A stretch of DNA of 64,000 bases from Pelagibacteraceae bacterium (lineage in GTDB: Bacteria; Pseudomonadota; Alphaproteobacteria; HIMB59), in contig BOYI01000003.1 of NCBI GenBank assembly GCA_019651435.1, positions 30,945 through 94,944 on the forward strand, read 5' to 3'. The translations under genes and the position numbers were made by a program. Below, one piece after another: positions 1 through 64,000 of this stretch (its first letter is position 1; every line of letters begins with the position of its first letter). A model generated the notes under the pieces. It did no database searches, was not told the DNA's origin, and saw nothing but the letters and a program-made list of their open reading frames with translations.

Positions 1-219
1 AGTATCCTTTGGCATAAAAGACCATTTTAATCCTGTAGAAAATCCAGCTCCTCCTCTTCCTCGAAGCTGACTAGATTTTACCAATTCAATAACATCATTT
101 TGACTTTTGGATAAAATTTCTTTGGTGTTAGACCAAGATCCCCTTTTTTTGGCACCCTCTAAGAAGGCATCTTCAAATCCATGAAGATTTTGAAAAATTT
201 TATCTTGATCGCTAAGCAT
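1..219 (-). CDS. nuoF: NADH-quinone oxidoreductase subunit F (5' part, runs off window)
   Basis: Manual translation from ATG at 219: [14 protein letters not shown]...[20 protein letters not shown] (NuoF FMN/NADH-binding Gly-rich motif); follows nuoE. Confidence 0.92.
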
Positions 220-799
220 TTTCAGAACTCTTTCTTCCCTTTTGGGAGCCAATTTTATTTGGAATATTATTTTTAATATTTTCTATGATTTGTTTTGTCG
301 ACTCTTGATCGAGATCTTCATAAAAATCATTATTAATTTGTATCATAGGTCCATTTGAACATGCGCCTAAACACTCAACTTCAACAACAGTAAATAAATT
401 ATCTTCACTCGTTTCATTAATTCCGCATTTAGCTTCTTTGCAAATTGTATCTGTTATTTTATCCGAACCTCTTAGCCAACACGGTGAGGTTCGACAAACT
501 TGAATTAAGTTTTTACCAACAGGTTGCGAATTATACATTGAATAAAAAGATGCCACTTCTGTAACTCTTATCTTCGGCATTTGAAGTGTATCAGCAATTG
601 CCTCAATACATTCTATACTAACCCAATTTTTATTTTGTTCCTGGGCCAAATAAAGTAATGGCATAACAGCACTTTGCTTACGTTCTTTTGGGTATTTTGA
701 AATAATTTTTTTAATTTCTTTTAAATTTTCTTTTGACCATTCAAATTTTTCACCTGAACGAATAAAATTATTTGATAAACCCGGATGATTACCACTCAT
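212..799 (-). CDS. nuoE: NADH-quinone oxidoreductase subunit E
   Basis: [2Fe-2S] motif [11 protein letters not shown]...VECLGAC; position in nuo operon. Confidence 0.95.
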
Positions 800-1970
800 C
801 GATCAATTTCTCCAAAAACAATATCAAGACTTCCCAAAATTGAAGGAACATCAGCTAATTGATGACCTTGAGATAAGAAGTGTAAAGCTTGAAGATGAGG
901 GAAGCCAGGAGCCCTTAATTTACATCTATAAGGTTTAGAGCTTCCATCAGAAACAAGAACAACACCAAACTCTCCTTTAGGAGCCTCAACTGCACGGTAG
1001 GTAATACCTTCAGGTACACGATAACCCTCAGTGAAAAGTTTGAAATGATGAATAATTGCCTCCATTGAGTTTTTCATCTCAGATCTTTTTGGTGGAGTGA
1101 TCTTGTTATTCTCAACCATCACAGCGCCTGTTGGTATTTGGTTAATACACTGAAGAATAATTTTTACAGACTCTCTCATTTCCTCCATACGTACTAAATA
1201 ACGATCATATGTATCTCCTGTCTTTCCAACAGGAATGGAAAAATTTACTTTATCGTAAACATCATAAGGTTGGGATTTTCTTAGATCCCACGCAACACCA
1301 CTTGCACGTAGAACAGGACCACTACAACTTAATCTTACAGCATCTTCTTTGCTCAAAATTCCTATATCAACCGAGCGTTGTTTGAAAATTCTGTTTTCTG
1401 TTAGCAGTTCTTCGAGTGTATCAATGAATTTTGGAAAATTTTCAAAATAAACTTTCATTTTTTCTAAAAGACCATCGGGTAAATCTTGATGAACACCACC
1501 AGGTCTAAAATAAGCAGCATGGAAACGAGCACCAGAAACAGCCTCATGAAACTCCAACATTTTTTCTCTTTCTTCAAATGCCCAAAGCATTGGTGTTGCC
1601 GCCCCAATATCCATGGCGAATGCAGGAATATTAAGTAAGTGATTTAAAATTCTTGTTACTTCAGCAAACATGACACGAATATATTGTGCCCTTTCAGGTG
1701 CCTGAATATTTAAAAGATCCTCTACGGCAATTGCAAAAGCATGCTCTTGACACATTGGTGATACATAATCAAGTCGATCAAAATACGGGATGGCCTGAGT
1801 ATAGGTTTTTTGCTCAATAAGTTTTTCTGTACCTCTATGCAATAATCCAATATGAGGTTCTGCTTTATTAACGACTTCCCTTCTAGTTGAACAAGTAATC
1901 GAAGAACTCCATGAGCAGCTGGATGCTGTGGACCAAAGTTTAGAGTTACAGGTTTAAAATTTTCAGACAT
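796..1970 (-). CDS. nuoD: NADH-quinone oxidoreductase subunit D (one apparent frameshift near 1880)
   Basis: N-terminal [16 protein letters not shown] in ORF 1722-2015 joins HRGTEKL...DIVFGEIDR in ORF 796-1842. Confidence 0.95.
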
Positions 1971-2562
1971 TATTTTTTTAATTCTTCTTGAATAGTTTCT
2001 TTCATACCTTCCCAAGGACTTTCATTGTCGAAGTCTCTAAACTCTTGTTTTAAACTAACTGGTTCATACACAACTTTTTTAGATTTTCATCGTAGCGAAC
2101 CTCTTCATATCCAGTTAAAGGAAAGTCTTTTCTTAAAGGATGACCTTGAAAATTATAGTCATTCATTAATCTTTGAAGATTAGGATGGTTTTTAAATTTA
2201 ATACCAAAAAGGTCATAGCATTCTCTCTCATACCAATCGGCACACTCAAAAATTTGTGTTATTGAGTCGATATTTAAATCTTCCTCTGAAATATTAGTAA
2301 AAACAAATAACCTTTTATTAAATTTCAAACTCAGAAAAGTATAAATAAGTGTATAACGCTCATTAGAATATTCTGTTTTAGAAAGAATATTATCAGTCGC
2401 AGTGATATCGACTAATTGCTCATAGAGTAATTCTTCGTCTTCTTTTACTTTTTGAACTACTTCTAATATTGACTCTTTATTAACTAAAATGTTGTCAACA
2501 CCAGATCGAATTGGAAAGTGAAAATTTCCTACTGAATATTTCTGAAGCAAATTGGGAGACAA
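1970..2562 (-). CDS. nuoC: NADH-quinone oxidoreductase subunit C (frameshift near 3' end)
   Basis: [12 protein letters not shown]...[12 protein letters not shown] motif; between nuoB and nuoD. Confidence 0.92.
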
Positions 2563-2565
2563 AAG

Positions 2566-3096
2566 TTACCTATAAATCTTTCTTTTCTTTTTGATCTTGT
2601 CCTGCAATTGCATAATTCCATACAGCAACGCTTCTGCAGTAGGTGGGCAACCTGGAACATAAATATCAACTGGAACAATACGATCACAACCACGAACGAC
2701 AGAATAAGAGTAATGGTAGTAACCTCCACCATTAGCACAAGAACCCATGGAAATAACCCATCTTGGTTCTGGCATTTGGTCATAAACTTTTCGAAGAGCA
2801 GATGCCATTTTATTAGTTAAAGTTCCGGCAACAATCATCACATCTGATTGTCTAGGTGAACCTCTTGGGATCACACCTAATCGATCTAAATCATAACGAC
2901 TCATATAAGAGTGCATCATCTCTACGCCACAACAAGCAAGACCAAAAGTCATTGGCCATAATGACCCTGAACGTGCCCAGTTAATTAAATTTTCAAATGA
3001 AGCAGTAACAAAACCTTTTTTTTCAAAAACTTCATCGATATTTAAAGATGAATTATGTTCGATATTTATTCCCAATCTAAAGCTCCATTCTTCCAT
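2566..3096 (-). CDS. nuoB: NADH-quinone oxidoreductase subunit B
   Basis: [26 protein letters not shown] motifs; exact start uncertain. Confidence 0.95.
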
Positions 3097-3425
3097 TCAT
3101 AAATAAATCCAACAGTTAAAATAAATAAGAAAAACATCATTGAGTAAAAACCTAATGCTCCAATATTTTTTAAACTAACAGCCCATGGAAATAAAAATGC
3201 AATTTCTAAATCAAAAATAATAAAAAGAATTGATACAAGATAAAACTTCACATCAAACTTTGAACGAGCATCATCAAAAGCTTCAAATCCACATTCATAA
3301 GCAGATAGTTTTTCTGAGTCAGGTGAACTAGGTGATAAAATTTTGGAAAGCAAATACATTGCTAAGGCCATGCCCGCACCAATGACAATAAAAATCAAAA
3401 TTAAAATGTAATCAAGGTTGTACAT
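3066..3425 (-). CDS. nuoA: NADH-quinone oxidoreductase subunit A
   Basis: [32 protein letters not shown]; three hydrophobic segments. Confidence 0.95.
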
Positions 3426-3506
3426 AAAGATATTAATTTAGTTAAAATTGTTGCTTTAACTATTAATAAAATGACGCAACAGGGGGGATTTTTAGGATAC
3501 TAAAAG

Positions 3507-3584
3507 TGGCGGGAGCGACGGGACTCGAACCCGCGACCTCCTGCGTGACAGGCAGGCGTTCTAACCAAACTGAACTACACCCCC
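3507..3584 (-). tRNA. tRNA-Asp (GTC)
   Basis: Reverse complement folds as a cloverleaf: GGGGGTGTAGTTCAG...CCTGC-CTGTCAC-GCAGG...GGTTCGAGTCC...CCA. Confidence 0.95.
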
Positions 3585-3597
3585 GATTAATATCGAA

Positions 3598-3673
3598 TGG
3601 TGGGCGATGACGGACTCGAACCGCCGACCCTCTCGGTGTAAACGAGATGCTCTACCAACTGAGCTAATCGCCC
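3598..3673 (-). tRNA. tRNA-Val (TAC)
   Basis: GGGCGATTAGCTCAG...TCTCG-TTTACAC-CGAGA...GGTTCGAGTCC...CCA. Confidence 0.95.
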
Positions 3674-3688
3674 TATCTAATTCTAAAA

Positions 3689-3970
3689 TTAGACTGTGGA
3701 CTTTATTAGTTCTTTGAGCTGTTTTCCAGCAAGAAATTTTGGCTTTTTTGATGCAGGAATTTGAATTGACTCTCCTGTACGTGGGTTTCTACCAGTCTTA
3801 GCTTTTGTGTTTGCTACTTTAAAAGTACCAAAACCAGCAATCTTCACGTCACCGCCAGCCTTTAAAGTATCTGTGATAATATCAAATAAACTTTCTACAG
3901 CCTTAGTTGCATCTGATTTACCTACGTTATTTTTTGAACTGTATTCAGCAATGAGTTCATTTTTATTCAT
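3689..3970 (-). CDS. hupB: DNA-binding protein HU
   Basis: MNKNELI...GFGTF...GRNPRTGE..IPA; conserved position after lon. Confidence 0.92.
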   Translation of the reverse strand: MNKNELIAEYSSKNNVGKSDATKAVESLFDIITDTLKAGGDVKIAGFGTFKVANTKAKTGRNPRTGESIQIPASKKPKFLAGKQLKELIKSTV

Positions 3971-4040
3971 ACCGAACCTCCTTAGTGATTCTATTAGTTA
4001 ATTGTAGTAAGAAAAAGGTAGGAAAATCAACAATAATATA

Positions 4041-6460
4041 CTAGTTTACGAATGATTTTTCTTGATTTTGCTGGTTTTTTTGTTTCATGGACTCACTTAC
4101 TATATGTCTCCAGTCCAATTTTTTATTGATTTTGCTTATTTTTCCATCCAAAGCAATATCAAAAACCTCTCTAGCAAACTCAACTTTTTTAATAGTTAAT
4201 TTATTTTGAATATCTTTTTGTATTTCAATTAAATCTTTTTCATTATCTTTTGGAATAATGACAGTCTTAATTCCATAACGAATTGCAGCTAATAATTTTT
4301 CTTTTAAACCGCCTATTGGAAGTACTCTACCCTTAAGAGTGATTTCACCTGTCATCGCCACATCTCTTTTTATCTTTATTTCTGTTAGAGATGAAATTAG
4401 AGAAGTAAAAATAGTTATACCTGCACTTGGTCCATCTTTTGGAATAGCACCTTCAGGTACATGTAAATGGATATCTATTTTATCAAAAACCTTAGGATTG
4501 ACACCAAATTCAACAGAATTTGATTTTATATAACCAAGAGCTGCTGTAATAGACTCTTTCATAACATCACCTAGTTTACCAGTAGCATGGATCATGCCCT
4601 TACCTGATGATAGGTTAACCTCAATATTAAGAATATCTCCGCCAACTTGAGTCCAAGCTAAGCCATTAGTAATTCCGACCAAGTTTTTCTTTTCTAAGAC
4701 ACTATCTTTGAATTTTTCTGGGCCTAAAAACTTTTTAAGAGATTTGTCATCAAAAATAAATGGCTTTTTTGATCGAGATTTATTTTTTTCTAATTGGAAA
4801 ACTAATTTTCTAAATAATTTATCAAAAACTTTCTCTAAACCTCTTACTCCTGACTCCCTAGTATAATGTCTTACAACTTTTGTAACAGCGTTACGGTCTA
4901 ATTTAAATTCATGATGACTTCAAAATATTTTTATTCATTTTTCTAGGAATTAAATATTTTTTAGCAATTTCAATTTTTTCTTTTTCTGTATAGCCAGATA
5001 CTTCAATAACCTCTAATCTATCAAGAAGAGGTCCAGGAATATTGTAAGTATTACCCGTGCAAATGAACATTACATTTGATAAGTCATAGTCAACTTCTAG
5101 GTAATGATCATTAAACTGATTGTTTTGCTCTGGATCTAGAACTTCTAATAAGAGCTGATGATGGGTCTCCCCTCCAATCATTACCCAGCTTATCTATTTC
5201 ATCTAATAGTATAATGGGATTGGATGTTTTAGTTTTCTTCATAGCTTGAATAAACCTACCAGGCATTGAGCCAATATAAGTTCTACGATGGCCTCTAATT
5301 TCAGCTTCATCTCTAATTCCGCCAAGAGAAATTTTAGCAAACTCTCTACCTGTTGCTCTAGCAATGGACTTACCAAGTGATGTCTTACCAACACCTGGGG
5401 GGCCTACAAAACATAAAATTGTTCCTGTTGCTTTTTTGGATCTTTTTTTCACAGCTAAAAATTCTAAAATTCTTTCTTTAACTTTTTCTAAACCATAATG
5501 GTCTTGATTTAAAATTTTTTCAGCAGAGGATATATCAATAACTTCTTTTGAAAAGTTCTCCCAAGGAATATCTAAAAGCCACTCTAAGATAGTTTCTTAT
5601 TACTGATGCTTCAGCTGACATAGGGCTCATTGATTTTAATTTTTTAAATTCATTAAGAGCTTTGTCTTTAGCTTCTTTTGATAGTTTTACTTCGTTAATC
5701 TTTTTTTCAATTTCTGAGTATTCATTGGAGCCATCTTCTCCATCTCCTAATTCTTTTTGGATAGCTTTCATTTGTTCATTGAGATAGTACTCCCGTTGAG
5801 TTTTTTCCATTTGTCGTTTTACTCTATTTTTAATTTTTTTCTCAAGTGCTGAAAAATTTAATTCTTTTGAGAAGAAATTTAATAGATTTTGAATTTTTTT
5901 ATTAATGTCAAAAATTTCTAAATTTTTTTGTTTATCTTCAATACTCACATTTAAATTATAATAAACATTGTCAATAAATTGATAAGGGTCATCAATATTT
6001 AGAAGACCTTCAAGAATATCATTATTATTTCCTATATTTTGAATATAGTTTTGAAATTCATTTTTAAAACTCTCAAAGAAGCCTTTAACTCAACAGAATT
6101 CTTTTTACTAACTGTAACTGGTTCGAGTTTTGCTGTAAGGAAATTATTTGTAGCTTTAACAGCTGATTTTATTTTTACGATTTCTAGTCCTTCGGTTAAA
6201 ACTTTATAAGTATTGTCTGGTAATTTTAAAAATTGAATAATTTTAGATTTAACACCATACGCAAATACATCATTCACTTGAGGATCATCTGTAGTAGGTT
6301 CTTTTTGGGTAAATAGATAAATAATCTTTTCATTATTATTCATAGCATAGTTAATTGCATCAATAGATTTAGCTCTTCCTACAAAAAGTGGTGATGTTAT
6401 TGAAGGATAAACTACTAAATCTCTTAGAGGTAAAATAGGTCCGACGATTTGATTTTCCAT
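4041..6460 (-). CDS. lon: ATP-dependent Lon protease (several apparent frameshifts)
   Basis: Fragments give N-domain [10 protein letters not shown], Walker [17 protein letters not shown] and protease motif PKDGPSAG...GGLKEK. Confidence 0.95.
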
Positions 6461-6494
6461 ACTATAAAGATAGTGAGGAATTTCTAATTTTCAC

Positions 6495-7728
6495 CTACTT
6501 TTTTTTTAATTTTTTCTTTTTCTTTGTAGACAATAATTGGTTTGTTTGCTACGACCGCGTCTTTATTTAAGACAACCTTATCCACAGAATCTTTATCTGG
6601 GATATCATACATACATTCCAACAAAAGCTTTTCCATAATAGATCTAGACCCCTGCCCCTATTTTCTTATCAACCGCGAGTTGAGCTATTTGTTCACGCCC
6701 ATCATCAGTTATTTCAAATTCCACTCCTTCAAAAGAAAAAGGGCTTTATATTGTTTTGAAATAGCATTTTTAGGTTTAGTTAAAATTTCTTTTAAATCCT
6801 CTAACTTAAGCTCATCTAAACTTGCACTTACAGGGAGTCGTCCAACTAATTCTGGAATAAGACCAAATTTAATTAAGTCATCATTTTCTAACTGTGAAGT
6901 CATAGGAACATCTTGATTAATTGATTTATTGAAACCAATAGACTTCTTATTAATTCTATTTTTAATGATTTTATCAATTCCTTCAAAGGCACCACCGCAA
7001 ACAAATAAAATATTTTTAGTATCAACTTGAAGAAATTCTTGTTGAGGATGTTTCTTCCACCTTGAGGAGGAACGCTTGCTGTAGTTCCTTCAATAATTTT
7101 TAATAATGCTTGTTGTACGCCCTCTCCCGATACATCTCGAGTAATTGATGGTTTTCGCTCTTTCTTCCAACCTTATCTATTTCATCTATATAAACGATAC
7201 CTTTTTGAGCCAAGTTCACATCATAATCACATTGTTGAGTAGTCTTAAAATTATATTTTCAACATCTTCCCCAACATAGCCAGCCTCAGTTAATGTAGTA
7301 GCATCAGCAATAGTAAAAGGAACGTTTAAAAATTTTGCAAGAGTTTGTGCTAATAATGTTTTACCACAACCCGTGGACCAATTAATAGGATATTAGATTT
7401 TGAAATTTCAACATCCTTAGAGGGATTCTGGACTCTTTTATAATGATTATAAACAGAGACAGATAAAATTTTCTTCGCATGGTCTTGTCCAATAATGTGA
7501 TCATCTAAATAATTAAAAATTTCACTTGGTTTTGGAATTTCAAAACTTTTTTTCGTATCAATTTTATCATCCTCGACAAGGATATCTTTACATAGACTAC
7601 ACATTCATTACAGATATAAACATTTGGACCAGCTATTAGTTTTTTACTTCTTCTTGGCTTTTTCCACAAAAAGAGCAGGATATTTTTTTATCTGAGTTTC
7701 CAGCTGAAGTGATTTTATCGTCTGCCAT
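6495..7728 (-). CDS. clpX: ATP-dependent Clp protease ATP-binding subunit ClpX (frameshifted)
   Basis: Zn-finger CSFCGK...[41 protein letters not shown]. Confidence 0.93.
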
Positions 7729-8315
7729 TATTTATCTTCTCTGTTTGTGATGACTTTGTCAATTAATCCAAATTTAAGAGCCTCCTCAGGATCAAAAATC
7801 TGTCTCTTTCCATCGCTTTTTCAATTTCGTTAATACTAATATTAGTATGCTTTTGATAAATTTCATTAAGTCTTTTTTTTGTTTTTAATATTTCTTCAGC
7901 ATGGATTTTAATGTCAGTTGCTTGACCTGAAAACCACCGAGGGTTGATGAATCATAATTTTTGCATGAGGGAGAGCATATCGATGACCTGATTTACCCGA
8001 AGCTAGAATTAAAGAACCAGCTGAGGATGCCTGACCGATGCATACTGTATGCACAGGACATCGGATATATTGAATAGTATCGTACATAGCTAATCCAGCA
8101 GTCACAAGACCACCGGGTGAATTAATGTAAAGACTAATTGGTTCTTCAGGATTTTCAGACTCTAAAAAAAGTAATTGAGCACAAATTAAAGAAGCAGTTT
8201 GGTCATCAATTGGACCAGTTAAAAAGATAATTCTTTCTCTTAGTAAACGGGAGAAGATATCAAAGGATCTTTCTCCTTTACCAGATTGTTCAATTACTAT
8301 TGGAACTAGGTTCAT
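7728..8315 (-). CDS. clpP: ATP-dependent Clp protease proteolytic subunit (frameshifted near 3' end)
   Basis: [35 protein letters not shown]. Confidence 0.95.
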
Positions 8316-9516
8316 GATTATGGGATCCTTTTTTCATCATCTCCTCTAAACTTAACTTAGTTTCTTTAATTTTAAAAGTTTTCATAGAGCGATCTGCGAT
8401 TTTATTTCTTAAGAGAGTACCGTAAGCTGTTTCTGCTGCTCTTTGATCTACTTTTTCACCATAATATTTTTGAATGTGCTCCTGGAGTTCTTTTTGCTCC
8501 ACTTTTACATCTAAATATTTTATCAATTCTGAAAAAATAAGATCTTTTTGAATATTATCACTAGTCATCTTTTTTAAATTATCTACTCGCTCTTTATGCT
8601 CGTCTTTTAAAGTAGTAATATCAACTTGGTATTTTCTTTTTAGTTCTAAATTCACAACTTCATCATGAATGTCTATTTTCTTTTTTTCAGTAAGAACTTT
8701 TAATAAGCTTTCAATAAAAAACTCTTTTTGAAGGTAATTAACATCTTCTTTCAGTTTTTCAGATATTTTAGTATTAAGGTCTTTTACAGAGTCTAGTTTT
8801 AGAATTTTTATTAATTCATCATCATTTTTTGGATAAATCTTTTTATTTATGTCTTTGATTTTTCCATCAATTTGAACTTCTTTTGTAGTAATTGAAAAGT
8901 CAGATTTATTCTTAATTTTTACTAGAGCCTTTTTAAGATCTAAAAAAGTTTGTTCTTTTGTTTGTGTATTTAGATCAATTCTAACATCTTTTTGAGAGAA
9001 GATTTTTTTTTGTTCTTCTTCAAAATTAGTAACTTCAAAATCAATAACTGAATTTTCATCTGACTCTTCTATTGATTCTAATGAATAATACTCTTTTCTT
9101 ACCTTTTCTCTAAATTCATCAATATCTTTATCTTTAACTTCAGCAGTGATGTTTTCAATTTCAGAGTCTTTAAGATCATCTATTTTTAATTCAGGTCTTA
9201 AAAAATAGGATAAAGAGAAATTATAATTATCTTTAAATTCTATTTCAGGTTGAATTAAAGATTGTAACTTTTCCTTTTCACCTATTTCAGCAATGTTTTT
9301 AGATATCTCTTCATTTAAAACTTCGTTTTCCACTTCTTGTCCGATTTTAGATTTAATAATATTCAAAGGAACTTTTCCTTTTCGAAAACCAGCTATTTCA
9401 AAGGTGGGTTGTTTTTCATTAATCTTTTGATCGATAATTTTACCTATAGCTTCTTGATCTAAAGATACCTCAAATGAGGATTTATGATTTTTTGTTTCTA
9501 TGTTTTTATATTGCAT
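8290..9516 (-). CDS. tig: Trigger factor (divergent)
   Basis: Ribosome-binding signature GFRKGKVP; conserved tRNA-Leu-tig-clpP-clpX order. Confidence 0.88.
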
Positions 9517-9531
9517 ATTATTACAGTTTTA

Positions 9532-9615
9532 TGGTGCGCCAGGAGGGACTTGAACCCCCACGAGTTGCCTCGCTGGTACCTAAAACCAGTGCGTCTACCA
9601 TTCCGCCACTGGCGC
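9532..9615 (-). tRNA. tRNA-Leu (TAG)
   Basis: GCGCCAGTGGCGGAATGGTAGACGC, anticodon arm CTGGT-TTTAGGT-ACCAG, long variable arm, CCA end. Confidence 0.93.
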
Positions 9616-9624
9616 TTATAAAGT

Positions 9625-9702
9625 TGGGGCGAGTAAGGGGACTTGAACCCCCGACCTCCGGTACCACAAACCGGCGCTCTAACCAGCTGAGCTACACCCG
9701 CC
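9625..9702 (-). tRNA. tRNA-His (GTG), with encoded G-1:C73
   Basis: GGCGGGTGTAGCTCAG...CCGGT-TTGTGGT-ACCGG...TACTCGC-C-CCA. Confidence 0.93.
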
Positions 9703-9729
9703 AAAAATTAGCATTAATTTATAGTATAG

Positions 9730-10107
<378 letters not shown>

Positions 10108-10151
10108 CTTTATCTATCACACTACCATAAAAAATTTAGGAGTATTTTAAT

Positions 10152-11567
10152 ATGGATAAAAAATCATTACAAAAACTTATTGACGAAAAAGGTATTCAGT
10201 ATATCGACTTTCGTTTTACAGACCCACTAGGAACTTGGCACCACTTTTCAGTTCATATCAACACATTTGAAATGGACGTTTTTGAAGAAGGTATTGGTTT
10301 TGATGGTTCTTCAATTAGATGTTTTCAGTCAATCGAAGCAAGTGATATGATCTTGATTCCTGATGCTGGAACTGCTTTCGTTGATCCCTTTTTTACAGAT
10401 CCTACATTAGTTTTAATTTGTGATATTCAAGATCCTATCACTGGTCAAAAATATGACAAAGACCCAAGGTATGTTGCAAAAAAAGCAGAAGAATACGTAA
10501 AATCATCAGGTGTTGGTGATAGTATTTTCTTTGGTGCTGAAGCAGAGTTTTTCTTATTTAATGACGTTAGAATATCAACAGATCCAAGTAATTCTTTCTT
10601 CTCAGTTGACTCGGGTGAAGCCATTTGGAACAAAGGTTCAGATGAAAGACCTAATTTAGGATATCACGTCAGAAATAAAGGTGGTTATTTCCCTTGCCCA
10701 CCTCACGACACAATGCAAGACGTTAGATCAGAAATGGTCAATCATATGGTTTCAATTGGAATGAAAGTTGAAGCCCAACATCATGAGGTAGCAACGGCTG
10801 GTCAACAAGAAATTGATTTAAGATTTGATACGCTACTTTCTCACGCTGATGATCTTCAAAAGTATAAGTATGTTGTAAGGAATACTGCTAAGAGCAATGG
10901 TTTATCTGCAACATTTATGCCGAAACCTTTATCTAATGACAACGGTTCTGGTATGCACTGCCATCAAAGTATTTGGTCAAATGGAAAGCCAATTTTCTAT
11001 GCAGACAGCGGTTATGCAAACTTAAGCGATGAGGCGAAATTTTATATTGGAGGTCTTTTAAAGCATGCTCCTTCTTTGCTAGCATTCACTAACCCAACAA
11101 TTAACTCATTCAAGAGATTAGTCCCTGGGTATGAAGCTCCTGTGAAACTAGCTTACTCTAACAGAAACAGAAGTGCGATTTGTCGTATTCCTGCTTACTC
11201 TCCTTCTCCAAAAGCAAAAAGAGTCGAGTTTAGATGTCCAGATGCTACAGCTAATCCGTATTTAGCTTTCTCTGCAATGGTAATGGCTGGTTTAGATGGT
11301 ATCAAGAATAGAATTGATCCAGGAGAACCAATGGATAAAAATCTTTATGATTTACCACCTGAAGAGCAAGCTAAAGTAAAAGAAGTTCCATCTTCTCTTG
11401 AAGAAGCGGTCAATAATTTAGAAGCTAATCATGACTATCTTCTTGAAGGAAACGTATTTACCAAAGACCTAATCGAGTCTTATATCGAATATAAAAGAGA
11501 AGAAGAGATCGAACCAAACAAACTCCTAGTTACTCCTAAAGAGTACGATCTCTACTACGATTATTAA
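10152..11567 (+). CDS. glnA: Type I glutamine synthetase (GSI-beta)
   Basis: FDGSSI, HHEVATAGQ, NGSGMHCHQS, RNRSA, adenylylation site KNLYDLPPE. Confidence 0.96.
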   Translation: MDKKSLQKLIDEKGIQYIDFRFTDPLGTWHHFSVHINTFEMDVFEEGIGFDGSSIRCFQSIEASDMILIPDAGTAFVDPFFTDPTLVLICDIQDPITGQKYDKDPRYVAKKAEEYVKSSGVGDSIFFGAEAEFFLFNDVRISTDPSNSFFSVDSGEAIWNKGSDERPNLGYHVRNKGGYFPCPPHDTMQDVRSEMVNHMVSIGMKVEAQHHEVATAGQQEIDLRFDTLLSHADDLQKYKYVVRNTAKSNGLSATFMPKPLSNDNGSGMHCHQSIWSNGKPIFYADSGYANLSDEAKFYIGGLLKHAPSLLAFTNPTINSFKRLVPGYEAPVKLAYSNRNRSAICRIPAYSPSPKAKRVEFRCPDATANPYLAFSAMVMAGLDGIKNRIDPGEPMDKNLYDLPPEEQAKVKEVPSSLEEAVNNLEANHDYLLEGNVFTKDLIESYIEYKREEEIEPNKLLVTPKEYDLYYDY

Positions 11568-13888
11568 TCTATAATTTTTAACAGCTCATCTAAAGATTGA
11601 CTTAAATCAGTCTTAGTTGAGCTGTTATACAAGTTCTCTCTAACCAGCTCTTCATTAAAAATTTTAAACTTTCCCTTTAAAGAGAACTCTTCTTTATTAA
11701 AAGTAAATATTTCATCAGAAATTTTATAAAGCTGAACTAAATCTTTAAAATTTTCCTTTGGGTTTTTTAAATCAAGCATTTTTTTAATATAGTTTTTATC
11801 AATAGAAGAATATTGAGAAATAATTTCATTTTTTCTAAGGTAAAATAATCTTGCTATATTTCTTGAGTGAGAAAGAATTTTTGTTTTTAAAAAAGACAAT
11901 TGATGAAAAATTTCATCCGTTTTTAAATAAAAATCAAAAAATTTATCAAATTGAATTACCTGATCTGAACTTTTATCAAAAGGTTTATTTCGATCATCAA
12001 TAGTTAAGAAGTCTTTATCTACATACTGATTGATCACATTATAAAATCTTCTAACAATTTTAATATTATCAATATGGTTATTCTCTTTTGAATGATAAAT
12101 AAAAAATAAATCGACATCAGATGAAGGAAGGGCTTTATTGATACCATAGCTTCCAAAAAGGATTGGAGACAAATCAGAAAAAATATTATTTTGACTAGTA
12201 TAATTTCTTTTTATGATATCAAATAAATTGAAAAGGAATTTTTTGATATTTCTATTTCTTTTATAAATGTAAATTTCGTAATCAATTTTTTTTGAAATGT
12301 ATAAATAATCTAATAAAAAAACTACCTCATATATATCTTGAAGGATTTTTTTCAAATCTAAATCAAAGTTGTCGGATTTTTCCCTTATTTGGAAATTTGG
12401 AAGACCATAGTTAAATAAGTAAACAAGCGACTCAATCAAAAAATTGTTCTTATTCAGTAAATTAGTTAATTTGGGTGAATTATTGAATATGAAAATAATT
12501 TCAGGGAAAATATTACTGTTATATTTGTATAAACCAGTTAAATGAACACCAGATTTATAATAATTAATAAGATAATCAAATTTAATAATCAGTTCATCTT
12601 TTTGATCTTCGTGGACCAGTAGGTTAACGAGATATTTTATTGAGTTAGTATAATCATGACGCACAGTTTCAGAACTGTTGATGCTGCTAGCTTTCTCAAA
12701 CAACTTACTGATAATGGTACGACTTTTTTCATTAAAATTTTCTAATTTAATATTTTGATCATCACTTTTTGGAGAAAATAAATTTTCATAAATTTTTATA
12801 ACTTTTTCTCTCTTAGACGTTAATTCTTCATAATAATTATTGGAAACTTCTCTTAAGTAAGGGTCATCTTCATTAACAATATTTTGAAAAGTATTCTGTT
12901 TTAAATGAAGATAATTTTCTATTTTTCTAAAATAATAATATGCATCTATAATTGCAGATAAATCCTCCTCATTAATTATGGTTTTATAATTCGACATTCT
13001 TTTGAATAATTTATGAATGTTGCTTTCTCGAAGGTCATTAAATTTTCCAGACCATAATAGCTGATTAAAATGGATGATATTTTCACATGATCTAATAAAC
13101 CCATAAGAGTTTTTAATATCTAAATTGTTTGAAGTTTTTTTTCTTTCAAAGAGTTTTTTGATTTCATCTATAGCGTAAAAATCAAATGAGCGTCTAAATA
13201 AAAAACTTTTAATTGAATTTAGGAAACTGCTATATAATAAAATATTGCCGCATATAAAATTAGATCGATGATATGCTAATCTTTCCCAATTTCTGCCTAC
13301 TGACGAGTAATAATCAATAGCACTGTCGAGATCTGTAACAATGTTTGCGCCCCCTAAATCAGGACGTAATCTTAGATCTATTTTATGAAAAAATGATGAA
13401 GAAATATTAGCAATATCACTTGTAATCTTTTTAATTAATTTATTAAAATCTGATAATTCGATATCTGAGTTTTTACTATCGAAGAAGATAATCAAATCAA
13501 TATCAGACGTGAAATTAAGATCTTTAACTCCAATTTTACCTAAACCTAGTATGAAGAAATTTTTTAAAATTTTATGATCAAAAGATCGAAGAATATAAAA
13601 GTTAAAAATCTTAGTAACAAAGTTTTTACAAATCAAAGACCATAACCGAGATGCGCATTCTTGATTTATTATCCCCTCATGAGATGAAGAGAATATGAGA
13701 TAGATTATTTCATTTTTTAATTTTTCGATACCTGTTAAGGAATAATTTGAATTCTGAATAATTCTCGAAATAGAAGTTTTGTAATAATTTAAGATATTTT
13801 TAAAATCTTTTTTTGAATTAAAATCCTCTTCTAAATATTCATATTTTTTTAAAAAAGAAGAATATTTCGTTAGCTCATTTAATTCCAA
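11564..13888 (-). CDS. glnE: Glutamine synthetase adenylyltransferase/adenylyl-removing enzyme, divergent
   Basis: Two nucleotidyltransferase motifs (GLGKIG..DLNFTSDIDL plus IDLRLRP; degenerate GSYG...SSDVDL); convergent with glnA. Confidence 0.8.
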   Translation of the reverse strand: MELNELTKYSSFLKKYEYLEEDFNSKKDFKNILNYYKTSISRIIQNSNYSLTGIEKLKNEIIYLIFSSSHEGIINQECASRLWSLICKNFVTKIFNFYILRSFDHKILKNFFILGLGKIGVKDLNFTSDIDLIIFFDSKNSDIELSDFNKLIKKITSDIANISSSFFHKIDLRLRPDLGGANIVTDLDSAIDYYSSVGRNWERLAYHRSNFICGNILLYSSFLNSIKSFLFRRSFDFYAIDEIKKLFERKKTSNNLDIKNSYGFIRSCENIIHFNQLLWSGKFNDLRESNIHKLFKRMSNYKTIINEEDLSAIIDAYYYFRKIENYLHLKQNTFQNIVNEDDPYLREVSNNYYEELTSKREKVIKIYENLFSPKSDDQNIKLENFNEKSRTIISKLFEKASSINSSETVRHDYTNSIKYLVNLLVHEDQKDELIIKFDYLINYYKSGVHLTGLYKYNSNIFPEIIFIFNNSPKLTNLLNKNNFLIESLVYLFNYGLPNFQIREKSDNFDLDLKKILQDIYEVVFLLDYLYISKKIDYEIYIYKRNRNIKKFLFNLFDIIKRNYTSQNNIFSDLSPILFGSYGINKALPSSDVDLFFIYHSKENNHIDNIKIVRRFYNVINQYVDKDFLTIDDRNKPFDKSSDQVIQFDKFFDFYLKTDEIFHQLSFLKTKILSHSRNIARLFYLRKNEIISQYSSIDKNYIKKMLDLKNPKENFKDLVQLYKISDEIFTFNKEEFSLKGKFKIFNEELVRENLYNSSTKTDLSQSLDELLKIID

Positions 13889-14806
13889 ATTTGATTACTT
13901 TCAAAAATATTTTTAACCTTAATAATACTATCAGCTTCAGAAACATCTTTTTTAATTTTTTTAGCTCCATTAACTTTAGAAAGTAGAGTAAAGATAGCTT
14001 TTTTAAGTAAATTCAAATTTAAGTATTTATAATCCTCAAAGCTATCTAAGTAATCTGATATAATTTGAATTTTATTATCAATTACAACTAGTCCCAGCTT
14101 TTCAATAAATAATAGATCATTAGCAAATTGTCTTCCGATCATGAATTGGTTGATATTATTATCTGATAAATGTTTAATGGTTTCCAAGTCATTTATTTCA
14201 CCATTAGGGATTAACTCCATGTTGGGAAACTCCTCTTTGCATTTAAAAAAAAGCTCATAGTTGATTTTAGGAATTGTCCTATTTTTTTTTGTATCAAGAT
14301 TTAAAACACCATTTCGACAATGAATATAAACTGTTTTGATTTCGAACTCTTGAAACATACTTAAATATTCAAATATATATTTTTGATCCTCTTCCAGTCC
14401 AAGACCTAACCTGCATTTAACAGAAATTTTTTTATTATATGTTTTGAGAGCATGTAAGCACTCTCTTACTAAAGTAGGATATTGAGTTAAGGCAAGTCCT
14501 AGTTTGTTCTCTTGTACCCTAGAACTTGGGCAACCTAGATTTAAATTAATATGATTTATTCGTTCAAATTTTATTTAGTTTTTGAATTGCTAATTTTATT
14601 TCCATAGGCTCTGAGCCTGCTATTTGAATAGCGCTAGTATTATTGACTAAGAAATGTTTATCGATTGTTTTGATTTCATTATGAATTATAGCTTTATCTA
14701 CAATCATTTCTGAAAAGGTAGTAATATGACTTTTATACAATTTTTCAGCTAATAATCTAAAATAGCAATCTGTGTAGCCCATCATTGGGGCAAGGTGATA
14801 ATTCAT
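13879..14806 (-). CDS. dusA: tRNA-dihydrouridine synthase (DusA-like; frameshifted)
   Basis: LAPMMGYTD, INLNLGCPS, HCRNG, PNGEI, MIGR motifs across fragments. Confidence 0.8.
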
Positions 14807-14874
14807 TGGACTAAATTCTTTTCTTCATTGAAAAATACTTCAATAAAAGTAAAAATCATTAAAAATTCAATCAA

Positions 14875-15207
14875 TTGGAAAATATCAAAATAAATAACCT
14901 TAAATATGACAGTAATGGTCTTATACCTACTGTCGTTCAAGAGAGAGAAACAAAAGAAATCCTAATGGTTGCCTACTCAAATAAAGAGTCTCTCGAGATG
15001 ACAATTAAAAATAAATTTGGTTATTTTTGGAGTCGAAGTAAAAATAAGCTTTGGAAGAAAGGTGAGACCTCTGGGAATTTATTAAAGTTATTTAATATTT
15101 ATACAGATTGTGATAACGATACTCTAATTTTTGAGGTAGAACTTCAAGGTTCGGCAGCTTGCCATACTGGCTCTAGAAGTTGTTTTTTTAAAAAGATAGA
15201 AGAATGA
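14875..15207 (+). CDS. hisI: Phosphoribosyl-AMP cyclohydrolase
   Basis: WSRSK..LWKKGETSGN, DCDND, ACHTG.RSCF. Confidence 0.95.
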   Translation: MENIKINNLKYDSNGLIPTVVQERETKEILMVAYSNKESLEMTIKNKFGYFWSRSKNKLWKKGETSGNLLKLFNIYTDCDNDTLIFEVELQGSAACHTGSRSCFFKKIEE

Positions 15208-16986
15208 GTGAAATAATTGCCTACAAAGATCAAAATAATGAGTATTTTGATTTTGAAATAGAAAACTCCAAACCCGTGAGGGCAAAGTCCGAGGATGCCC
15301 TTAATATTATGAGGCACGACATGGCTCATGTTTTAGCTGAGGCTGTAATAAGCATCTTTCCTAATGCAAAACCTACTATAGGCCCGTTCATTAAAAATGG
15401 TTTTTACTATGATTTTGATATGGATAGTGCCCTATCAGATGATGACATCAATAAAATTGAAGAAAAAATTAAAGAAATTTTAAATGAGGGAAGAGAGTTT
15501 AATAAAAAAGTTGTATCAAAAGATGAAGCTTTGAATTTATTTAAAGAAAATAAATATAAGTTAGAACTCATTAATAATCTTGATAATGCTGCAGAGATAA
15601 CACTCTATGAGCAAAAAAACTTTACTGATTTGTGTAAAGGTCCTCATCATAAGAGTACTAAAGAATATGAAGCTCATGTAAAAATTACCAGTGTATCTGG
15701 TGCCTATTGGAGAGGTATAAGCACCAATAAAATGCTTCAAAGAGTTTATGCAACTGCCTGGTACAGTGAGAAAGAATTAAATAAATATCTTAAAAATTTA
15801 GAGGAAGCTAAAGAAAGAAATCATAGAAGACTTGGTACAGATATGGGCCTTTTCTTATTAACAGATCTATCTGCTGGTAATGTTTTTTGGAAAGCTAAGG
15901 GACTGACTCTTTATCAAAATATTGAAAAGTATATTAGATCAGAACAAAGAAAACTGAATTATTTTGAGGTAAAAACACCAGAACTCGTCTCAAACGAACT
16001 TTGGATAAAATCAGGTCACTGGGATAATTTCAAAGAAAATATGTTTACCTCAGAGACAGATAATAAAACATTTGCTCTAAAACCCATGAATTGCCCCTGT
16101 CATATTGTATTATTTAATTCACAGTTAATTACTTATAAAGATCTACCTCTAAGATACTCTGAATTTGGAAAATGCCATCGATATGAACCATCTGGTGCAT
16201 TAAATGGATTATTTAGAGTAAGAGGTTTCACCCAAGATGATGCACATATTTTTTGCACTGCAGAACAAATTTACGACGTTTGCAATGAAACAACACAATT
16301 AATTGAAAGAGTTTATAAAAAATTTGGTTTTGAAAAAATTAAATACAATATTTCTACCAGACCAGAGAAAAGTATTGGATCTCAAGAGAATTGGGACAAT
16401 GCAGAGAGTCAGTTAAAAAAAGTTTTATCTGATAATGGAAAGGATTTTAACATATTAGATGGTGAAGGTGCCTTTTATGGTCCTAAAATTGAATTCACTT
16501 TAGAAGACTCTCTTGGGCGAGAATGGCAGTGTGGAACTATCCAGATTGATTTTAATTTACCTGATAGACTTGGAGCCAAATACAAAGATAAAGATGATAA
16601 AAACCAAGTTCCTATCATGATCCATCGTGCTGTTGTTGGTTCATTAGAAAGATTTATTGCAATTATTCTTGAAAATACCAATGGCTGGCTTCCTTTATTT
16701 ATAACACCAGTTCAACTTGCTATACTGCCAGTTTCTGAAAAGTTTGTAGAACATTGCCAAAAAATTAATGAAGAATTAAAAGGACTTAGGTGTTCGTTCA
16801 TTGATTGATGACTCTGACAATAAGCTTGGGTATAAAATTAGAAATTCTGTATCAAAAAAAATTCCTTACTCGTTAGTAGTTGGAGAAAAAGAAATTGAGT
16901 CTTCATCATTCACCTTGAGAAGTAAAAAAGGTGATAATCAAAGCTTTAATTCTATTAAAGAATTAACAGAATTTTTTAATAATTAG
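15204..16986 (+). CDS. thrS: Threonine--tRNA ligase (frameshift near 16805; short N-terminus)
   Basis: RHDMAHVLAEAV, DLCKGPH, KPMNCP, RYEPSG, QDDAHIF, FYGPK, HRAVVGSLERF; anticodon-binding domain in ORF 16801-16986. Confidence 0.95.
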
Positions 16987-17024
16987 CTATTTTTTCTTTA
17001 AATTTTAATTAAGTTTATCCAGAA

Positions 17025-17910
17025 ATGGATGACCATCTAAGAGCTGTAATTATTGTAGTGATTAGCGGTCTAGTCTGGAGTTTTGGCCCTTTAGTTGTCA
17101 AAAATATGACGGACCCTCAACTTTATCAACTTCCCTACTTGGTAATTAGAGGTATGACTGTGGCTATTATAATTGCATTTTATCTTTTTTTTCATGAAGG
17201 ATTGAATTTTGTAAAAAAACTTTTTCAAATTGATGGTGTTACCATTATTGGAGGCATGTCATTAACAACTGCCTTTTTAGGATTTATTTATTCAATTAGT
17301 TACACTACTGCAGCGGTAACATTATTCATGTTGGCGCTTATGCCTTTTTTAGCATCTCTCATCGCATTTATTTTTTTAAAAGAAAAAATATCTAAACAAA
17401 ATTTTGTAAGCATGGTTGTCGCCTTCATAGGGACTTTAGTGATGATTTATGCGAGTGCTTTTAGTGGATCTTTTTTTGGTTTGATAATGGGCTTTATATC
17501 TAGTTTGGGGTTTGCAGCCTTTTCAGTAGCTCTCAGAAGTAAAAGTGATATCAAAAAATTTTATATCTTAATTTATGGTGGATTATTCTGCGCTCTATTC
17601 TCAGCTTTTTAATGATAATTAATAATCAAGATTTTTATATTCCTATAAAGAATGTTTATTTAAGTATGACCCATGGAACTTTGGTAGCAAGCGGTTTGAT
17701 TTTATTTAGCATCGGATCAAAGCAACTTCTGTCAGGTGAATTAACAATGCTATCTCTACTTGAGGTAGTTGGAGGAATTTTCTGGGCTTGGCTCCCTATC
17801 CTTGGAATAAATGAAGTTCCAGTATAAATACTATTATTGGTGGAGCTATTATTTGCGTAGCTATAGCAATGAATTCATATCGTTTTGATAAAAAAGACTA
17901 CAAAATTTGA
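17025..17910 (+). CDS. EamA/DMT family transporter (frameshifted)
   Basis: About 10 hydrophobic helices across ORFs 17025-17612 and 17612-17827; FLKEKIS loop typical of EamA. Confidence 0.75.
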
Positions 17911-18756
17911 CTAGATAGTAAGTCCAAAAACACCCAAAAAGTTAAAATTATCCCTACGCTCTGCAATTTAGAAATTTGTTCTTTTAAGATTAATCTTGCC
18001 AAAACAACAGTAACCAATCCAAAGCCAGATGAAATCACAACTGCTATACTTGCTTTATCAAAAGCGTAAGCAAAAACTAAACAAAAATAGCCAGAGGTTT
18101 CTAATATCCCTTGAAAAAAGAATAGGGATAGCTTTTTTGTAAGAGTAATTTTATTTTTGTAAATAAGATTATAAATGCGATACCCAATAAGCTAAAAAAA
18201 CGAATATAAATAACAGTTTCAAGTGGATCTAATGTATTTGTAGCCTCTTGAGAAAAATCAAACCTAAAGCAAGAGTAATACTTGCCATAAAAGAAATAAT
18301 TACTGAGTCTTTAATTTGTTTTTTGTTAATCCTAAGCTCTCTTGAAAGCTATTCGCACTAAAAGAAACAAAAATAGCTCCAGATATAACTATTAACGTCG
18401 ATAACCATTGCAGAAGACTTGGTTCACTTCCTAAAGCATATCTTATCAAAAAAACAAAAAGTGGATTGATGGCGGTAATAGGAGCAACTATTGAAACTGG
18501 ACCGATTTGAAGGCCTCTATACAAACAAAGAAGACCGAACATGATTAAAATACCTGAAAGGAAACTATTACTCAGACCTATGGAATTAGGATTTAAGCCC
18601 TCACCAAATATTGAAAATAGAATTAAATAAAATAAAGCTCCAACAACAAGCATCCAAAAAGTGAATTTTTAAAACCAACTTCTCTGGAAGAAAAACGAGC
18701 TAAAAATCACCTATGCCAAAACTTAAAGCAGATAAGATACCTAATAGGGTAACCAT
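17898..18756 (-). CDS. EamA/DMT family transporter (frameshifted)
   Basis: GPVSIVAPI, GFGLVTVVLARLILKEQI motifs; hydrophobic throughout. Confidence 0.7.
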
Positions 18757-18768
18757 TTGTATTATGAA

Positions 18769-19104
18769 TTAAACGTGAAAACTTTCACCACAACCACACT
18801 CACTTGTTTGATTGGGGTTATTAAAAACAAATCTTTCTCCAAATTCCTCTTTAATAAAATCCATTTCAGTGCCTATAACAAACATGATTGCGTTGTTTTC
18901 AATGTAGAGAGGGAACTTGTATTCATTCACTAATTCACAGCCTTTGATATTTTCTTCATTTGCATACTCCATGGTATAACTAAGTCCAGCACATCCTTTT
19001 GTATTAAGTCCTATTTTTAAACCTTTAGCTTTTGGATTGCTGCTAAGAAGTTGATCAACTTGGTTTTCAGCAGAACTTGATAATTTAAATAAAGGAGCGG
19101 TCAT
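18769..19104 (-). CDS. sufA: A-type Fe-S carrier protein (SufA/IscA)
   Basis: GCAGLSY and CGCGESF motifs; end of suf operon. Confidence 0.9.
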   Translation of the reverse strand: MTAPLFKLSSSAENQVDQLLSSNPKAKGLKIGLNTKGCAGLSYTMEYANEENIKGCELVNEYKFPLYIENNAIMFVIGTEMDFIKEEFGERFVFNNPNQTSECGCGESFHV

Positions 19105-19491
19105 TAATATCCGAGGGCTATTCTAGCATCATCACTCATCATATCTTTATTCCATGGGGATCAAATGTAAGTTTAACTTTAACCTGACCAATATTTTCTA
19201 AAGATGTAATATTTTTGCAATATCCAAAGGAAAAGAGTCAGCCACAGGGCAATTTACAGTAGTTAAAGTCATAGTGATTTTAACATTATTACCTTCGTCA
19301 ATTTTAATGTCATAAATTAATCCAAGATCGTAAATATTAATTCCAAGCTCAGGGTCTTTTATAGTTGATAATTTTTTTATAATTTCATCAGTAGTTAATT
19401 TAACTGATGATTGGGTAGAGAATTCACCATAAACAATCTCACCCTCACTGTTTGTTTTGGGCATAAAATCAGATAAGGTTTTGTCATCCAT
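19104..19491 (-). CDS. sufT: SUF-associated DUF59/SufT Fe-S assembly protein (frameshifted)
   Basis: DPELGINIYDLGLIY, MTLTTVNCP, PWNKDMMSDDAR. Confidence 0.8.
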
Positions 19492-20695
19492 TATTGAAGG
19501 AGTTTGATTGTTTTTGATAAGGCGTCAATCAATATATCAATATCATTTGCATCGTTATATATACCAAAGGAAACTCGGCAAGACCCTGGAATTTTTAGTT
19601 TTTTCATAAATGGTTGACAACAATGATGACCACCTCTGATCATAATTCCATACTGGTCTAAAAAGGTTGAAATATCATTATAATTTTATCTTTGACATTA
19701 AAGCTTACTATCGAACTTGCATTAATATCCTCTTGATAACCATAGAATTCTATTTCATCCATAGATTTAAAATGATTAATCAAAGTTGATCTAAGTTTTT
19801 TTTCTTCCACAAAGTAATCTGAAAAATTCAAACGGTTTAAATACTCAATAGCAGTATTCATTCCCGCTACTGCTTCAATTGGGGGTGTGCCTGCTTCAAA
19901 TTTATTAGGAAGCATAGCATAAGAAAAACTATCAAGAGATACGTTATTAATCATCCCTCCTCCTAAGGAAGGTGGTTCAAGAGATTCTAATAACTTTTCT
20001 TTTCCAAACATAATTCCAATTCCTGAAGGTCCATATAGCTTATGGGAAGAGAAGGAATAAAAATCACAACCTAAGTCTTGAACATCAATGTTGATGTGAG
20101 CAATTGATTGACATCCATCGACAGCAATTAAGATATCACTTGAGATGTTTTCTTTTATCTTTTTTATATCAATAATTTGACCTGTTACATTTGACATATG
20201 AGTAAGAGCTAAAAATTTAGTAGATTGATCACAAGCTTTTATTATGTCTTGTTCAATAACATTTCCATTTTCATTCACTCCCACGACTTCTATTACAAAA
20301 TTAAATTTTTTAGCAATTTGAAGCCATGGTAGATAATTTGAATGGTGTTCAAGCTCAGTTATTACAATTTTATCACCTTCGTTGAGGATTTGAGGTAAGC
20401 ACTGTGAAATTTTATTTATCGAGTCAGTGGCGCCTGCTGTAAAAATCACCTCATTTATTGAATTTGCATTTATAAAAGATCGAACATTTTCTCTAGCTCT
20501 TTCAAACATGTCTGTTGCTTTAATACTAAGAGTGTTCATTCCTCTATGAACATTTTCATAAGAATTCTGGTAAAATTCTGAAATTGAATTAATAACTTCT
20601 TGGGGTTTTTGAGTACTAGCAGCTGAGTCCAAATAAGTAATTGGATATTCGCGAACTTTATTTTTTAATATAGGGAAGTCAGATTTAAAGCTCAT
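19491..20695 (-). CDS. sufS: Cysteine desulfurase SufS (frameshift near 3' end)
   Basis: YLDSAASTQKP, EHHSN, SSHKLYGPSGIG, RGGHHCCQP. Confidence 0.93.
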
Positions 20696-21789
20696 AATCT
20701 CGAGTCAAGTAGGCTATAAGAGTATTCTTTGATTTGAGTATTTTCAATAGCTTCAAGAGTTTCAACTAAAAAAGCTTTTTGCAGAATTTTAATAGCTTGT
20801 TCTTCATCAATTCCTCTGGATTTAAAGTAATAGACTTGGTCTTGATTTAATTTTGAGACAGTTGAACCGTGGCTACATTTGACATCATCCGCATAAATTT
20901 CCAATTCTGGTTTGTTATTAGCTTTTGATTCATTGTCTAGTATTAGAGATCTGCTCATTTGATATCCATCAGTCTTCTGAGCTATAGAGTCTACATAAAT
21001 TTTTCCTTGAAAATTCGTAATTGCACCACTCTTTACAATTGATTTGAATACCTCCCTACTTTGTGAGGATGGTTTCATATGTTGGATAAATGAATAGTTA
21101 TCGTTAACACCATAATTATGAATATTCAAACCGTATAGATCTAAAGAGCAATTTTCTTCTAATGAGGCAAAAAACTCATTTCTGGTATGAATGTTGTTTG
21201 ATTGAAATGATAAAAATTTTATATTTGAGTTATTTTGTTGATTAATTTCAAAATATAAAAATGATTTAGAATTTGAAATATTGTAATGAATTATATTCAA
21301 TTTAGCATTTTCTGATAAATTCAAAATAATAGATCTAGCACAATCCTCAGAGAGATTACTATTATTAATCATAAGTGTCTTAGGTGAGTCACTAGCTTTT
21401 AAAAGATGGATATTTTCTTTAAATAATGAGAGATCTAAACAAACAATCTCTTCTCTAAAAAGATCTAAATCAATTTTTTTTGAGGATCTTTCTAAAATAG
21501 AATTAACTCTAAAATAACTATCAGCGTTATTAAAATTCCACTTGTTTAAGTCACTGAGCAAGTCGATATCAGAGGTATCTGATAATTTTATATTTTTGAC
21601 AGAGCTAATTGATGACAAATCAGCTTTAAACTCATCTAAGCTTACATTGGAAGTAATGCTTTTATGCAATTGTGCATATTTATAGTTTTCAATTTTGAAA
21701 TTTTCAAAAGGGTTATTTAGCAGAACTTTTTCTGCATAATCAGATATATCTTTAGACGGCATCATATCTAATTTTACGGCAGTGCTCAT
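20692..21789 (-). CDS. sufD: Fe-S cluster assembly protein SufD
   Basis: KPELEIYADDVKCSHGSTV; operon position. Confidence 0.9.
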   Translation of the reverse strand: MSTAVKLDMMPSKDISDYAEKVLLNNPFENFKIENYKYAQLHKSITSNVSLDEFKADLSSISSVKNIKLSDTSDIDLLSDLNKWNFNNADSYFRVNSILERSSKKIDLDLFREEIVCLDLSLFKENIHLLKASDSPKTLMINNSNLSEDCARSIILNLSENAKLNIIHYNISNSKSFLYFEINQQNNSNIKFLSFQSNNIHTRNEFFASLEENCSLDLYGLNIHNYGVNDNYSFIQHMKPSSQSREVFKSIVKSGAITNFQGKIYVDSIAQKTDGYQMSRSLILDNESKANNKPELEIYADDVKCSHGSTVSKLNQDQVYYFKSRGIDEEQAIKILQKAFLVETLEAIENTQIKEYSYSLLDSRL

Positions 21790-22535
21790 TAAGCTGTTTT
21801 TGAAATGTCCTCATAACCTTTTTCTTCTAATTCTAAAGCTAAGGAGAAGTCACCAGACTTAACTATTCTTCCATCGGCTATAATATGAACAAAATCAGGT
21901 TTAATGTAGTTTAAAAGTCTTTGATAGTGAGTAATTACTAAAAATGAGTTCTGTTCACTTCTTAGTTTATTAACACCCTCTGACACTATGCGAAGGGCAT
22001 CAATATCCAAACCTGAGTCAGTTTCATCTAAAATAGCCATATCAGGTTTTAAAATAGACATCTGTAAAATTTCTTGTTTTTTCTTTTCGCCTCCAGAGTA
22101 ATTAACGTTCAGATCACGTTTTAGCATTTCAGAACCAATACCCAAGTCTTCAGCTTGAGATTTAATTAATTTAGCAAACTCAAGGGCATCGATTTCAGGC
22201 ATCCCAAGAAATTTTCTTTTGGAGTTAATAGCAGTTTTTAAAAAGAATGATGTTTGAACTCCAGGTATCTCCATTGGATATTGAAAAGCTAAAAATAAAC
22301 CAGCATTAGCTCTTTCATCAACTTCCAAGTCTAATAAATTTTTTCCATTATATTCAATTGTACCTTCTTCAATCTCATACCCTTCTTTGCCTGAGAGGAC
22401 ATATGATAAAGTGCTTTTTCCCGAACCGTTTGGCCCCATTAACGCATGGACTTCACCTTTGTTAATTGAAAGGCTTAAACCTTTGATGATTTGTTTTCCT
22501 TCAATGGAAACATGAAGATTATTAATTTTTAACAT
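21789..22535 (-). CDS. sufC: Fe-S cluster assembly ATPase SufC
   Basis: GPNGSGKST, SGGEKK, LDETDSGLDIDAL, ITHYQRLL. Confidence 0.96.
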   Translation of the reverse strand: MLKINNLHVSIEGKQIIKGLSLSINKGEVHALMGPNGSGKSTLSYVLSGKEGYEIEEGTIEYNGKNLLDLEVDERANAGLFLAFQYPMEIPGVQTSFFLKTAINSKRKFLGMPEIDALEFAKLIKSQAEDLGIGSEMLKRDLNVNYSGGEKKKQEILQMSILKPDMAILDETDSGLDIDALRIVSEGVNKLRSEQNSFLVITHYQRLLNYIKPDFVHIIADGRIVKSGDFSLALELEEKGYEDISKTA

Positions 22536-23992
22536 TATCCAACACTTCCTTCTAAACTTATGGCTACTAATTTTTGCGCTTCAACCGCAAACTCCATTGG
22601 CAGATGTTGTAAGACTTCTTTACAAAATCCATTCACAATCAATCCGACTGCATCCTCACTATTTAAGCCTCTTTGCATACAATAAAAAAGTTGATCTTCA
22701 TTGATTTTTGAAGTCGTAGCTTCGTGCTCAATAGTAGAGTCAGCATTACTTGATTCAATATATGGGACAGTATGAGCGCCACATTCATTACCAATAAGTA
22801 GAGAGTCACATTGAGTAAAATTTCTTGAATTTGATGCGCGTGAATTAATACTCACTAAACCTCTGTAAGTATTTTGAGCCTTACCAGCTGAAATACCTTT
22901 TGAAATAATTTTAGAAGAGGTATTTTTTCCAATGTGGATCATTTTTGTGCCTGTATCTGCTTGTTGTTTATTATTAGTAATAGCAACAGAGTAAAACTCG
23001 CCTTTAGAATTGTCTCCTTGTAAAATGCAACTTGGGTACTTCCAAGTAATTGCTGAACCAGTTTCTACTTGAGTCCAAGAAATTTTTGAACTATGACCCC
23101 TACAAGCACCTCGTTTTGTTACAAAATTATATATACCACCTTTACCTTCACTATCACCTGGATACCAATTTTGGACAGTTGAATATTTTATTTCAGCATT
23201 ATCCAGAGCAACTAGTTCTACATTTGCAGCATGGAGTTGATTTTCATCTCTCATTGGAGCTGTGCAACCCTCAAGGTAGCTGACATAACTATTTTTATCA
23301 GCGATGATTAGAGTTCTCTCAAATTGTCCTGTATTAATGGCATTTATTCTAAAATAAGTAGATAGTTCAACTGGACATCGAACTCCTTCAGGAATGTAAA
23401 CAAAAGAACCGTCAGTAAATACAGCAGAGTTAAGAGCAGCAAAAGAATGATCAGTAACTGGTATAACACTGCCGATATACTTCTTAACAAGTTCAGGGTG
23501 TTCTTGAATAGCCTCTGAAATGGAGCAAAAAATTATACCAAGGTCATTGAGTTGCTTCTTGTAAGTCGTTGCAACTGAAACAGAATCGAAGACTGCATCT
23601 ACTGCAACGCCTGAAAGAATTTCTTGTTCTTTAAGGGGAATACCTAATTTTTCGTAAGTTTTAAGAATTTCAGGATCTATTTCGTCGAGTGACTTAGGCT
23701 TGTCTTTTAGACTTTTTGGAGAGGAATAATAATAATATTCTTGGTAATTGATTTCTGGAATGTTTAACTTGGCCCAGTTTGGTTTTGGGAGTTTGTTAAA
23801 AACTTTAAAGGCATTTAATCTCCATTCTAACATCCATTCAGGTTCATTTTTTTGGGCAGATATAAATCGGACAACTTCTTCGCTTAAACCCTTTGGAGCC
23901 TTGATTTCATCAAGGTCCGTAGAAAAGCCATATTTGTATTCACTGTTTCCAAGTGAATTCACTTGTTTAATTGTTTGTTCTGTAGCTGCCAT
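22535..23992 (-). CDS. sufB: Fe-S cluster assembly protein SufB
   Basis: [39 protein letters not shown] terminus. Confidence 0.97.
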
Positions 23993-24052
23993 AGATCACC
24001 GATATATAATTAAATTAAGGAAATATACAAGAAAATACGAAGAAATAAGGGT

Positions 24053-25152
24053 TTAGTTCAATTTTTGACTAATAATCCCTCCACCAAGCACCCTATCTTG
24101 ATCATAAAGGACGCAGGCTTGACCTTTTGTAATCGCTTCTGCTGGTTCGTCAAATTTGAAAGAGTATATTTGTGATTTTTTAATGAGTTTTCCTTTCATT
24201 GGCTCGGACAAAGATCTGATTTTAGCACTACAAGATATTTGTAATTCAGGTTTACTAAAATCAAACTCTGGCATGATAAAGTTCATATTATCAAGAAGCA
24301 AAGAAGTGCCTAAGAGGTCTTTTTTATCACCTACAACAATTTGATTGGTCTCTTTTAAAATATCAATGACATATAGAGGTTCGTTACTTGAAACCCCAAT
24401 GCCTCTTCTTTGACCAACAGTGAAATTTTGTATACCTTCGTGATGAGATAAAACTTTCCCATGAAGATCGACAATTTCACCTTTTTTTTTATGAGATTTT
24501 AAAAATTTTTTATAATCCCCGTCTGGAATAAAACAAATATCCTGACTATCTTTTTTGTTAAAGACAACTAATCCAATTTCTTCAGCAATTTTTCGCGTCT
24601 GCTCTTTGGGAATATCACCTAATGGAAATCGTAAATAGTCTAGTTGATCTTGGGTCATAGAGAATAGGAAATAACTTTGATCTTTAGATTTATCTTCAGC
24701 TCGATACATGAGCGCATTTTCAGTTTTACCTTTTCTTTTAATATAATGACCAGTGGCCATACAATCGGCATCAAGTTTTTTTGCAAATCCTAATAAATCT
24801 CTGAATTTAACAGTTTCATTACATTTAACACATGGGATCGGCGTTTCTCCATTCTCATATGATTGAATAAAATAATCAATCACATCTTCTTTAAATGTTT
24901 TCTCATAATTAAAAACATAATGAGGTATATCCAATTTTTGAGCCACTCTTCTGGCGTCATATATATCAATACCAGAACAACAAGATCCTTTCTTAGCTGA
25001 ACTATTAGATGAGTATAATTGCAAAGTAATTCCAATGACGTTGTAACCTTCTTTTTTAAAAGACCTGCGGTCACAGAACTATCGACGCCTCCAGACATGG
25101 CGACCACAACAGTAGTTTCAGATGGATCTTTATTAAATCCTAATGAGTTCAT
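24053..25152 (-). CDS. mnmA: tRNA-specific 2-thiouridylase MnmA (frameshift near 25055)
   Basis: [44 protein letters not shown]. Confidence 0.95.
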
Positions 25153-25202
25153 TATTACCTTGCTTTTTTAACTAAAATTAATTTAAAATCTCGGCTTTAA
25201 TT

Positions 25203-25841
25203 ATGCCAGAAGTATTTATACAAGGTGGTGAAGGTAAACTTCAAGCAAAATACTCACCAAGTGAGGAAGAAAAACCTAATATAGCCATCGTACTACATCC
25301 AAACCCTAAACACGGCGGAACTATGGACTCCAAAGTGAATTATGCGGCCTTCAAAGTTATGAAAGAGGCTGGTTTTTCTACTCTTAGAATAAATTTCAGA
25401 GGAGTGGGCAAAAGTGATGGAGCTTTTACCGAGGGAGAAGGAGAATTAAACGATGCAAGTGTTTCTCTTGACTGGCTACAAAAGAAAAATGAAGATTTCA
25501 GATCCTGTTGGATAGTTGGTTTTTCTTTTGGTGCATGGATAGGATTTCAAACTCTTATGAGAAGACCTGAAGTTGATGGTTTAATATTAATAGCTCCGCC
25601 TGTTAACTTATATGATTTTAATTTTTTATCACCCTGTCCTATCAAAACAATGATTATTAGAGCAGAGCAAGATGAAATTGTAAAAAAAGATAGTTTAAAA
25701 GAATTTTTTGAAACCTTTAAAAAACAAAAAAATGCAGAGGTTTCTTTGGAAACAATCTCTAAAGCCAATCATTTATTTGAAGGTAAGTTAGATCCATTGA
25801 TGGGTACTATGACTAAATATATTAATAAGCATAAGCTTTAA
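25203..25841 (+). CDS. Alpha/beta hydrolase conserved next to Fe-S gene clusters in Alphaproteobacteria
   Basis: MPEVFIQG, HPNPKHGGTM, FRGVGKS, GFSFG nucleophile elbow, ANHLF. Confidence 0.85.
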   Translation: MPEVFIQGGEGKLQAKYSPSEEEKPNIAIVLHPNPKHGGTMDSKVNYAAFKVMKEAGFSTLRINFRGVGKSDGAFTEGEGELNDASVSLDWLQKKNEDFRSCWIVGFSFGAWIGFQTLMRRPEVDGLILIAPPVNLYDFNFLSPCPIKTMIIRAEQDEIVKKDSLKEFFETFKKQKNAEVSLETISKANHLFEGKLDPLMGTMTKYINKHKL

Positions 25842-26887
25842 CATCTCTCACCTAAATACACTTCTCTTTTGATTCCTGTAGTTGATGTAAAGGTTGATTT
25901 CTTTTTATTTAAAAAACGAATTGAGAGTAATGCCATTCCTTGAGACTCAATATAATCTCCATCTAGACCATATTCATCAATTGAATGGACATCTTTAAAG
26001 TGTTGTCTAAATAATTTTTGTAAAGTTAGGTTTTTTCTCCCACCTCCACATAGTATAATCGTAGGATCAGTATCAAAAATTAATTTATCAATTGATAAAG
26101 GAATAATTTTTAAGAGACTATTAATAATATTTTCAGTTTTATCCATAGCCTGTAATTGTTCTAGATATTTATGGAAATAATTTCTATCAAGTGTTTTAGG
26201 AAGAGTTCGTGAAAAAAATGGATCACTTAAAATAAGATCAATGATAGATTCATTTACTAAACCTTGGCCTGAGATATAGCCATCTTCATCCATCTCAAAA
26301 TTAAATTTCTTTTTAATCAAATCATTTACAAGTGCATTCCCAAATGAAGTGTCACCAGCAAATATTCCTTCTTGATTGATAATGGTAATGTTTGTCACCC
26401 CTCCAATATTTACAAAGACAGAATTTTTATTATTAAGTTTTTGATGAATGAGTTGGTGATATATAGGAATAATAGGTGCTCCAAATCCTCCATTTAAAAG
26501 ATCGTTTTTTCTAAAATTACAAATAACTGGAATTGAGTTATTTAGATTTAATTTTTTATCAAACAACTGAATGGAAATTTTTGTTTTATCATCGTGAAAA
26601 AGCGTTTGTCCATGAATTCCAATGACATTAACTTCATATTTTTTATTTGAGTCTATAAATTGTTGGATAGTCCTAGAGTATTCTATAGACAACTGAGAGG
26701 CGATTTTAGGATCAGTTAAATAGCCTCTTTGGATAACTTGATGAAGGTTATTTTTTAACTCTTTAGAGTATGGATGAAAATAATTCATAATCTCTTCTGA
26801 GTAAGTCTCACCATCGGACCGAATTAAACTAAGGTCTATTCCATCTAATGATGTTCCAGACATGCAACCAAGAGCAATATAATCCAT
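25838..26887 (-). CDS. anmK: Anhydro-N-acetylmuramic acid kinase
   Basis: GCMSGTSLDGID, GIHGQTL, GGFGAP, NIGGVTN, CGGGRKN. Confidence 0.9.
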   Translation of the reverse strand: MDYIALGCMSGTSLDGIDLSLIRSDGETYSEEIMNYFHPYSKELKNNLHQVIQRGYLTDPKIASQLSIEYSRTIQQFIDSNKKYEVNVIGIHGQTLFHDDKTKISIQLFDKKLNLNNSIPVICNFRKNDLLNGGFGAPIIPIYHQLIHQKLNNKNSVFVNIGGVTNITIINQEGIFAGDTSFGNALVNDLIKKKFNFEMDEDGYISGQGLVNESIIDLILSDPFFSRTLPKTLDRNYFHKYLEQLQAMDKTENIINSLLKIIPLSIDKLIFDTDPTIILCGGGRKNLTLQKLFRQHFKDVHSIDEYGLDGDYIESQGMALLSIRFLNKKKSTFTSTTGIKREVYLGERC

Positions 26888-26920
26888 TTGATATCTAAAA
26901 AATTATGCTAAATATAATAT

Positions 26921-28122
26921 GTGTTTGATTATATACAGTTATTTAAAGATAGACATCTTTTCAATCAATGCACAAATGAAAAAGAATTAAACGAACTTTT
27001 AAATAAAAAGAAAGTTACATTCTATATTGGTTTTGATGCTACAGCTGATGCTCTTCATGCAGGTAGTTTAGTTCAATTAAGAGCCATCAAAACTCTTATT
27101 AAACACGGGCATAAAGCTATAGTATTACTAGGTGGTGGAACTACTAAAATTGGTGATCCGTCAGGTAAAGATAGTGCTAGAAAAATTTTAACCTATGATG
27201 AAATTCAAAATAATATTGATAATTTTAAAAGAATATTTGAACACTATTTTAGAGATCACAAAGAAAGTATAACGTTTATAAACAATGATGATTGGTTAAG
27301 TAATTTAAATTACATTGAATTGCTCAGAGATGTAGGTAGCCATTTATCCATCAATAGAATGTTAACCTTTGAGAGCGTTAAAGAGAGATTAAAAAGAGAA
27401 CAATCCCTTTCTTTTTTAGAATTTAATTACATGGTTCTACAAAGCTATGATTTCTTCATTTGAACTTGCATCATCAATGTGACTTGCAAATTGGTGGTTC
27501 TGATCAATGGGGAAATATTGTTTTAGGTATGGAAATTATATCTAAGATAAATAAGAAAGATGCACATGGCTTAACAACACCTCTTTTAACCACGTCTTCT
27601 GGAAAAAAAATGGGAAAAACAGAACAAGGGGCTGTATGGATTGATCAACAAAAATATAGTTCTTATGATTTTTATCAGTACTGGAGAAACGTAGATGATA
27701 GTGACGTTGAGAAATTATTATTAATTTTCAGTGATTTAGAACAATCCGAAATTAAAGATTTAATAGCAAAAGATATTAATAATGCTAAAAAACGTCTTGC
27801 TTACTTAGTAACAACTGACTGTCATTCAGAAAATTCAGCTCAAGAAGCTGAAAATAAAGCAGTTTCTATATTTGAAAAAAAATCTCATGAAGACTTAGAG
27901 GAAATCGTCTTTGAAAATAAACAAGATATTAAAATTATAGATGCTCTTATTACCCACAAGTTAGTTCCATCAAAATCTGAAGCAAAAAGACTAATTGAGG
28001 GTGGAGGAATTAAAATCAATGACGATCAGATAAAAGATTTTAATTTTAATCTTAGCCAATCTAATCATGATGACATTTTAAAAATTGGTAAAAAAAAATT
28101 ATTTAAAATTAAATTTAATTAG
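26921..28122 (+). CDS. tyrS: Tyrosine--tRNA ligase (frameshift near 27455)
   Basis: YIGFDATADALHAG (HIGH), QIGGSDQWGNI, KMGKT (KMSKS), C-terminal S4 domain. Confidence 0.95.
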
Positions 28123-29131
28123 TCAGTAAATCAGAAATCGCTTTATTAATAAAATCTAAATCAGACTTGGTTTTACCCGCACCTGCATAGTGACCAAAAT
28201 CTGAAGGTATTGTTCTGAGCTCCCCATTTTTGATATCTCTTAATTCAATTTCATTATCCTCAGGTGGAAAATATAAATCGTTAATACCTGGCATTAATAT
28301 TGATTTTGCTGTTATAGAATTAAGAGCCAATGAAATATTTTTATTAAATTTTTCATTATTGCTGATGTCATGTTCTTGCCATGTTCTCATCATTGCGATT
28401 AAGTCATTCGCATCTCTATGATAATAGATTTTATTCCATAATTTATCTAAGACTTCTGAGGGGTTTTTATAACCATCATTTAAGTAGTTTTTATTACGAT
28501 ACCAATTTTGACCATGAGCCCACCCTGCCCATACTCTTGCCATAGTTGTTTTTCCTTTTTCCGGTTGTCTTTCATAATTTCCATTATTCCACTCAGGATC
28601 AGAAGTTAAAGCTGCATAAACTCCCTCTAAAAAACAAATGTATGATCAGTTGTTTTTGCATGTCCACACATAGAAATCATATTTTTAACCATATCTGGAA
28701 AATAAGAAGCCCATTGAAAGGCTTGTTGCCCGCCCATGGACCATCCAATGACCAACTTTAATTCATTAATGTCAAATACATCATTTAGAAGTTTTTTTTG
28801 GGCACAAACATTGTCAAAAATTGTAATTAATGGAAAATTTGGACCAGAAAAATTACTCTGCAGTATTACTTGGAGATGAAGAAACACCATTACAGAACAT
28901 ATTCGGTATGATGATAAAGTAATCATTAGGGTTAATTGGATAATCTTTATCGATCAAATAGCCTTGTTCAAGATGGGTTCCTGCATACCTTGTTGGAAAA
29001 AGAATTACATTAGATTTTTCAGCATTCAAATTTCCAAACGCTAAATAATTTAAATCTAAATCTATTTTAATTCCTGATTTTAATTGAAAATTTTCAAGGC
29101 GAAAATTCTTTAACTGCTCTTTTTCTACCAA
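28115..29131 (-). CDS. MetX (homoserine acetyltransferase)-like alpha/beta hydrolase, function unknown (frameshifted)
   Basis: Joined fragments: NVILFPT, GWSMGG (Ser), DLYFPP (Asp), FGHYAG (His); starts immediately after the stop of the upstream GS-like gene. Confidence 0.75.
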
Positions 29132-30530
29132 TTAAAATAACTTTAAATATTCTTTAATTTCCCAATCAGTCGTCGTTGTATGATATCGAGACCACTCATC
29201 ATATTTGTATCCAATAAAGTTATTAACCATAGCTTTAGAGAAAACTTGAGGTACTAATTTATCCTCTGCAAAAGCGTCTACAGCTTCAAGCAAGTTTCTT
29301 GGGAGACTAGTTACTTCTTTTTTTTCTTTTTCAGTTAAATCATACAAACTTTTATTAGTAGCTTTTGGTGGTTTCATATTTTTGTCAATTCCCTCTGTAA
29401 CTGCTGCTGCTAGTAAAGAAAATGTGAGGTAAGGATTTTGAGTTAAGTCTGAGGCTCTATTCTCTACACAGTATCTATTTTGAGGCAATCTAATCATCGC
29501 TGATCTGTTATTACTTCCATAAGTCATATGAGTTGGGGCCCAAGTGTGCCTTCCTCCATCCAACCCTTCCACCGTAGGTACGAAACCGTTATAGGAATTC
29601 ACAGTAGGGCAAGCAAGTGCTGTAATAGCTGCTCCATGTTTTAAAATTCCAGCAACAGCATTATATGCTTTAGATGAAAATTTATCTCCGTCTTTATAAA
29701 TATTGTTATTCTTCTTTTTTATTGAGGCTACGCTATGGTTGATATGAGCTCCTGAACGCCAATCACTGATTGTTGTTTTGGGCATAAAGGATACAAAATA
29801 TCCATATTTTTTTGCTATTTCCTTCAATAGAACTCTTAGAAAGACAAATCTATCCGCCATTCCAAGTATGTCTGTATACCCAAAATCTAATTCATATTGG
29901 CCATAAGCTCCCTCAGCAACTACGTCATGAAGATCCCATTTTAGATCATTGTTTAGAATATCAATAATCTCTTTTAAAAAATGCATACCGTCGATCGAAT
30001 ACTCAGAGTCATATCCAAATGCCTGTCTTCTAAGAGGTATCGGATCCCTGTCAATAGCTTTTACTGGTTTATCACCTTCCCATTTCATCAAAAAAAACTC
30101 AGGCTCTATTCCTACATAAAATTTTAAATCAGACTTTGCGGATTTTTGAATTTGTTTTTTTAATGTAAGACGTGGGCACACATCATAGGGTCTGTCATTC
30201 CAATACAAATCAGCAAATACCCATGCGCATGTCTTATCCCATGGACATATCATTAAACTATCTAAATCAGGAACTGGTATCTGATCATTATCTGCTGGGG
30301 TTAGTTCAGGGACAAAATGATACTGAATGCACAGCAAATTGTGGGCCTTTACCCATACATAAATCTTCAAAATCAGAAATTGGCATAGGTTTAGTCTTTG
30401 GACTTCCTAAAAAATCAATCCAATTAGAGTAAATGTATTTAACTCCTTTGGATTCTAATTTCTTTTTTAAATCTCTTACTTTTTTAATGCTAGGTAAAGC
30501 ATCTTTGATATGGTCTTTATAAACTCCCAC
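29132..30530 (-). CDS. Glutamine synthetase-family ligase (GlnT/GmaS-like, divergent; frameshift near 30315)
   Basis: GIEPEFF, GQYEL, SGAHINHS, NNRSAMIR, VENR, NPY motifs. Confidence 0.85.
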
Positions 30531-30670
30531 TTTGTCACTCCAATAAATTAATTTTCTTTTTAATTATATTTTCATAATGTAAAAATACCATTACATAATG
30601 AATATTAGTTATTTTAAAAAATCATGGATTAGATTTTATAAAAGAGGTTTTATGACTGGCTTTTTTTATA

Positions 30671-30847
30671 ATGACATTCATATTGGTTGTTGATCAATTT
30701 TTAGCAAACCCCTTATTTTTTAGCAAAATAACTAGCTTAGATGTATTCTTATTTATCCTATCTACAATTTTTTTTGGCTCAATTTTCTGTGGAATATTAT
30801 CTTTGATATTTCTTGTGTTTGTTGTTGTGGCAACAAAAGAAAAATAG
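30671..30847 (+). CDS. Small hydrophobic hypothetical protein (true start may lie upstream, ~30624-30652, across a frameshift)
   Basis: Manual translation MTFILVVDQFLANPLFFSKITSLDVFLFILSTIFFGSIFCGILSLIFLVFVVVATKEK; fills the gap between two minus-strand genes. Confidence 0.45.
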   Translation: MTFILVVDQFLANPLFFSKITSLDVFLFILSTIFFGSIFCGILSLIFLVFVVVATKEK

Positions 30848-31583
30848 CTAAGTACTTTTCAACCAATTTTCAATCTCAAGCTTTCTATTAAAATAATTTT
30901 CTTGCTCAAGTTGACTTAATAAAATCAATCTATTATCAAATTCATCATTGTTGAAAATTTTTAAGTAATTTTTTTTCCAATAATTCATTAATTTCCCAAT
31001 AAAATTAAAAGGTAATTCAGGGTGATATTGAGTGCAAAAAAATTTTTTATTTTTATGAGAAATCGATTGTATTGAAATTTCATTTTGTGAGATTATTTCA
31101 AATTCAGAATTAATTTTTTCTAAATGATCGTAATGATGACCTGGTGCAGTGAAATAATTTTTTTTGTTTTTCATAGACATAGTGATTTTTAATTATTTCT
31201 ATATTTTCAGCAAAACCAAATTCAAATTTTTCAGTTTTGGTAATTTTATCTCCATAACAAGTCGCTATAACTTGAAGACCCCAACAACTACCCCATAAAG
31301 GTTTATCTAATTTCAAAATTTTTTCACAAACTTTTAATTGGTTTTGATTATGTTGATTAGATAAATAAATATTTCCCAAACCACCTGTCCACATAAAGAC
31401 ATCATAGTCGTCATATGAAAAACTATTAATGTCATCTAAATAAGTATGGAGGACCCTAACCTCAGCATTAGGGTCTGTTTGTGTAATTATTTCTTTAAAA
31501 AAAGTATACTGAAATTGACTATTTGCCTTTTCATGTTCTAGATCATGGGACTCGTCCATGCCATTAACAATCAAATATTTCAA
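30848..31583 (-). CDS. Class I glutamine amidotransferase-like protein (possible gamma-glutamyl-amide hydrolase; frameshifted)
   Basis: WTGG, GSCWGLQ (nucleophilic Cys), QYHPE (His-x-Glu). Confidence 0.8.
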
Positions 31584-31586
31584 ACT

Positions 31587-31757
31587 TTATTTATTAAATT
31601 TTGAGAATTTTTTTAAAATGAAATCGTTATCTCTTTTTGCGATTTTTCTAAGGATAAAGAACATAAAGACTATCCAAAGAACACCTGCAATAATTCTGTT
31701 TTCTAAAACAAAACTTACTGCACTTTGAAAAATATAATTTGTTGTAGTGTAATCCAT
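31587..31757 (-). CDS. Small single-TM hypothetical protein (56 aa)
   Basis: Manual translation MDYTTTNYIFQSAVSFVLENRIIAGVLWIVFMFFILRKIAKRDNDFILKKFSKFNK. Confidence 0.45.
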   Translation of the reverse strand: MDYTTTNYIFQSAVSFVLENRIIAGVLWIVFMFFILRKIAKRDNDFILKKFSKFNK

Positions 31758-31767
31758 TTTAATTATT

Positions 31768-31796
31768 AATTGACGGGGCGATAAGCCCCGTCAATT
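31768..31796. terminator. Intrinsic terminator hairpin after the amt-small ORF unit
   Basis: Perfect 12-bp inverted repeat AATTGACGGGGC-gataa-GCCCCGTCAATT. Confidence 0.8.
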
Positions 31797-31807
31797 TTAT
31801 GATATTT

Positions 31808-31981
31808 TTACTTGGTTTTCTTCGCTGTATCTGACTCGTGACGTGCTGCTAAAGCTGTAACAAGCACAAGTAAGGCAATACATAGAAGTGTCCAGAAAAT
31901 TAAAGTACCTTCGCTGTTAGCAGATGTAAAATAAGCATCTACACCTTCCCAGCTATTTTCAGGTCCTGGCCATGAATTCAT
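31808..31981 (-). CDS. Small single-TM protein (57 aa) co-transcribed with amt
   Basis: MNSWPGPENSWEGVDAYFTSANSEGTLIFWTLLCIALLVLVTALAARHESDTAKKTK; RBS GAAAGGA upstream; 20 bp after the amt stop; followed by a terminator. Confidence 0.7.
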   Translation of the reverse strand: MNSWPGPENSWEGVDAYFTSANSEGTLIFWTLLCIALLVLVTALAARHESDTAKKTK

Positions 31982-32001
31982 GTTTAAGTTCCTTTCTTAT
32001 A

Positions 32002-33282
32002 CTATTGAGCTGTCGCTCTAAGTCCTAATTCAGCACTGTCAATTCCAGCTTTTTGAACTGCATCTGGTACGCGTAACCAACCCATCATCTTCATGACAAA
32101 TGATATACCGTAACCAGGCACAAAGCCCACTAAGAACATGACAATACAACCAACGATTTGTCCACCTAAGCTTGTAGGCGGAATATCACCTGCAGCTGGG
32201 TAGCCAGAAGCAAATAATCCCATTGCTATGACACCCCAAATACCGGCAACACCGTGAACAGAGATAGCTCCTACTGGATCATCAATTTTGAAGACGCTAT
32301 GTAACCAATTATTCGCAGGAATAATAATTACACCGCCAACAAAACCGAGAACAAAAGCTAATCCTGGATACCAAACATCAAGACCTGAGGCACATGAGAA
32401 TATACCTGCAAGACCACCTGACATCATCCAGAATGGATTACCTTTACTCATCCAGAAAGCGCCAATCATACCACCGGCAAGTCCCATTAAAGTGTTGAAT
32501 GCAAAAGATGACAATGTTGCTGGGGCACCATAAATGTTTACCCATCCACCAAAGTCAGCACCTGCCCAAATTAAACAACCACCGAGGAAACCGAAGAAAC
32601 CAACGATAATCATTAGTAAGCCAATAAATGAGAACCTTAAGTCGTGACCCTCAATCTCATTAGCTGATCCATCAGCATTATATTTGCCAACTCTAGGACC
32701 AAGATTTAGAACAACACCGAATGCAAACCAACCAGCAATCATGTGTACTACACCCGCTGCTCCAACATCGTGATATCCGAAACCAGTTACTAACCATCCA
32801 TCTGGATGCCAGCCCCATGACGCGCCTAAGATCCATGCTACTGAACCTAATACTACTGCTAAGAATACAAATGCACTAATTCTAATTCTTTCTAGAACAG
32901 CTCCAGAGAAAACTGATGCAGTTGTACAAGCAAACAGAGTAAAGGCAGCCCAGAATACACCAGTTGCCTGATCACTAAGCATTGGTCCCATTGAAACATT
33001 CCATGGTGTTCCATAACCCTCTAAATCAATCGGGCTAAAACCCATTGGGAATGCTAAATAAATGTACCATCCAAATAACCAAAAAGTTGGTATCATGAAT
33101 GCGAACGCTAAAAGATTTTTTACAGCAGAAGAAACAGCATTTTTATATCGAGATGCTCCAACCTCATACATTAAAAAACCAACGTGAATTGCGATCATTA
33201 AAGCAGTACACCACCAGTAGTATGCTTCCATAGCTACATTGGCCTGCGTGGTCACAAACACTTCTAGTTCTTCAAGTGTCAT
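32002..33282 (-). CDS. amt: Ammonium transporter (Amt) family protein, atypical pore
   Basis: SGAVLER, HDVGAAGVVH, LGPRVGK, DDPVGAISVHG (twin His retained); about 11 TM segments. Confidence 0.9.
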   Translation of the reverse strand: MTLEELEVFVTTQANVAMEAYYWWCTALMIAIHVGFLMYEVGASRYKNAVSSAVKNLLAFAFMIPTFWLFGWYIYLAFPMGFSPIDLEGYGTPWNVSMGPMLSDQATGVFWAAFTLFACTTASVFSGAVLERIRISAFVFLAVVLGSVAWILGASWGWHPDGWLVTGFGYHDVGAAGVVHMIAGWFAFGVVLNLGPRVGKYNADGSANEIEGHDLRFSFIGLLMIIVGFFGFLGGCLIWAGADFGGWVNIYGAPATLSSFAFNTLMGLAGGMIGAFWMSKGNPFWMMSGGLAGIFSCASGLDVWYPGLAFVLGFVGGVIIIPANNWLHSVFKIDDPVGAISVHGVAGIWGVIAMGLFASGYPAAGDIPPTSLGGQIVGCIVMFLVGFVPGYGISFVMKMMGWLRVPDAVQKAGIDSAELGLRATAQ

Positions 33283-33496
33283 AATTAAATATCCTCTCTT
33301 AGTTTTTTCATTTTTATAAAAATAAAAAGATTAAGAATCAATTACCTAATCTTCTTAAAGGATTTTACTTTGTTAATTACTCATTTATAATGATAAATAC
33401 AAAATATGAGGAGCAAATTTCATTAAAAAACAAAATAAAATCAGTGTTTTTTAAGCATATGCAAGATTTGCATACATATAAAAGAGGAGTTTAAAA

Positions 33497-34801
33497 ATGA
33501 CAGTCAATCTTCATCAGTTTGCCAAAAAAAATGGCGTGAAATATTTTTTTGTTAGTTTCGTCGATCTGTTTGGTGTTCTCAGATCCAAGCTTGTTCCAGC
33601 AACAGCTATAGATGAAATCCAATCTGAAGGTGCTGGATTTGCAGGTTTTGCAACTTGGCTTGATATGTCTCCTGCCGACTCAGATATGTTCGGAATGCCG
33701 GATGGAGATAGTGTTATCCAATTACCTTGGAATAAAGAAATTGCTTGGGTGGCATCTGATCTTTATATGGACGGAAAACCCGTAGAAGCCTCTCCTAGAA
33801 TTGCACTTAAACGTCAAATTGAAAAAGCATCAAAAAAGGTCTTTATATGAAATCAGGTGTAGAATGTGAATTTTTCCTAGTCAGTCAAGATGGTACGGCT
33901 TTATCTGATGACAAGGATATCCAATCTAAACCGTGTTATGACTCTGCAGCTTTAATGAGAAGGTATGATGTTATCACTGAAATTTGTGACTCTATGATTT
34001 CTTTAGGTTGGGCTCCCTATCAAAATGATCATGAAGATGCAAATGGGCAGTTTGAAATGAATTGGGATTTCTCTGATTGTTTAATTACAGCTGATAGACA
34101 TGCTTTCTTTAAGTTCATGGTAAAATCAATTGCTGAAAAACATAATTTACGTGCAACTTTTATGCCTAAACCTTTTACACACCTAACAGGAAATGGCTGT
34201 CATTGCCACGTATCCGTATGGGATAAATCAGGAAAGAAAAATATGTTTTTAGATAAAAAAGATGAATTAGGATTATCTAAAACAGGTTATAACTTTCTTG
34301 GAGGAATTATGGAAAGTGCAGATAAAATGGCTGCAGTATTTAACCCCACTATCAACTCTTATAAAAGAATTAACGGAAGTGTGACTACTTCAGGTGCAAC
34401 TTGGTCTCCAAGTTCAATTACATGGGCTGGTAATAACAGAACCCATATGGTCAGAGTTCCAGGTGCTGGAAGATTTGAGCTAAGGTTGATGGATGGTGCC
34501 ACTAATCCTTACCTACTCCAAGCTGGTATTATGCTTCTTGGACTTGACGGTTTAAATAACAAAAGAGATCCAGGAAAAGATTAGATATCAATATGTACAC
34601 AGAGGGTCACAAGGCGGGAAAAGTGAAAAACTCCATCTAAACCTTCTAGATGCTATTAGAGATTTCGATAAATCAAAAATCATAAGAGCAGGTTTTGGGG
34701 ATGAGTTAGTAAATAGTTATGTAAAACTTAAAAACCAAGACTGGTCTACCTTTAACAAACACTTATCATCTTGGGAAAGAGAGACCACTTTAGATTGCTA
34801 G
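33497..34801 (+). CDS. gmaS: Gamma-glutamylmethylamide synthetase (GlnT-type; frameshifts near 33835 and 34580-34630)
   Basis: RSKLVPATAI...GAGFAGFATWLD, PCYDSAALMRRY, QNDHEDANGQFEMNW, TGNGCHCH, SGATWSP, NNRTHMVR, TTLDC terminus (all typical of GmaS); RBS AGAGGAG. Confidence 0.88.
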
Positions 34802-34820
34802 TAGATTTATCACCGAAGTA

Positions 34821-35359
34821 TTGCAAGAAAAATTTCTTGATTGGCAATGTCAGTCAAGAATGAATGCTTTTAGAACGCAAGGAGGTAGGCCCAACACCTC
34901 CATGACACCTTATTTATTAGATGATAAAGGCAACGAGTACGCTCAAATTATTGTTGTACTTGTAGAAAATGATTGTGAGGAGACGACAAGACTCTTTGAG
35001 TATAACTTTAAAAAACATATGATCCTGCCGAAAGATACGACAAGATTAATAAGTTTTTGTCATCTGAGTTCTTCTTAGATAAACATAAGTTTAGTGATGC
35101 TTTATTCGCCACATTTCCAAAAAAGAATAAATTTATCTCAACAATAGTAAAAAAAGGTAAGTGTATCTTGGACTTTATTCACCTCTCTACTAATTATCGA
35201 ATAGAGTGCACGCCTTTTATTTTAGATGAAGATGAAAATGCTTGGGAAAATGTTTTTTGGCATAATTTAAATTTTAACCCCGGTCTTAATAAAGACATAG
35301 ATGTAGTAAAATTTATTCCTAATTGGAAAAAATCTAAACTTATTAGAATTTCTGAATAA
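34821..35359 (+). CDS. Hypothetical protein downstream of gmaS (frameshifted)
   Basis: ORFs 34821-35078 and 35057-35359 overlap in different frames; FLDWQCQSR...GGRP and WHNLNFNP segments look protein-like. Confidence 0.65.
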
Positions 35360-35362
35360 AAA

Positions 35363-35390
35363 AAAAGGCGACTATAAATAGCCGCCTTTT
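35363..35390. terminator. Bidirectional intrinsic terminator between convergent operons
   Basis: AAAAGGCGACTAT-aa-ATAGCCGCCTTTT hairpin flanked by A/T tracts. Confidence 0.75.
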
Positions 35391-35411
35391 AAAATAAATA
35401 TTTTTTTCTAA

Positions 35412-35891
35412 CTATTCGTTAAGCTTAAAGTTATCGCCTTTAACGTAAGTTTTCTTTAGGTGCAACTAAAGGATGACTTGAGGACATCTGGAACTTAATT
35501 AAAAGTTCTCTTGCTAGCATATCTCTTTCTTGCTGGCCTTTAGGTAGCTTCATTTTTGCTGGTACGGTAATCCAACCATTTGCATTTCTGTCAAAAACAG
35601 CTGGCTTGTCACCTTCATATCCCATATGGACATCTTCTAACCAGTTAAGATCATCCCAACCCATCGTCTCAATATATTTCTTCAAGAATGGTGTTAGTTT
35701 TTTATAATCAGGAATTAAATTACATCATATCGATAACCAATATGCTGTCCGATTGATTTTTCTCTTTCAGATTTAATATCCTTATCTTTTAACTTAGCGC
35801 CACCAACTGCTTGGTACTTTCCACCCTTTACACCTAAAGAGAATGACTTACTTGCTTTTTTTGTTTTAGTAGTTTTTTTTGCTTTTGCCAT
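35412..35891 (-). CDS. Hypothetical protein (~160 aa), last gene of the second GS/Mgs-like operon (frameshifted)
   Basis: ATG at 35891 with RBS AGGAGGAG; Lys-rich N-terminus, then GQHIGYRYD...MGWDDLNWLEDVHMGYE... Confidence 0.7.
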
Positions 35892-35899
35892 TTCTCCTC

Positions 35900-37234
35900 C
35901 TATATTGAATGGTAGTTTTTAACACCAACGGTCATATCGGTTCCTGCTAAAGGAACTTTTGCCATTGCTGAAGCTTCCATAGTTAAAGCTGCTAAATCTT
36001 CTGGCTCAAGTGAGTGAAGATTTGTTTTACCACAAGCTCTTGCCATTAACTGTGCTTCAAGTGTCATAGTGTTGAGCATGTTATAGACTCTTTCAGCTGC
36101 CTCAGTAGGATCTAATCTACTTCTAAGAACTGGGTCTTGAGTAGCTACACCAACTGGACATCTGCCTGTGTGACAGTGATAACAATATCCGGCTTCAACA
36201 CCCATTTCCTTTTCGAAATCAGCTTCAGGAATATCTTTGTTACAGTTAAGCGCTATAAGACCGGCTGTTCCAATAGCAATAGCATCTGCACCTAGTGCTA
36301 GAGCTTTAGCCATATCAACACCATCTCTAATACCACCAGCATAAACAAGTGTGATATCTCCTGATTTTCCAACATCATCAAGAGCTCTTCTTGCTTCTCT
36401 GACTGCACCAATACCAGGGATACCTGTATTTGCGGCTGCAACGTGTGGGCCTGCACCAGTTGAACCTTCCATAGAGTCTAAGAAAATAGAGTCAGGATCA
36501 CATTTAGCTGCCATTCTGACATCATCATAAACTCTTGAAGCTCCAAGTTTTAATTGAATTGGCACTTGGTTATCAGTAAGTTCTCTTAATTCAGCAACCT
36601 TTAATGCCAAATCATCTGGACCCATCCAGTCTGGATGTCTTGCAGGTGATCTTTGGTCAATACCAGCTGGTAAAGATCTCATCTCTGCAACCTGATCAGT
36701 AACTTTTTGACCCATTAAGTGTCCACCCATTCCAACTTTTTGACCTTGTCCAATAAACACTTCAATAGCATCTGCTAATTGAGCATGGTGAGGATTAAAG
36801 CCATATCTTGATTGGATACACTGGTAATACCATTTATTTGAGTATCTTCTCTCATCAGGAATCATACCACCTTCACCAGAACATGTAGCGCTACCTGCCA
36901 TAGTTGCTCCACGAGCTAAAGCAGTCTTTGCTTCATAAGATAAAGCGCCAAAACTCATACTTGTGATGTAGACAGGTATGTCTAATTTAATTGGGTTTTT
37001 AGCTCTAGGACCAATAACGGTTTCAGTTAAACATTTCTCACGATAGCCCTCGATAACAAAACGTGTAAGGGTTCCGGGAAGAAAAGTTAAATCATCCCAG
37101 TGAGGAATTTTTTTCATGAGAGCCATACCTCTCATTCTGTATCTTCCTAACTGCGCCTTAATATGGATATCATCCATGACGTCAGGAGTGAAGATTGCGT
37201 TTTTACCTAAAAGTGTAGTATTTCTTTTTGCCAT
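35900..37234 (-). CDS. FMN-binding glutamate synthase-family protein (MgsC/GlxD paralog 2)
   Basis: MSFGALS, SGEGG, GQGQKVGMGGHL, RHPDWMGPDDL, GGIRDG, CYHCHTGRCPVGVATQDP. Confidence 0.9.
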   Translation of the reverse strand: MAKRNTTLLGKNAIFTPDVMDDIHIKAQLGRYRMRGMALMKKIPHWDDLTFLPGTLTRFVIEGYREKCLTETVIGPRAKNPIKLDIPVYITSMSFGALSYEAKTALARGATMAGSATCSGEGGMIPDERRYSNKWYYQCIQSRYGFNPHHAQLADAIEVFIGQGQKVGMGGHLMGQKVTDQVAEMRSLPAGIDQRSPARHPDWMGPDDLALKVAELRELTDNQVPIQLKLGASRVYDDVRMAAKCDPDSIFLDSMEGSTGAGPHVAAANTGIPGIGAVREARRALDDVGKSGDITLVYAGGIRDGVDMAKALALGADAIAIGTAGLIALNCNKDIPEADFEKEMGVEAGYCYHCHTGRCPVGVATQDPVLRSRLDPTEAAERVYNMLNTMTLEAQLMARACGKTNLHSLEPEDLAALTMEASAMAKVPLAGTDMTVGVKNYHSI

Positions 37235-37242
37235 GTTTTCTC

Positions 37243-38083
37243 CTAACCTAATATTCCTTTTCTTTCACTTGGCTCTAAGTTGTCATAGTTCCAAAGCTTT
37301 TTACCAGCAACATATTTCTTAAATTTGCTAGCTGGTGTCTTTGAGTTGATCTCAGCATTGTTTAATTTCTGTTCAAGCCATCTCACTTCATATTCGTTCA
37401 TTTCGCCTTCGACACAGTCACTACCAAGAGATTTGACTTCACCGCCAACAAAAATCATACCGTCGTACATAGAGTCACCCATGTTTGCACTAACATCTCC
37501 GCAAACAATAATTCTTCCTCTTTGCATCATGAAGCCAGTAAATGCTCCAGCGTTTTCCACCAATAATGATAGTTCCGCCTTTCATATCAATACCAGTTCT
37601 TGCACCAGCATTACCTTTAACGATCAAATCGCCACCTCTAAGTGCAGCACCAAAACATGATCCGGCGTTATTTTCGACTAGAACTTTTCCTGCCATCATA
37701 TTTTCAGCACAGGACCATCCAACTCTACCTTTAACTCTAACAGTAGGGCCATCGATACAACCAATACCAAAATAACCTAAACTACCTTCAAATATGATGT
37801 TTAGCTTGTTTAGAATACCCACTCCAAGAGAGTGTTTTGCACCAGGATTTTTAATTACAACAGTTCCATAACCTTTTTTCATCGCATCTCTGATCTTTTG
37901 GTTAAGATCTCTTGCTTCTAGGTCTGTGCAATCAATTGAAGTTCTTTTATTAAAATCAACATCTACATTACCGTAATATGTATAGTTCTCTTCTTCAGTT
38001 GGATTAAAGAAAAGTTGTTGCGTTCTTCCAGTTAGATTTTCATCAGAAAAAGCTAAATTTTCTTTTTTTGCTATACCTGCCAT
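37243..38083 (-). CDS. GXGXG beta-helix subunit (MgsB/GlxC paralog 2; frameshift near 37555)
   Basis: Repeated GxGxG turns, AENMMAG, GIDMKGG, GDSMYDG; ~45 aa N-terminal extension. Confidence 0.85.
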
Positions 38084-39012
38084 ACTTTTACCTCCGCTTC
38101 ATATGGATCGTAAGTTTTAATTTCATGAGGGAAGATATTTCTAATCGCTACTTCCTCAGAGGCACATGCAACTATGTCTTTACTTTCATAAATCACCATT
38201 GGCTTAGCTGCCATATAGTCTTTTGCCATACCTAATTGATCTTTAGTTGCAACAACGTATGTAAAAACACCATCTAGCTCATCTAAACTATCATGCATTG
38301 CCTGTTCTAATTCAATGCCTCTTGCCATTTTATCAGCGATATAAACAGCAATAATTTCAGAGTCACAATTAGAATTGAAACGATAACCTTTTCTCTCCAA
38401 TACTCTTCTATTGCCCCAATAGTTAGTTAACTGACCATTGTGAACAACAGAGACGTCCTCAAAAGGGAAAGCCCAATAAGGGTGAGCAGATTTAATATCA
38501 ACATCTGACTCTGTAGCCATACGGGTATGACCGATACCATGAGTTCCCATGAATTTACCAAGACCATACTGATCTGCTACAGTTGTAGCGTCACCGAGAT
38601 CTTTGATTAATTCTAATCCTTTTCCGATTGATAATATTTCTGTTTTTTCAACAGTTTCAATTTCAGTTGCTAAATCAGTAAGATCGCCTTTGAAATCAAA
38701 TTCATATCGAAAAGCGTATGGAGTGCTGGAGCTTTGTTTGGTTACCTTTGCACCATGTTTTTTCATGATAGCGTCAACCTGACTTTTTCTATCCTTCAAT
38801 TGTTCTGGTGAGTCAATGACAGCATTGACCTTCTCAGCTTCGTTTTCTGAAATTTTAAATCTCATCACAAAGCCTTTTTTCTTTGGTGTACCATACATAG
38901 CATAACCAGTTGAGTCTGGGCCTCTATGTTTTAAACCCTGTAACATAAGACGCATTTGTTCGCCCACGTTTACAGTTTTCTTTCTATTAATTACTCCAGC
39001 TATTCCACACAT
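38071..39012 (-). CDS. Ntn (class II) glutamine amidotransferase subunit (MgsA/GlxB paralog 2)
   Basis: MCGIAG (Cys1 nucleophile), HRGPDS, GHTRMATES, HNGQL, CDSE. Confidence 0.9.
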   Translation of the reverse strand: MCGIAGVINRKKTVNVGEQMRLMLQGLKHRGPDSTGYAMYGTPKKKGFVMRFKISENEAEKVNAVIDSPEQLKDRKSQVDAIMKKHGAKVTKQSSSTPYAFRYEFDFKGDLTDLATEIETVEKTEILSIGKGLELIKDLGDATTVADQYGLGKFMGTHGIGHTRMATESDVDIKSAHPYWAFPFEDVSVVHNGQLTNYWGNRRVLERKGYRFNSNCDSEIIAVYIADKMARGIELEQAMHDSLDELDGVFTYVVATKDQLGMAKDYMAAKPMVIYESKDIVACASEEVAIRNIFPHEIKTYDPYEAEVKVWQV

Positions 39013-39033
39013 ACTTTTCTCCTTATATTGTTC

Positions 39034-40499
39034 TTATGGTAAGCAATCTAAATATTTATCAAGATCCCACTGAGTTGGAGTTGCTAGGAATTCTTCCCAT
39101 TCATCTCTCTTGTATTCAGTGAATACTCTTAACATGTCTCCTGGTAAGGCACCTTGAATAAGTTTATCTTTATCTAACTTGTCAAGTGCTTCGCCCAGTG
39201 TCATAGGTAATTTTTCTTTACCGGCATTAGCTTCATACATATTTGCCTGCTCTGGCTTACCTGGATCCATTTTTTCTTCAATTCCATGACCAAATGCAGC
39301 CAATAAACCAGAACCCATGAGGTAAGGATTATGAGCTGAGTCAACAGAACGATATTCAAATCGACCTGGTGCTGAAACGCGAAGACCACAGGTTCTATTC
39401 TGATAACCCCAGTCAGCATAAACAGGAGCCCAGAAACCAGCATCCCATAATCTTCTGTATGAGTTAACAGTTGATGAACCTAAAGCTGTAAGAGCTGGTA
39501 AGTGTTCCATAACACCACCGATAGCCCAAAGACCAATTTGACCAGGGATTTTTCTATCATCTGTATCAGGCATGAATACGTTTTCACCGCCTCTTCTGTG
39601 GTGATAAACTTGCTCCATTCCTGGGAGCGCTTTTGTATCATTACCGCATGGGATAATTTGATCCTCTCCATCTCTCCATAATGAAATATTCGTATGACAA
39701 CCTGAAGCTGAAACTCCAACAAAAGGTTTTGATAAGAAACATGCAATCAGATTAAACTCTCTAGCAACCTGAGCACAGATTTGACGATAAGTAGACAATC
39801 TGTCCGCGTTTCTTAATACATCATCAAAGTTAAAGTTTAGCTCTAATTGACCAGGTGCATCTTCATGGTCACCTTGAATAATATCAAGACCCATAAATCT
39901 GGAGTATTCAATTACCTTCATGTAAACAGGTCTTAAAGACTCAAATTGGTCAATGTGATAACAATAAGGTTTTGAGAAACCAGAACCTGTTGGAGTGCCG
40001 TCTTCATTTTTTGTAAGCCACATCATTTCTGGCTCAGTACCAGCTCTCAACTCTAAACCGTGTTTATCTTTGAACTCCTGGTGAGCTCTTTTTAAATTTC
40101 CACGACAATCAGAAGTTAAATAACCACCTGGATCATTTTCTTCTTCTCTGTTTCTAAAACAAGTACAGAAAACTCTGGCAATTCTTTTGTCCCAAGGAAG
40201 TTGAACAAAGGTTTCAGGATCTGGGATACCTACAAGCTCATGTGCCTCCGGTCCATATCCAATATAATCACCATTTCTGTTAGTGAATAAATTAGCAGTT
40301 GATCCATAAACCAACTGGAAGCCTTTCTGCGCAACTGTTTCCCAGTGATCAGCTGGGTAACCTTTACCTACAATTCTTCCAGTAACAGAAATAAATTGGA
40401 AATAGATATATTCAATACCTAATTCTTTAATTTTACTTCTGACTTTTTTACATTTTCATTTCTTTCTTTGTCTGCAACGTACGTTTCTAATGCTGTCAT
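39034..40499 (-). CDS. Glutamine synthetase-family ligase, divergent (frameshift near 40445)
   Basis: ATG at 40499 (MTALETYV...YIYFQFISVTGRI); GTEPEM, HEDAPGQLEL, SGCHTN, NSYRRL, QNRTCGLR, FEYRSVD. Confidence 0.88.
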
Positions 40500-40517
40500 A
40501 ATTATTCCTCCTTTACA

Positions 40518-41859
40518 TCAGCTCCAAGGGAACGGGCTATTTGAGACCGGATGTAACTTCCCTTCTTCATATCGAGAAAATCTGAAAGGTTCTAGAATTT
40601 CAGACTTATTTCCCATTACTTCGTCAGATACTAAATCGCCAACACCAGCCATTTTATATCCATGATTTGCGTCTGCTATAATATAGACGTTTTCTCTGTA
40701 TTGGTCGAATACTGGAAAACGATCAGGTGTCACACAACCAATACCGCCAGCTTTTTGCTTTTTGTATTTAGCATGACATCCGTCAAACTGCTTCTGACAA
40801 AAAGCCATAGCAGAAGTAAATTTATCTTCAAATGCTGCACGAGGTTGAAATTCGTCAGATTTTGACCATAAGGGTCGATGTTAACTTCATTAGCAGGTTT
40901 AGTGACATCATACGGAGATGAACCGCCTTGAATTCCATTTCTATATACGTCAGGCTTGTAATAAAAACCCCACATCTCATTTTCATGAATAACATCACCT
41001 GTTTTGTTTGAAACTAAAGTTGACTCTGTATCAACATGGATAACAGGATATTCCGTTCCTTTTGAAGTTCGATAGCTGTGAGGATCGACATCTAGCTCAC
41101 CTTCTTCTAAAGCCATATAAGACCACATTGGAATTTCATCAGTAAACGTTCCATCAGGTTGTTTTATTTTAACAGACTTAGGAAGATCAAGCATTTCCCA
41201 AAAAGTTCTTACCCAAGGACCTGCAGCCACAACTAGTTGTGTACATTCGATAGTTCCTTGATTAGTTTCTACAGCACTAACCGCCCACTGCCATTAGCTG
41301 TAACTAAATTAGTAGCTTGAACACCTTCAAGAATTTTTGCACCAGCTGCCTCTGCTAGTTTTTTGAAACCTAAATTAGCTCCTCTATTTGGACCATAGCC
41401 AGAATTTTTTTCATGAAGAACAGAAGTAATGCCCTGTGCTTGCCAATCTGGTAAATCTTTCATGTACTTATCGCAATCCGCTGCACCCTCAATAAAAGTA
41501 GAATCGTATCCAATTTCTTTTTGTTGACTGTAAACTTCTGCCATTCCTTCGTGCATCAATTGAGAATTGATTTGCATGTAACCGACAGGTCTAAATTGGA
41601 GAACTTCAGCATTAGAGTTCCATACATCAACTGAATGAGCCATTAATCTTCTCATTGCAGGTTGGTAATAATTATTTCTAACGATACCACAAGCTACACT
41701 AGTGGCACCTTCACCAACTTGTGTTTTTTCGATAACGACAACTGAATCTTCTTTCAGTTGACCTTTGCTAGATAATTTTTTGCATAAATGCCATGCTGTA
41801 CTTAAGCCGTGGATACCACCTCCAATGATAAGGTATTCACATTTTGACGGTAAACTCAT
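40518..41859 (-). CDS. FAD-dependent oxidoreductase, DAO/sarcosine-oxidase-beta-like (frameshifted)
   Basis: IIGGGIHGLSTA dinucleotide fold, GATSVACG.VRNNY, AAGPW, TPDRFP, HGYKMAG. Confidence 0.85.
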
Positions 41860-41918
41860 CTTATTAACCTCCGGTTCGAAATATATTTTGATCTTGGTTT
41901 AATGAAAAAACACTAATC

Positions 41919-41977
41919 GTTTCAAATTATGAAACAAATTTTAGATGCAAAAACTTTTTTGTTTCAAATTATGAAAC
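41919..41977. promoter_or_regulatory. Tandem palindromic operators GTTTCA-aatta-TGAAAC (two identical copies, 41919-41935 and 41961-41977)
   Basis: Exact 17-bp direct repeat of an inverted repeat, 42 bp apart, upstream of the FAD oxidoreductase/GS/Mgs-like operon. Confidence 0.8.
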
Positions 41978-41996
41978 AATTTTAAATTTATAGTCC

Positions 41997-42767
41997 TTAG
42001 TTATCAACAATAAGCTTAGATATTTTGATTGATGCGCTTTGTAACAGCTTAACATAGTCAATTGTGTTTTTAGGATTCATGATATTTCTGCTTCCTGATA
42101 ATGAGATTCCCGCGAATGACCTCTTATCTTTGTCAAGAATAGCCACGCCTATACCGTAAGTATTCTCATAGGCCTCTCCATGGTTCAAGGAGTACCCTTG
42201 TGTTCTAATTTTAAGTAATTGTTTTTTTTAAATCGGTTAAATTTTGGATAGTGTTTGTTGTATGAGGAAAAAAATTATAACTTTTATAAATTGAAGAAAC
42301 TTCATTTTCAGGCCTATAAGCAAGCATTACTTTTCCTAAAGCACAACAATGAGCATCCATTCTCATTCGAAAAGTTCGATGCGAGGCGTCGCTATTGACA
42401 TGAGATATTTTATCAGAATGAACTATTTGCGATCCCTCAAGCATAGCAAGATAAGTAATTAAATTAGTTTCGTTTGATACCTCTTCTAATATTTCCTTAG
42501 AAGTTTCAGAAATTGATTGAAGATAATCGGAGGTTTCACCAAATTGAAAAGCTTTATGCCCCATAGTGTAAGTATTTGATGAGTTATTTTTATGGATATA
42601 ACCTAGTTGAGTTAAAACAAATAATAGTCGAAAGGTTGTTGTTCGAGACATAGATGCTTTGCGAGAAATTGCTGCAGCTTTTAGGGGAAAATGGACTTTG
42701 ATAATATTTCTAAAATCTTAAATGATTTTTCTAATGACTTATTAATATATTTTAAATCACTGGTCAT
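41997..42767 (-). CDS. IclR-family transcriptional regulator (frameshifted)
   Basis: SLEKSFKILE...SRTTTFRLLFVL..LGYI HTH; HCCALGKVMLA and GISLSG effector-domain motifs. Confidence 0.85.
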
Positions 42768-42784
42768 ATTTTCTTTATAATTTT

Positions 42785-42801
42785 ATTTCACTTTGTGAAA
42801 C
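42785..42801. promoter_or_regulatory. Operator-like ATTTCA-ctttg-TGAAAC upstream of the IclR gene
   Basis: One mismatch to the GTTTCA-N5-TGAAAC motif; 18 bp before the IclR start codon. Confidence 0.6.
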
Positions 42802-42835
42802 ACTATTAAATAACTTTTATGAAGTTAAATCAATA

Positions 42836-44123
42836 TTATAAGAATTTATTTTCGAGATTTTCTTTAAAACGATAATACCAGCCAAGAAGAGGTAAAAATT
42901 TAATAATAAAAAATTTGAAATAGTTTTTTTCATTCTTAATTTTTGAAATGACAAGATTGCTATTTTGATTTGTAGTAATCATATTTGCGGCTTGATAACC
43001 AAGATAAGGCATAAGAGCCACACCGGCTACCATTACATCCCAAAACAAAAATTTTATTATTTGTTTTTTTAACCATGGGAAGAGTATTGAAAGTAACACC
43101 TACTTTACCACCCCAAATGTAATCAATCGAAAAATTCTCAATTTTTGGCAAGATTATGTTTATTTTCTTATAAAAAAAAGATTTCACCATTTTGCTATTT
43201 TCCATTCCATAGGCCCAAACAGGAAATGCTCCAAACAATATTCTCTTGTGATCTGGAGATGGGCGAAAATAATACAAGTCGTTTTTACTATCGGAATACA
43301 TTCGTAATTTTGGCAAAAGTTTTTGGACCTTCTCTTGCCCTAATATATTTGTTGCAGCGATATAAGATGGCACACCAATGATATTATAATGTTCATTTCC
43401 AATATCTTTTTCTGAGTAACCATTCGTAGCTATAATAAGATATAGCGTTTTAATCTTACCCTCTGAAGTTTTTAGTTCATAAAATTCATCTTTTTTTTGA
43501 TGCGATAAAAGTTTACAAGGACTAAAAATATCAACTTTATTTGAAAGAGCTTTGTCTAAAAAAAAATTATACAGCTTGGCAGGATTAACACTGGCAGCAT
43601 TTTTAACCAGCATCCCTCCTTTATAATAGTTATTAATAATTTCGTTATCTAAGTTTTCAATTATTTGAATTTGTAAATCTGATAAAGAATTAAGAAGTTT
43701 TGTTTTTTGTCTCAATGCATCTAATTTTTTTTTACTATGAGCCAAAACTAATCTTCCTGTTTTTTGATAGGATACTTCCTCTAAATGATGATTTATTTGG
43801 TCCTCCAAATACTCATATGATCCTATGGACTCTTGAATAAACTTCTTAGCAAGATCTTCCCCATAATCTTTAAAAAGATTAATTTTTTTTCCTAAATTCA
43901 AACCCCCTGAGACCATTCCAGCACTTCTAGTGCTTGCGCCCTCTCCTAATGCCAATTGGTCAATGAGAAGAGTTTTTAGACCTTTTGAAGAAGCTTGGAT
44001 GGCAGCGCTTACACCTGTATATCCTGCTCCTACGACTACTAAGTCGTATGAAGAATTTGAAACTTGAGTATTTTGAAAGTGATATGGTTTATAAAATTCC
44101 CACCAATATGGATAAGTTTTCAA
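42836..44123 (-). CDS. FAD-dependent oxidoreductase, PuuB/OrdL-like (frameshift near 43025)
   Basis: PYWW N-terminus, VVGAGYTGVSAA, GASTRSAG, ATNGY, YYFRPSPD.RILFG, GCNG. Confidence 0.8.
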
Positions 44124-44126
44124 AAC

Positions 44127-45439
44127 TTAGAGTTCGTGGCCAGGTATCCAATTAGTTCCAGCTAGAGGAACACGTGCCATTGCAGCAGCTTCAACTGTAA
44201 GAGCAGCTAAATCTTCCGGCTCAAGATTTCGAACATCGGATTTACCATTTGCTCTTGCAAGAGTTTGTAACTCAAGTGTTAGAGTAGCTAAATAATTCTT
44301 AACACGCTTACCAGCTAATTCTGGTTCAAGTCTTTTTTCTAATTCAGGGTCTTGAGTAGCTACACCAACTGGGCATTTGCCTGTATGGCAATGATGACAG
44401 TATCCTGCGGCTGTACCGAGTTTCTCATAATCTTCAGGATACATATCTGCATTACAATTTAAGGCAATCATCGCAGCTGATCCTATAGAGACAGCATCTG
44501 CGCCCATCGCCATCGCTTTCGCAACATCCGCTCCTGATCGTATTCCCCCGGAGACAATTAACTGAACTTTTCGATGCATATTTAGTTCCTTCAATGAGTC
44601 AACTGCTTCTCTTAAAGCACCGAGGTTGGGATACCCACGTGCTCATAAAAACATCCTGTGTAGCAGCAGTTCCACCTTGCATACCATCCAAGACAACGAC
44701 ATCTGCACCTGCCTTAACAGCTAAAGCTGTATCGTAGTAAGCTCGTGCAGCACCAACTTTCACATATATAGGTTTTTCCCAATTAGTAATTTCTCTTAAT
44801 TCTTGAATTTTAATTTCTAAATCGTCTGGACCTGTCCAATCTGGGTGGCGACAAGCACTTCGCTGATCAATACCCTCAGGTAAATTTCTCATCATTGCAA
44901 CTCGTTCATTAATCTTTTGTCCAAGAAGCATTCCACCCCTCCTGGTTTTGCACCTTGCCCAACTACTACTTCGATTGCATCGCTTTTCTTAAATCATCTG
45001 GGTTCATTCCATATCTCGATGGTAATAATTGATAGACTAGATACTTTGAAGATTTCCTTTCTTCTTGTGTCATTCCTCCATCACCTGTTGTAGTTGAAGT
45101 ACCCATAGCAGAAGCACCTCTTCCTAAAGCATCTTTAGCATTGGCTCCTAAGGCTCCGAAGCTCATTCCTGCAATAGTTATTGGAATATCAAGGGTAATG
45201 GGTTTTTGGCGTATCGATCACCAATAACAACAGAAGTATTACACTTTTCTCGATAGCCCTCTAATGGGTATCTTGAAGCTGAAGCACCCAAAAAACCAAA
45301 TCATCAAAATTAGGAACTTTTCTTTTAGCTCCTAATCCACGAATTTGATAAATTCCTTCTCTGGCTGATCTTTGAATTTCCGCAATAGTATCGTGCGAAA
45401 AAGTACTAAAACCTTTTAAATTTTTTTATTATCACTCAT
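44127..45439 (-). CDS. mgsC: N-methylglutamate synthase subunit C (FMN/Fe-S; several frameshifts)
   Basis: MSFGAL, TTGDGGMT, SRYGMNPDDL, CRHPDWTGPDDL, DGMQGGTAATQ, CHHCHTGKCPVG, LAGTNWIPG. Confidence 0.85.
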
Positions 45440-46117
45440 TAATAGCTACTCACATTATCAATTTTAAAATTATATAGATTTCTTGCTGAACCATACCTTT
45501 TAAATTTCTTAGGATCAGCTTTAATATTTTGAGCCTTTAAAATAGAACTTAGATGTTTTATTTCCTTTTCATTCATCTCTTTTTCAATGCAATCTGCACC
45601 AAGACTTTTTTCTTTACCTAGACAATAAATTTTAGCCTCATAAATTGAATCTCCAAGGTATTCATCTGCATCGCCCAAAATTATTAAGTTCCCACTTTGA
45701 GCCATAAAAGCAGACATATGGCCCACGGAACCTTTTACAATAATATCAATTCCCTTCATTGAAATACCACATCGAGAACTAGCATCGCCATCAATAACTA
45801 AAGTGCCTCCATGTCCTGTTGCACCTGCTGATTGAGAGGCATTTCCTTTAACATGAACTAAGCCTGACATCATATTTTCAGCCACACCTGTTCCGACATT
45901 TCCTTCAATAATTATATTTGCATTCTTATTCATTCCAGCACAGTAGTAGCCTACATGACCTTTAATAGTCACTTGAACTTCATCTTGTAAACCTGCGCAT
46001 AAAGCATGATTACCCAATGGGTTTTTAATGACAAATTCTCTTTGATTAGATTTCGGATCTATTTTTTGTAAAAAGAGTTGACCTCTGTGAGTGATTTTTT
46101 GAAAGATCAAAATTCAT
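45439..46117 (-). CDS. mgsB: N-methylglutamate synthase subunit B (GXGXG)
   Basis: GHVGYYCAGMN, AENMMSG, ASQSAGATG, GHMSAFMAQSG, YGSARNLYNF. Confidence 0.85.
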
Positions 46118-46991
46118 TAACTACCCCAAGAATAAACAACACCCGGCTTGGGTTCGTAAATATTAGCTTTATTAACATCAGGTAAATGTGCCATTGCTTG
46201 AAATTCAGAGGCTATTGCAACGTAGTCTTTTGTTTCAGCAATTACCGCAGGTTTACAAGCAATTTCATCACGTAATACAGCAAAACCTTTTGGGTGCCTG
46301 TGATAAAGGTATAAAACCATCTAAATCTTTTAAACCATTAGTAAGAGTGTCTTTTAAAGAAGTTTTATTTTTTAAACTATTTGAAATATATCCTGCTGCC
46401 ACTTCAGTATCATTTTGTGATTTAAACTCTATTCCATCTTTAACCAGAGTGCGTCGAAGATTGTTGTGATTTGATAAAGAACCATTATGGACCAAACACT
46501 CATCCTCTCCTGTTGAGTAAGGGTGTGATCCATCTGTAGTAATTGCACTTTCGGTAGCCATTCTAGTGTGCCAATAGCATGAGAGCCTGAAAACTTATCT
46601 AATGAAAATTTCTTTACAACATCCTTAGGTTTCCAACTTGTTTAAAAATTTCAATAGATTTTCCATAGCCCACCAAATCAATCTGTTTAATGCTCTTTAA
46701 AAAAGGTATTGTTTTTTCAGGTTTAGACGAACTCTCAATTACGACGTGGTCAGAAATTACTTTATACTTAGCATTAGAAATTTTATTTTTAAGTAATTTT
46801 TTCAAATCCTTTAACTCAAAGTTATTTTGCAAACAAACAGTGTATTTAAATTTGCTTGACTTATTATAAATCGCAAAACCTGCACTATCAGGACCACGAG
46901 AGGCCATGTTATTCATCATGCCCGTTAACAATTTTCCAAGTTGTTTATTATATTTTTTATTCTTGAGATAAATCCCAACAATGCCACACAT
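46117..46991 (-). CDS. mgsA: N-methylglutamate synthase subunit A (Ntn amidotransferase; frameshifted)
   Basis: MCGIVG, RGPDSAGFAIY, RMATES, HNGSLSNH, NDTEVAAGY, ACKPAV. Confidence 0.85.
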
Positions 46992-46995
46992 TTAA

Positions 46996-47589
46996 TTAAA
47001 CTCCTTCGTAGCCGAATTCTAGAGCAGCATCGGTAATGCTATGATAAAAGGAACCACCAAAACTGCGAAGTGCATATAGGCGAATAGTTTTAGGGTCATT
47101 ACTAATGAAATCAATTAAAATATTAATTCCATTGTAAGTGGTATTAGCACAATTTCCCTCTTTAAAAATATTTTCATTAACATTTAAAGGGGAGCCTTTT
47201 TTAATAACGTCCAAAGTATGGGTTCCCTTAATTTCAACTGTAGCTCTGGAATGAGAAAGATCAGTAATTGCAAAATCATTATCATTACATGCAGAAGAAA
47301 TAAGGTTTTTTAGGTTAGAGTTAGTCGAAATACAAAGCCAAGTCTCAGGACCAATCCACAATATTCTTATATTCTCGTTTGCAGAAATTAATGGGTTTTC
47401 TTGAGGTAATGACAACCCATCAATTTTAATTTGATTTGATTGAACATCGCTTTTTCTAAACTTAGCTACTTGAAAAATTGATAAGTTCTTGATTTCAGAA
47501 ATTTTCAAAAGATCTTGCTTATTTTCATGATCTCCAAATAAACCAATTTTATGGTCAAATTGTAAAGCAGAAATATTTGTATCACTCAT
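46996..47589 (-). CDS. soxG: Sarcosine oxidase-family gamma subunit (N-methylglutamate dehydrogenase D)
   Basis: LWIGPETWL, TDLSH, LRSF, DAALEFG; fourth gene of the BDAG cluster. Confidence 0.85.
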   Translation of the reverse strand: MSDTNISALQFDHKIGLFGDHENKQDLLKISEIKNLSIFQVAKFRKSDVQSNQIKIDGLSLPQENPLISANENIRILWIGPETWLCISTNSNLKNLISSACNDNDFAITDLSHSRATVEIKGTHTLDVIKKGSPLNVNENIFKEGNCANTTYNGINILIDFISNDPKTIRLYALRSFGGSFYHSITDAALEFGYEGV

Positions 47590-47590
47590 T

Positions 47591-50590
47591 TTATGACCTT
47601 ACCCTCTCTCCTTTAGGATCGACATAATGGGAAGAAACCACCTCTACAGGAATTGAAATATCTTTAAGTGGAGAAACAGCAATTAATTGTTTTCCAATTT
47701 GTTTCTTTCCATCTTTTAAAATTGCAATTGAAAATGGGTTGTTGTATTCCACACTCCAACAAGATGAAGATACATGTCCTAATTTTGGAATAGGAGTTGG
47801 GGCTTTATCATCAACTACTATATGTGAACCTTCAGGTATTTTACTTTTTTTATCAACTGGGACTAGTCCAACAATTGTTTGTCTATCTTCACTTACAAAA
47901 GCATCTTTTGATAATGATCTTTTACCAATGAAATCTTTTTTTTGACTAACCATTCCATTTAATCCAACATCGTATGGGATGTTTCTTCCATCTAATTCTG
48001 GACCAGCAACGTGACCCATCTCTATTCTCAAAGTCGATAAGGCCTCTGTTCCGTATGGCTGAACACCAAACTCAGAACCTACATCCATAATTTTTTTCCA
48101 TAAATGAAGACCGTAATTTGACTCGACATTCACTTCGAAAGCAAGCTCACCAGAAAATGAAATTCGATAAATTCTTGCTGGAATATCACCTAGTTTTGTA
48201 TCAACGAGACCCATAAAAGGAAGACCTTCATTAGATAAATCAACATCAGGGAATAATTTTGATAAAAGCTCTCTGGACTTAGGTCCTGCAACCGCTACTC
48301 CTGCCCACTGCTCTGTTGTTGACAAAACATTAACATCAAGTTCAGGCCAAACAACTTGAAGATAATATTCTAAATGAGAGAGTACGTTTGCCGCCTGTGC
48401 TGTAGTGGTAGTCATATGAAAATGATTTTCTGAAAGTCGAGATGTGGTTCCATCATCAAAAACCATACCATCTTCTCTTAACATCACTCCATAACGTGCC
48501 TTACCTACTGGAAGTTTAAGCCAGGCATTGGTATAAACTCGGTTTAAAAATTCTGGCGCATCTGGGCCTTTAATATCTATTTTTCCAAGTGTAGTAACAT
48601 CACAAATACCAACATTTTTTCTAACATTAGCTGCTTCTCTATTAACAGCATCATTCATTGTTTCTGTTCCTCTTGGGTAGTATCGAGGTCTGACCCATAA
48701 GCCTGCAGCAACAAAAACAGCGTTATTTTCTTCATGCCAAGTATGAACTGGAGATTTACGTGTTGGAAGATAATGATTTCCAACTTCACGACCAACAATT
48801 GTACCAATTGTGACTGGCGTATATGGTGGACGGAAAGTTGTATGCCCTACTTCTGGAACAATCTTCTTTTCAATATTTGATACATATTGAAGACCGTTTA
48901 AGTTACTTGTTTTACCCTGATCACCAGCCATACCTAAAGTAGTGTAGCGTTTAACATGTTCAATGGATCTAAATCCCTCTCTAAGTGCCAACTCTACATC
49001 TGAAACTGCAACGTCATTTTGAAAATCTATAAACCTTTTTGGTTTTTGACCATTTGGTAATGGCATGCACCAGAGTTTTTCATGAGGTTTTTGATCAGGC
49101 TCATTTGAGATTGGTGTGTCAGTCTTAATGTCGTTTGAAGTAAACTTATTAGAAAGTTCAAAACCTACTTGAAAACCTTCCGCTAATGATTGGTCTAAAG
49201 TAAAGGCTCCATTGGCAGAGCCAACGGCAGTTTCTTTTTGTCTTTTTTTATCAGGAACAAACGCATCAATGTCTTCGTTAAATTTTAATTTATTTCCTGC
49301 TTGCGAAGAAAGGTGAACAGTAGGTGTCCAACCACCGGACATACAAATACAATCACAATCAACTTCTTCAAGAGAGATAAAATTTTCTTTTTGATTATCT
49401 AAAGTACCAATGGTAGCAGATTTAATTTTTAAATGACCTTTAGTATTAGCTATGCCTGAATTAAATCTTATGTTGATACCTTGTTCTTGAACTTCTTTGA
49501 CAAGTTGGCCATCAGAGTTATCTCTAGTATCAACAATGATTGGTTTGATATCGTTTTTGATAAATTCTAAAGCAGTAGCGTAAGCAGAGTCATTATTAGT
49601 GAAAATTATTGGCTTCTTACCTACAAGAGTTTCATATACCTTCATGTATTCCCTTGCAGCAGAGGCAAGGAATATGCCTGGTCTGTCGTTATTTCCAAAA
49701 GAAATCGGTCTTTCAATAGAACCTGTAGAAACAATTACTTCACCTGCCCTTATATAGTGTAGTCTTTGGCGAGGTGTGTATTTAGAGGAGTTTTCAAGAT
49801 GATCGCTTACTCTTTCAAACATCACAGTCATGTTATGGTCATAATAACCAAATACTTGAGAGCGATTTTTGACAACAACATTAGGCATATTTTTGAGCTG
49901 TGAGATCACATCACTTGCCCACTCTCTTCCTGACATATTGCCAATGGTCACGTCATCGTTTAATAGCGAACCTCCAAAATGAGCCTTATCTTCAGCAAGA
50001 ATAACCCTTGCACCATTTTTGGCAGCCGCTAGCGCACTTGATAATCCTGATGGTCCAGATCCAACTACTAAAACATCACAATGCTCATAGTTATGTTCAT
50101 ATCTATCAGGATCGGGCGACAGGGGGGCTACGCCCATACCTGCAGCTTTACGAATAAATGGTTCATAAACTTTAAACCAAAAACTTTTTGGCCACATAAA
50201 AGTTTTGTAATAAAAACCTGCTGGGAAAAAACGATTTAAAATATTGTTTATCTCTCCGATATCAAATTTTACAGATGGCCAACAGTTTTGACTTTTAGCT
50301 TTTAAACCTTCAACTAATTCAACTTCAGTAGCCATGATATTAGGCTCAGAGCGGTCACCCTCATGAAGTTGAACCATTGCATTTGGTTCTTCTACCCCTG
50401 CCCCTAAAAAGCCACGAGGTCGATGATATTTAAAACTTCTACCGACTAAATGAATGCCATTAGCAATTAAAGCTGAAGCAAGTGTATCACCCTCATAACC
50501 TTGATAGGAGTCTCCATTAAATGTGAAGTTAATAATTTTTTCTTTATTGACTAAACCTTTGGAGTTTGAAGTTCTATATTGATTACTCAT
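47591..50590 (-). CDS. soxA: Sarcosine oxidase-family alpha subunit (N-methylglutamate dehydrogenase C)
   Basis: GDTLASAL, RSFKYHRPRG, AGFYYKTFMWP, EHVKRYTT.GM..DQGK, C-terminal GcvT/folate domain. Confidence 0.93.
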   Translation of the reverse strand: MSNQYRTSNSKGLVNKEKIINFTFNGDSYQGYEGDTLASALIANGIHLVGRSFKYHRPRGFLGAGVEEPNAMVQLHEGDRSEPNIMATEVELVEGLKAKSQNCWPSVKFDIGEINNILNRFFPAGFYYKTFMWPKSFWFKVYEPFIRKAAGMGVAPLSPDPDRYEHNYEHCDVLVVGSGPSGLSSALAAAKNGARVILAEDKAHFGGSLLNDDVTIGNMSGREWASDVISQLKNMPNVVVKNRSQVFGYYDHNMTVMFERVSDHLENSSKYTPRQRLHYIRAGEVIVSTGSIERPISFGNNDRPGIFLASAAREYMKVYETLVGKKPIIFTNNDSAYATALEFIKNDIKPIIVDTRDNSDGQLVKEVQEQGINIRFNSGIANTKGHLKIKSATIGTLDNQKENFISLEEVDCDCICMSGGWTPTVHLSSQAGNKLKFNEDIDAFVPDKKRQKETAVGSANGAFTLDQSLAEGFQVGFELSNKFTSNDIKTDTPISNEPDQKPHEKLWCMPLPNGQKPKRFIDFQNDVAVSDVELALREGFRSIEHVKRYTTLGMAGDQGKTSNLNGLQYVSNIEKKIVPEVGHTTFRPPYTPVTIGTIVGREVGNHYLPTRKSPVHTWHEENNAVFVAAGLWVRPRYYPRGTETMNDAVNREAANVRKNVGICDVTTLGKIDIKGPDAPEFLNRVYTNAWLKLPVGKARYGVMLREDGMVFDDGTTSRLSENHFHMTTTTAQAANVLSHLEYYLQVVWPELDVNVLSTTEQWAGVAVAGPKSRELLSKLFPDVDLSNEGLPFMGLVDTKLGDIPARIYRISFSGELAFEVNVESNYGLHLWKKIMDVGSEFGVQPYGTEALSTLRIEMGHVAGPELDGRNIPYDVGLNGMVSQKKDFIGKRSLSKDAFVSEDRQTIVGLVPVDKKSKIPEGSHIVVDDKAPTPIPKLGHVSSSCWSVEYNNPFSIAILKDGKKQIGKQLIAVSPLKDISIPVEVVSSHYVDPKGERVRS

Positions 50591-50855
50591 TAAAATCCTC
50601 ATTCATTTTACAAGTTGAAAAAATTTCATGTGTTGCTGTATCTCTTGAAGCTTTAAACCATTGACGACATCCAGATACATGTTGCCACAATTCTGTATGC
50701 TTTCCTCTTGGATTATCCCTGAAGTAAACAAAGTCATCCCAATCTTTAGTCGAAATTTCTTCTCCTAAAGCTGGTCTTTTGATATTGCCATCACCACCAT
50801 ATGAAAATTCATTTTGAGATCTCTTCCCACAATAAGGACATTTAATTTCTAGCAT
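50583..50855 (-). CDS. soxD: Sarcosine oxidase-family delta subunit (N-methylglutamate dehydrogenase B)
   Basis: CPYCG.R...EF.YGG, NPRG..E.W.H..GCRQW Zn motif. Confidence 0.92.
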   Translation of the reverse strand: MLEIKCPYCGKRSQNEFSYGGDGNIKRPALGEEISTKDWDDFVYFRDNPRGKHTELWQHVSGCRQWFKASRDTATHEIFSTCKMNEDFNE

Positions 50856-50858
50856 GAT

Positions 50859-52115
50859 TTAACCAATCCAAGGTTTTGGACCGACGCCTTTTTCATCAAT
50901 AATATTGCCAGTATGGAAACGATCTAGATTAAATTCAGCATTAAGTTGATGTACTTCGTTTTTAGCAATCGTATGTGCAAATACCCAACCAGAACATGGT
51001 GTAGCCTTAAAACCTCCATAACACCAACCACAATTTAAATAGACTCCATCGATATGAGTCTTGTCAATAATTGGTGAACCATCCATGGACATGTCCATAA
51101 TACCGCCCCAGGTTCTTAACATTTTCAAACGACTGAAGTTAGGAAAAACAGCCAGACCTCCAGTTAAAACGTGTTGGATCATAGGCATGTTGCCTCTTTG
51201 GGCGTAACTATTATATCCATCTAAATCGCCGCCCATGACCATTTCACCTTTGTCAGACTGGCTACAATAGAAGTGACCAGCACCAAAAGTGACAACATGA
51301 TCAAGAATTGGTTTAACAGGTTCAGAAACACAAGCTTGTAAAACATGAGCCTCAATTGGTAATCTCATATTCAACATATCTGCTAACAGAGTAGTACTAC
51401 CTGCTACACATAAACCAACTTTTTTAGCTTTAATATTTCCTCTAGAAGTTTGAACACCTTGTACTTTTCCATTTTGAACATCGAAACCTGTGACTTCACA
51501 ATTTTGAATAATATCTACACCCATAGCATCTGCTTGACGAGCATAACCCCAAGCAACAGCATCGTGTCTCGCAGTTCCTCCTCGAGGTTGCATTAATCCA
51601 CCATGAATTGGAAAACGACATGTATCAGAGAAGTCTGCGAAAGGAATCATTTTTTTTAGATCTTCTCTACCAAGCAATACGGCATCGATACCATTTAAAC
51701 GCATTGCATTACCTCGACGAGCGTAAGCATTCATTTGAGCATCAGAGTGAGCTAAGTTAATGATACCTCGAGGTGAGTACATCACGTTATAGTTAAGTTC
51801 TTGGCTTAGGGTTTCCCATTGTTTCATACCAAACTCGTAAAAATGAGAATTAGCATCAAACATATAATTAGATCTTAAGATGGTAGTGTTTCTTCCAACA
51901 TTACCTCCACCTATCCAACCTTTTTCTAAAATTGCAACATTGGTAATACCATGCTCTTTAGCAAGATAATAAGCGGTAGCTAAACCGTGGCCACCTCCAC
52001 CAACTATGACAACATCGTATTCAGATTTTGGCTCTGGATCTTTCCAGGCAACCTCCCAATTTTCGTGATTAGAAAAAGCATTTTTTACAAGACTAAAGAT
52101 GGAATATTTTTGCAT
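50859..52115 (-). CDS. soxB: Sarcosine oxidase-family beta subunit (N-methylglutamate dehydrogenase A)
   Basis: GGGGHGLATAYYLAK, GGNVGRNTT, ARHDAVAWG, GWCYGGFKATP; co-transcribed with mgsABC, so likely mgdABCD. Confidence 0.93.
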   Translation of the reverse strand: MQKYSIFSLVKNAFSNHENWEVAWKDPEPKSEYDVVIVGGGGHGLATAYYLAKEHGITNVAILEKGWIGGGNVGRNTTILRSNYMFDANSHFYEFGMKQWETLSQELNYNVMYSPRGIINLAHSDAQMNAYARRGNAMRLNGIDAVLLGREDLKKMIPFADFSDTCRFPIHGGLMQPRGGTARHDAVAWGYARQADAMGVDIIQNCEVTGFDVQNGKVQGVQTSRGNIKAKKVGLCVAGSTTLLADMLNMRLPIEAHVLQACVSEPVKPILDHVVTFGAGHFYCSQSDKGEMVMGGDLDGYNSYAQRGNMPMIQHVLTGGLAVFPNFSRLKMLRTWGGIMDMSMDGSPIIDKTHIDGVYLNCGWCYGGFKATPCSGWVFAHTIAKNEVHQLNAEFNLDRFHTGNIIDEKGVGPKPWIG

Positions 52116-52170
52116 GAATCAATTTACCTCTTCGAAAATATATATCTCAAAATAATCAGTGTAACAATAC

Positions 52171-52189
52171 TGTTTCATAATATGAAACA
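52171..52189. promoter_or_regulatory. Palindromic operator TGTTTCA-taata-TGAAACA in the divergent soxB/tmm promoter
   Basis: Perfect 7-bp arms; same motif as 41919-41977. Confidence 0.75.
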
Positions 52190-52293
52190 ACATTTAACTT
52201 GATTGTTATTTTGTTGCACCCCCATAAATTGCATAAAAATCGATTTGAAATCAAAAGATTTGTAATTAATATTAGATTTTTCGGAGGAATATA

Positions 52294-53628
52294 ATGACAA
52301 AAATAGCTTTAATCGGAACAGGCCCTTGCGGTTTATCATTTTTAAGATCACTTCATCAAGCTGAAAAAAATGGTGATTCCATTCCAGAGGTGGTTGCGTT
52401 TGAAAAACAAGCCGATTGGGGTGGTTTATGGAATTATACTTGGAGAACTGGTTCTGATCAATTTGGTGATCCGATACCTAATAGTATGTATCGATATTTA
52501 TGGTCTAACGGTCCAAAAGAGTGCCTAGAATTTGCTGATTATTCATTTGATGAACACTTTCAAAAACCTATTCCATCTTTCCCTCCTCGAGAAGTATTAC
52601 AAAATTATATTCTTGGTCGTGCTGAAAAATCAGATGTTAAAAAATATGTAAAATTTAATACAACAGTTAGCAGTGTCGTTGATAACGGTAATGGATTTGA
52701 TATTACCTATACAAATAAAATAGATAATTCAGTTCATAAAGATAGTTTTGACAAACTAATCGTTGCAACAGGTCACTTCTCTGTTCCTTATATACCTGAA
52801 TATGAGGGGATGAATAGTTTTCCAGGAAGAATTATGCACTCTCATGATTTTAGAGATGCTGAAGAATTTCGAAATAAAAATGTAGTTATACTTGGGAGTA
52901 GTTACTCAGCTGAAGACGTAGCATTACAGTGTTACAAGTATGGTGCTAAGACAGTAACAATTGGTTATAGAAATAATCCAATGGGATTTAATTGGCCTGA
53001 AGGAATGAAGGAAGTTCATTACATGGACAAAATTGATGGTAATAAAGCGATCTTTAAAGATGGAACGGTGCAAGAAATGGATGCTCTTATTCTCTGCACA
53101 GGATATTTACATCACTTTCCATTTTTATCTGAAGATTTAAAACTTAAAACCCACAATAGGCTATACCCACCAATGCTTTACAAAGGTGTTGTTTGGCAAA
53201 ATAATCATAATTTATTCTATCTTGGAATGCAGGATCAATTTCATACTTTTAATATGTTTGATGCTCAAGCTTGGTATGTCCGAGATATCATTATGAATAA
53301 AATTAAACTTCCAAGCGATGATGAGATTTCAAATGATATCAATAGTTGGGTTAGTAAAGAAGAGGCACTTGAGGATGCCTACCAAATGATTGATTTTCAG
53401 ACTGATTATTGTGTTGATCTTTGTTCTGCAATTGATTACCCAAAAATAGATTTTGAACTCATCAAAAAACATTTTTACGATTGGGAACACGACAAAGAAG
53501 CTAATATTCTTACATATAGAGATAAATCTTTTTCATCCCCAGTTACAGGTACAACTGGACCATCCCACCATACTACTTGGCTAGAAGCTATGGATGACTC
53601 AATGGCTACTTACTTAGATACAAAATAG
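52294..53628 (+). CDS. tmm: Trimethylamine monooxygenase (bacterial FMO)
   Basis: GTGPCG, WGGLWNYTWRTG, SMYRYLWSNGPKECLEFADY, FPGRIMHSHDFR, GSSYSAED; RBS GGAGGA. Confidence 0.93.
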   Translation: MTKIALIGTGPCGLSFLRSLHQAEKNGDSIPEVVAFEKQADWGGLWNYTWRTGSDQFGDPIPNSMYRYLWSNGPKECLEFADYSFDEHFQKPIPSFPPREVLQNYILGRAEKSDVKKYVKFNTTVSSVVDNGNGFDITYTNKIDNSVHKDSFDKLIVATGHFSVPYIPEYEGMNSFPGRIMHSHDFRDAEEFRNKNVVILGSSYSAEDVALQCYKYGAKTVTIGYRNNPMGFNWPEGMKEVHYMDKIDGNKAIFKDGTVQEMDALILCTGYLHHFPFLSEDLKLKTHNRLYPPMLYKGVVWQNNHNLFYLGMQDQFHTFNMFDAQAWYVRDIIMNKIKLPSDDEISNDINSWVSKEEALEDAYQMIDFQTDYCVDLCSAIDYPKIDFELIKKHFYDWEHDKEANILTYRDKSFSSPVTGTTGPSHHTTWLEAMDDSMATYLDTK

Positions 53629-53637
53629 ATTTAAATA

Positions 53638-53805
53638 ATGAAAAACAACCATATCAATCTTTTAGGTTGGATATTATTTATCATATCAGCTGTAGGATTT
53701 ATTATTTCAAGTATTGGTAGTTTTTGGGCTATGTTTGGGAGTATTTTTTTCTTTGTAGCTTGTTTTGTTTTCCTAATTCCCTTTTTTAGAAAAGAAAAAG
53801 AATAG
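53638..53805 (+). CDS. Small two-TM membrane protein (55 aa)
   Basis: MKNNHINLLGWILFIISAVGFIISSIGSFWAMFGSIFFFVACFVFLIPFFRKEKE; tightly packed between tmm and the VOC gene. Confidence 0.65.
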   Translation: MKNNHINLLGWILFIISAVGFIISSIGSFWAMFGSIFFFVACFVFLIPFFRKEKE

Positions 53806-53809
53806 TATA

Positions 53810-54187
53810 ATGTTTTATTCAGGTATTTGTTTTGGAACAAATGACCTGGATAAAGCTGGTAAATTTTACGATTTAGTATTCAAGACTATTAATGTTGTCA
53901 GATGTCAAACAACTGATAATGAAATTGGTTACGGATCATCAATTGATGAGGAGTGTTTTTGGATTATTAAACCATTTAATAAAGAGCCTGCTACACGTGG
54001 TAATGGTTCTCAAATGATCATTACGGCCAATTCAAAAAATGAAGTAGATTTATTTTATGCTGCAGCTCTAAAAGCTGGTGGGTATGATGAGGGCGCACCA
54101 GGATTAAGAGATCATACTCCTAATTATTATGGAGCTTATATCAAAGACCTTGATGGAAACAAAATCCATATTTACAAAATACTCTAA
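53810..54187 (+). CDS. VOC/glyoxalase family protein
   Basis: GTNDLDKAGKFYD, PATRGNG, GGYDEGAPGLR, YYGAYIKDLDGNKI. Confidence 0.85.
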   Translation: MFYSGICFGTNDLDKAGKFYDLVFKTINVVRCQTTDNEIGYGSSIDEECFWIIKPFNKEPATRGNGSQMIITANSKNEVDLFYAAALKAGGYDEGAPGLRDHTPNYYGAYIKDLDGNKIHIYKIL

Positions 54188-54199
54188 GCTAAATTTATT

Positions 54200-55393
54200 T
54201 TAAGGAATTGTAGTATCCTTACCTCTCGGAATAAGTTTATCTTTATCGTAGAATGGTAATTCCACTACTTCACAATCTATAAAACTATCATCTAAACTTT
54301 CTGCTCTTACTTTAAAATCAGTCCACTTACCTGAATAGTTAAATCTTACATAACCAATATATTTTTTTAGAGTTGGGGACCAAGTTGATGCAGGAAGATA
54401 TCCAACAACTTCATCATTAGATAAATAAACATTAGATTTATATTTAAAAGCTTTTTCAGAAATTATACCAAATAATCTTTTTCCTGATTTTTTACTTAGT
54501 TCCACTAATGCTTTTTTTCCAATAAAATCATCTTTGTCTAAATCAACCAGTCTGCCAAGTCCAGCTTCAAAAGGATTCATAGAAGAGTCAAAATCAGTAT
54601 TGCTGTCTAATATACCTCCCTCAATTCTTCTCATTTCCATTGATAAAATTCCATCAAAATGTAGTCCTAGAGGTTTGCCTATTTCAAGAATTGTATTCCA
54701 AAGTTTTTTATAATTAGTATCTCTACCTAAGCTATAAATTTCATAACCAAGCTCTGCTGTCCAGCCTGTTCGTGAAATATAAACTTTTTGCCCTGCTATC
54801 TCAAAAAATCCAGAGTGATAATATTTAAAATTTTCATCCAAGGATCCATTTGTAAGTTTTGATAATATTTCTTGTGATTTAGGTCCTTGTATTTGAATAG
54901 ACCTAGATGAGGGATCTGAAATCTTTACATTATAATTTGCTTGATGAGCTTTAAGCCAAGTCTCCAGTGGACCGTCAGGTTGAACATACCAATACTTATT
55001 TTCTTCTAACCGAAAAAAAACGCCATCTATAAAAATTCCACCATCTTCATAGCATGCTATGGCATATCTACCCCTTCCCACATTCATTGTAGAAATTTTT
55101 CTACTAAATACTTTGTCTAAAAACTCTCCTGCTTGAGGGCCTTCTATTTGAATAGGCTTTTCTGGAGTATCGTACATGACAGCTTTTCTTCTCAGATTCC
55201 AATACATTTCCTCCGTATCATTGCCTAGCGATATTGGATAAAAACGTTCAGCATAAACACCATATAGATTGTCTTCCTTATGATAAAAATCAAAGTACGG
55301 CCCTTTATCAAACCTTTTCATACCAACTGGTAATGTTGTTGACTTACTAACGAAAGTGGCTTCTTTTCCTACAAATTCCTTTTTTTTAGTCAC
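54200..55393 (-). CDS. Stand-alone GcvT-family aminomethyltransferase (folate-binding)
   Basis: EIEGP-like QIEGP, GGIFIDG, ISRTGWTAELGYEI, RRIEGG, PFEAGLG, VELPFYD. Confidence 0.88.
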   Translation of the reverse strand: MTKKKEFVGKEATFVSKSTTLPVGMKRFDKGPYFDFYHKEDNLYGVYAERFYPISLGNDTEEMYWNLRRKAVMYDTPEKPIQIEGPQAGEFLDKVFSRKISTMNVGRGRYAIACYEDGGIFIDGVFFRLEENKYWYVQPDGPLETWLKAHQANYNVKISDPSSRSIQIQGPKSQEILSKLTNGSLDENFKYYHSGFFEIAGQKVYISRTGWTAELGYEIYSLGRDTNYKKLWNTILEIGKPLGLHFDGILSMEMRRIEGGILDSNTDFDSSMNPFEAGLGRLVDLDKDDFIGKKALVELSKKSGKRLFGIISEKAFKYKSNVYLSNDEVVGYLPASTWSPTLKKYIGYVRFNYSGKWTDFKVRAESLDDSFIDCEVVELPFYDKDKLIPRGKDTTIP

Positions 55394-55403
55394 TTGATTA
55401 AAT

Positions 55404-57755
55404 TTAGGCTCTAACCCTTGATTTAGTTGGATCGTAAAAAGGGAATGGAACTACTTTTGCTTTAATGCGTTTTTGGTGACCATCAAGTTTTCCAATTTCT
55501 ACTTCTGTATCTAATTCACAATAATTAATATTCATTTTACAAAGAGCAATATTTTTATTTAAAACTGGCGATTTCATTCCACTGGTAACAATCCCAATTT
55601 GCTCACGTCCATTGCCAGAAGGGTGAACGCAATCGCCATGACCACAAATTTCATTGCCTTCAATTTCAAGTCCAACTAGTTTTCTTTGAGGATTGGCTTT
55701 TCTTTCAATTAAATTATCTTTTCCGATAAAGTCATCTTCTTTTGATTTTAAAGGGACTGTAAATCCAATTCCTGCTTCGAAAGGATCTGTTTGATCATCA
55801 AATTCATAATTAGCAAAAATCAATCCTGCTTCAATTCTCACTAAATCTAAGGCGTCAAGGCCCATTGGCGTAATTTCAAACTCTTTACCCGCTTCCATTA
55901 CTGCGTCCCAAATTTCCGCAGCTTTACTTGGATGACAAAAAATTTCATAACCTAACTCACCTGTGTAGCCTGTTCTCGATACCATGATCGGAGTTCCATC
56001 AAGAGTGTGAAGACGACCGACAGTAAATCTAAACCATTCTAAATCCTCTAAAGTAGTTTGATGAGGCGGAGTCCAAACAATCTTTTTTAAAATTTCTCTA
56101 CTCTTAGGACCTTGAACAGAAACGTTATGGAGATTGTCTGTAGATGATTTAATCCAAACTTTTAAACCCATTTCTTTTGCTTTATTTCTTAACCACTCTC
56201 CACAATACTCATCACCACAAATCCATCTAAAATTATCATGAGTCATTTTAAAGACTGTGCCATCATCTAACATACCGCCGTGGTCATAACACATCGCGGT
56301 ATAAACAACTTGTCCTACAGAGAGTTTTCTTATGTTTCGAGTACACGTTCTTTGAAGTAATTCTTCGGCATCTGGTCCTCTTACTTCAAATTTTCTAAGT
56401 GCTGATAAATCCATGATGATTGCTCTTTCACGACAAGCTTCATATTCTTGTAAGGCGCCATAATTATTAAAGTTAGAAGCGAGCCAATAACCTTTATACT
56501 CAACTATGTTTTCTGTTAATGCAGCTACCCTCGGGTGAAACCCAGTCTCTTTGGTTAATTTTGGTTCTGAATCTGCTTTCATTCTGTACGCTACTCCTTT
56601 ACTAAAAGGCTTATTGGGCCTGTAAACTCTAACAAATATGTCTGTTGGATTCCATCCATTTGCAGCATCCACATCATCTGGGCAAGCTGAAGAAACACAA
56701 ACAAGATTTTTTAAAGCTTTAAACATAATGTAATCACCAGGTCTAGACCAAGGTTCATCAAAAATTAGTGAATTGTTTGCATCTATAGCTGTATTGTAGA
56801 AAAGATTAATAGCATTCCAGCCTAATCTTTTTCTCATGGTAAATTTATTCAGAGCATAGTTAAAATTATCTGAGCAATTAGGATGACCAAAATAACCTAA
56901 ATCATCATAAAATTTTGAAGTACACGCTGTACCAAAAGTATCATGTCTTCCCACTGTATCTCTATAAACTTCAATCATTGGGTATTGGTTCTCGTCATAA
57001 TATTTAGAATGAAGCCCAGGCATTGGGAACGCCGACCCCATCAAATATCTGCTATTAGTTGTATCTATGCCAAGTTCTTGGCCCTTGTGAAGTTTATCGG
57101 CATCAAAAGCCATGAAATCAGAGCACTGTCGTCCATAAATATCTATTACTTGAATAAAGTCACCCTCTTGAACTTCATAAGCCATCGCTGTGTATCTTTT
57201 AACAAATATCTCTTCAACAGGATCCATAAGAGGATCTGGTAATAAAAACTCACCTTCCTCTCTTTTTCTCGATCTTTGAACAATTACCCTTAATTCAGAA
57301 GCCGGTATATTTTCATGAGTAATTTCAAATTCACCTGGAGCTGAGATAATACAAATAGAGGAGTCATTTGATGAAAACTCTTCTATGCTATTTGCCTCAG
57401 CTTCTTTAGAGAAAACAAGAACCGATTGGTTTATTGAATTAACATCATGCCCTAACCTTTTTAATTTTGAATAAGCAATTTGTGCTGACTCTTCATTACT
57501 TGTTAAAATTTTTTTTGTTAGCTCACCTTTGTGTTCACTTTTCAAACTTAGTGAAGATAAGCTACACTCCCCTTTAGAATTAAAAGCAACAAGCTCTGCT
57601 TGTTGAAGTCCTTCTATATTAATAATTTTAAATTTATCTCCTGGCTCTAATTTGAGAGTAACTGATCCACCGGCAACAACTAGATAGTTTTCTAAATCAT
57701 CACCTAAAGCTGGCAAACCAGGTTCATAGGGTTTTGTAATTCTGGGTATAATCAT
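55404..57755 (-). CDS. tdm: Trimethylamine N-oxide demethylase (DUF1989 + GcvT)
   Basis: 783 aa; GRQCSDF, GRHDTFGTAC, GHPNCSDNFN, SSACPDD (Zn/Fe Cys motifs) followed by a GcvT domain; adjacent to tmoXWV. Confidence 0.92.
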   Translation of the reverse strand: MIIPRITKPYEPGLPALGDDLENYLVVAGGSVTLKLEPGDKFKIINIEGLQQAELVAFNSKGECSLSSLSLKSEHKGELTKKILTSNEESAQIAYSKLKRLGHDVNSINQSVLVFSKEAEANSIEEFSSNDSSICIISAPGEFEITHENIPASELRVIVQRSRKREEGEFLLPDPLMDPVEEIFVKRYTAMAYEVQEGDFIQVIDIYGRQCSDFMAFDADKLHKGQELGIDTTNSRYLMGSAFPMPGLHSKYYDENQYPMIEVYRDTVGRHDTFGTACTSKFYDDLGYFGHPNCSDNFNYALNKFTMRKRLGWNAINLFYNTAIDANNSLIFDEPWSRPGDYIMFKALKNLVCVSSACPDDVDAANGWNPTDIFVRVYRPNKPFSKGVAYRMKADSEPKLTKETGFHPRVAALTENIVEYKGYWLASNFNNYGALQEYEACRERAIIMDLSALRKFEVRGPDAEELLQRTCTRNIRKLSVGQVVYTAMCYDHGGMLDDGTVFKMTHDNFRWICGDEYCGEWLRNKAKEMGLKVWIKSSTDNLHNVSVQGPKSREILKKIVWTPPHQTTLEDLEWFRFTVGRLHTLDGTPIMVSRTGYTGELGYEIFCHPSKAAEIWDAVMEAGKEFEITPMGLDALDLVRIEAGLIFANYEFDDQTDPFEAGIGFTVPLKSKEDDFIGKDNLIERKANPQRKLVGLEIEGNEICGHGDCVHPSGNGREQIGIVTSGMKSPVLNKNIALCKMNINYCELDTEVEIGKLDGHQKRIKAKVVPFPFYDPTKSRVRA

Positions 57756-57757
57756 GA

Positions 57758-58090
57758 CTAATGTGACATTTTTGAAAATAAGTTTAGCACTACTGCGCCT
57801 ATTACAATTAATGATATTCCAATAATTCCACCTAAATCAACTACGTTCTTAAAAAATATTACACCTAATAATGTAATTAAAACTATTCCTAAGCCTGCCC
57901 AAATTGCATAAACATAACCTATGGATGCAAATTCATTCAAACACTTTGATAGAAAGTAAAAACAAATAATATATGAAACGGCCATGCCTATTGTAGGTAC
58001 AATCTGCGTATAACCTTTTGATAATGTTAAAGAAATAGTTCCAACGACTTCAAATATTATTGCTAAAGACAGATAAACGAATTTAAGCAT
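57758..58090 (-). CDS. Small multidrug resistance (SMR/EmrE-type) transporter
   Basis: 110 aa, 4 TM, AIIFEVVGT with Glu14, YAIWAGLG, GAVVLNLFS. Confidence 0.9.
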   Translation of the reverse strand: MLKFVYLSLAIIFEVVGTISLTLSKGYTQIVPTIGMAVSYIICFYFLSKCLNEFASIGYVYAIWAGLGIVLITLLGVIFFKNVVDLGGIIGISLIVIGAVVLNLFSKMSH

Positions 58091-58093
58091 TGA

Positions 58094-60169
58094 TTAATCT
58101 AAACCTAATGCTTTTTTTCTTTCCTCGGCCCACTTCCTCACAATTACATCTACAGAAATAGCCATTAAAGAAACAAATAAACCTAATGTTATAGCTACAC
58201 CAGGACCATCTTGGGCTCTTGATAATGCTCCAAAAATAAGTTGGCCTAAATCTTCTGTTCCAATAAGCGCTCCTAAAATTACCATTTGTAGAGTGAAAAC
58301 AACTGTTTGATTAACGCCAAGCATAATTGTTGGAAAAGCTAAAGGAATTTCAATATTAGTCCATCTTTGCATTCTTGAAACTCCAGACATGGTGCCTGCT
58401 TCATGTAAAGATGGTGGAACGCTATTTAGACCCCAAACAGTATAGCGAGTAGCTGGAACGGTAGCATAAACAATAGCTGCTATTAACACGGAGGTATCAG
58501 TAATATTAAACAAGAAAATAACAGGTATTAAATAAACAAAAGACGGAAACGTTTCAAAGAAATCACAAACAGATAGAATAAATTTTGATCCTCTTTGAGT
58601 TTGTGCAAAAATTGATCCAACTATTATTCCATTAAGAGAAGCCATAATTACAGCAAATGTTGCCATGTACATTGTAATTAAAGCTCTGTCCCAATATTTA
58701 GACATAGCAATAAATAACATCATACCGCCAACTAATAAGCATGTTCTAATACCACCAATGATATAAGCTACACCCATAGTTAGAGTTAATGTGGCTGCTA
58801 CTGGCATACCTAGATAAGCCTTTTTCATGGGACCTAAAACTTGAGTTAAAAGAAACTTATTAAAAGAGTTAAGAGAATAGAAAAATGTTTCCCAAACCCA
58901 ATCAACAGCTGCATCAATATAGTGAGCAAAAGTAAAACCTTTTTCAATAGGAATAACATATAGGTAATTAATTTTATCAAAGTAACCATTTGCTATAAAA
59001 GCAACGACAGAAAAAATTAAAATTGAAATTCCAAAGATAATTAAAAGCTTATATCTTTCAAAAAAAGTTAAATTTTCAAAATAATCAACTTGTTTATTTG
59101 CCCATGCTTTTGTAAATCGATCAAGAATAACAGCAATTAAAACTATACAAAAACCCGCTTCTGCAGCTTTACCAATTTTTAAACTATTTAAGGCAACTTT
59201 TAAATTAAGACCGAGCCCTTTTGCACCAACAAAAGATGCAATCACAACCATTGCCAGACATTGCATGATAACTGTGTTAACACCGTTTAAAATATCTCGT
59301 CTGGCTGTTGGTATTAAAACTTTAAATAAAAGCTGTCTTTTTGTACAGCCACTCATAAGTCCTGCTTCTACAACCTCAGGTGAAATTCGTTTTAATCCTA
59401 ATATGGTATTTCTTATCATTGGTGGTGTGGCTATTACTATAGTCGCTATAGAACCTGCATGATCGCCCAAACCAAATAATGCGATAATAGGAACAAGATA
59501 TGCAAATTGAGGCATAGTTTGCATCACGTTTAATACTGGTTGTAAGGCTGTCTCAACTTTTTTATCAAGGTAGCCCCATATTCCAAAAGAAAGACCTAGT
59601 ACAAAACAAATTGGAGTTGTAATTAGAACAAATGAAAGAGTTTGAATGGATGGTACCCAATTTCCAAAGATTGAAACGTATAAAGAGCCTATTCCTCCAA
59701 GCAAAGCCAATCGAAAACCACCTAGCTGATAACCTAATAAAAAAGCACCAACTGTTGCAGCTGTCCATGGAAGAGCTGGCCAAGACATCCAATCATTTTC
59801 TTTAAGCCAAGCATCACTGACAAAAATATCTATTATTTTATCGCCTCCTAATAAAAGCTCTCTGACAAAAGTAATTAAAAATAATAAACCTTTTGATATG
59901 GATTTTGTGAATTCACGAAAAGCTGCTTTTTCTTCATACATTTCAAATATGGGATCATATACTTTGAGAGGGAACCATTCATATAAAGCTGCATAAATGA
60001 TTTCATTTAATTTAATTGGTATAAAACCTAATAAAGAAGGAAGCCTCCAGAAATAGTTACCCTCATTTTGTGGAATGAAATGGTATAAAAATAAAAATAT
60101 TATTAATAAAATACCAAACTGAGCTGGTTTTGAAGATCGAATGATATCTAAATAATTCTTATTCACCAA
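58094..60169 (-). CDS. tmoV: TMAO ABC transporter permease (duplicated/fused)
   Basis: Two ProW-type repeats (MQTMPQFAYL...EAGLMSG; FETFPSFVYL...EAGTMSG). Confidence 0.85.
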   Translation of the reverse strand: MVNKNYLDIIRSSKPAQFGILLIIFLFLYHFIPQNEGNYFWRLPSLLGFIPIKLNEIIYAALYEWFPLKVYDPIFEMYEEKAAFREFTKSISKGLLFLITFVRELLLGGDKIIDIFVSDAWLKENDWMSWPALPWTAATVGAFLLGYQLGGFRLALLGGIGSLYVSIFGNWVPSIQTLSFVLITTPICFVLGLSFGIWGYLDKKVETALQPVLNVMQTMPQFAYLVPIIALFGLGDHAGSIATIVIATPPMIRNTILGLKRISPEVVEAGLMSGCTKRQLLFKVLIPTARRDILNGVNTVIMQCLAMVVIASFVGAKGLGLNLKVALNSLKIGKAAEAGFCIVLIAVILDRFTKAWANKQVDYFENLTFFERYKLLIIFGISILIFSVVAFIANGYFDKINYLYVIPIEKGFTFAHYIDAAVDWVWETFFYSLNSFNKFLLTQVLGPMKKAYLGMPVAATLTLTMGVAYIIGGIRTCLLVGGMMLFIAMSKYWDRALITMYMATFAVIMASLNGIIVGSIFAQTQRGSKFILSVCDFFETFPSFVYLIPVIFLFNITDTSVLIAAIVYATVPATRYTVWGLNSVPPSLHEAGTMSGVSRMQRWTNIEIPLAFPTIMLGVNQTVVFTLQMVILGALIGTEDLGQLIFGALSRAQDGPGVAITLGLFVSLMAISVDVIVRKWAEERKKALGLD

Positions 60170-61172
60170 ATAAAACTTTGATAACTTTTGATGGATTTAT
60201 AGAACCAACTACTGAATTTTTTTCATCAACAACTTTTATGGTTTCTTTACTATTTAAAATCTTTTCAGCTACTGTTTCAATGATATCATCTTTTTTAACT
60301 GCTATTTCTCCAGAAGCATTTGGATCAGAGGCATCCATGATTGATTCAATCTTTAATACTTTTTCTCGAGGAACATCTTCAGTAAATTTCTTAACATAAT
60401 CAGTAGCAGGATTTAAAACAATGTTATCTGGTTTATCTAATTGTTCTATTATTCCATCTTTCATAATTGCTATTCTGTCAGCAAGTCTCAATGCCTCGTC
60501 AAAGTCATGAGTAACAAACATAATTGTTTTATTCAAAACTGATTGGAGCCTTAAAAACTCATCTTGCATTTCTTTTCTAATTAAAGGGTCGAGCGCAGAG
60601 AAAGGCTCATCTAAAAACCAAATATCTGGTTCAACCGCTAAAGATCGCGCTATTCCAACTCTTTGCTGCTGTCCACCTGAAAGCTCTCTTGGAAAATAAT
60701 TTTCTCTGCCTTTAAGCCCTACGAGCTCAACCATTTCTAATGCTTTGTGAATGCTATTTTCAGTAGTGACTCCTTTTACCTGAAGGGGGAATGCAATGTT
60801 TTCTAAAACTGTTTTATGAGGAAGAAGAGCAAAATTTTGAAATACCATTCCCATTTTTTCTCTTCTGAGTTCGATTAATTGTTTGCTATTCATGAGGCAT
60901 ATATCCTCACCATCAATTAAAATTTTACCTGATGTTGCATCTGTTAATCTTGATATACATCGTAAAAGAGTAGACTTTCCAGATCCTGAGAGCCCCATAA
61001 CAACAAGCATCTCACCTTGATTTACGTCAAAAGAAGCATTGTTAACACCTACTATGCATCCAGCTTCTTGAAATTTTTTTGCGTCTACATTCCCTCCACT
61101 TTCAGATAAAAGTGTCTGAGCGTTGTTACCAAAAATTTTATAGACAGATGAACAGCTAATGGTTGGTGACAT
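60159..61172 (-). CDS. tmoW: TMAO ABC transporter ATP-binding subunit (ProV type)
   Basis: GLSGSGKST, LSGGQQQRVG, DEPFSALDPLIR, FVTHD. Confidence 0.88.
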   Translation of the reverse strand: MSPTISCSSVYKIFGNNAQTLLSESGGNVDAKKFQEAGCIVGVNNASFDVNQGEMLVVMGLSGSGKSTLLRCISRLTDATSGKILIDGEDICLMNSKQLIELRREKMGMVFQNFALLPHKTVLENIAFPLQVKGVTTENSIHKALEMVELVGLKGRENYFPRELSGGQQQRVGIARSLAVEPDIWFLDEPFSALDPLIRKEMQDEFLRLQSVLNKTIMFVTHDFDEALRLADRIAIMKDGIIEQLDKPDNIVLNPATDYVKKFTEDVPREKVLKIESIMDASDPNASGEIAVKKDDIIETVAEKILNSKETIKVVDEKNSVVGSINPSKVIKVLFGE

Positions 61173-61199
61173 AAATTAAACTCTCCTATGATAAGTAAA

Positions 61200-61227
61200 A
61201 ATTCCTCCCTACAAAGAGGGAGGAATT
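61200..61227 (-). terminator. Hairpin after the substrate-binding gene (terminator/mRNA stabiliser)
   Basis: AATTCCTCCCT-acaaag-AGGGAGGAATT, followed by a T-run on the minus strand. Confidence 0.75.
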
Positions 61228-61240
61228 CAAATTAAAAATA

Positions 61241-62182
61241 TTACTTCATAAATAGATCGATTTGATCTCTGTTATTAGCAATATAAGCAGTTGCAGCTTC
61301 AGCATGAGTCATGCCTTCGTTGTCAACGTAGTTTGCCATTTCACCGATATTAGGTGCTGTAAATTCCATTTTTGTATAGAACTTATATGCAGATGTATGA
61401 GTGATTGGGAACTTAATGTGAGCAGCTTTTTTAAGCCATCCTTTTGGAGAACCACAACCAGTAGTCTCTAAAGTTCCACCATTTTCAAGTCTGCAACCCT
61501 CGAAGTAAGGAGGGAAGTCAATGAAAGTAAATCCAGCTGCATCAGTAAAGTTTGGAGACCAGTTAAAGATAATTGTGCCTCTTCCCTCTTTTTTAGCTGC
61601 TTCTAATTCAGCCCATAATGCATCTGCAGTACCTGCAAATTTAACCATCCACAAATCATCTATACCTAGACCTTTAAGTCTGTTAGGCATCACTTCTGTG
61701 TGCCACTCATAAGGACCTTCTAACCATCTACCTTTGCCTTCTGAGTCAGGTGTAGCAAAGTTAGCTGCACACTCAGGAGACTTAAGAGCTTCCCAACTTG
61801 GAAGACCAGGACATAGTCCTTCTTCAATAACCCAGTTCGGAACACCCATTTCTTCAAAAGTTATAAGATCATGACTTCCAGCATCAATTAATCCACCTTT
61901 ATCCATAGCTGCATAAAAAGGAAGTGCCATTGTGGACTCCCAAGTTTCATGAGCAACGTGTAATTCACCGACACGAACAGCTTCATATCTTGTTGCTGAT
62001 TCAGCAGGAACTAATTCTGCTTCATAACCAAGCTCTTCAAATGCTTGAGCCATAACGTTAGCCATAACGATTTGACTTGACCAGTTTAAAACTGGAATTC
62101 TAATTGGATCAGCTGCTTTAGCTACAGTAGATAAACCAGCTAATAAAACTAGAGTGTAAAATAATGAAAGTAGTTTTTTCAT
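61241..62182 (-). CDS. tmoX: TMAO ABC transporter substrate-binding protein
   Basis: Signal peptide; PVLNWSSQIVMA, CPGLPSWEAL, ALWAEL, FNWSPNF, CGSP.GWLKKA resemble TmoX; context with tdm/tmm. Confidence 0.85.
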   Translation of the reverse strand: MKKLLSLFYTLVLLAGLSTVAKAADPIRIPVLNWSSQIVMANVMAQAFEELGYEAELVPAESATRYEAVRVGELHVAHETWESTMALPFYAAMDKGGLIDAGSHDLITFEEMGVPNWVIEEGLCPGLPSWEALKSPECAANFATPDSEGKGRWLEGPYEWHTEVMPNRLKGLGIDDLWMVKFAGTADALWAELEAAKKEGRGTIIFNWSPNFTDAAGFTFIDFPPYFEGCRLENGGTLETTGCGSPKGWLKKAAHIKFPITHTSAYKFYTKMEFTAPNIGEMANYVDNEGMTHAEAATAYIANNRDQIDLFMK

Positions 62183-62252
62183 TTTTCCTCCATTTCTTAT
62201 TATAATAAGTTGGCTTATATTATGATATTAATGCATGAGCTTGAAGCGAAAA

Positions 62253-62270
62253 AATTCATATAGTGAAACA
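62253..62270. promoter_or_regulatory. Operator-like AATTCA-tatag-TGAAACA upstream of tmoX
   Basis: Degenerate copy of the GTTTCA-N5-TGAAAC motif in the divergent tmoX/alr intergenic region. Confidence 0.55.
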
Positions 62271-62286
62271 AAATGTTCTTTAAATA

Positions 62287-63364
62287 ATGGAAAAAATTGA
62301 TAATAAACAGATTTTCATTCTCAAAAAAAAATCTCCTAAATAACTACAAAATCATTAGAGAAAAAATCTGGAAATTCAAAAATAATGTCTGTAATTAAGG
62401 GAGATGCATATGGTCACGGCATACAAGAATGTATGGAGATACTTAAAAAATCAGGTTGTAGGCATTTTTATGTAGCGCGTTTAGAGGATGCGATAAATTT
62501 AAGAAAAAAAGAATAAAGATAATACAAATATATATTTACTATCTGGTGCTACTTCTAATGAAACATGTAAACTTTTAAAGAAATATAAAATCACTCCAAT
62601 AATTAATAAACTTAAGTCAATTAGAGATTATTACATAAATACTCTGAGTCAATAAAAAATCATTCTACATTTTGATACTGGAATGAATCGGTTAGGTTTT
62701 AAGTTCAGTGAAATTGATTTTATAAAGCAAATGATAAGTTTGGATAATATAAAATTTTTTAATGACTCACTTATCATCAGCTGATGAAAAAAACATAAAT
62801 GAATGTAGATCCCAATTAGGTGAAATTAAAAAAATAAATAATTTTTTTAACAAACCTTTAAGTATTGCTAATTCCTCAGGAATTTTTTTAGGAAAAGCTT
62901 TTCATTTAAATTATGTCAGACCAGGCAAAAGTCTCTATGGAATAAATCCTTTTTTGAAAAAATCATTTGGATTAAAAGGAGTAATGAGTATTTATGCTCC
63001 AATTCTACAAATAGCCTATTTACAAAAAGGACAAACCATTGGTTATAGTAAAACTTACAAAACAAAAAAAAATATGAGAGTGGCAACGATTGATTATGGG
63101 TACTCAGATGGATATTTAAGATCTGGGAGCAATCGTGCTAAAGTTTATATCGATGGAAAGCCTTGCAATGTTGTGGGAAGAGTTTCAATGGACTTGATAA
63201 CTATTGATGTCTCTCACATCGATCAAAATAATTTGTATCTTGGTAAGCCTGTGGAAATTCTTGGCAACAATCAATCTTGTGAAGACCTAGCTTTAGAGAC
63301 AGGGACTAACGAACATGAAATTTTGATTTCTTTAGGTAAGAATTCTAAAAAAGTATATATTTAA
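62287..63364 (+). CDS. alr: Alanine racemase (multiple frameshifts in 5' half)
   Basis: VIKGDAYGHG (PLP Lys), FDTGMNRLG, MTHLSSAD, ANSSG, VRPG..LYG, GYSDGY, GRVSMD. Confidence 0.9.
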
Positions 63365-63368
63365 AAAA

Positions 63369-64000
63369 ATGTATGAAGCTCCAGTCAAAGATTTAAATTT
63401 TGTTATCAAAAAATCTCATAAATTTAGATGAATTAAATAAAATATCTGACTATCAACATTTTTCAGACGACCTAGTAGATGCGATATTAGAAGAGGCTGG
63501 AAAAATAGGATCAGAGGTATTAGATCCTTGCAACTTATCAGGTGATCATGAAGGTTCAAAAAGACTAGACTCTGGGGAAGTTAGAACTCCAAAAGGTTAT
63601 AAAGAAGCATATGAAAGTTTAAGAGATGGTGGTTGGTTTGGCCTGGAAGCTAAAGAGCAATATGGTGGACAACAAATCCCTGTCACCTTATCAGCTGCAG
63701 TTAATGAAATTTGGCATAGTTCAAATATGTCTCTTGCTTTATGTCATTTACTGACTCAAGGATTAATTTATGCATTACAAAAATCAGCTTCAGATGATCA
63801 AAAAAATTTCTATGTTCCTAAATTAGCCTCTGGTGAATGGACTGGTACAATGAATTTAACCGAGCCTCAAGCAGGCACTGACCTATCCTCTATAAAAACA
63901 AAAGCAGTGAAAGAAAATGGTCACTATAAAATTTCTGGACAAAAAATTTACATTACTTATGGGGAACATGATCTATCAGAAAATATTATTCATTTAGTTC
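63369..64000 (+). CDS. Acyl-CoA dehydrogenase (DmdC/MmgC-like), partial, runs off window
   Basis: MYEAPVKD, GTMNLTEPQAGTDL, ISGQKIYITYGEHDLSENIIHLV. Confidence 0.85.

Follow-up and report, generated by a model that had tools for sequence, protein, structure and literature searches.

A GmaS/MgsABC-like operon as the likely missing dimethylamine route of SAR11 and other ocean bacteria

Results

The operon and its surroundings

The window (the whole 64,000-nt stretch of DNA analysed) carries a six-gene operon on its minus strand, downstream of an iclR gene, encoding a flavoprotein (FAD2), a ligase of the glutamine synthetase (GS) fold (GS2), three MgsABC-like subunits (Ntn2, GXGXG2 and FMN2) and a small protein (Hyp2). 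The original prediction had described a packed series of FAD, GS-like, Ntn, GXGXG, FMN and hypothetical genes, and this stands at the positions below. Intergenic spacing from FAD2 onward is 18, 21, -13, 8 and 8 nt. Every start in the operon has a GGAG(G) ribosome site ahead of it. A seventh gene that travels with the module, Hyp184, was missing from that description. The hairpin between it and Hyp2, read by eye, is likely a bidirectional terminator.

34795..35359, plus strand: Hyp184, convergent accessory gene, PNPOx-like FMN-binding split barrel
35358..35390, no strand: hairpin with A/T tails on both sides, between convergent Hyp2 and Hyp184, read from the sequence
35412..35891, minus strand: Hyp2, small co-conserved protein, SAR11_1309 type
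35900..37234, minus strand: FMN2, glutamate-synthase FMN/Fe-S subunit, MgsC paralogue, SAR11_1308 type (PF01645)
37243..38083, minus strand: GXGXG2, beta-helix subunit, MgsB paralogue (PF01493; 40% to MgsB)
38071..39012, minus strand: Ntn2, class II (Ntn) amidotransferase subunit with Cys1, MgsA paralogue (PF13522/PF13537)
39034..40499, minus strand: GS2, GS-fold amine:glutamate ligase, SAR11_1305 type (PF00120)
40518..41859, minus strand: FAD2, DAO-family flavoprotein, SAR11_1304 type by gene order (PF01266)
41919..41935, no strand: operator palindrome, proximal copy before FAD2, exact match
41961..41977, no strand: operator palindrome, distal copy before FAD2, exact match
41997..42767, minus strand: iclR, IclR-family regulator (PF01614/PF09339; 76-93% to the intact IclR of relative L001)
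42785..42801, no strand: operator site upstream of iclR, 1 mismatch
46996..52115, minus strand: context, soxBDAG, likely Mgd (TIGR01373 and TIGR01372 above cut-off)
52172..52188, no strand: operator palindrome between divergent mgd-type soxBDAG and tmm, exact match
55404..57755, minus strand: context, tdm, TMAO demethylase, the dimethylamine (DMA) source (NF053776 1157 bits, cut-off 1100)
62253..62269, no strand: weak operator-like site before tmoX, 2 mismatches

Single-base frameshifts split five of the seven genes from iclR through Hyp2. Illumina contigs from up to four independent studies repair the breaks at 35459, 35721, 37553, 40443, 40862, 41284, 42222 and 42683; both iclR and Hyp184 have two frameshifts, repaired in such contigs. 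Because each break is repaired, and the module genes have intact ORFs in relative L001, these are assembly errors and a pseudogene reading is ruled out.

The soxBDAG set is likely Mgd, and as such would accept an N-methylglutamate product; our comparison did not separate Mgd from true sarcosine oxidase. The genome belongs to a different taxonomic order from the SAR11-type genome G353.

The 1.35-Mb genome holds three exact copies of the palindrome GTTTCA-N5-TGAAAC, where 0.16 would be expected. An operator common to tmm, mgd and tmoX had been predicted; it is exact between mgd and tmm, and weak at tmoX. Near iclR, GTTTCATAATATGAAAC matches the IclR group-1 consensus palindrome GKTYCRYW3-4RYGRAMC. 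The operator lies before FAD2 in 14/14 related loci that carry iclR, versus 0/6 SAR11-type loci. From this sequence pattern, IclR is the likely binder.

A ligase and synthase distinct from GmaS and MgsABC

As originally predicted, the proteins differ from the canonical gmaS and mgsABC products. Identities between intact L001 copies are 30% for GS2/GmaS, 32% for Ntn2/MgsA, 40% for GXGXG2/MgsB and 50% for FMN2/MgsC, and the phylogenies called for in the prediction place GS2 and FMN2 in clades of their own, apart from GmaS and MgsC.

In the ligase tree the GmaS clade (support 98) lies far from GS2 and its sister clade (support 99). GS2 falls outside the GmaS clade, and scores 291 bits on TIGR03105 (cut-off 469.6). 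It is also no ammonia-dependent GlnA (TIGR00653, 249 vs 429; Trp, not Glu, at the flap residue) and no PuuA (NF045547, 214 vs cut-off 650). All 34 GS2 orthologues nonetheless conserve the GmaS catalytic residues Asp177 and Glu186, the amine pocket Tyr147/Gln175/Glu179/Asn188/Lys30', Trp300 (the GmaS substitute for the Glu flap) and R312 and R317 of RhGmaS. At the column of Asp50', which GmaS loses, GS2 has D or N, next to an insertion of about 10 residues that makes the alignment there unreliable. RhGmaS itself turns over DMA, with a Km of 16 mM vs 27 uM for monomethylamine (MMA) (PMC7948447). We propose that GS2 is a gamma-glutamyl-dimethylamide synthetase.

The sister clade shares 51-61% identity with GS2. 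Its loci have a degenerate GS-like partner (6/6) and in two cases (L083, L119) a P450; its neighbours include P450, ABC transporter and class I glutamine amidotransferase genes, a protect-then-oxidise layout. In layout alone this resembles the piperidine pathway of Pseudomonas KU43P (PipA/PipB1/PipB2), in which a secondary amine is reportedly glutamylated and a degenerate GS-like partner accompanies a P450. The isopropylamine (Ipu) pathway is likewise said to glutamylate its amine. Unlike pip, the module has neither P450 nor second GS, and has an Mgs-like synthase instead.

That synthase keeps the MgsABC order Ntn, GXGXG, FMN, with Cys1, HNG and the Fe-S cysteine motif (CYHCHTGRCP in FMN2); C2, HNG and other core residues are invariant in both the Ntn2 and MgsA sets. 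FMN2 is not a canonical MgsC orthologue: at 50% identity, 29 FMN2 and 12 MgsC rows are split by a branch of support 99. Fixed differences number 53 positions between FMN2 and MgsC and 22 between Ntn2 and MgsA, suggesting an altered substrate.

The flavoprotein and the accessory proteins

FAD2, 448 aa in L001, is neither a monomeric sarcosine oxidase (TIGR01377, 50.5 bits vs cut-off 479.65) nor SoxB/MgdA (TIGR01373, 66.1 vs 529.45); its best PDB match has an E of 4e-10. We propose that it is an N,N-dimethylglutamate demethylase. It adjoins GS2 in 26 of the 32 class loci with room. In four tdm-positive, Dmm-negative carriers, one a single-contig genome, FAD2 was not found and the rest of the module was kept; FAD2 is not obligatory.

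Hyp2 is present in 68/68, 33/34 and 6/6 loci with room, at 65-82% identity. It matches no Pfam family and its best structural Z is 2.6; strictly co-conserved with the module, it is a candidate accessory subunit. Hyp184 occurs in 21/32 class loci and 6/6 loci of the family sampled below (f88), and is absent from the SAR11 loci compared. Its model (pLDDT 96) matches PNPOx-like proteins in Foldseek at E 4.5e-4.

Distribution relative to DMA sources and Dmm

DmmC was defined by PF11927 with an adjacent reductase and dmmD-like gene, rather than by the R. pomeroyi sequence. The family was sampled at one genome per genus, 250 in all besides the centre genome. Of its 63 true tdm carriers, 38 have Dmm alone and 24 the module alone; none has both and one has neither. 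An RpoB tree of 57 of these carriers plus outgroup requires nine state changes, eight of them forced by starred branches, and eight independent pairs give a sign test p of 0.008-0.016. In a class sample of 400 genomes, 27 true tdm carriers include 22 with the module, four with Dmm, none with both and one with neither. The predicted co-occurrence with tdm and anti-correlation with Dmm are thus both seen: the module is in 22/27 tdm carriers vs 12/373 others, and coincides with Dmm in 0/63 and 0/27. Both genomes with neither system (1/63, 1/27) also lack MgsC and FMN2, suggesting assembly gaps.

A second DMA source gives a similar picture. Among five genomes with TMADH-type genes (Y60/S74/W105), four have the module and one has DmmC about 200 bp away. 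The 12 of 34 class-sample module carriers that lack a true tdm include three with TMADH, two with DMFase-family genes and one with a tdm paralogue; in the other six, all draft genomes, no DMA source was seen. In SAR11-type loci, tdm lies at most 1 kb upstream of FAD2 in 51/54.

Searching the rest of the window's genome (G000, 69% complete), as had been proposed, found no DmmC/DmmB orthologue and no TMA/DMA dehydrogenase, nor did the complete same-genus genome G028. The sole PF11927 (DUF3445) gene in G000 is not DmmC: its score is 51 bits, tblastn gives no match between it and DmmC, no ferredoxin reductase gene adjoins it, and it sits between transporter-like and dipeptidase-like genes, as in G028.

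Canonical MgsC occurs in 26/59 module carriers, streamlined genomes among them, and is missing in 33/59, versus 21/21 Dmm genomes, these being hand-picked and mostly well-assembled. Within the family the counts are 14/24 and 19/19 (p 0.001). One carrier (G471) keeps gmaS and lacks mgsC. The frequent absence of MgsC points to a route that skips free MMA, though a module acting on MMA would fit it too. FAD2 was found in 1/10 Dmm genomes from the same hand-picked kind of set.

The corresponding genes of HTCC1062

In Ca. Pelagibacter ubique HTCC1062, SAR11_1304-1309 has the same gene order as the module, between tdm/tmoX and amt; the orthology is drawn from gene order and annotation rather than alignment to HTCC1062. 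SAR11 loci differ in having no iclR, iclR operator or Hyp184. Prior annotation as glnT/glxBCD had been anticipated: the genes are annotated in SAR11, as sox, glnT and gltB2, and glxBCD-glnT is the canonical module. In the literature we found, SAR11_1305 is a class III glutamine synthetase, only SAR11_1304 is discussed, as a putative amine demethylase, and the set is never treated as a pathway; we found no published function assignment for the module. SAR11_1304 has been proposed as a putative general amine demethylase (PMC3870248; PMC5520151). In N-limited HTCC1062, SAR11_1304 was up and SAR11_1305 and SAR11_1308 were down, to 0.67 and 0.66 (PMC3870248), so they are not one N-scavenging unit there. 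Although it has no dmm, HTCC1062 shows weak growth when TMAO is its only N source (PMC8918994).

Discussion

The N-methylglutamate pathway for MMA consists of GmaS, MgsABC and MgdABCD (Methyloversatilis, Methylocella, Ruegeria pomeroyi SPO1573-1576/1585-1588; SAR11_1313-1316). Like it, the module has a ligase with the GmaS catalytic set and split Ntn, GXGXG and FMN subunits in equal order, lies in the same gene islands and here shares its operator with mgd and tmm. Unlike it, the module includes a flavoprotein of the DAO family and a small, strictly conserved protein, often joined by one with a split barrel, and excludes Dmm, whereas canonical MgsC stood alongside Dmm in all 21 genomes checked.

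The prediction that the module fills a DMA gap held in its genomic aspects (tracking of tdm, exclusion of Dmm, separate clades); the flavoprotein proved dispensable. It had left the substrate as DMA, ethylamine, ethanolamine or another small amine, and the evidence points to DMA over ethylamine or ethanolamine. We consider DMA the substrate with good confidence.

The operon would then be an oxygen-independent DMA route standing in for the DmmABC monooxygenase. GS2 would join glutamate and DMA with ATP to give gamma-glutamyl-dimethylamide, trapping a diffusible amine. Ntn2, through Cys1, would hydrolyse the amide and hand DMA via GXGXG2 to FMN2, which would condense it with the 2-oxoglutarate skeleton to an iminium and reduce this to N,N-dimethylglutamate; we infer that an MgsC-type domain can carry out such iminium chemistry with a secondary amine. 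N-methylglutamate synthase cycles on glutamate, and if FMN2 does so too, ammonia would be released. FAD2 would demethylate the tertiary amine to N-methylglutamate, a step that a SoxBDAG paralogue may take over where FAD2 is absent, and Mgd would yield glutamate and methylene-THF. Since free methylamine would not form, GmaS/MgsABC would be optional. A model for dimethylglutamate to N-methylglutamate to glutamate is the dimethylglycine dehydrogenase/sarcosine oxidase pair: dimethylglycine is demethylated to sarcosine, and FAD2 is of the same DAO superfamily, although its scores (50-66 bits vs cut-offs of 480-529) and lack of a folate-binding domain set it apart. We lean, by a little, towards this exact route through N,N-dimethylglutamate that bypasses free methylamine. 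Against it stand the four carriers in which FAD2 was not found, the 12 class-sample carriers without a true tdm, and the fall of SAR11_1305 and SAR11_1308 alongside the rise of SAR11_1304 in N-limited HTCC1062.

Dmm (DmmDABC) and the module have the same proposed job and the same tdm/tmm/mgd islands, in a different slot in the loci compared, but are not homologous. A heme monooxygenase, Dmm requires O2 and NAD(P)H and releases free MMA (PMC5520151); the module would spend ATP, rely on flavins and end at N-methylglutamate.

DMA might instead lose a methyl group while bound as the glutamyl amide, which would yield gamma-glutamylmethylamide or free MMA, with Ntn2/GXGXG2/FMN2 a second N-methylglutamate synthase, possibly for DMA and MMA. 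Dmm exclusion and MgsC loss agree equally with this, as do the genome with gmaS and no mgsC and the P450, ABC transporter and class I amidotransferase genes beside the sister-clade ligases. However, the module has no P450, an amide N-methyl group is a poor hydride donor to flavin, and the fixed differences in FMN2 and Ntn2 suggest a changed substrate; we judge this unlikely.

Still less probable is that FAD2 alone oxidises or dehydrogenates DMA to MMA, the other four enzymes being a GmaS/MgsABC isozyme for MMA. The published proposal for SAR11_1304 (PMC3870248; PMC5520151), the rarity of FAD2 in Dmm genomes and the frequent absence of MgsC speak for it. Yet the four carriers without FAD2 retain the rest of the module, 26/59 carriers keep both synthase sets even in streamlined genomes, where duplicates are rare, and an MMA isozyme gives no reason for Dmm exclusion.

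Slightly more doubtful again is a different small amine as substrate (ethylamine, a betaine breakdown product, or a secondary amine that is cyclic or N-methylated), the tdm link reflecting shared niche and gene islands. Six carriers have no visible DMA source, the sister clade turns up in diverse amine-catabolic contexts together with polyamine-type ABC transporters, and the module has no transporter of its own to define a substrate; but Dmm exclusion over at least eight switches, the split among TMADH carriers, the SAR11 position behind tdm and the shared operator would go unexplained. That DMA is excreted or handled outside the operon, the module being biosynthetic or for N storage, is very improbable given near-perfect complementarity with Dmm (1/63 and 1/27 DMA producers have neither) and no ACAD-like flavoprotein among the cluster ORFs scanned, despite the DMA bottleneck argued for SAR11 by Lidbury 2017 (PMC5520151), weak growth of HTCC1062 on TMAO-N and the incompleteness of G000.

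DMA is a precursor of marine aerosols. Because it is found, among DMA makers, where Dmm is missing, the module is likely the missing route for DMA breakdown in SAR11 and other abundant ocean bacteria.

The module genes

Two features of the window concern us here:

34795-35359, plus strand: Hyp184, a gene convergent with the module
35412-42767, minus strand: seven genes, an IclR regulator and the six packed genes of the module

The six genes lie with gaps of at most 21 nt, and each is preceded by a ribosome site. Family scans assigned FAD2 as a DAO-type flavoprotein, GS2 as a GS-fold ligase, Ntn2 as an Ntn amidotransferase, GXGXG2 as a GXGXG subunit and FMN2 as a glutamate-synthase FMN subunit, and placed Hyp2 in no family. 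These scans and the tight spacing bear out the FAD, GS-like, Ntn, GXGXG, FMN and hypothetical operon of the original prediction. The window additionally encodes tdm (TMAO demethylase, a source of dimethylamine, DMA), tmm (TMA to TMAO) and soxA/soxB, each above its curated cut-off. It also encodes tmoXVW, amt and the canonical gmaS and mgsABC. Module proteins are distinct from these canonical copies, as had been claimed: using the intact copies of the relative L001, GS2 shares 30% identity with GmaS, and the three synthase subunits share 32%, 40% and 50% with their counterparts.

Single-base frameshifts break five of the seven genes in the window assembly. At the frameshift places a compensating base is present in contigs of four studies (two DNA runs, two RNA runs), and all module ORFs are intact in L001; we therefore attribute the frameshifts to assembly error. 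Pseudogenization is ruled out, since the breaks are corrected in the Illumina contigs. Single-base indel errors were frequent throughout the stretches of window 14400-42900 that were compared with contigs, so split ORFs there should not be taken as pseudogenes. Contigs from two metatranscriptomes span 30/30 and 25/30 module bins, against 27/30 and 12/30 bins of a control stretch, but the runs were chosen by the module and their contigs are uninformative on expression.

Relatives and earlier annotation

The best 80 loci from species genomes belong to uncultured marine Alphaproteobacteria and Pelagibacteraceae. GS2 is followed by Ntn2, GXGXG2, FMN2 and Hyp2 in all 68 loci with room for them. In 51 of 54 SAR11-type loci tdm is found no more than 1 kb upstream of FAD2, the order being tmoX / tdm, flavoprotein, glnT, ..., gltB2, hypothetical, amt, glxBCD, glnT. 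Gene order differs between the source genome and the SAR11-type genome G353. The tdm-FAD2 gap measures 400–500 nt in 50/54 of these loci, and a conserved 115-aa ORF with no Pfam match was read there in four (e.g., L014:8111-8458).

The SAR11-type order agrees with that of the HTCC1062 tags SAR11_1302-1316, as far as these appear in the available text of Sun 2011 and Smith 2013 (PMC3870248). By this agreement, the module corresponds to SAR11_1304-1309, an orthology based on gene order. The expectation that relatives would already be annotated as glnT/glxBCD held in part: the names glnT and gltB2 do fall within the SAR11 module, but glxBCD-glnT is the canonical set. In the accessible part of Smith 2013 (PMC3870248), SAR11_1304 is proposed as an amine demethylase and the DMA route is left open. 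In the open literature searched, we found no published function for the module set. The portions available of the 2026 TmaR paper, PMC7574528 and PMC12075776 make no mention of the module.

Module proteins

Phylogenies bore out the claimed divergence, placing module proteins in clades apart from canonical GmaS and MgsC. GS2 and its sister clade of GS-fold ligases share a branch (support 99) that is well separated from GmaS, and FMN2 and MgsC form separate clades. The module would act in the manner of the N-methylglutamate pathway, but by score or tree its parts fall outside the GmaS, MgsC and sarcosine-oxidase families. All RhGmaS catalytic and pocket residues checked are kept in 34/34 GS2 orthologues; beside them are the fixed changes Y174I, N176G, N182P and H237N, and there is also an insertion close to the Asp50' loop. 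The Km of RhGmaS is 16 mM for DMA versus 27 µM for monomethylamine (MMA) in the consulted part of PMC7948447, indicating that the chemistry is possible and that canonical GmaS is poor at DMA.

FAD2 is a remote DAO-family protein. It adjoins GS2 in 26/32 class loci, was not found in four carrier genomes, and occurs in one of 10 genomes with DMA monooxygenase (Dmm). Homology of FAD2 to the partner gene of sister-clade ligases was ruled out, that partner having a degenerate GS fold. Sister-clade ligases are paired with this degenerate GS-like gene and, in two loci, with a P450, a layout that we take to be that of the piperidine glutamylation cluster. In L082, L083 and L116-L120, all sister-clade loci, the partner is without R312 and D177, and a P450, ferredoxin, polyamine-type ABC transporter or dioxygenase-like gene is nearby. 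These loci are likely to serve catabolism of other amines.

Hyp184 is found with the module in 21/32 class and 6/6 family-sample loci, and its model is a PNPOx-like FMN-binding split barrel; a role in flavin supply is our guess. An Atlas lead naming it PBECR4 found no support from fold search. Hyp2 has no Pfam family, no Atlas lead and a best structural Z of 2.6, which is not proof of a new fold. In six of six family-sample loci (L137, L139, L140, L142, L144, L146), a nitrilase-family amidase lies between Hyp2 and Hyp184; its best match, below cut-off, is deaminated-glutathione amidase, and a possible role is the repair of a glutamyl amide that has been deaminated.

Other genes of related type were noted. 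Window 28115-31583 (minus strand) encodes a third glutamylation-type set, in which a MetX-like alpha/beta hydrolase (PRK07581 type) accompanies a glutamine amidotransferase of class I and a GS-like ligase without the DHED motif of GmaS; the ligase and amidotransferase are kept in close relatives. Directly after amt, an ORF of 57 codons (31808-31981, minus strand) was read from sequence; it includes a hydrophobic stretch and is followed by a hairpin. Between mgsC and iclR is a DAO-family flavoprotein (42960-44123, minus strand) scoring 106 bits to L-pipecolate oxidase, against 600; of the close relatives, only L012 and L121 share this position with the window. Directly after tdm, a GcvT-like folate-binding protein (54200-55393, minus strand) with ∼27% identity to dmm-operon dmmD-like genes is a candidate for trapping formaldehyde to THF for FAD2 or Tdm. 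Five loci (L093, L094, L109, L113, L219) have a divergent soxBDA set near the module, with SoxB 42–46% identical to that of the window, a candidate alternative demethylase.

Co-occurrence with tdm and Dmm

Two samples were surveyed, 400 genomes of the class, and a family sample (f88) of 250 genomes plus its centre, one per genus. DmmC was called by PF11927 with an adjacent reductase and an upstream dmmD-like gene, rather than by the R. pomeroyi protein; a PF11927 match in G320 (267 bits) was rejected and uncounted, having 27% identity to DmmC and no neighboring reductase. True tdm in the class sample required at least 760 bits, plus one 61% fragment (G099). Matches below 700 bits were dropped as tdm paralogues or unclear (class: G233, G236, G263, G344, G368; f88: G236, G476, G489, G560, G576, G593). 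Also left out of counts were G081, a lone ligase without cassette, and a 51% sister paralogue in G451.

A GS2 orthologue was found in 35 of the 400 class genomes, with the full core in 33/34 loci with room. The predicted tracking of tdm was observed, with the module in 22/27 true tdm genomes versus 12/373 others. The remaining five tdm genomes comprised four with DmmC and reductase and one with neither system. Among 63 true tdm genomes of f88, 38 had Dmm only, 24 the module (23 by GS2 only, and G487 with FMN2 at a contig edge) and one neither. No tdm genome in either sample had both systems, the anti-correlation that was predicted. In the loci compared, the module was found in the type of island that houses dmm elsewhere, but in a different slot. 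In both genomes with neither system, MgsC and FMN2 are missing as well, pointing to gaps in assembly. An RpoB tree of 57 f88 tdm genomes plus outgroup (excluding G550 and five f88 genomes without RpoB) showed nine state changes, eight forced by starred branches; eight independent pairs gave p of 0.008–0.016, from one gene and a quick search.

Dmm releases MMA, hence should need MgsABC. MgsC was indeed present in 15/15 Dmm genomes searched and in 6/6 more from fetched loci. Only 26/59 module carriers have MgsC, which is missing even from several nearly complete genomes. Within f88 the proportions were 14/24 for module versus 19/19 for Dmm genomes (p 0.001, with Dmm genomes hand-picked and kin not independent). 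The frequent absence of MgsC suggests that the module removes the need for the MMA synthase, which seems dispensable where the module is present. The pattern fits either N-methylglutamate as the module product or a module that also accepts MMA. A SoxB-family gene is in 58/59 module carriers, a count that pools Mgd and Sox inseparably.

Regulation

The 1.35-Mb source genome contains exactly three copies of the palindrome GTTTCA-N5-TGAAAC, where base composition predicts 0.16. Two of them precede FAD2, and the third lies between mgd and tmm. Before iclR there is a one-mismatch copy. The shared operator claimed for tmm, mgd and tmoX thus stands for the exact mgd/tmm site, but the site before tmoX is weak, with two mismatches. 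The palindrome matches the IclR group-1 consensus, given as GKTYCRYW3-4RYGRAMC in the available text of PMC8222616. A site was found before FAD2 in 14/14 iclR-carrying loci versus 0/6 SAR11-type loci. In other loci a GntR gene usually replaces iclR; a regulator is present in 26/32 class loci. Judging from these sites, the module may be co-regulated with TMA genes through the predicted operator. Two more one-mismatch sites, at G000:C3:131305 and 136683 in the source genome, precede genes that by eye encode a tripartite tricarboxylate-type binding protein and a serine/aspartate-glyoxylate aminotransferase-like protein; they may belong either to the module's regulon or to that of another IclR.

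Other DMA enzymes and sources

The prediction had asked for dmmABC elsewhere in this genome; we found no DmmC orthologue in the source genome G000 (69% complete) or in the complete same-genus G028. The single PF11927 gene of G000 (51 bits, contig C4) does not match DmmC and is not flanked by a reductase, and that of G028 is equally stand-alone. The reading of this C4 match (G000:C4:29667-30164, L081) as a hidden Dmm was rejected, the gene being a stand-alone, distant DUF3445 homologue. Nor did either genome have a match to TMA or DMA dehydrogenase.

G097, a genome without tdm, has an enzyme scoring 996 bits to TMA dehydrogenase (TMADH) 12 kb from the ligase. It has Tyr60, Ser74 and Trp105, presumably marks of TMADH rather than DMA dehydrogenase; we found no paper in the literature supporting them as such. 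TMADH-type enzymes were found in five class genomes, four with the module and the fifth with DmmC ∼200 bp away. In G204 a DMFase-family gene lies two genes from Hyp2; this is weak evidence, because such genes are multi-copy and present in G000 as well, one being a DMFase beta-subunit-like gene (G000:C1:246077-247399, 308 bits). No DMA source was seen in six draft module carriers.

A proposed route for DMA

DMA is probably the module substrate. For the route itself, with all four steps inferred, we hold odds slightly better than even. GS2 would trap DMA as gamma-glutamyl-dimethylamide; Ntn2 would release DMA into the GXGXG2/FMN2 synthase, yielding N,N-dimethylglutamate; FAD2 would take off one methyl, by analogy with dimethylglycine to sarcosine; and Mgd would take off the second. 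Against this route, FAD2 is not universal and tdm is missing in 12/34 class carriers; moreover, according to the accessible part of PMC3870248, N limitation of HTCC1062 was accompanied by a rise of the flavoprotein but a fall of both the ligase and the FMN subunit.

With Dmm and DMA dehydrogenase already known, we marginally favor the module as a third way of DMA degradation, a pathway through N,N-dimethylglutamate that is driven by ATP and independent of oxygen. It would involve an undescribed metabolite and a synthase reductively aminating 2-oxoglutarate with a secondary amine, and would be the principal sink for DMA in SAR11 and other streamlined bacteria of the ocean. The module is real, intact and widespread, and at present it is the strongest candidate for the missing DMA step. 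According to the available text of Gao 2022 (PMC8918994), HTCC1062 grows weakly when TMAO is the sole N source, and an isoenzyme was postulated; the module supplies candidate genes and predicts a new intermediate. As given in the part of Lidbury 2017 (PMC5520151) at hand, dmmDABC is absent from SAR11, which do carry tdm, and a metabolic bottleneck was proposed as the cause of DMA-rich marine aerosols; this SAR11 bottleneck would fall away if the route is true. With 22 module versus four Dmm genomes among class tdm carriers, surveys of dmm only would much underestimate DMA-consuming capacity.
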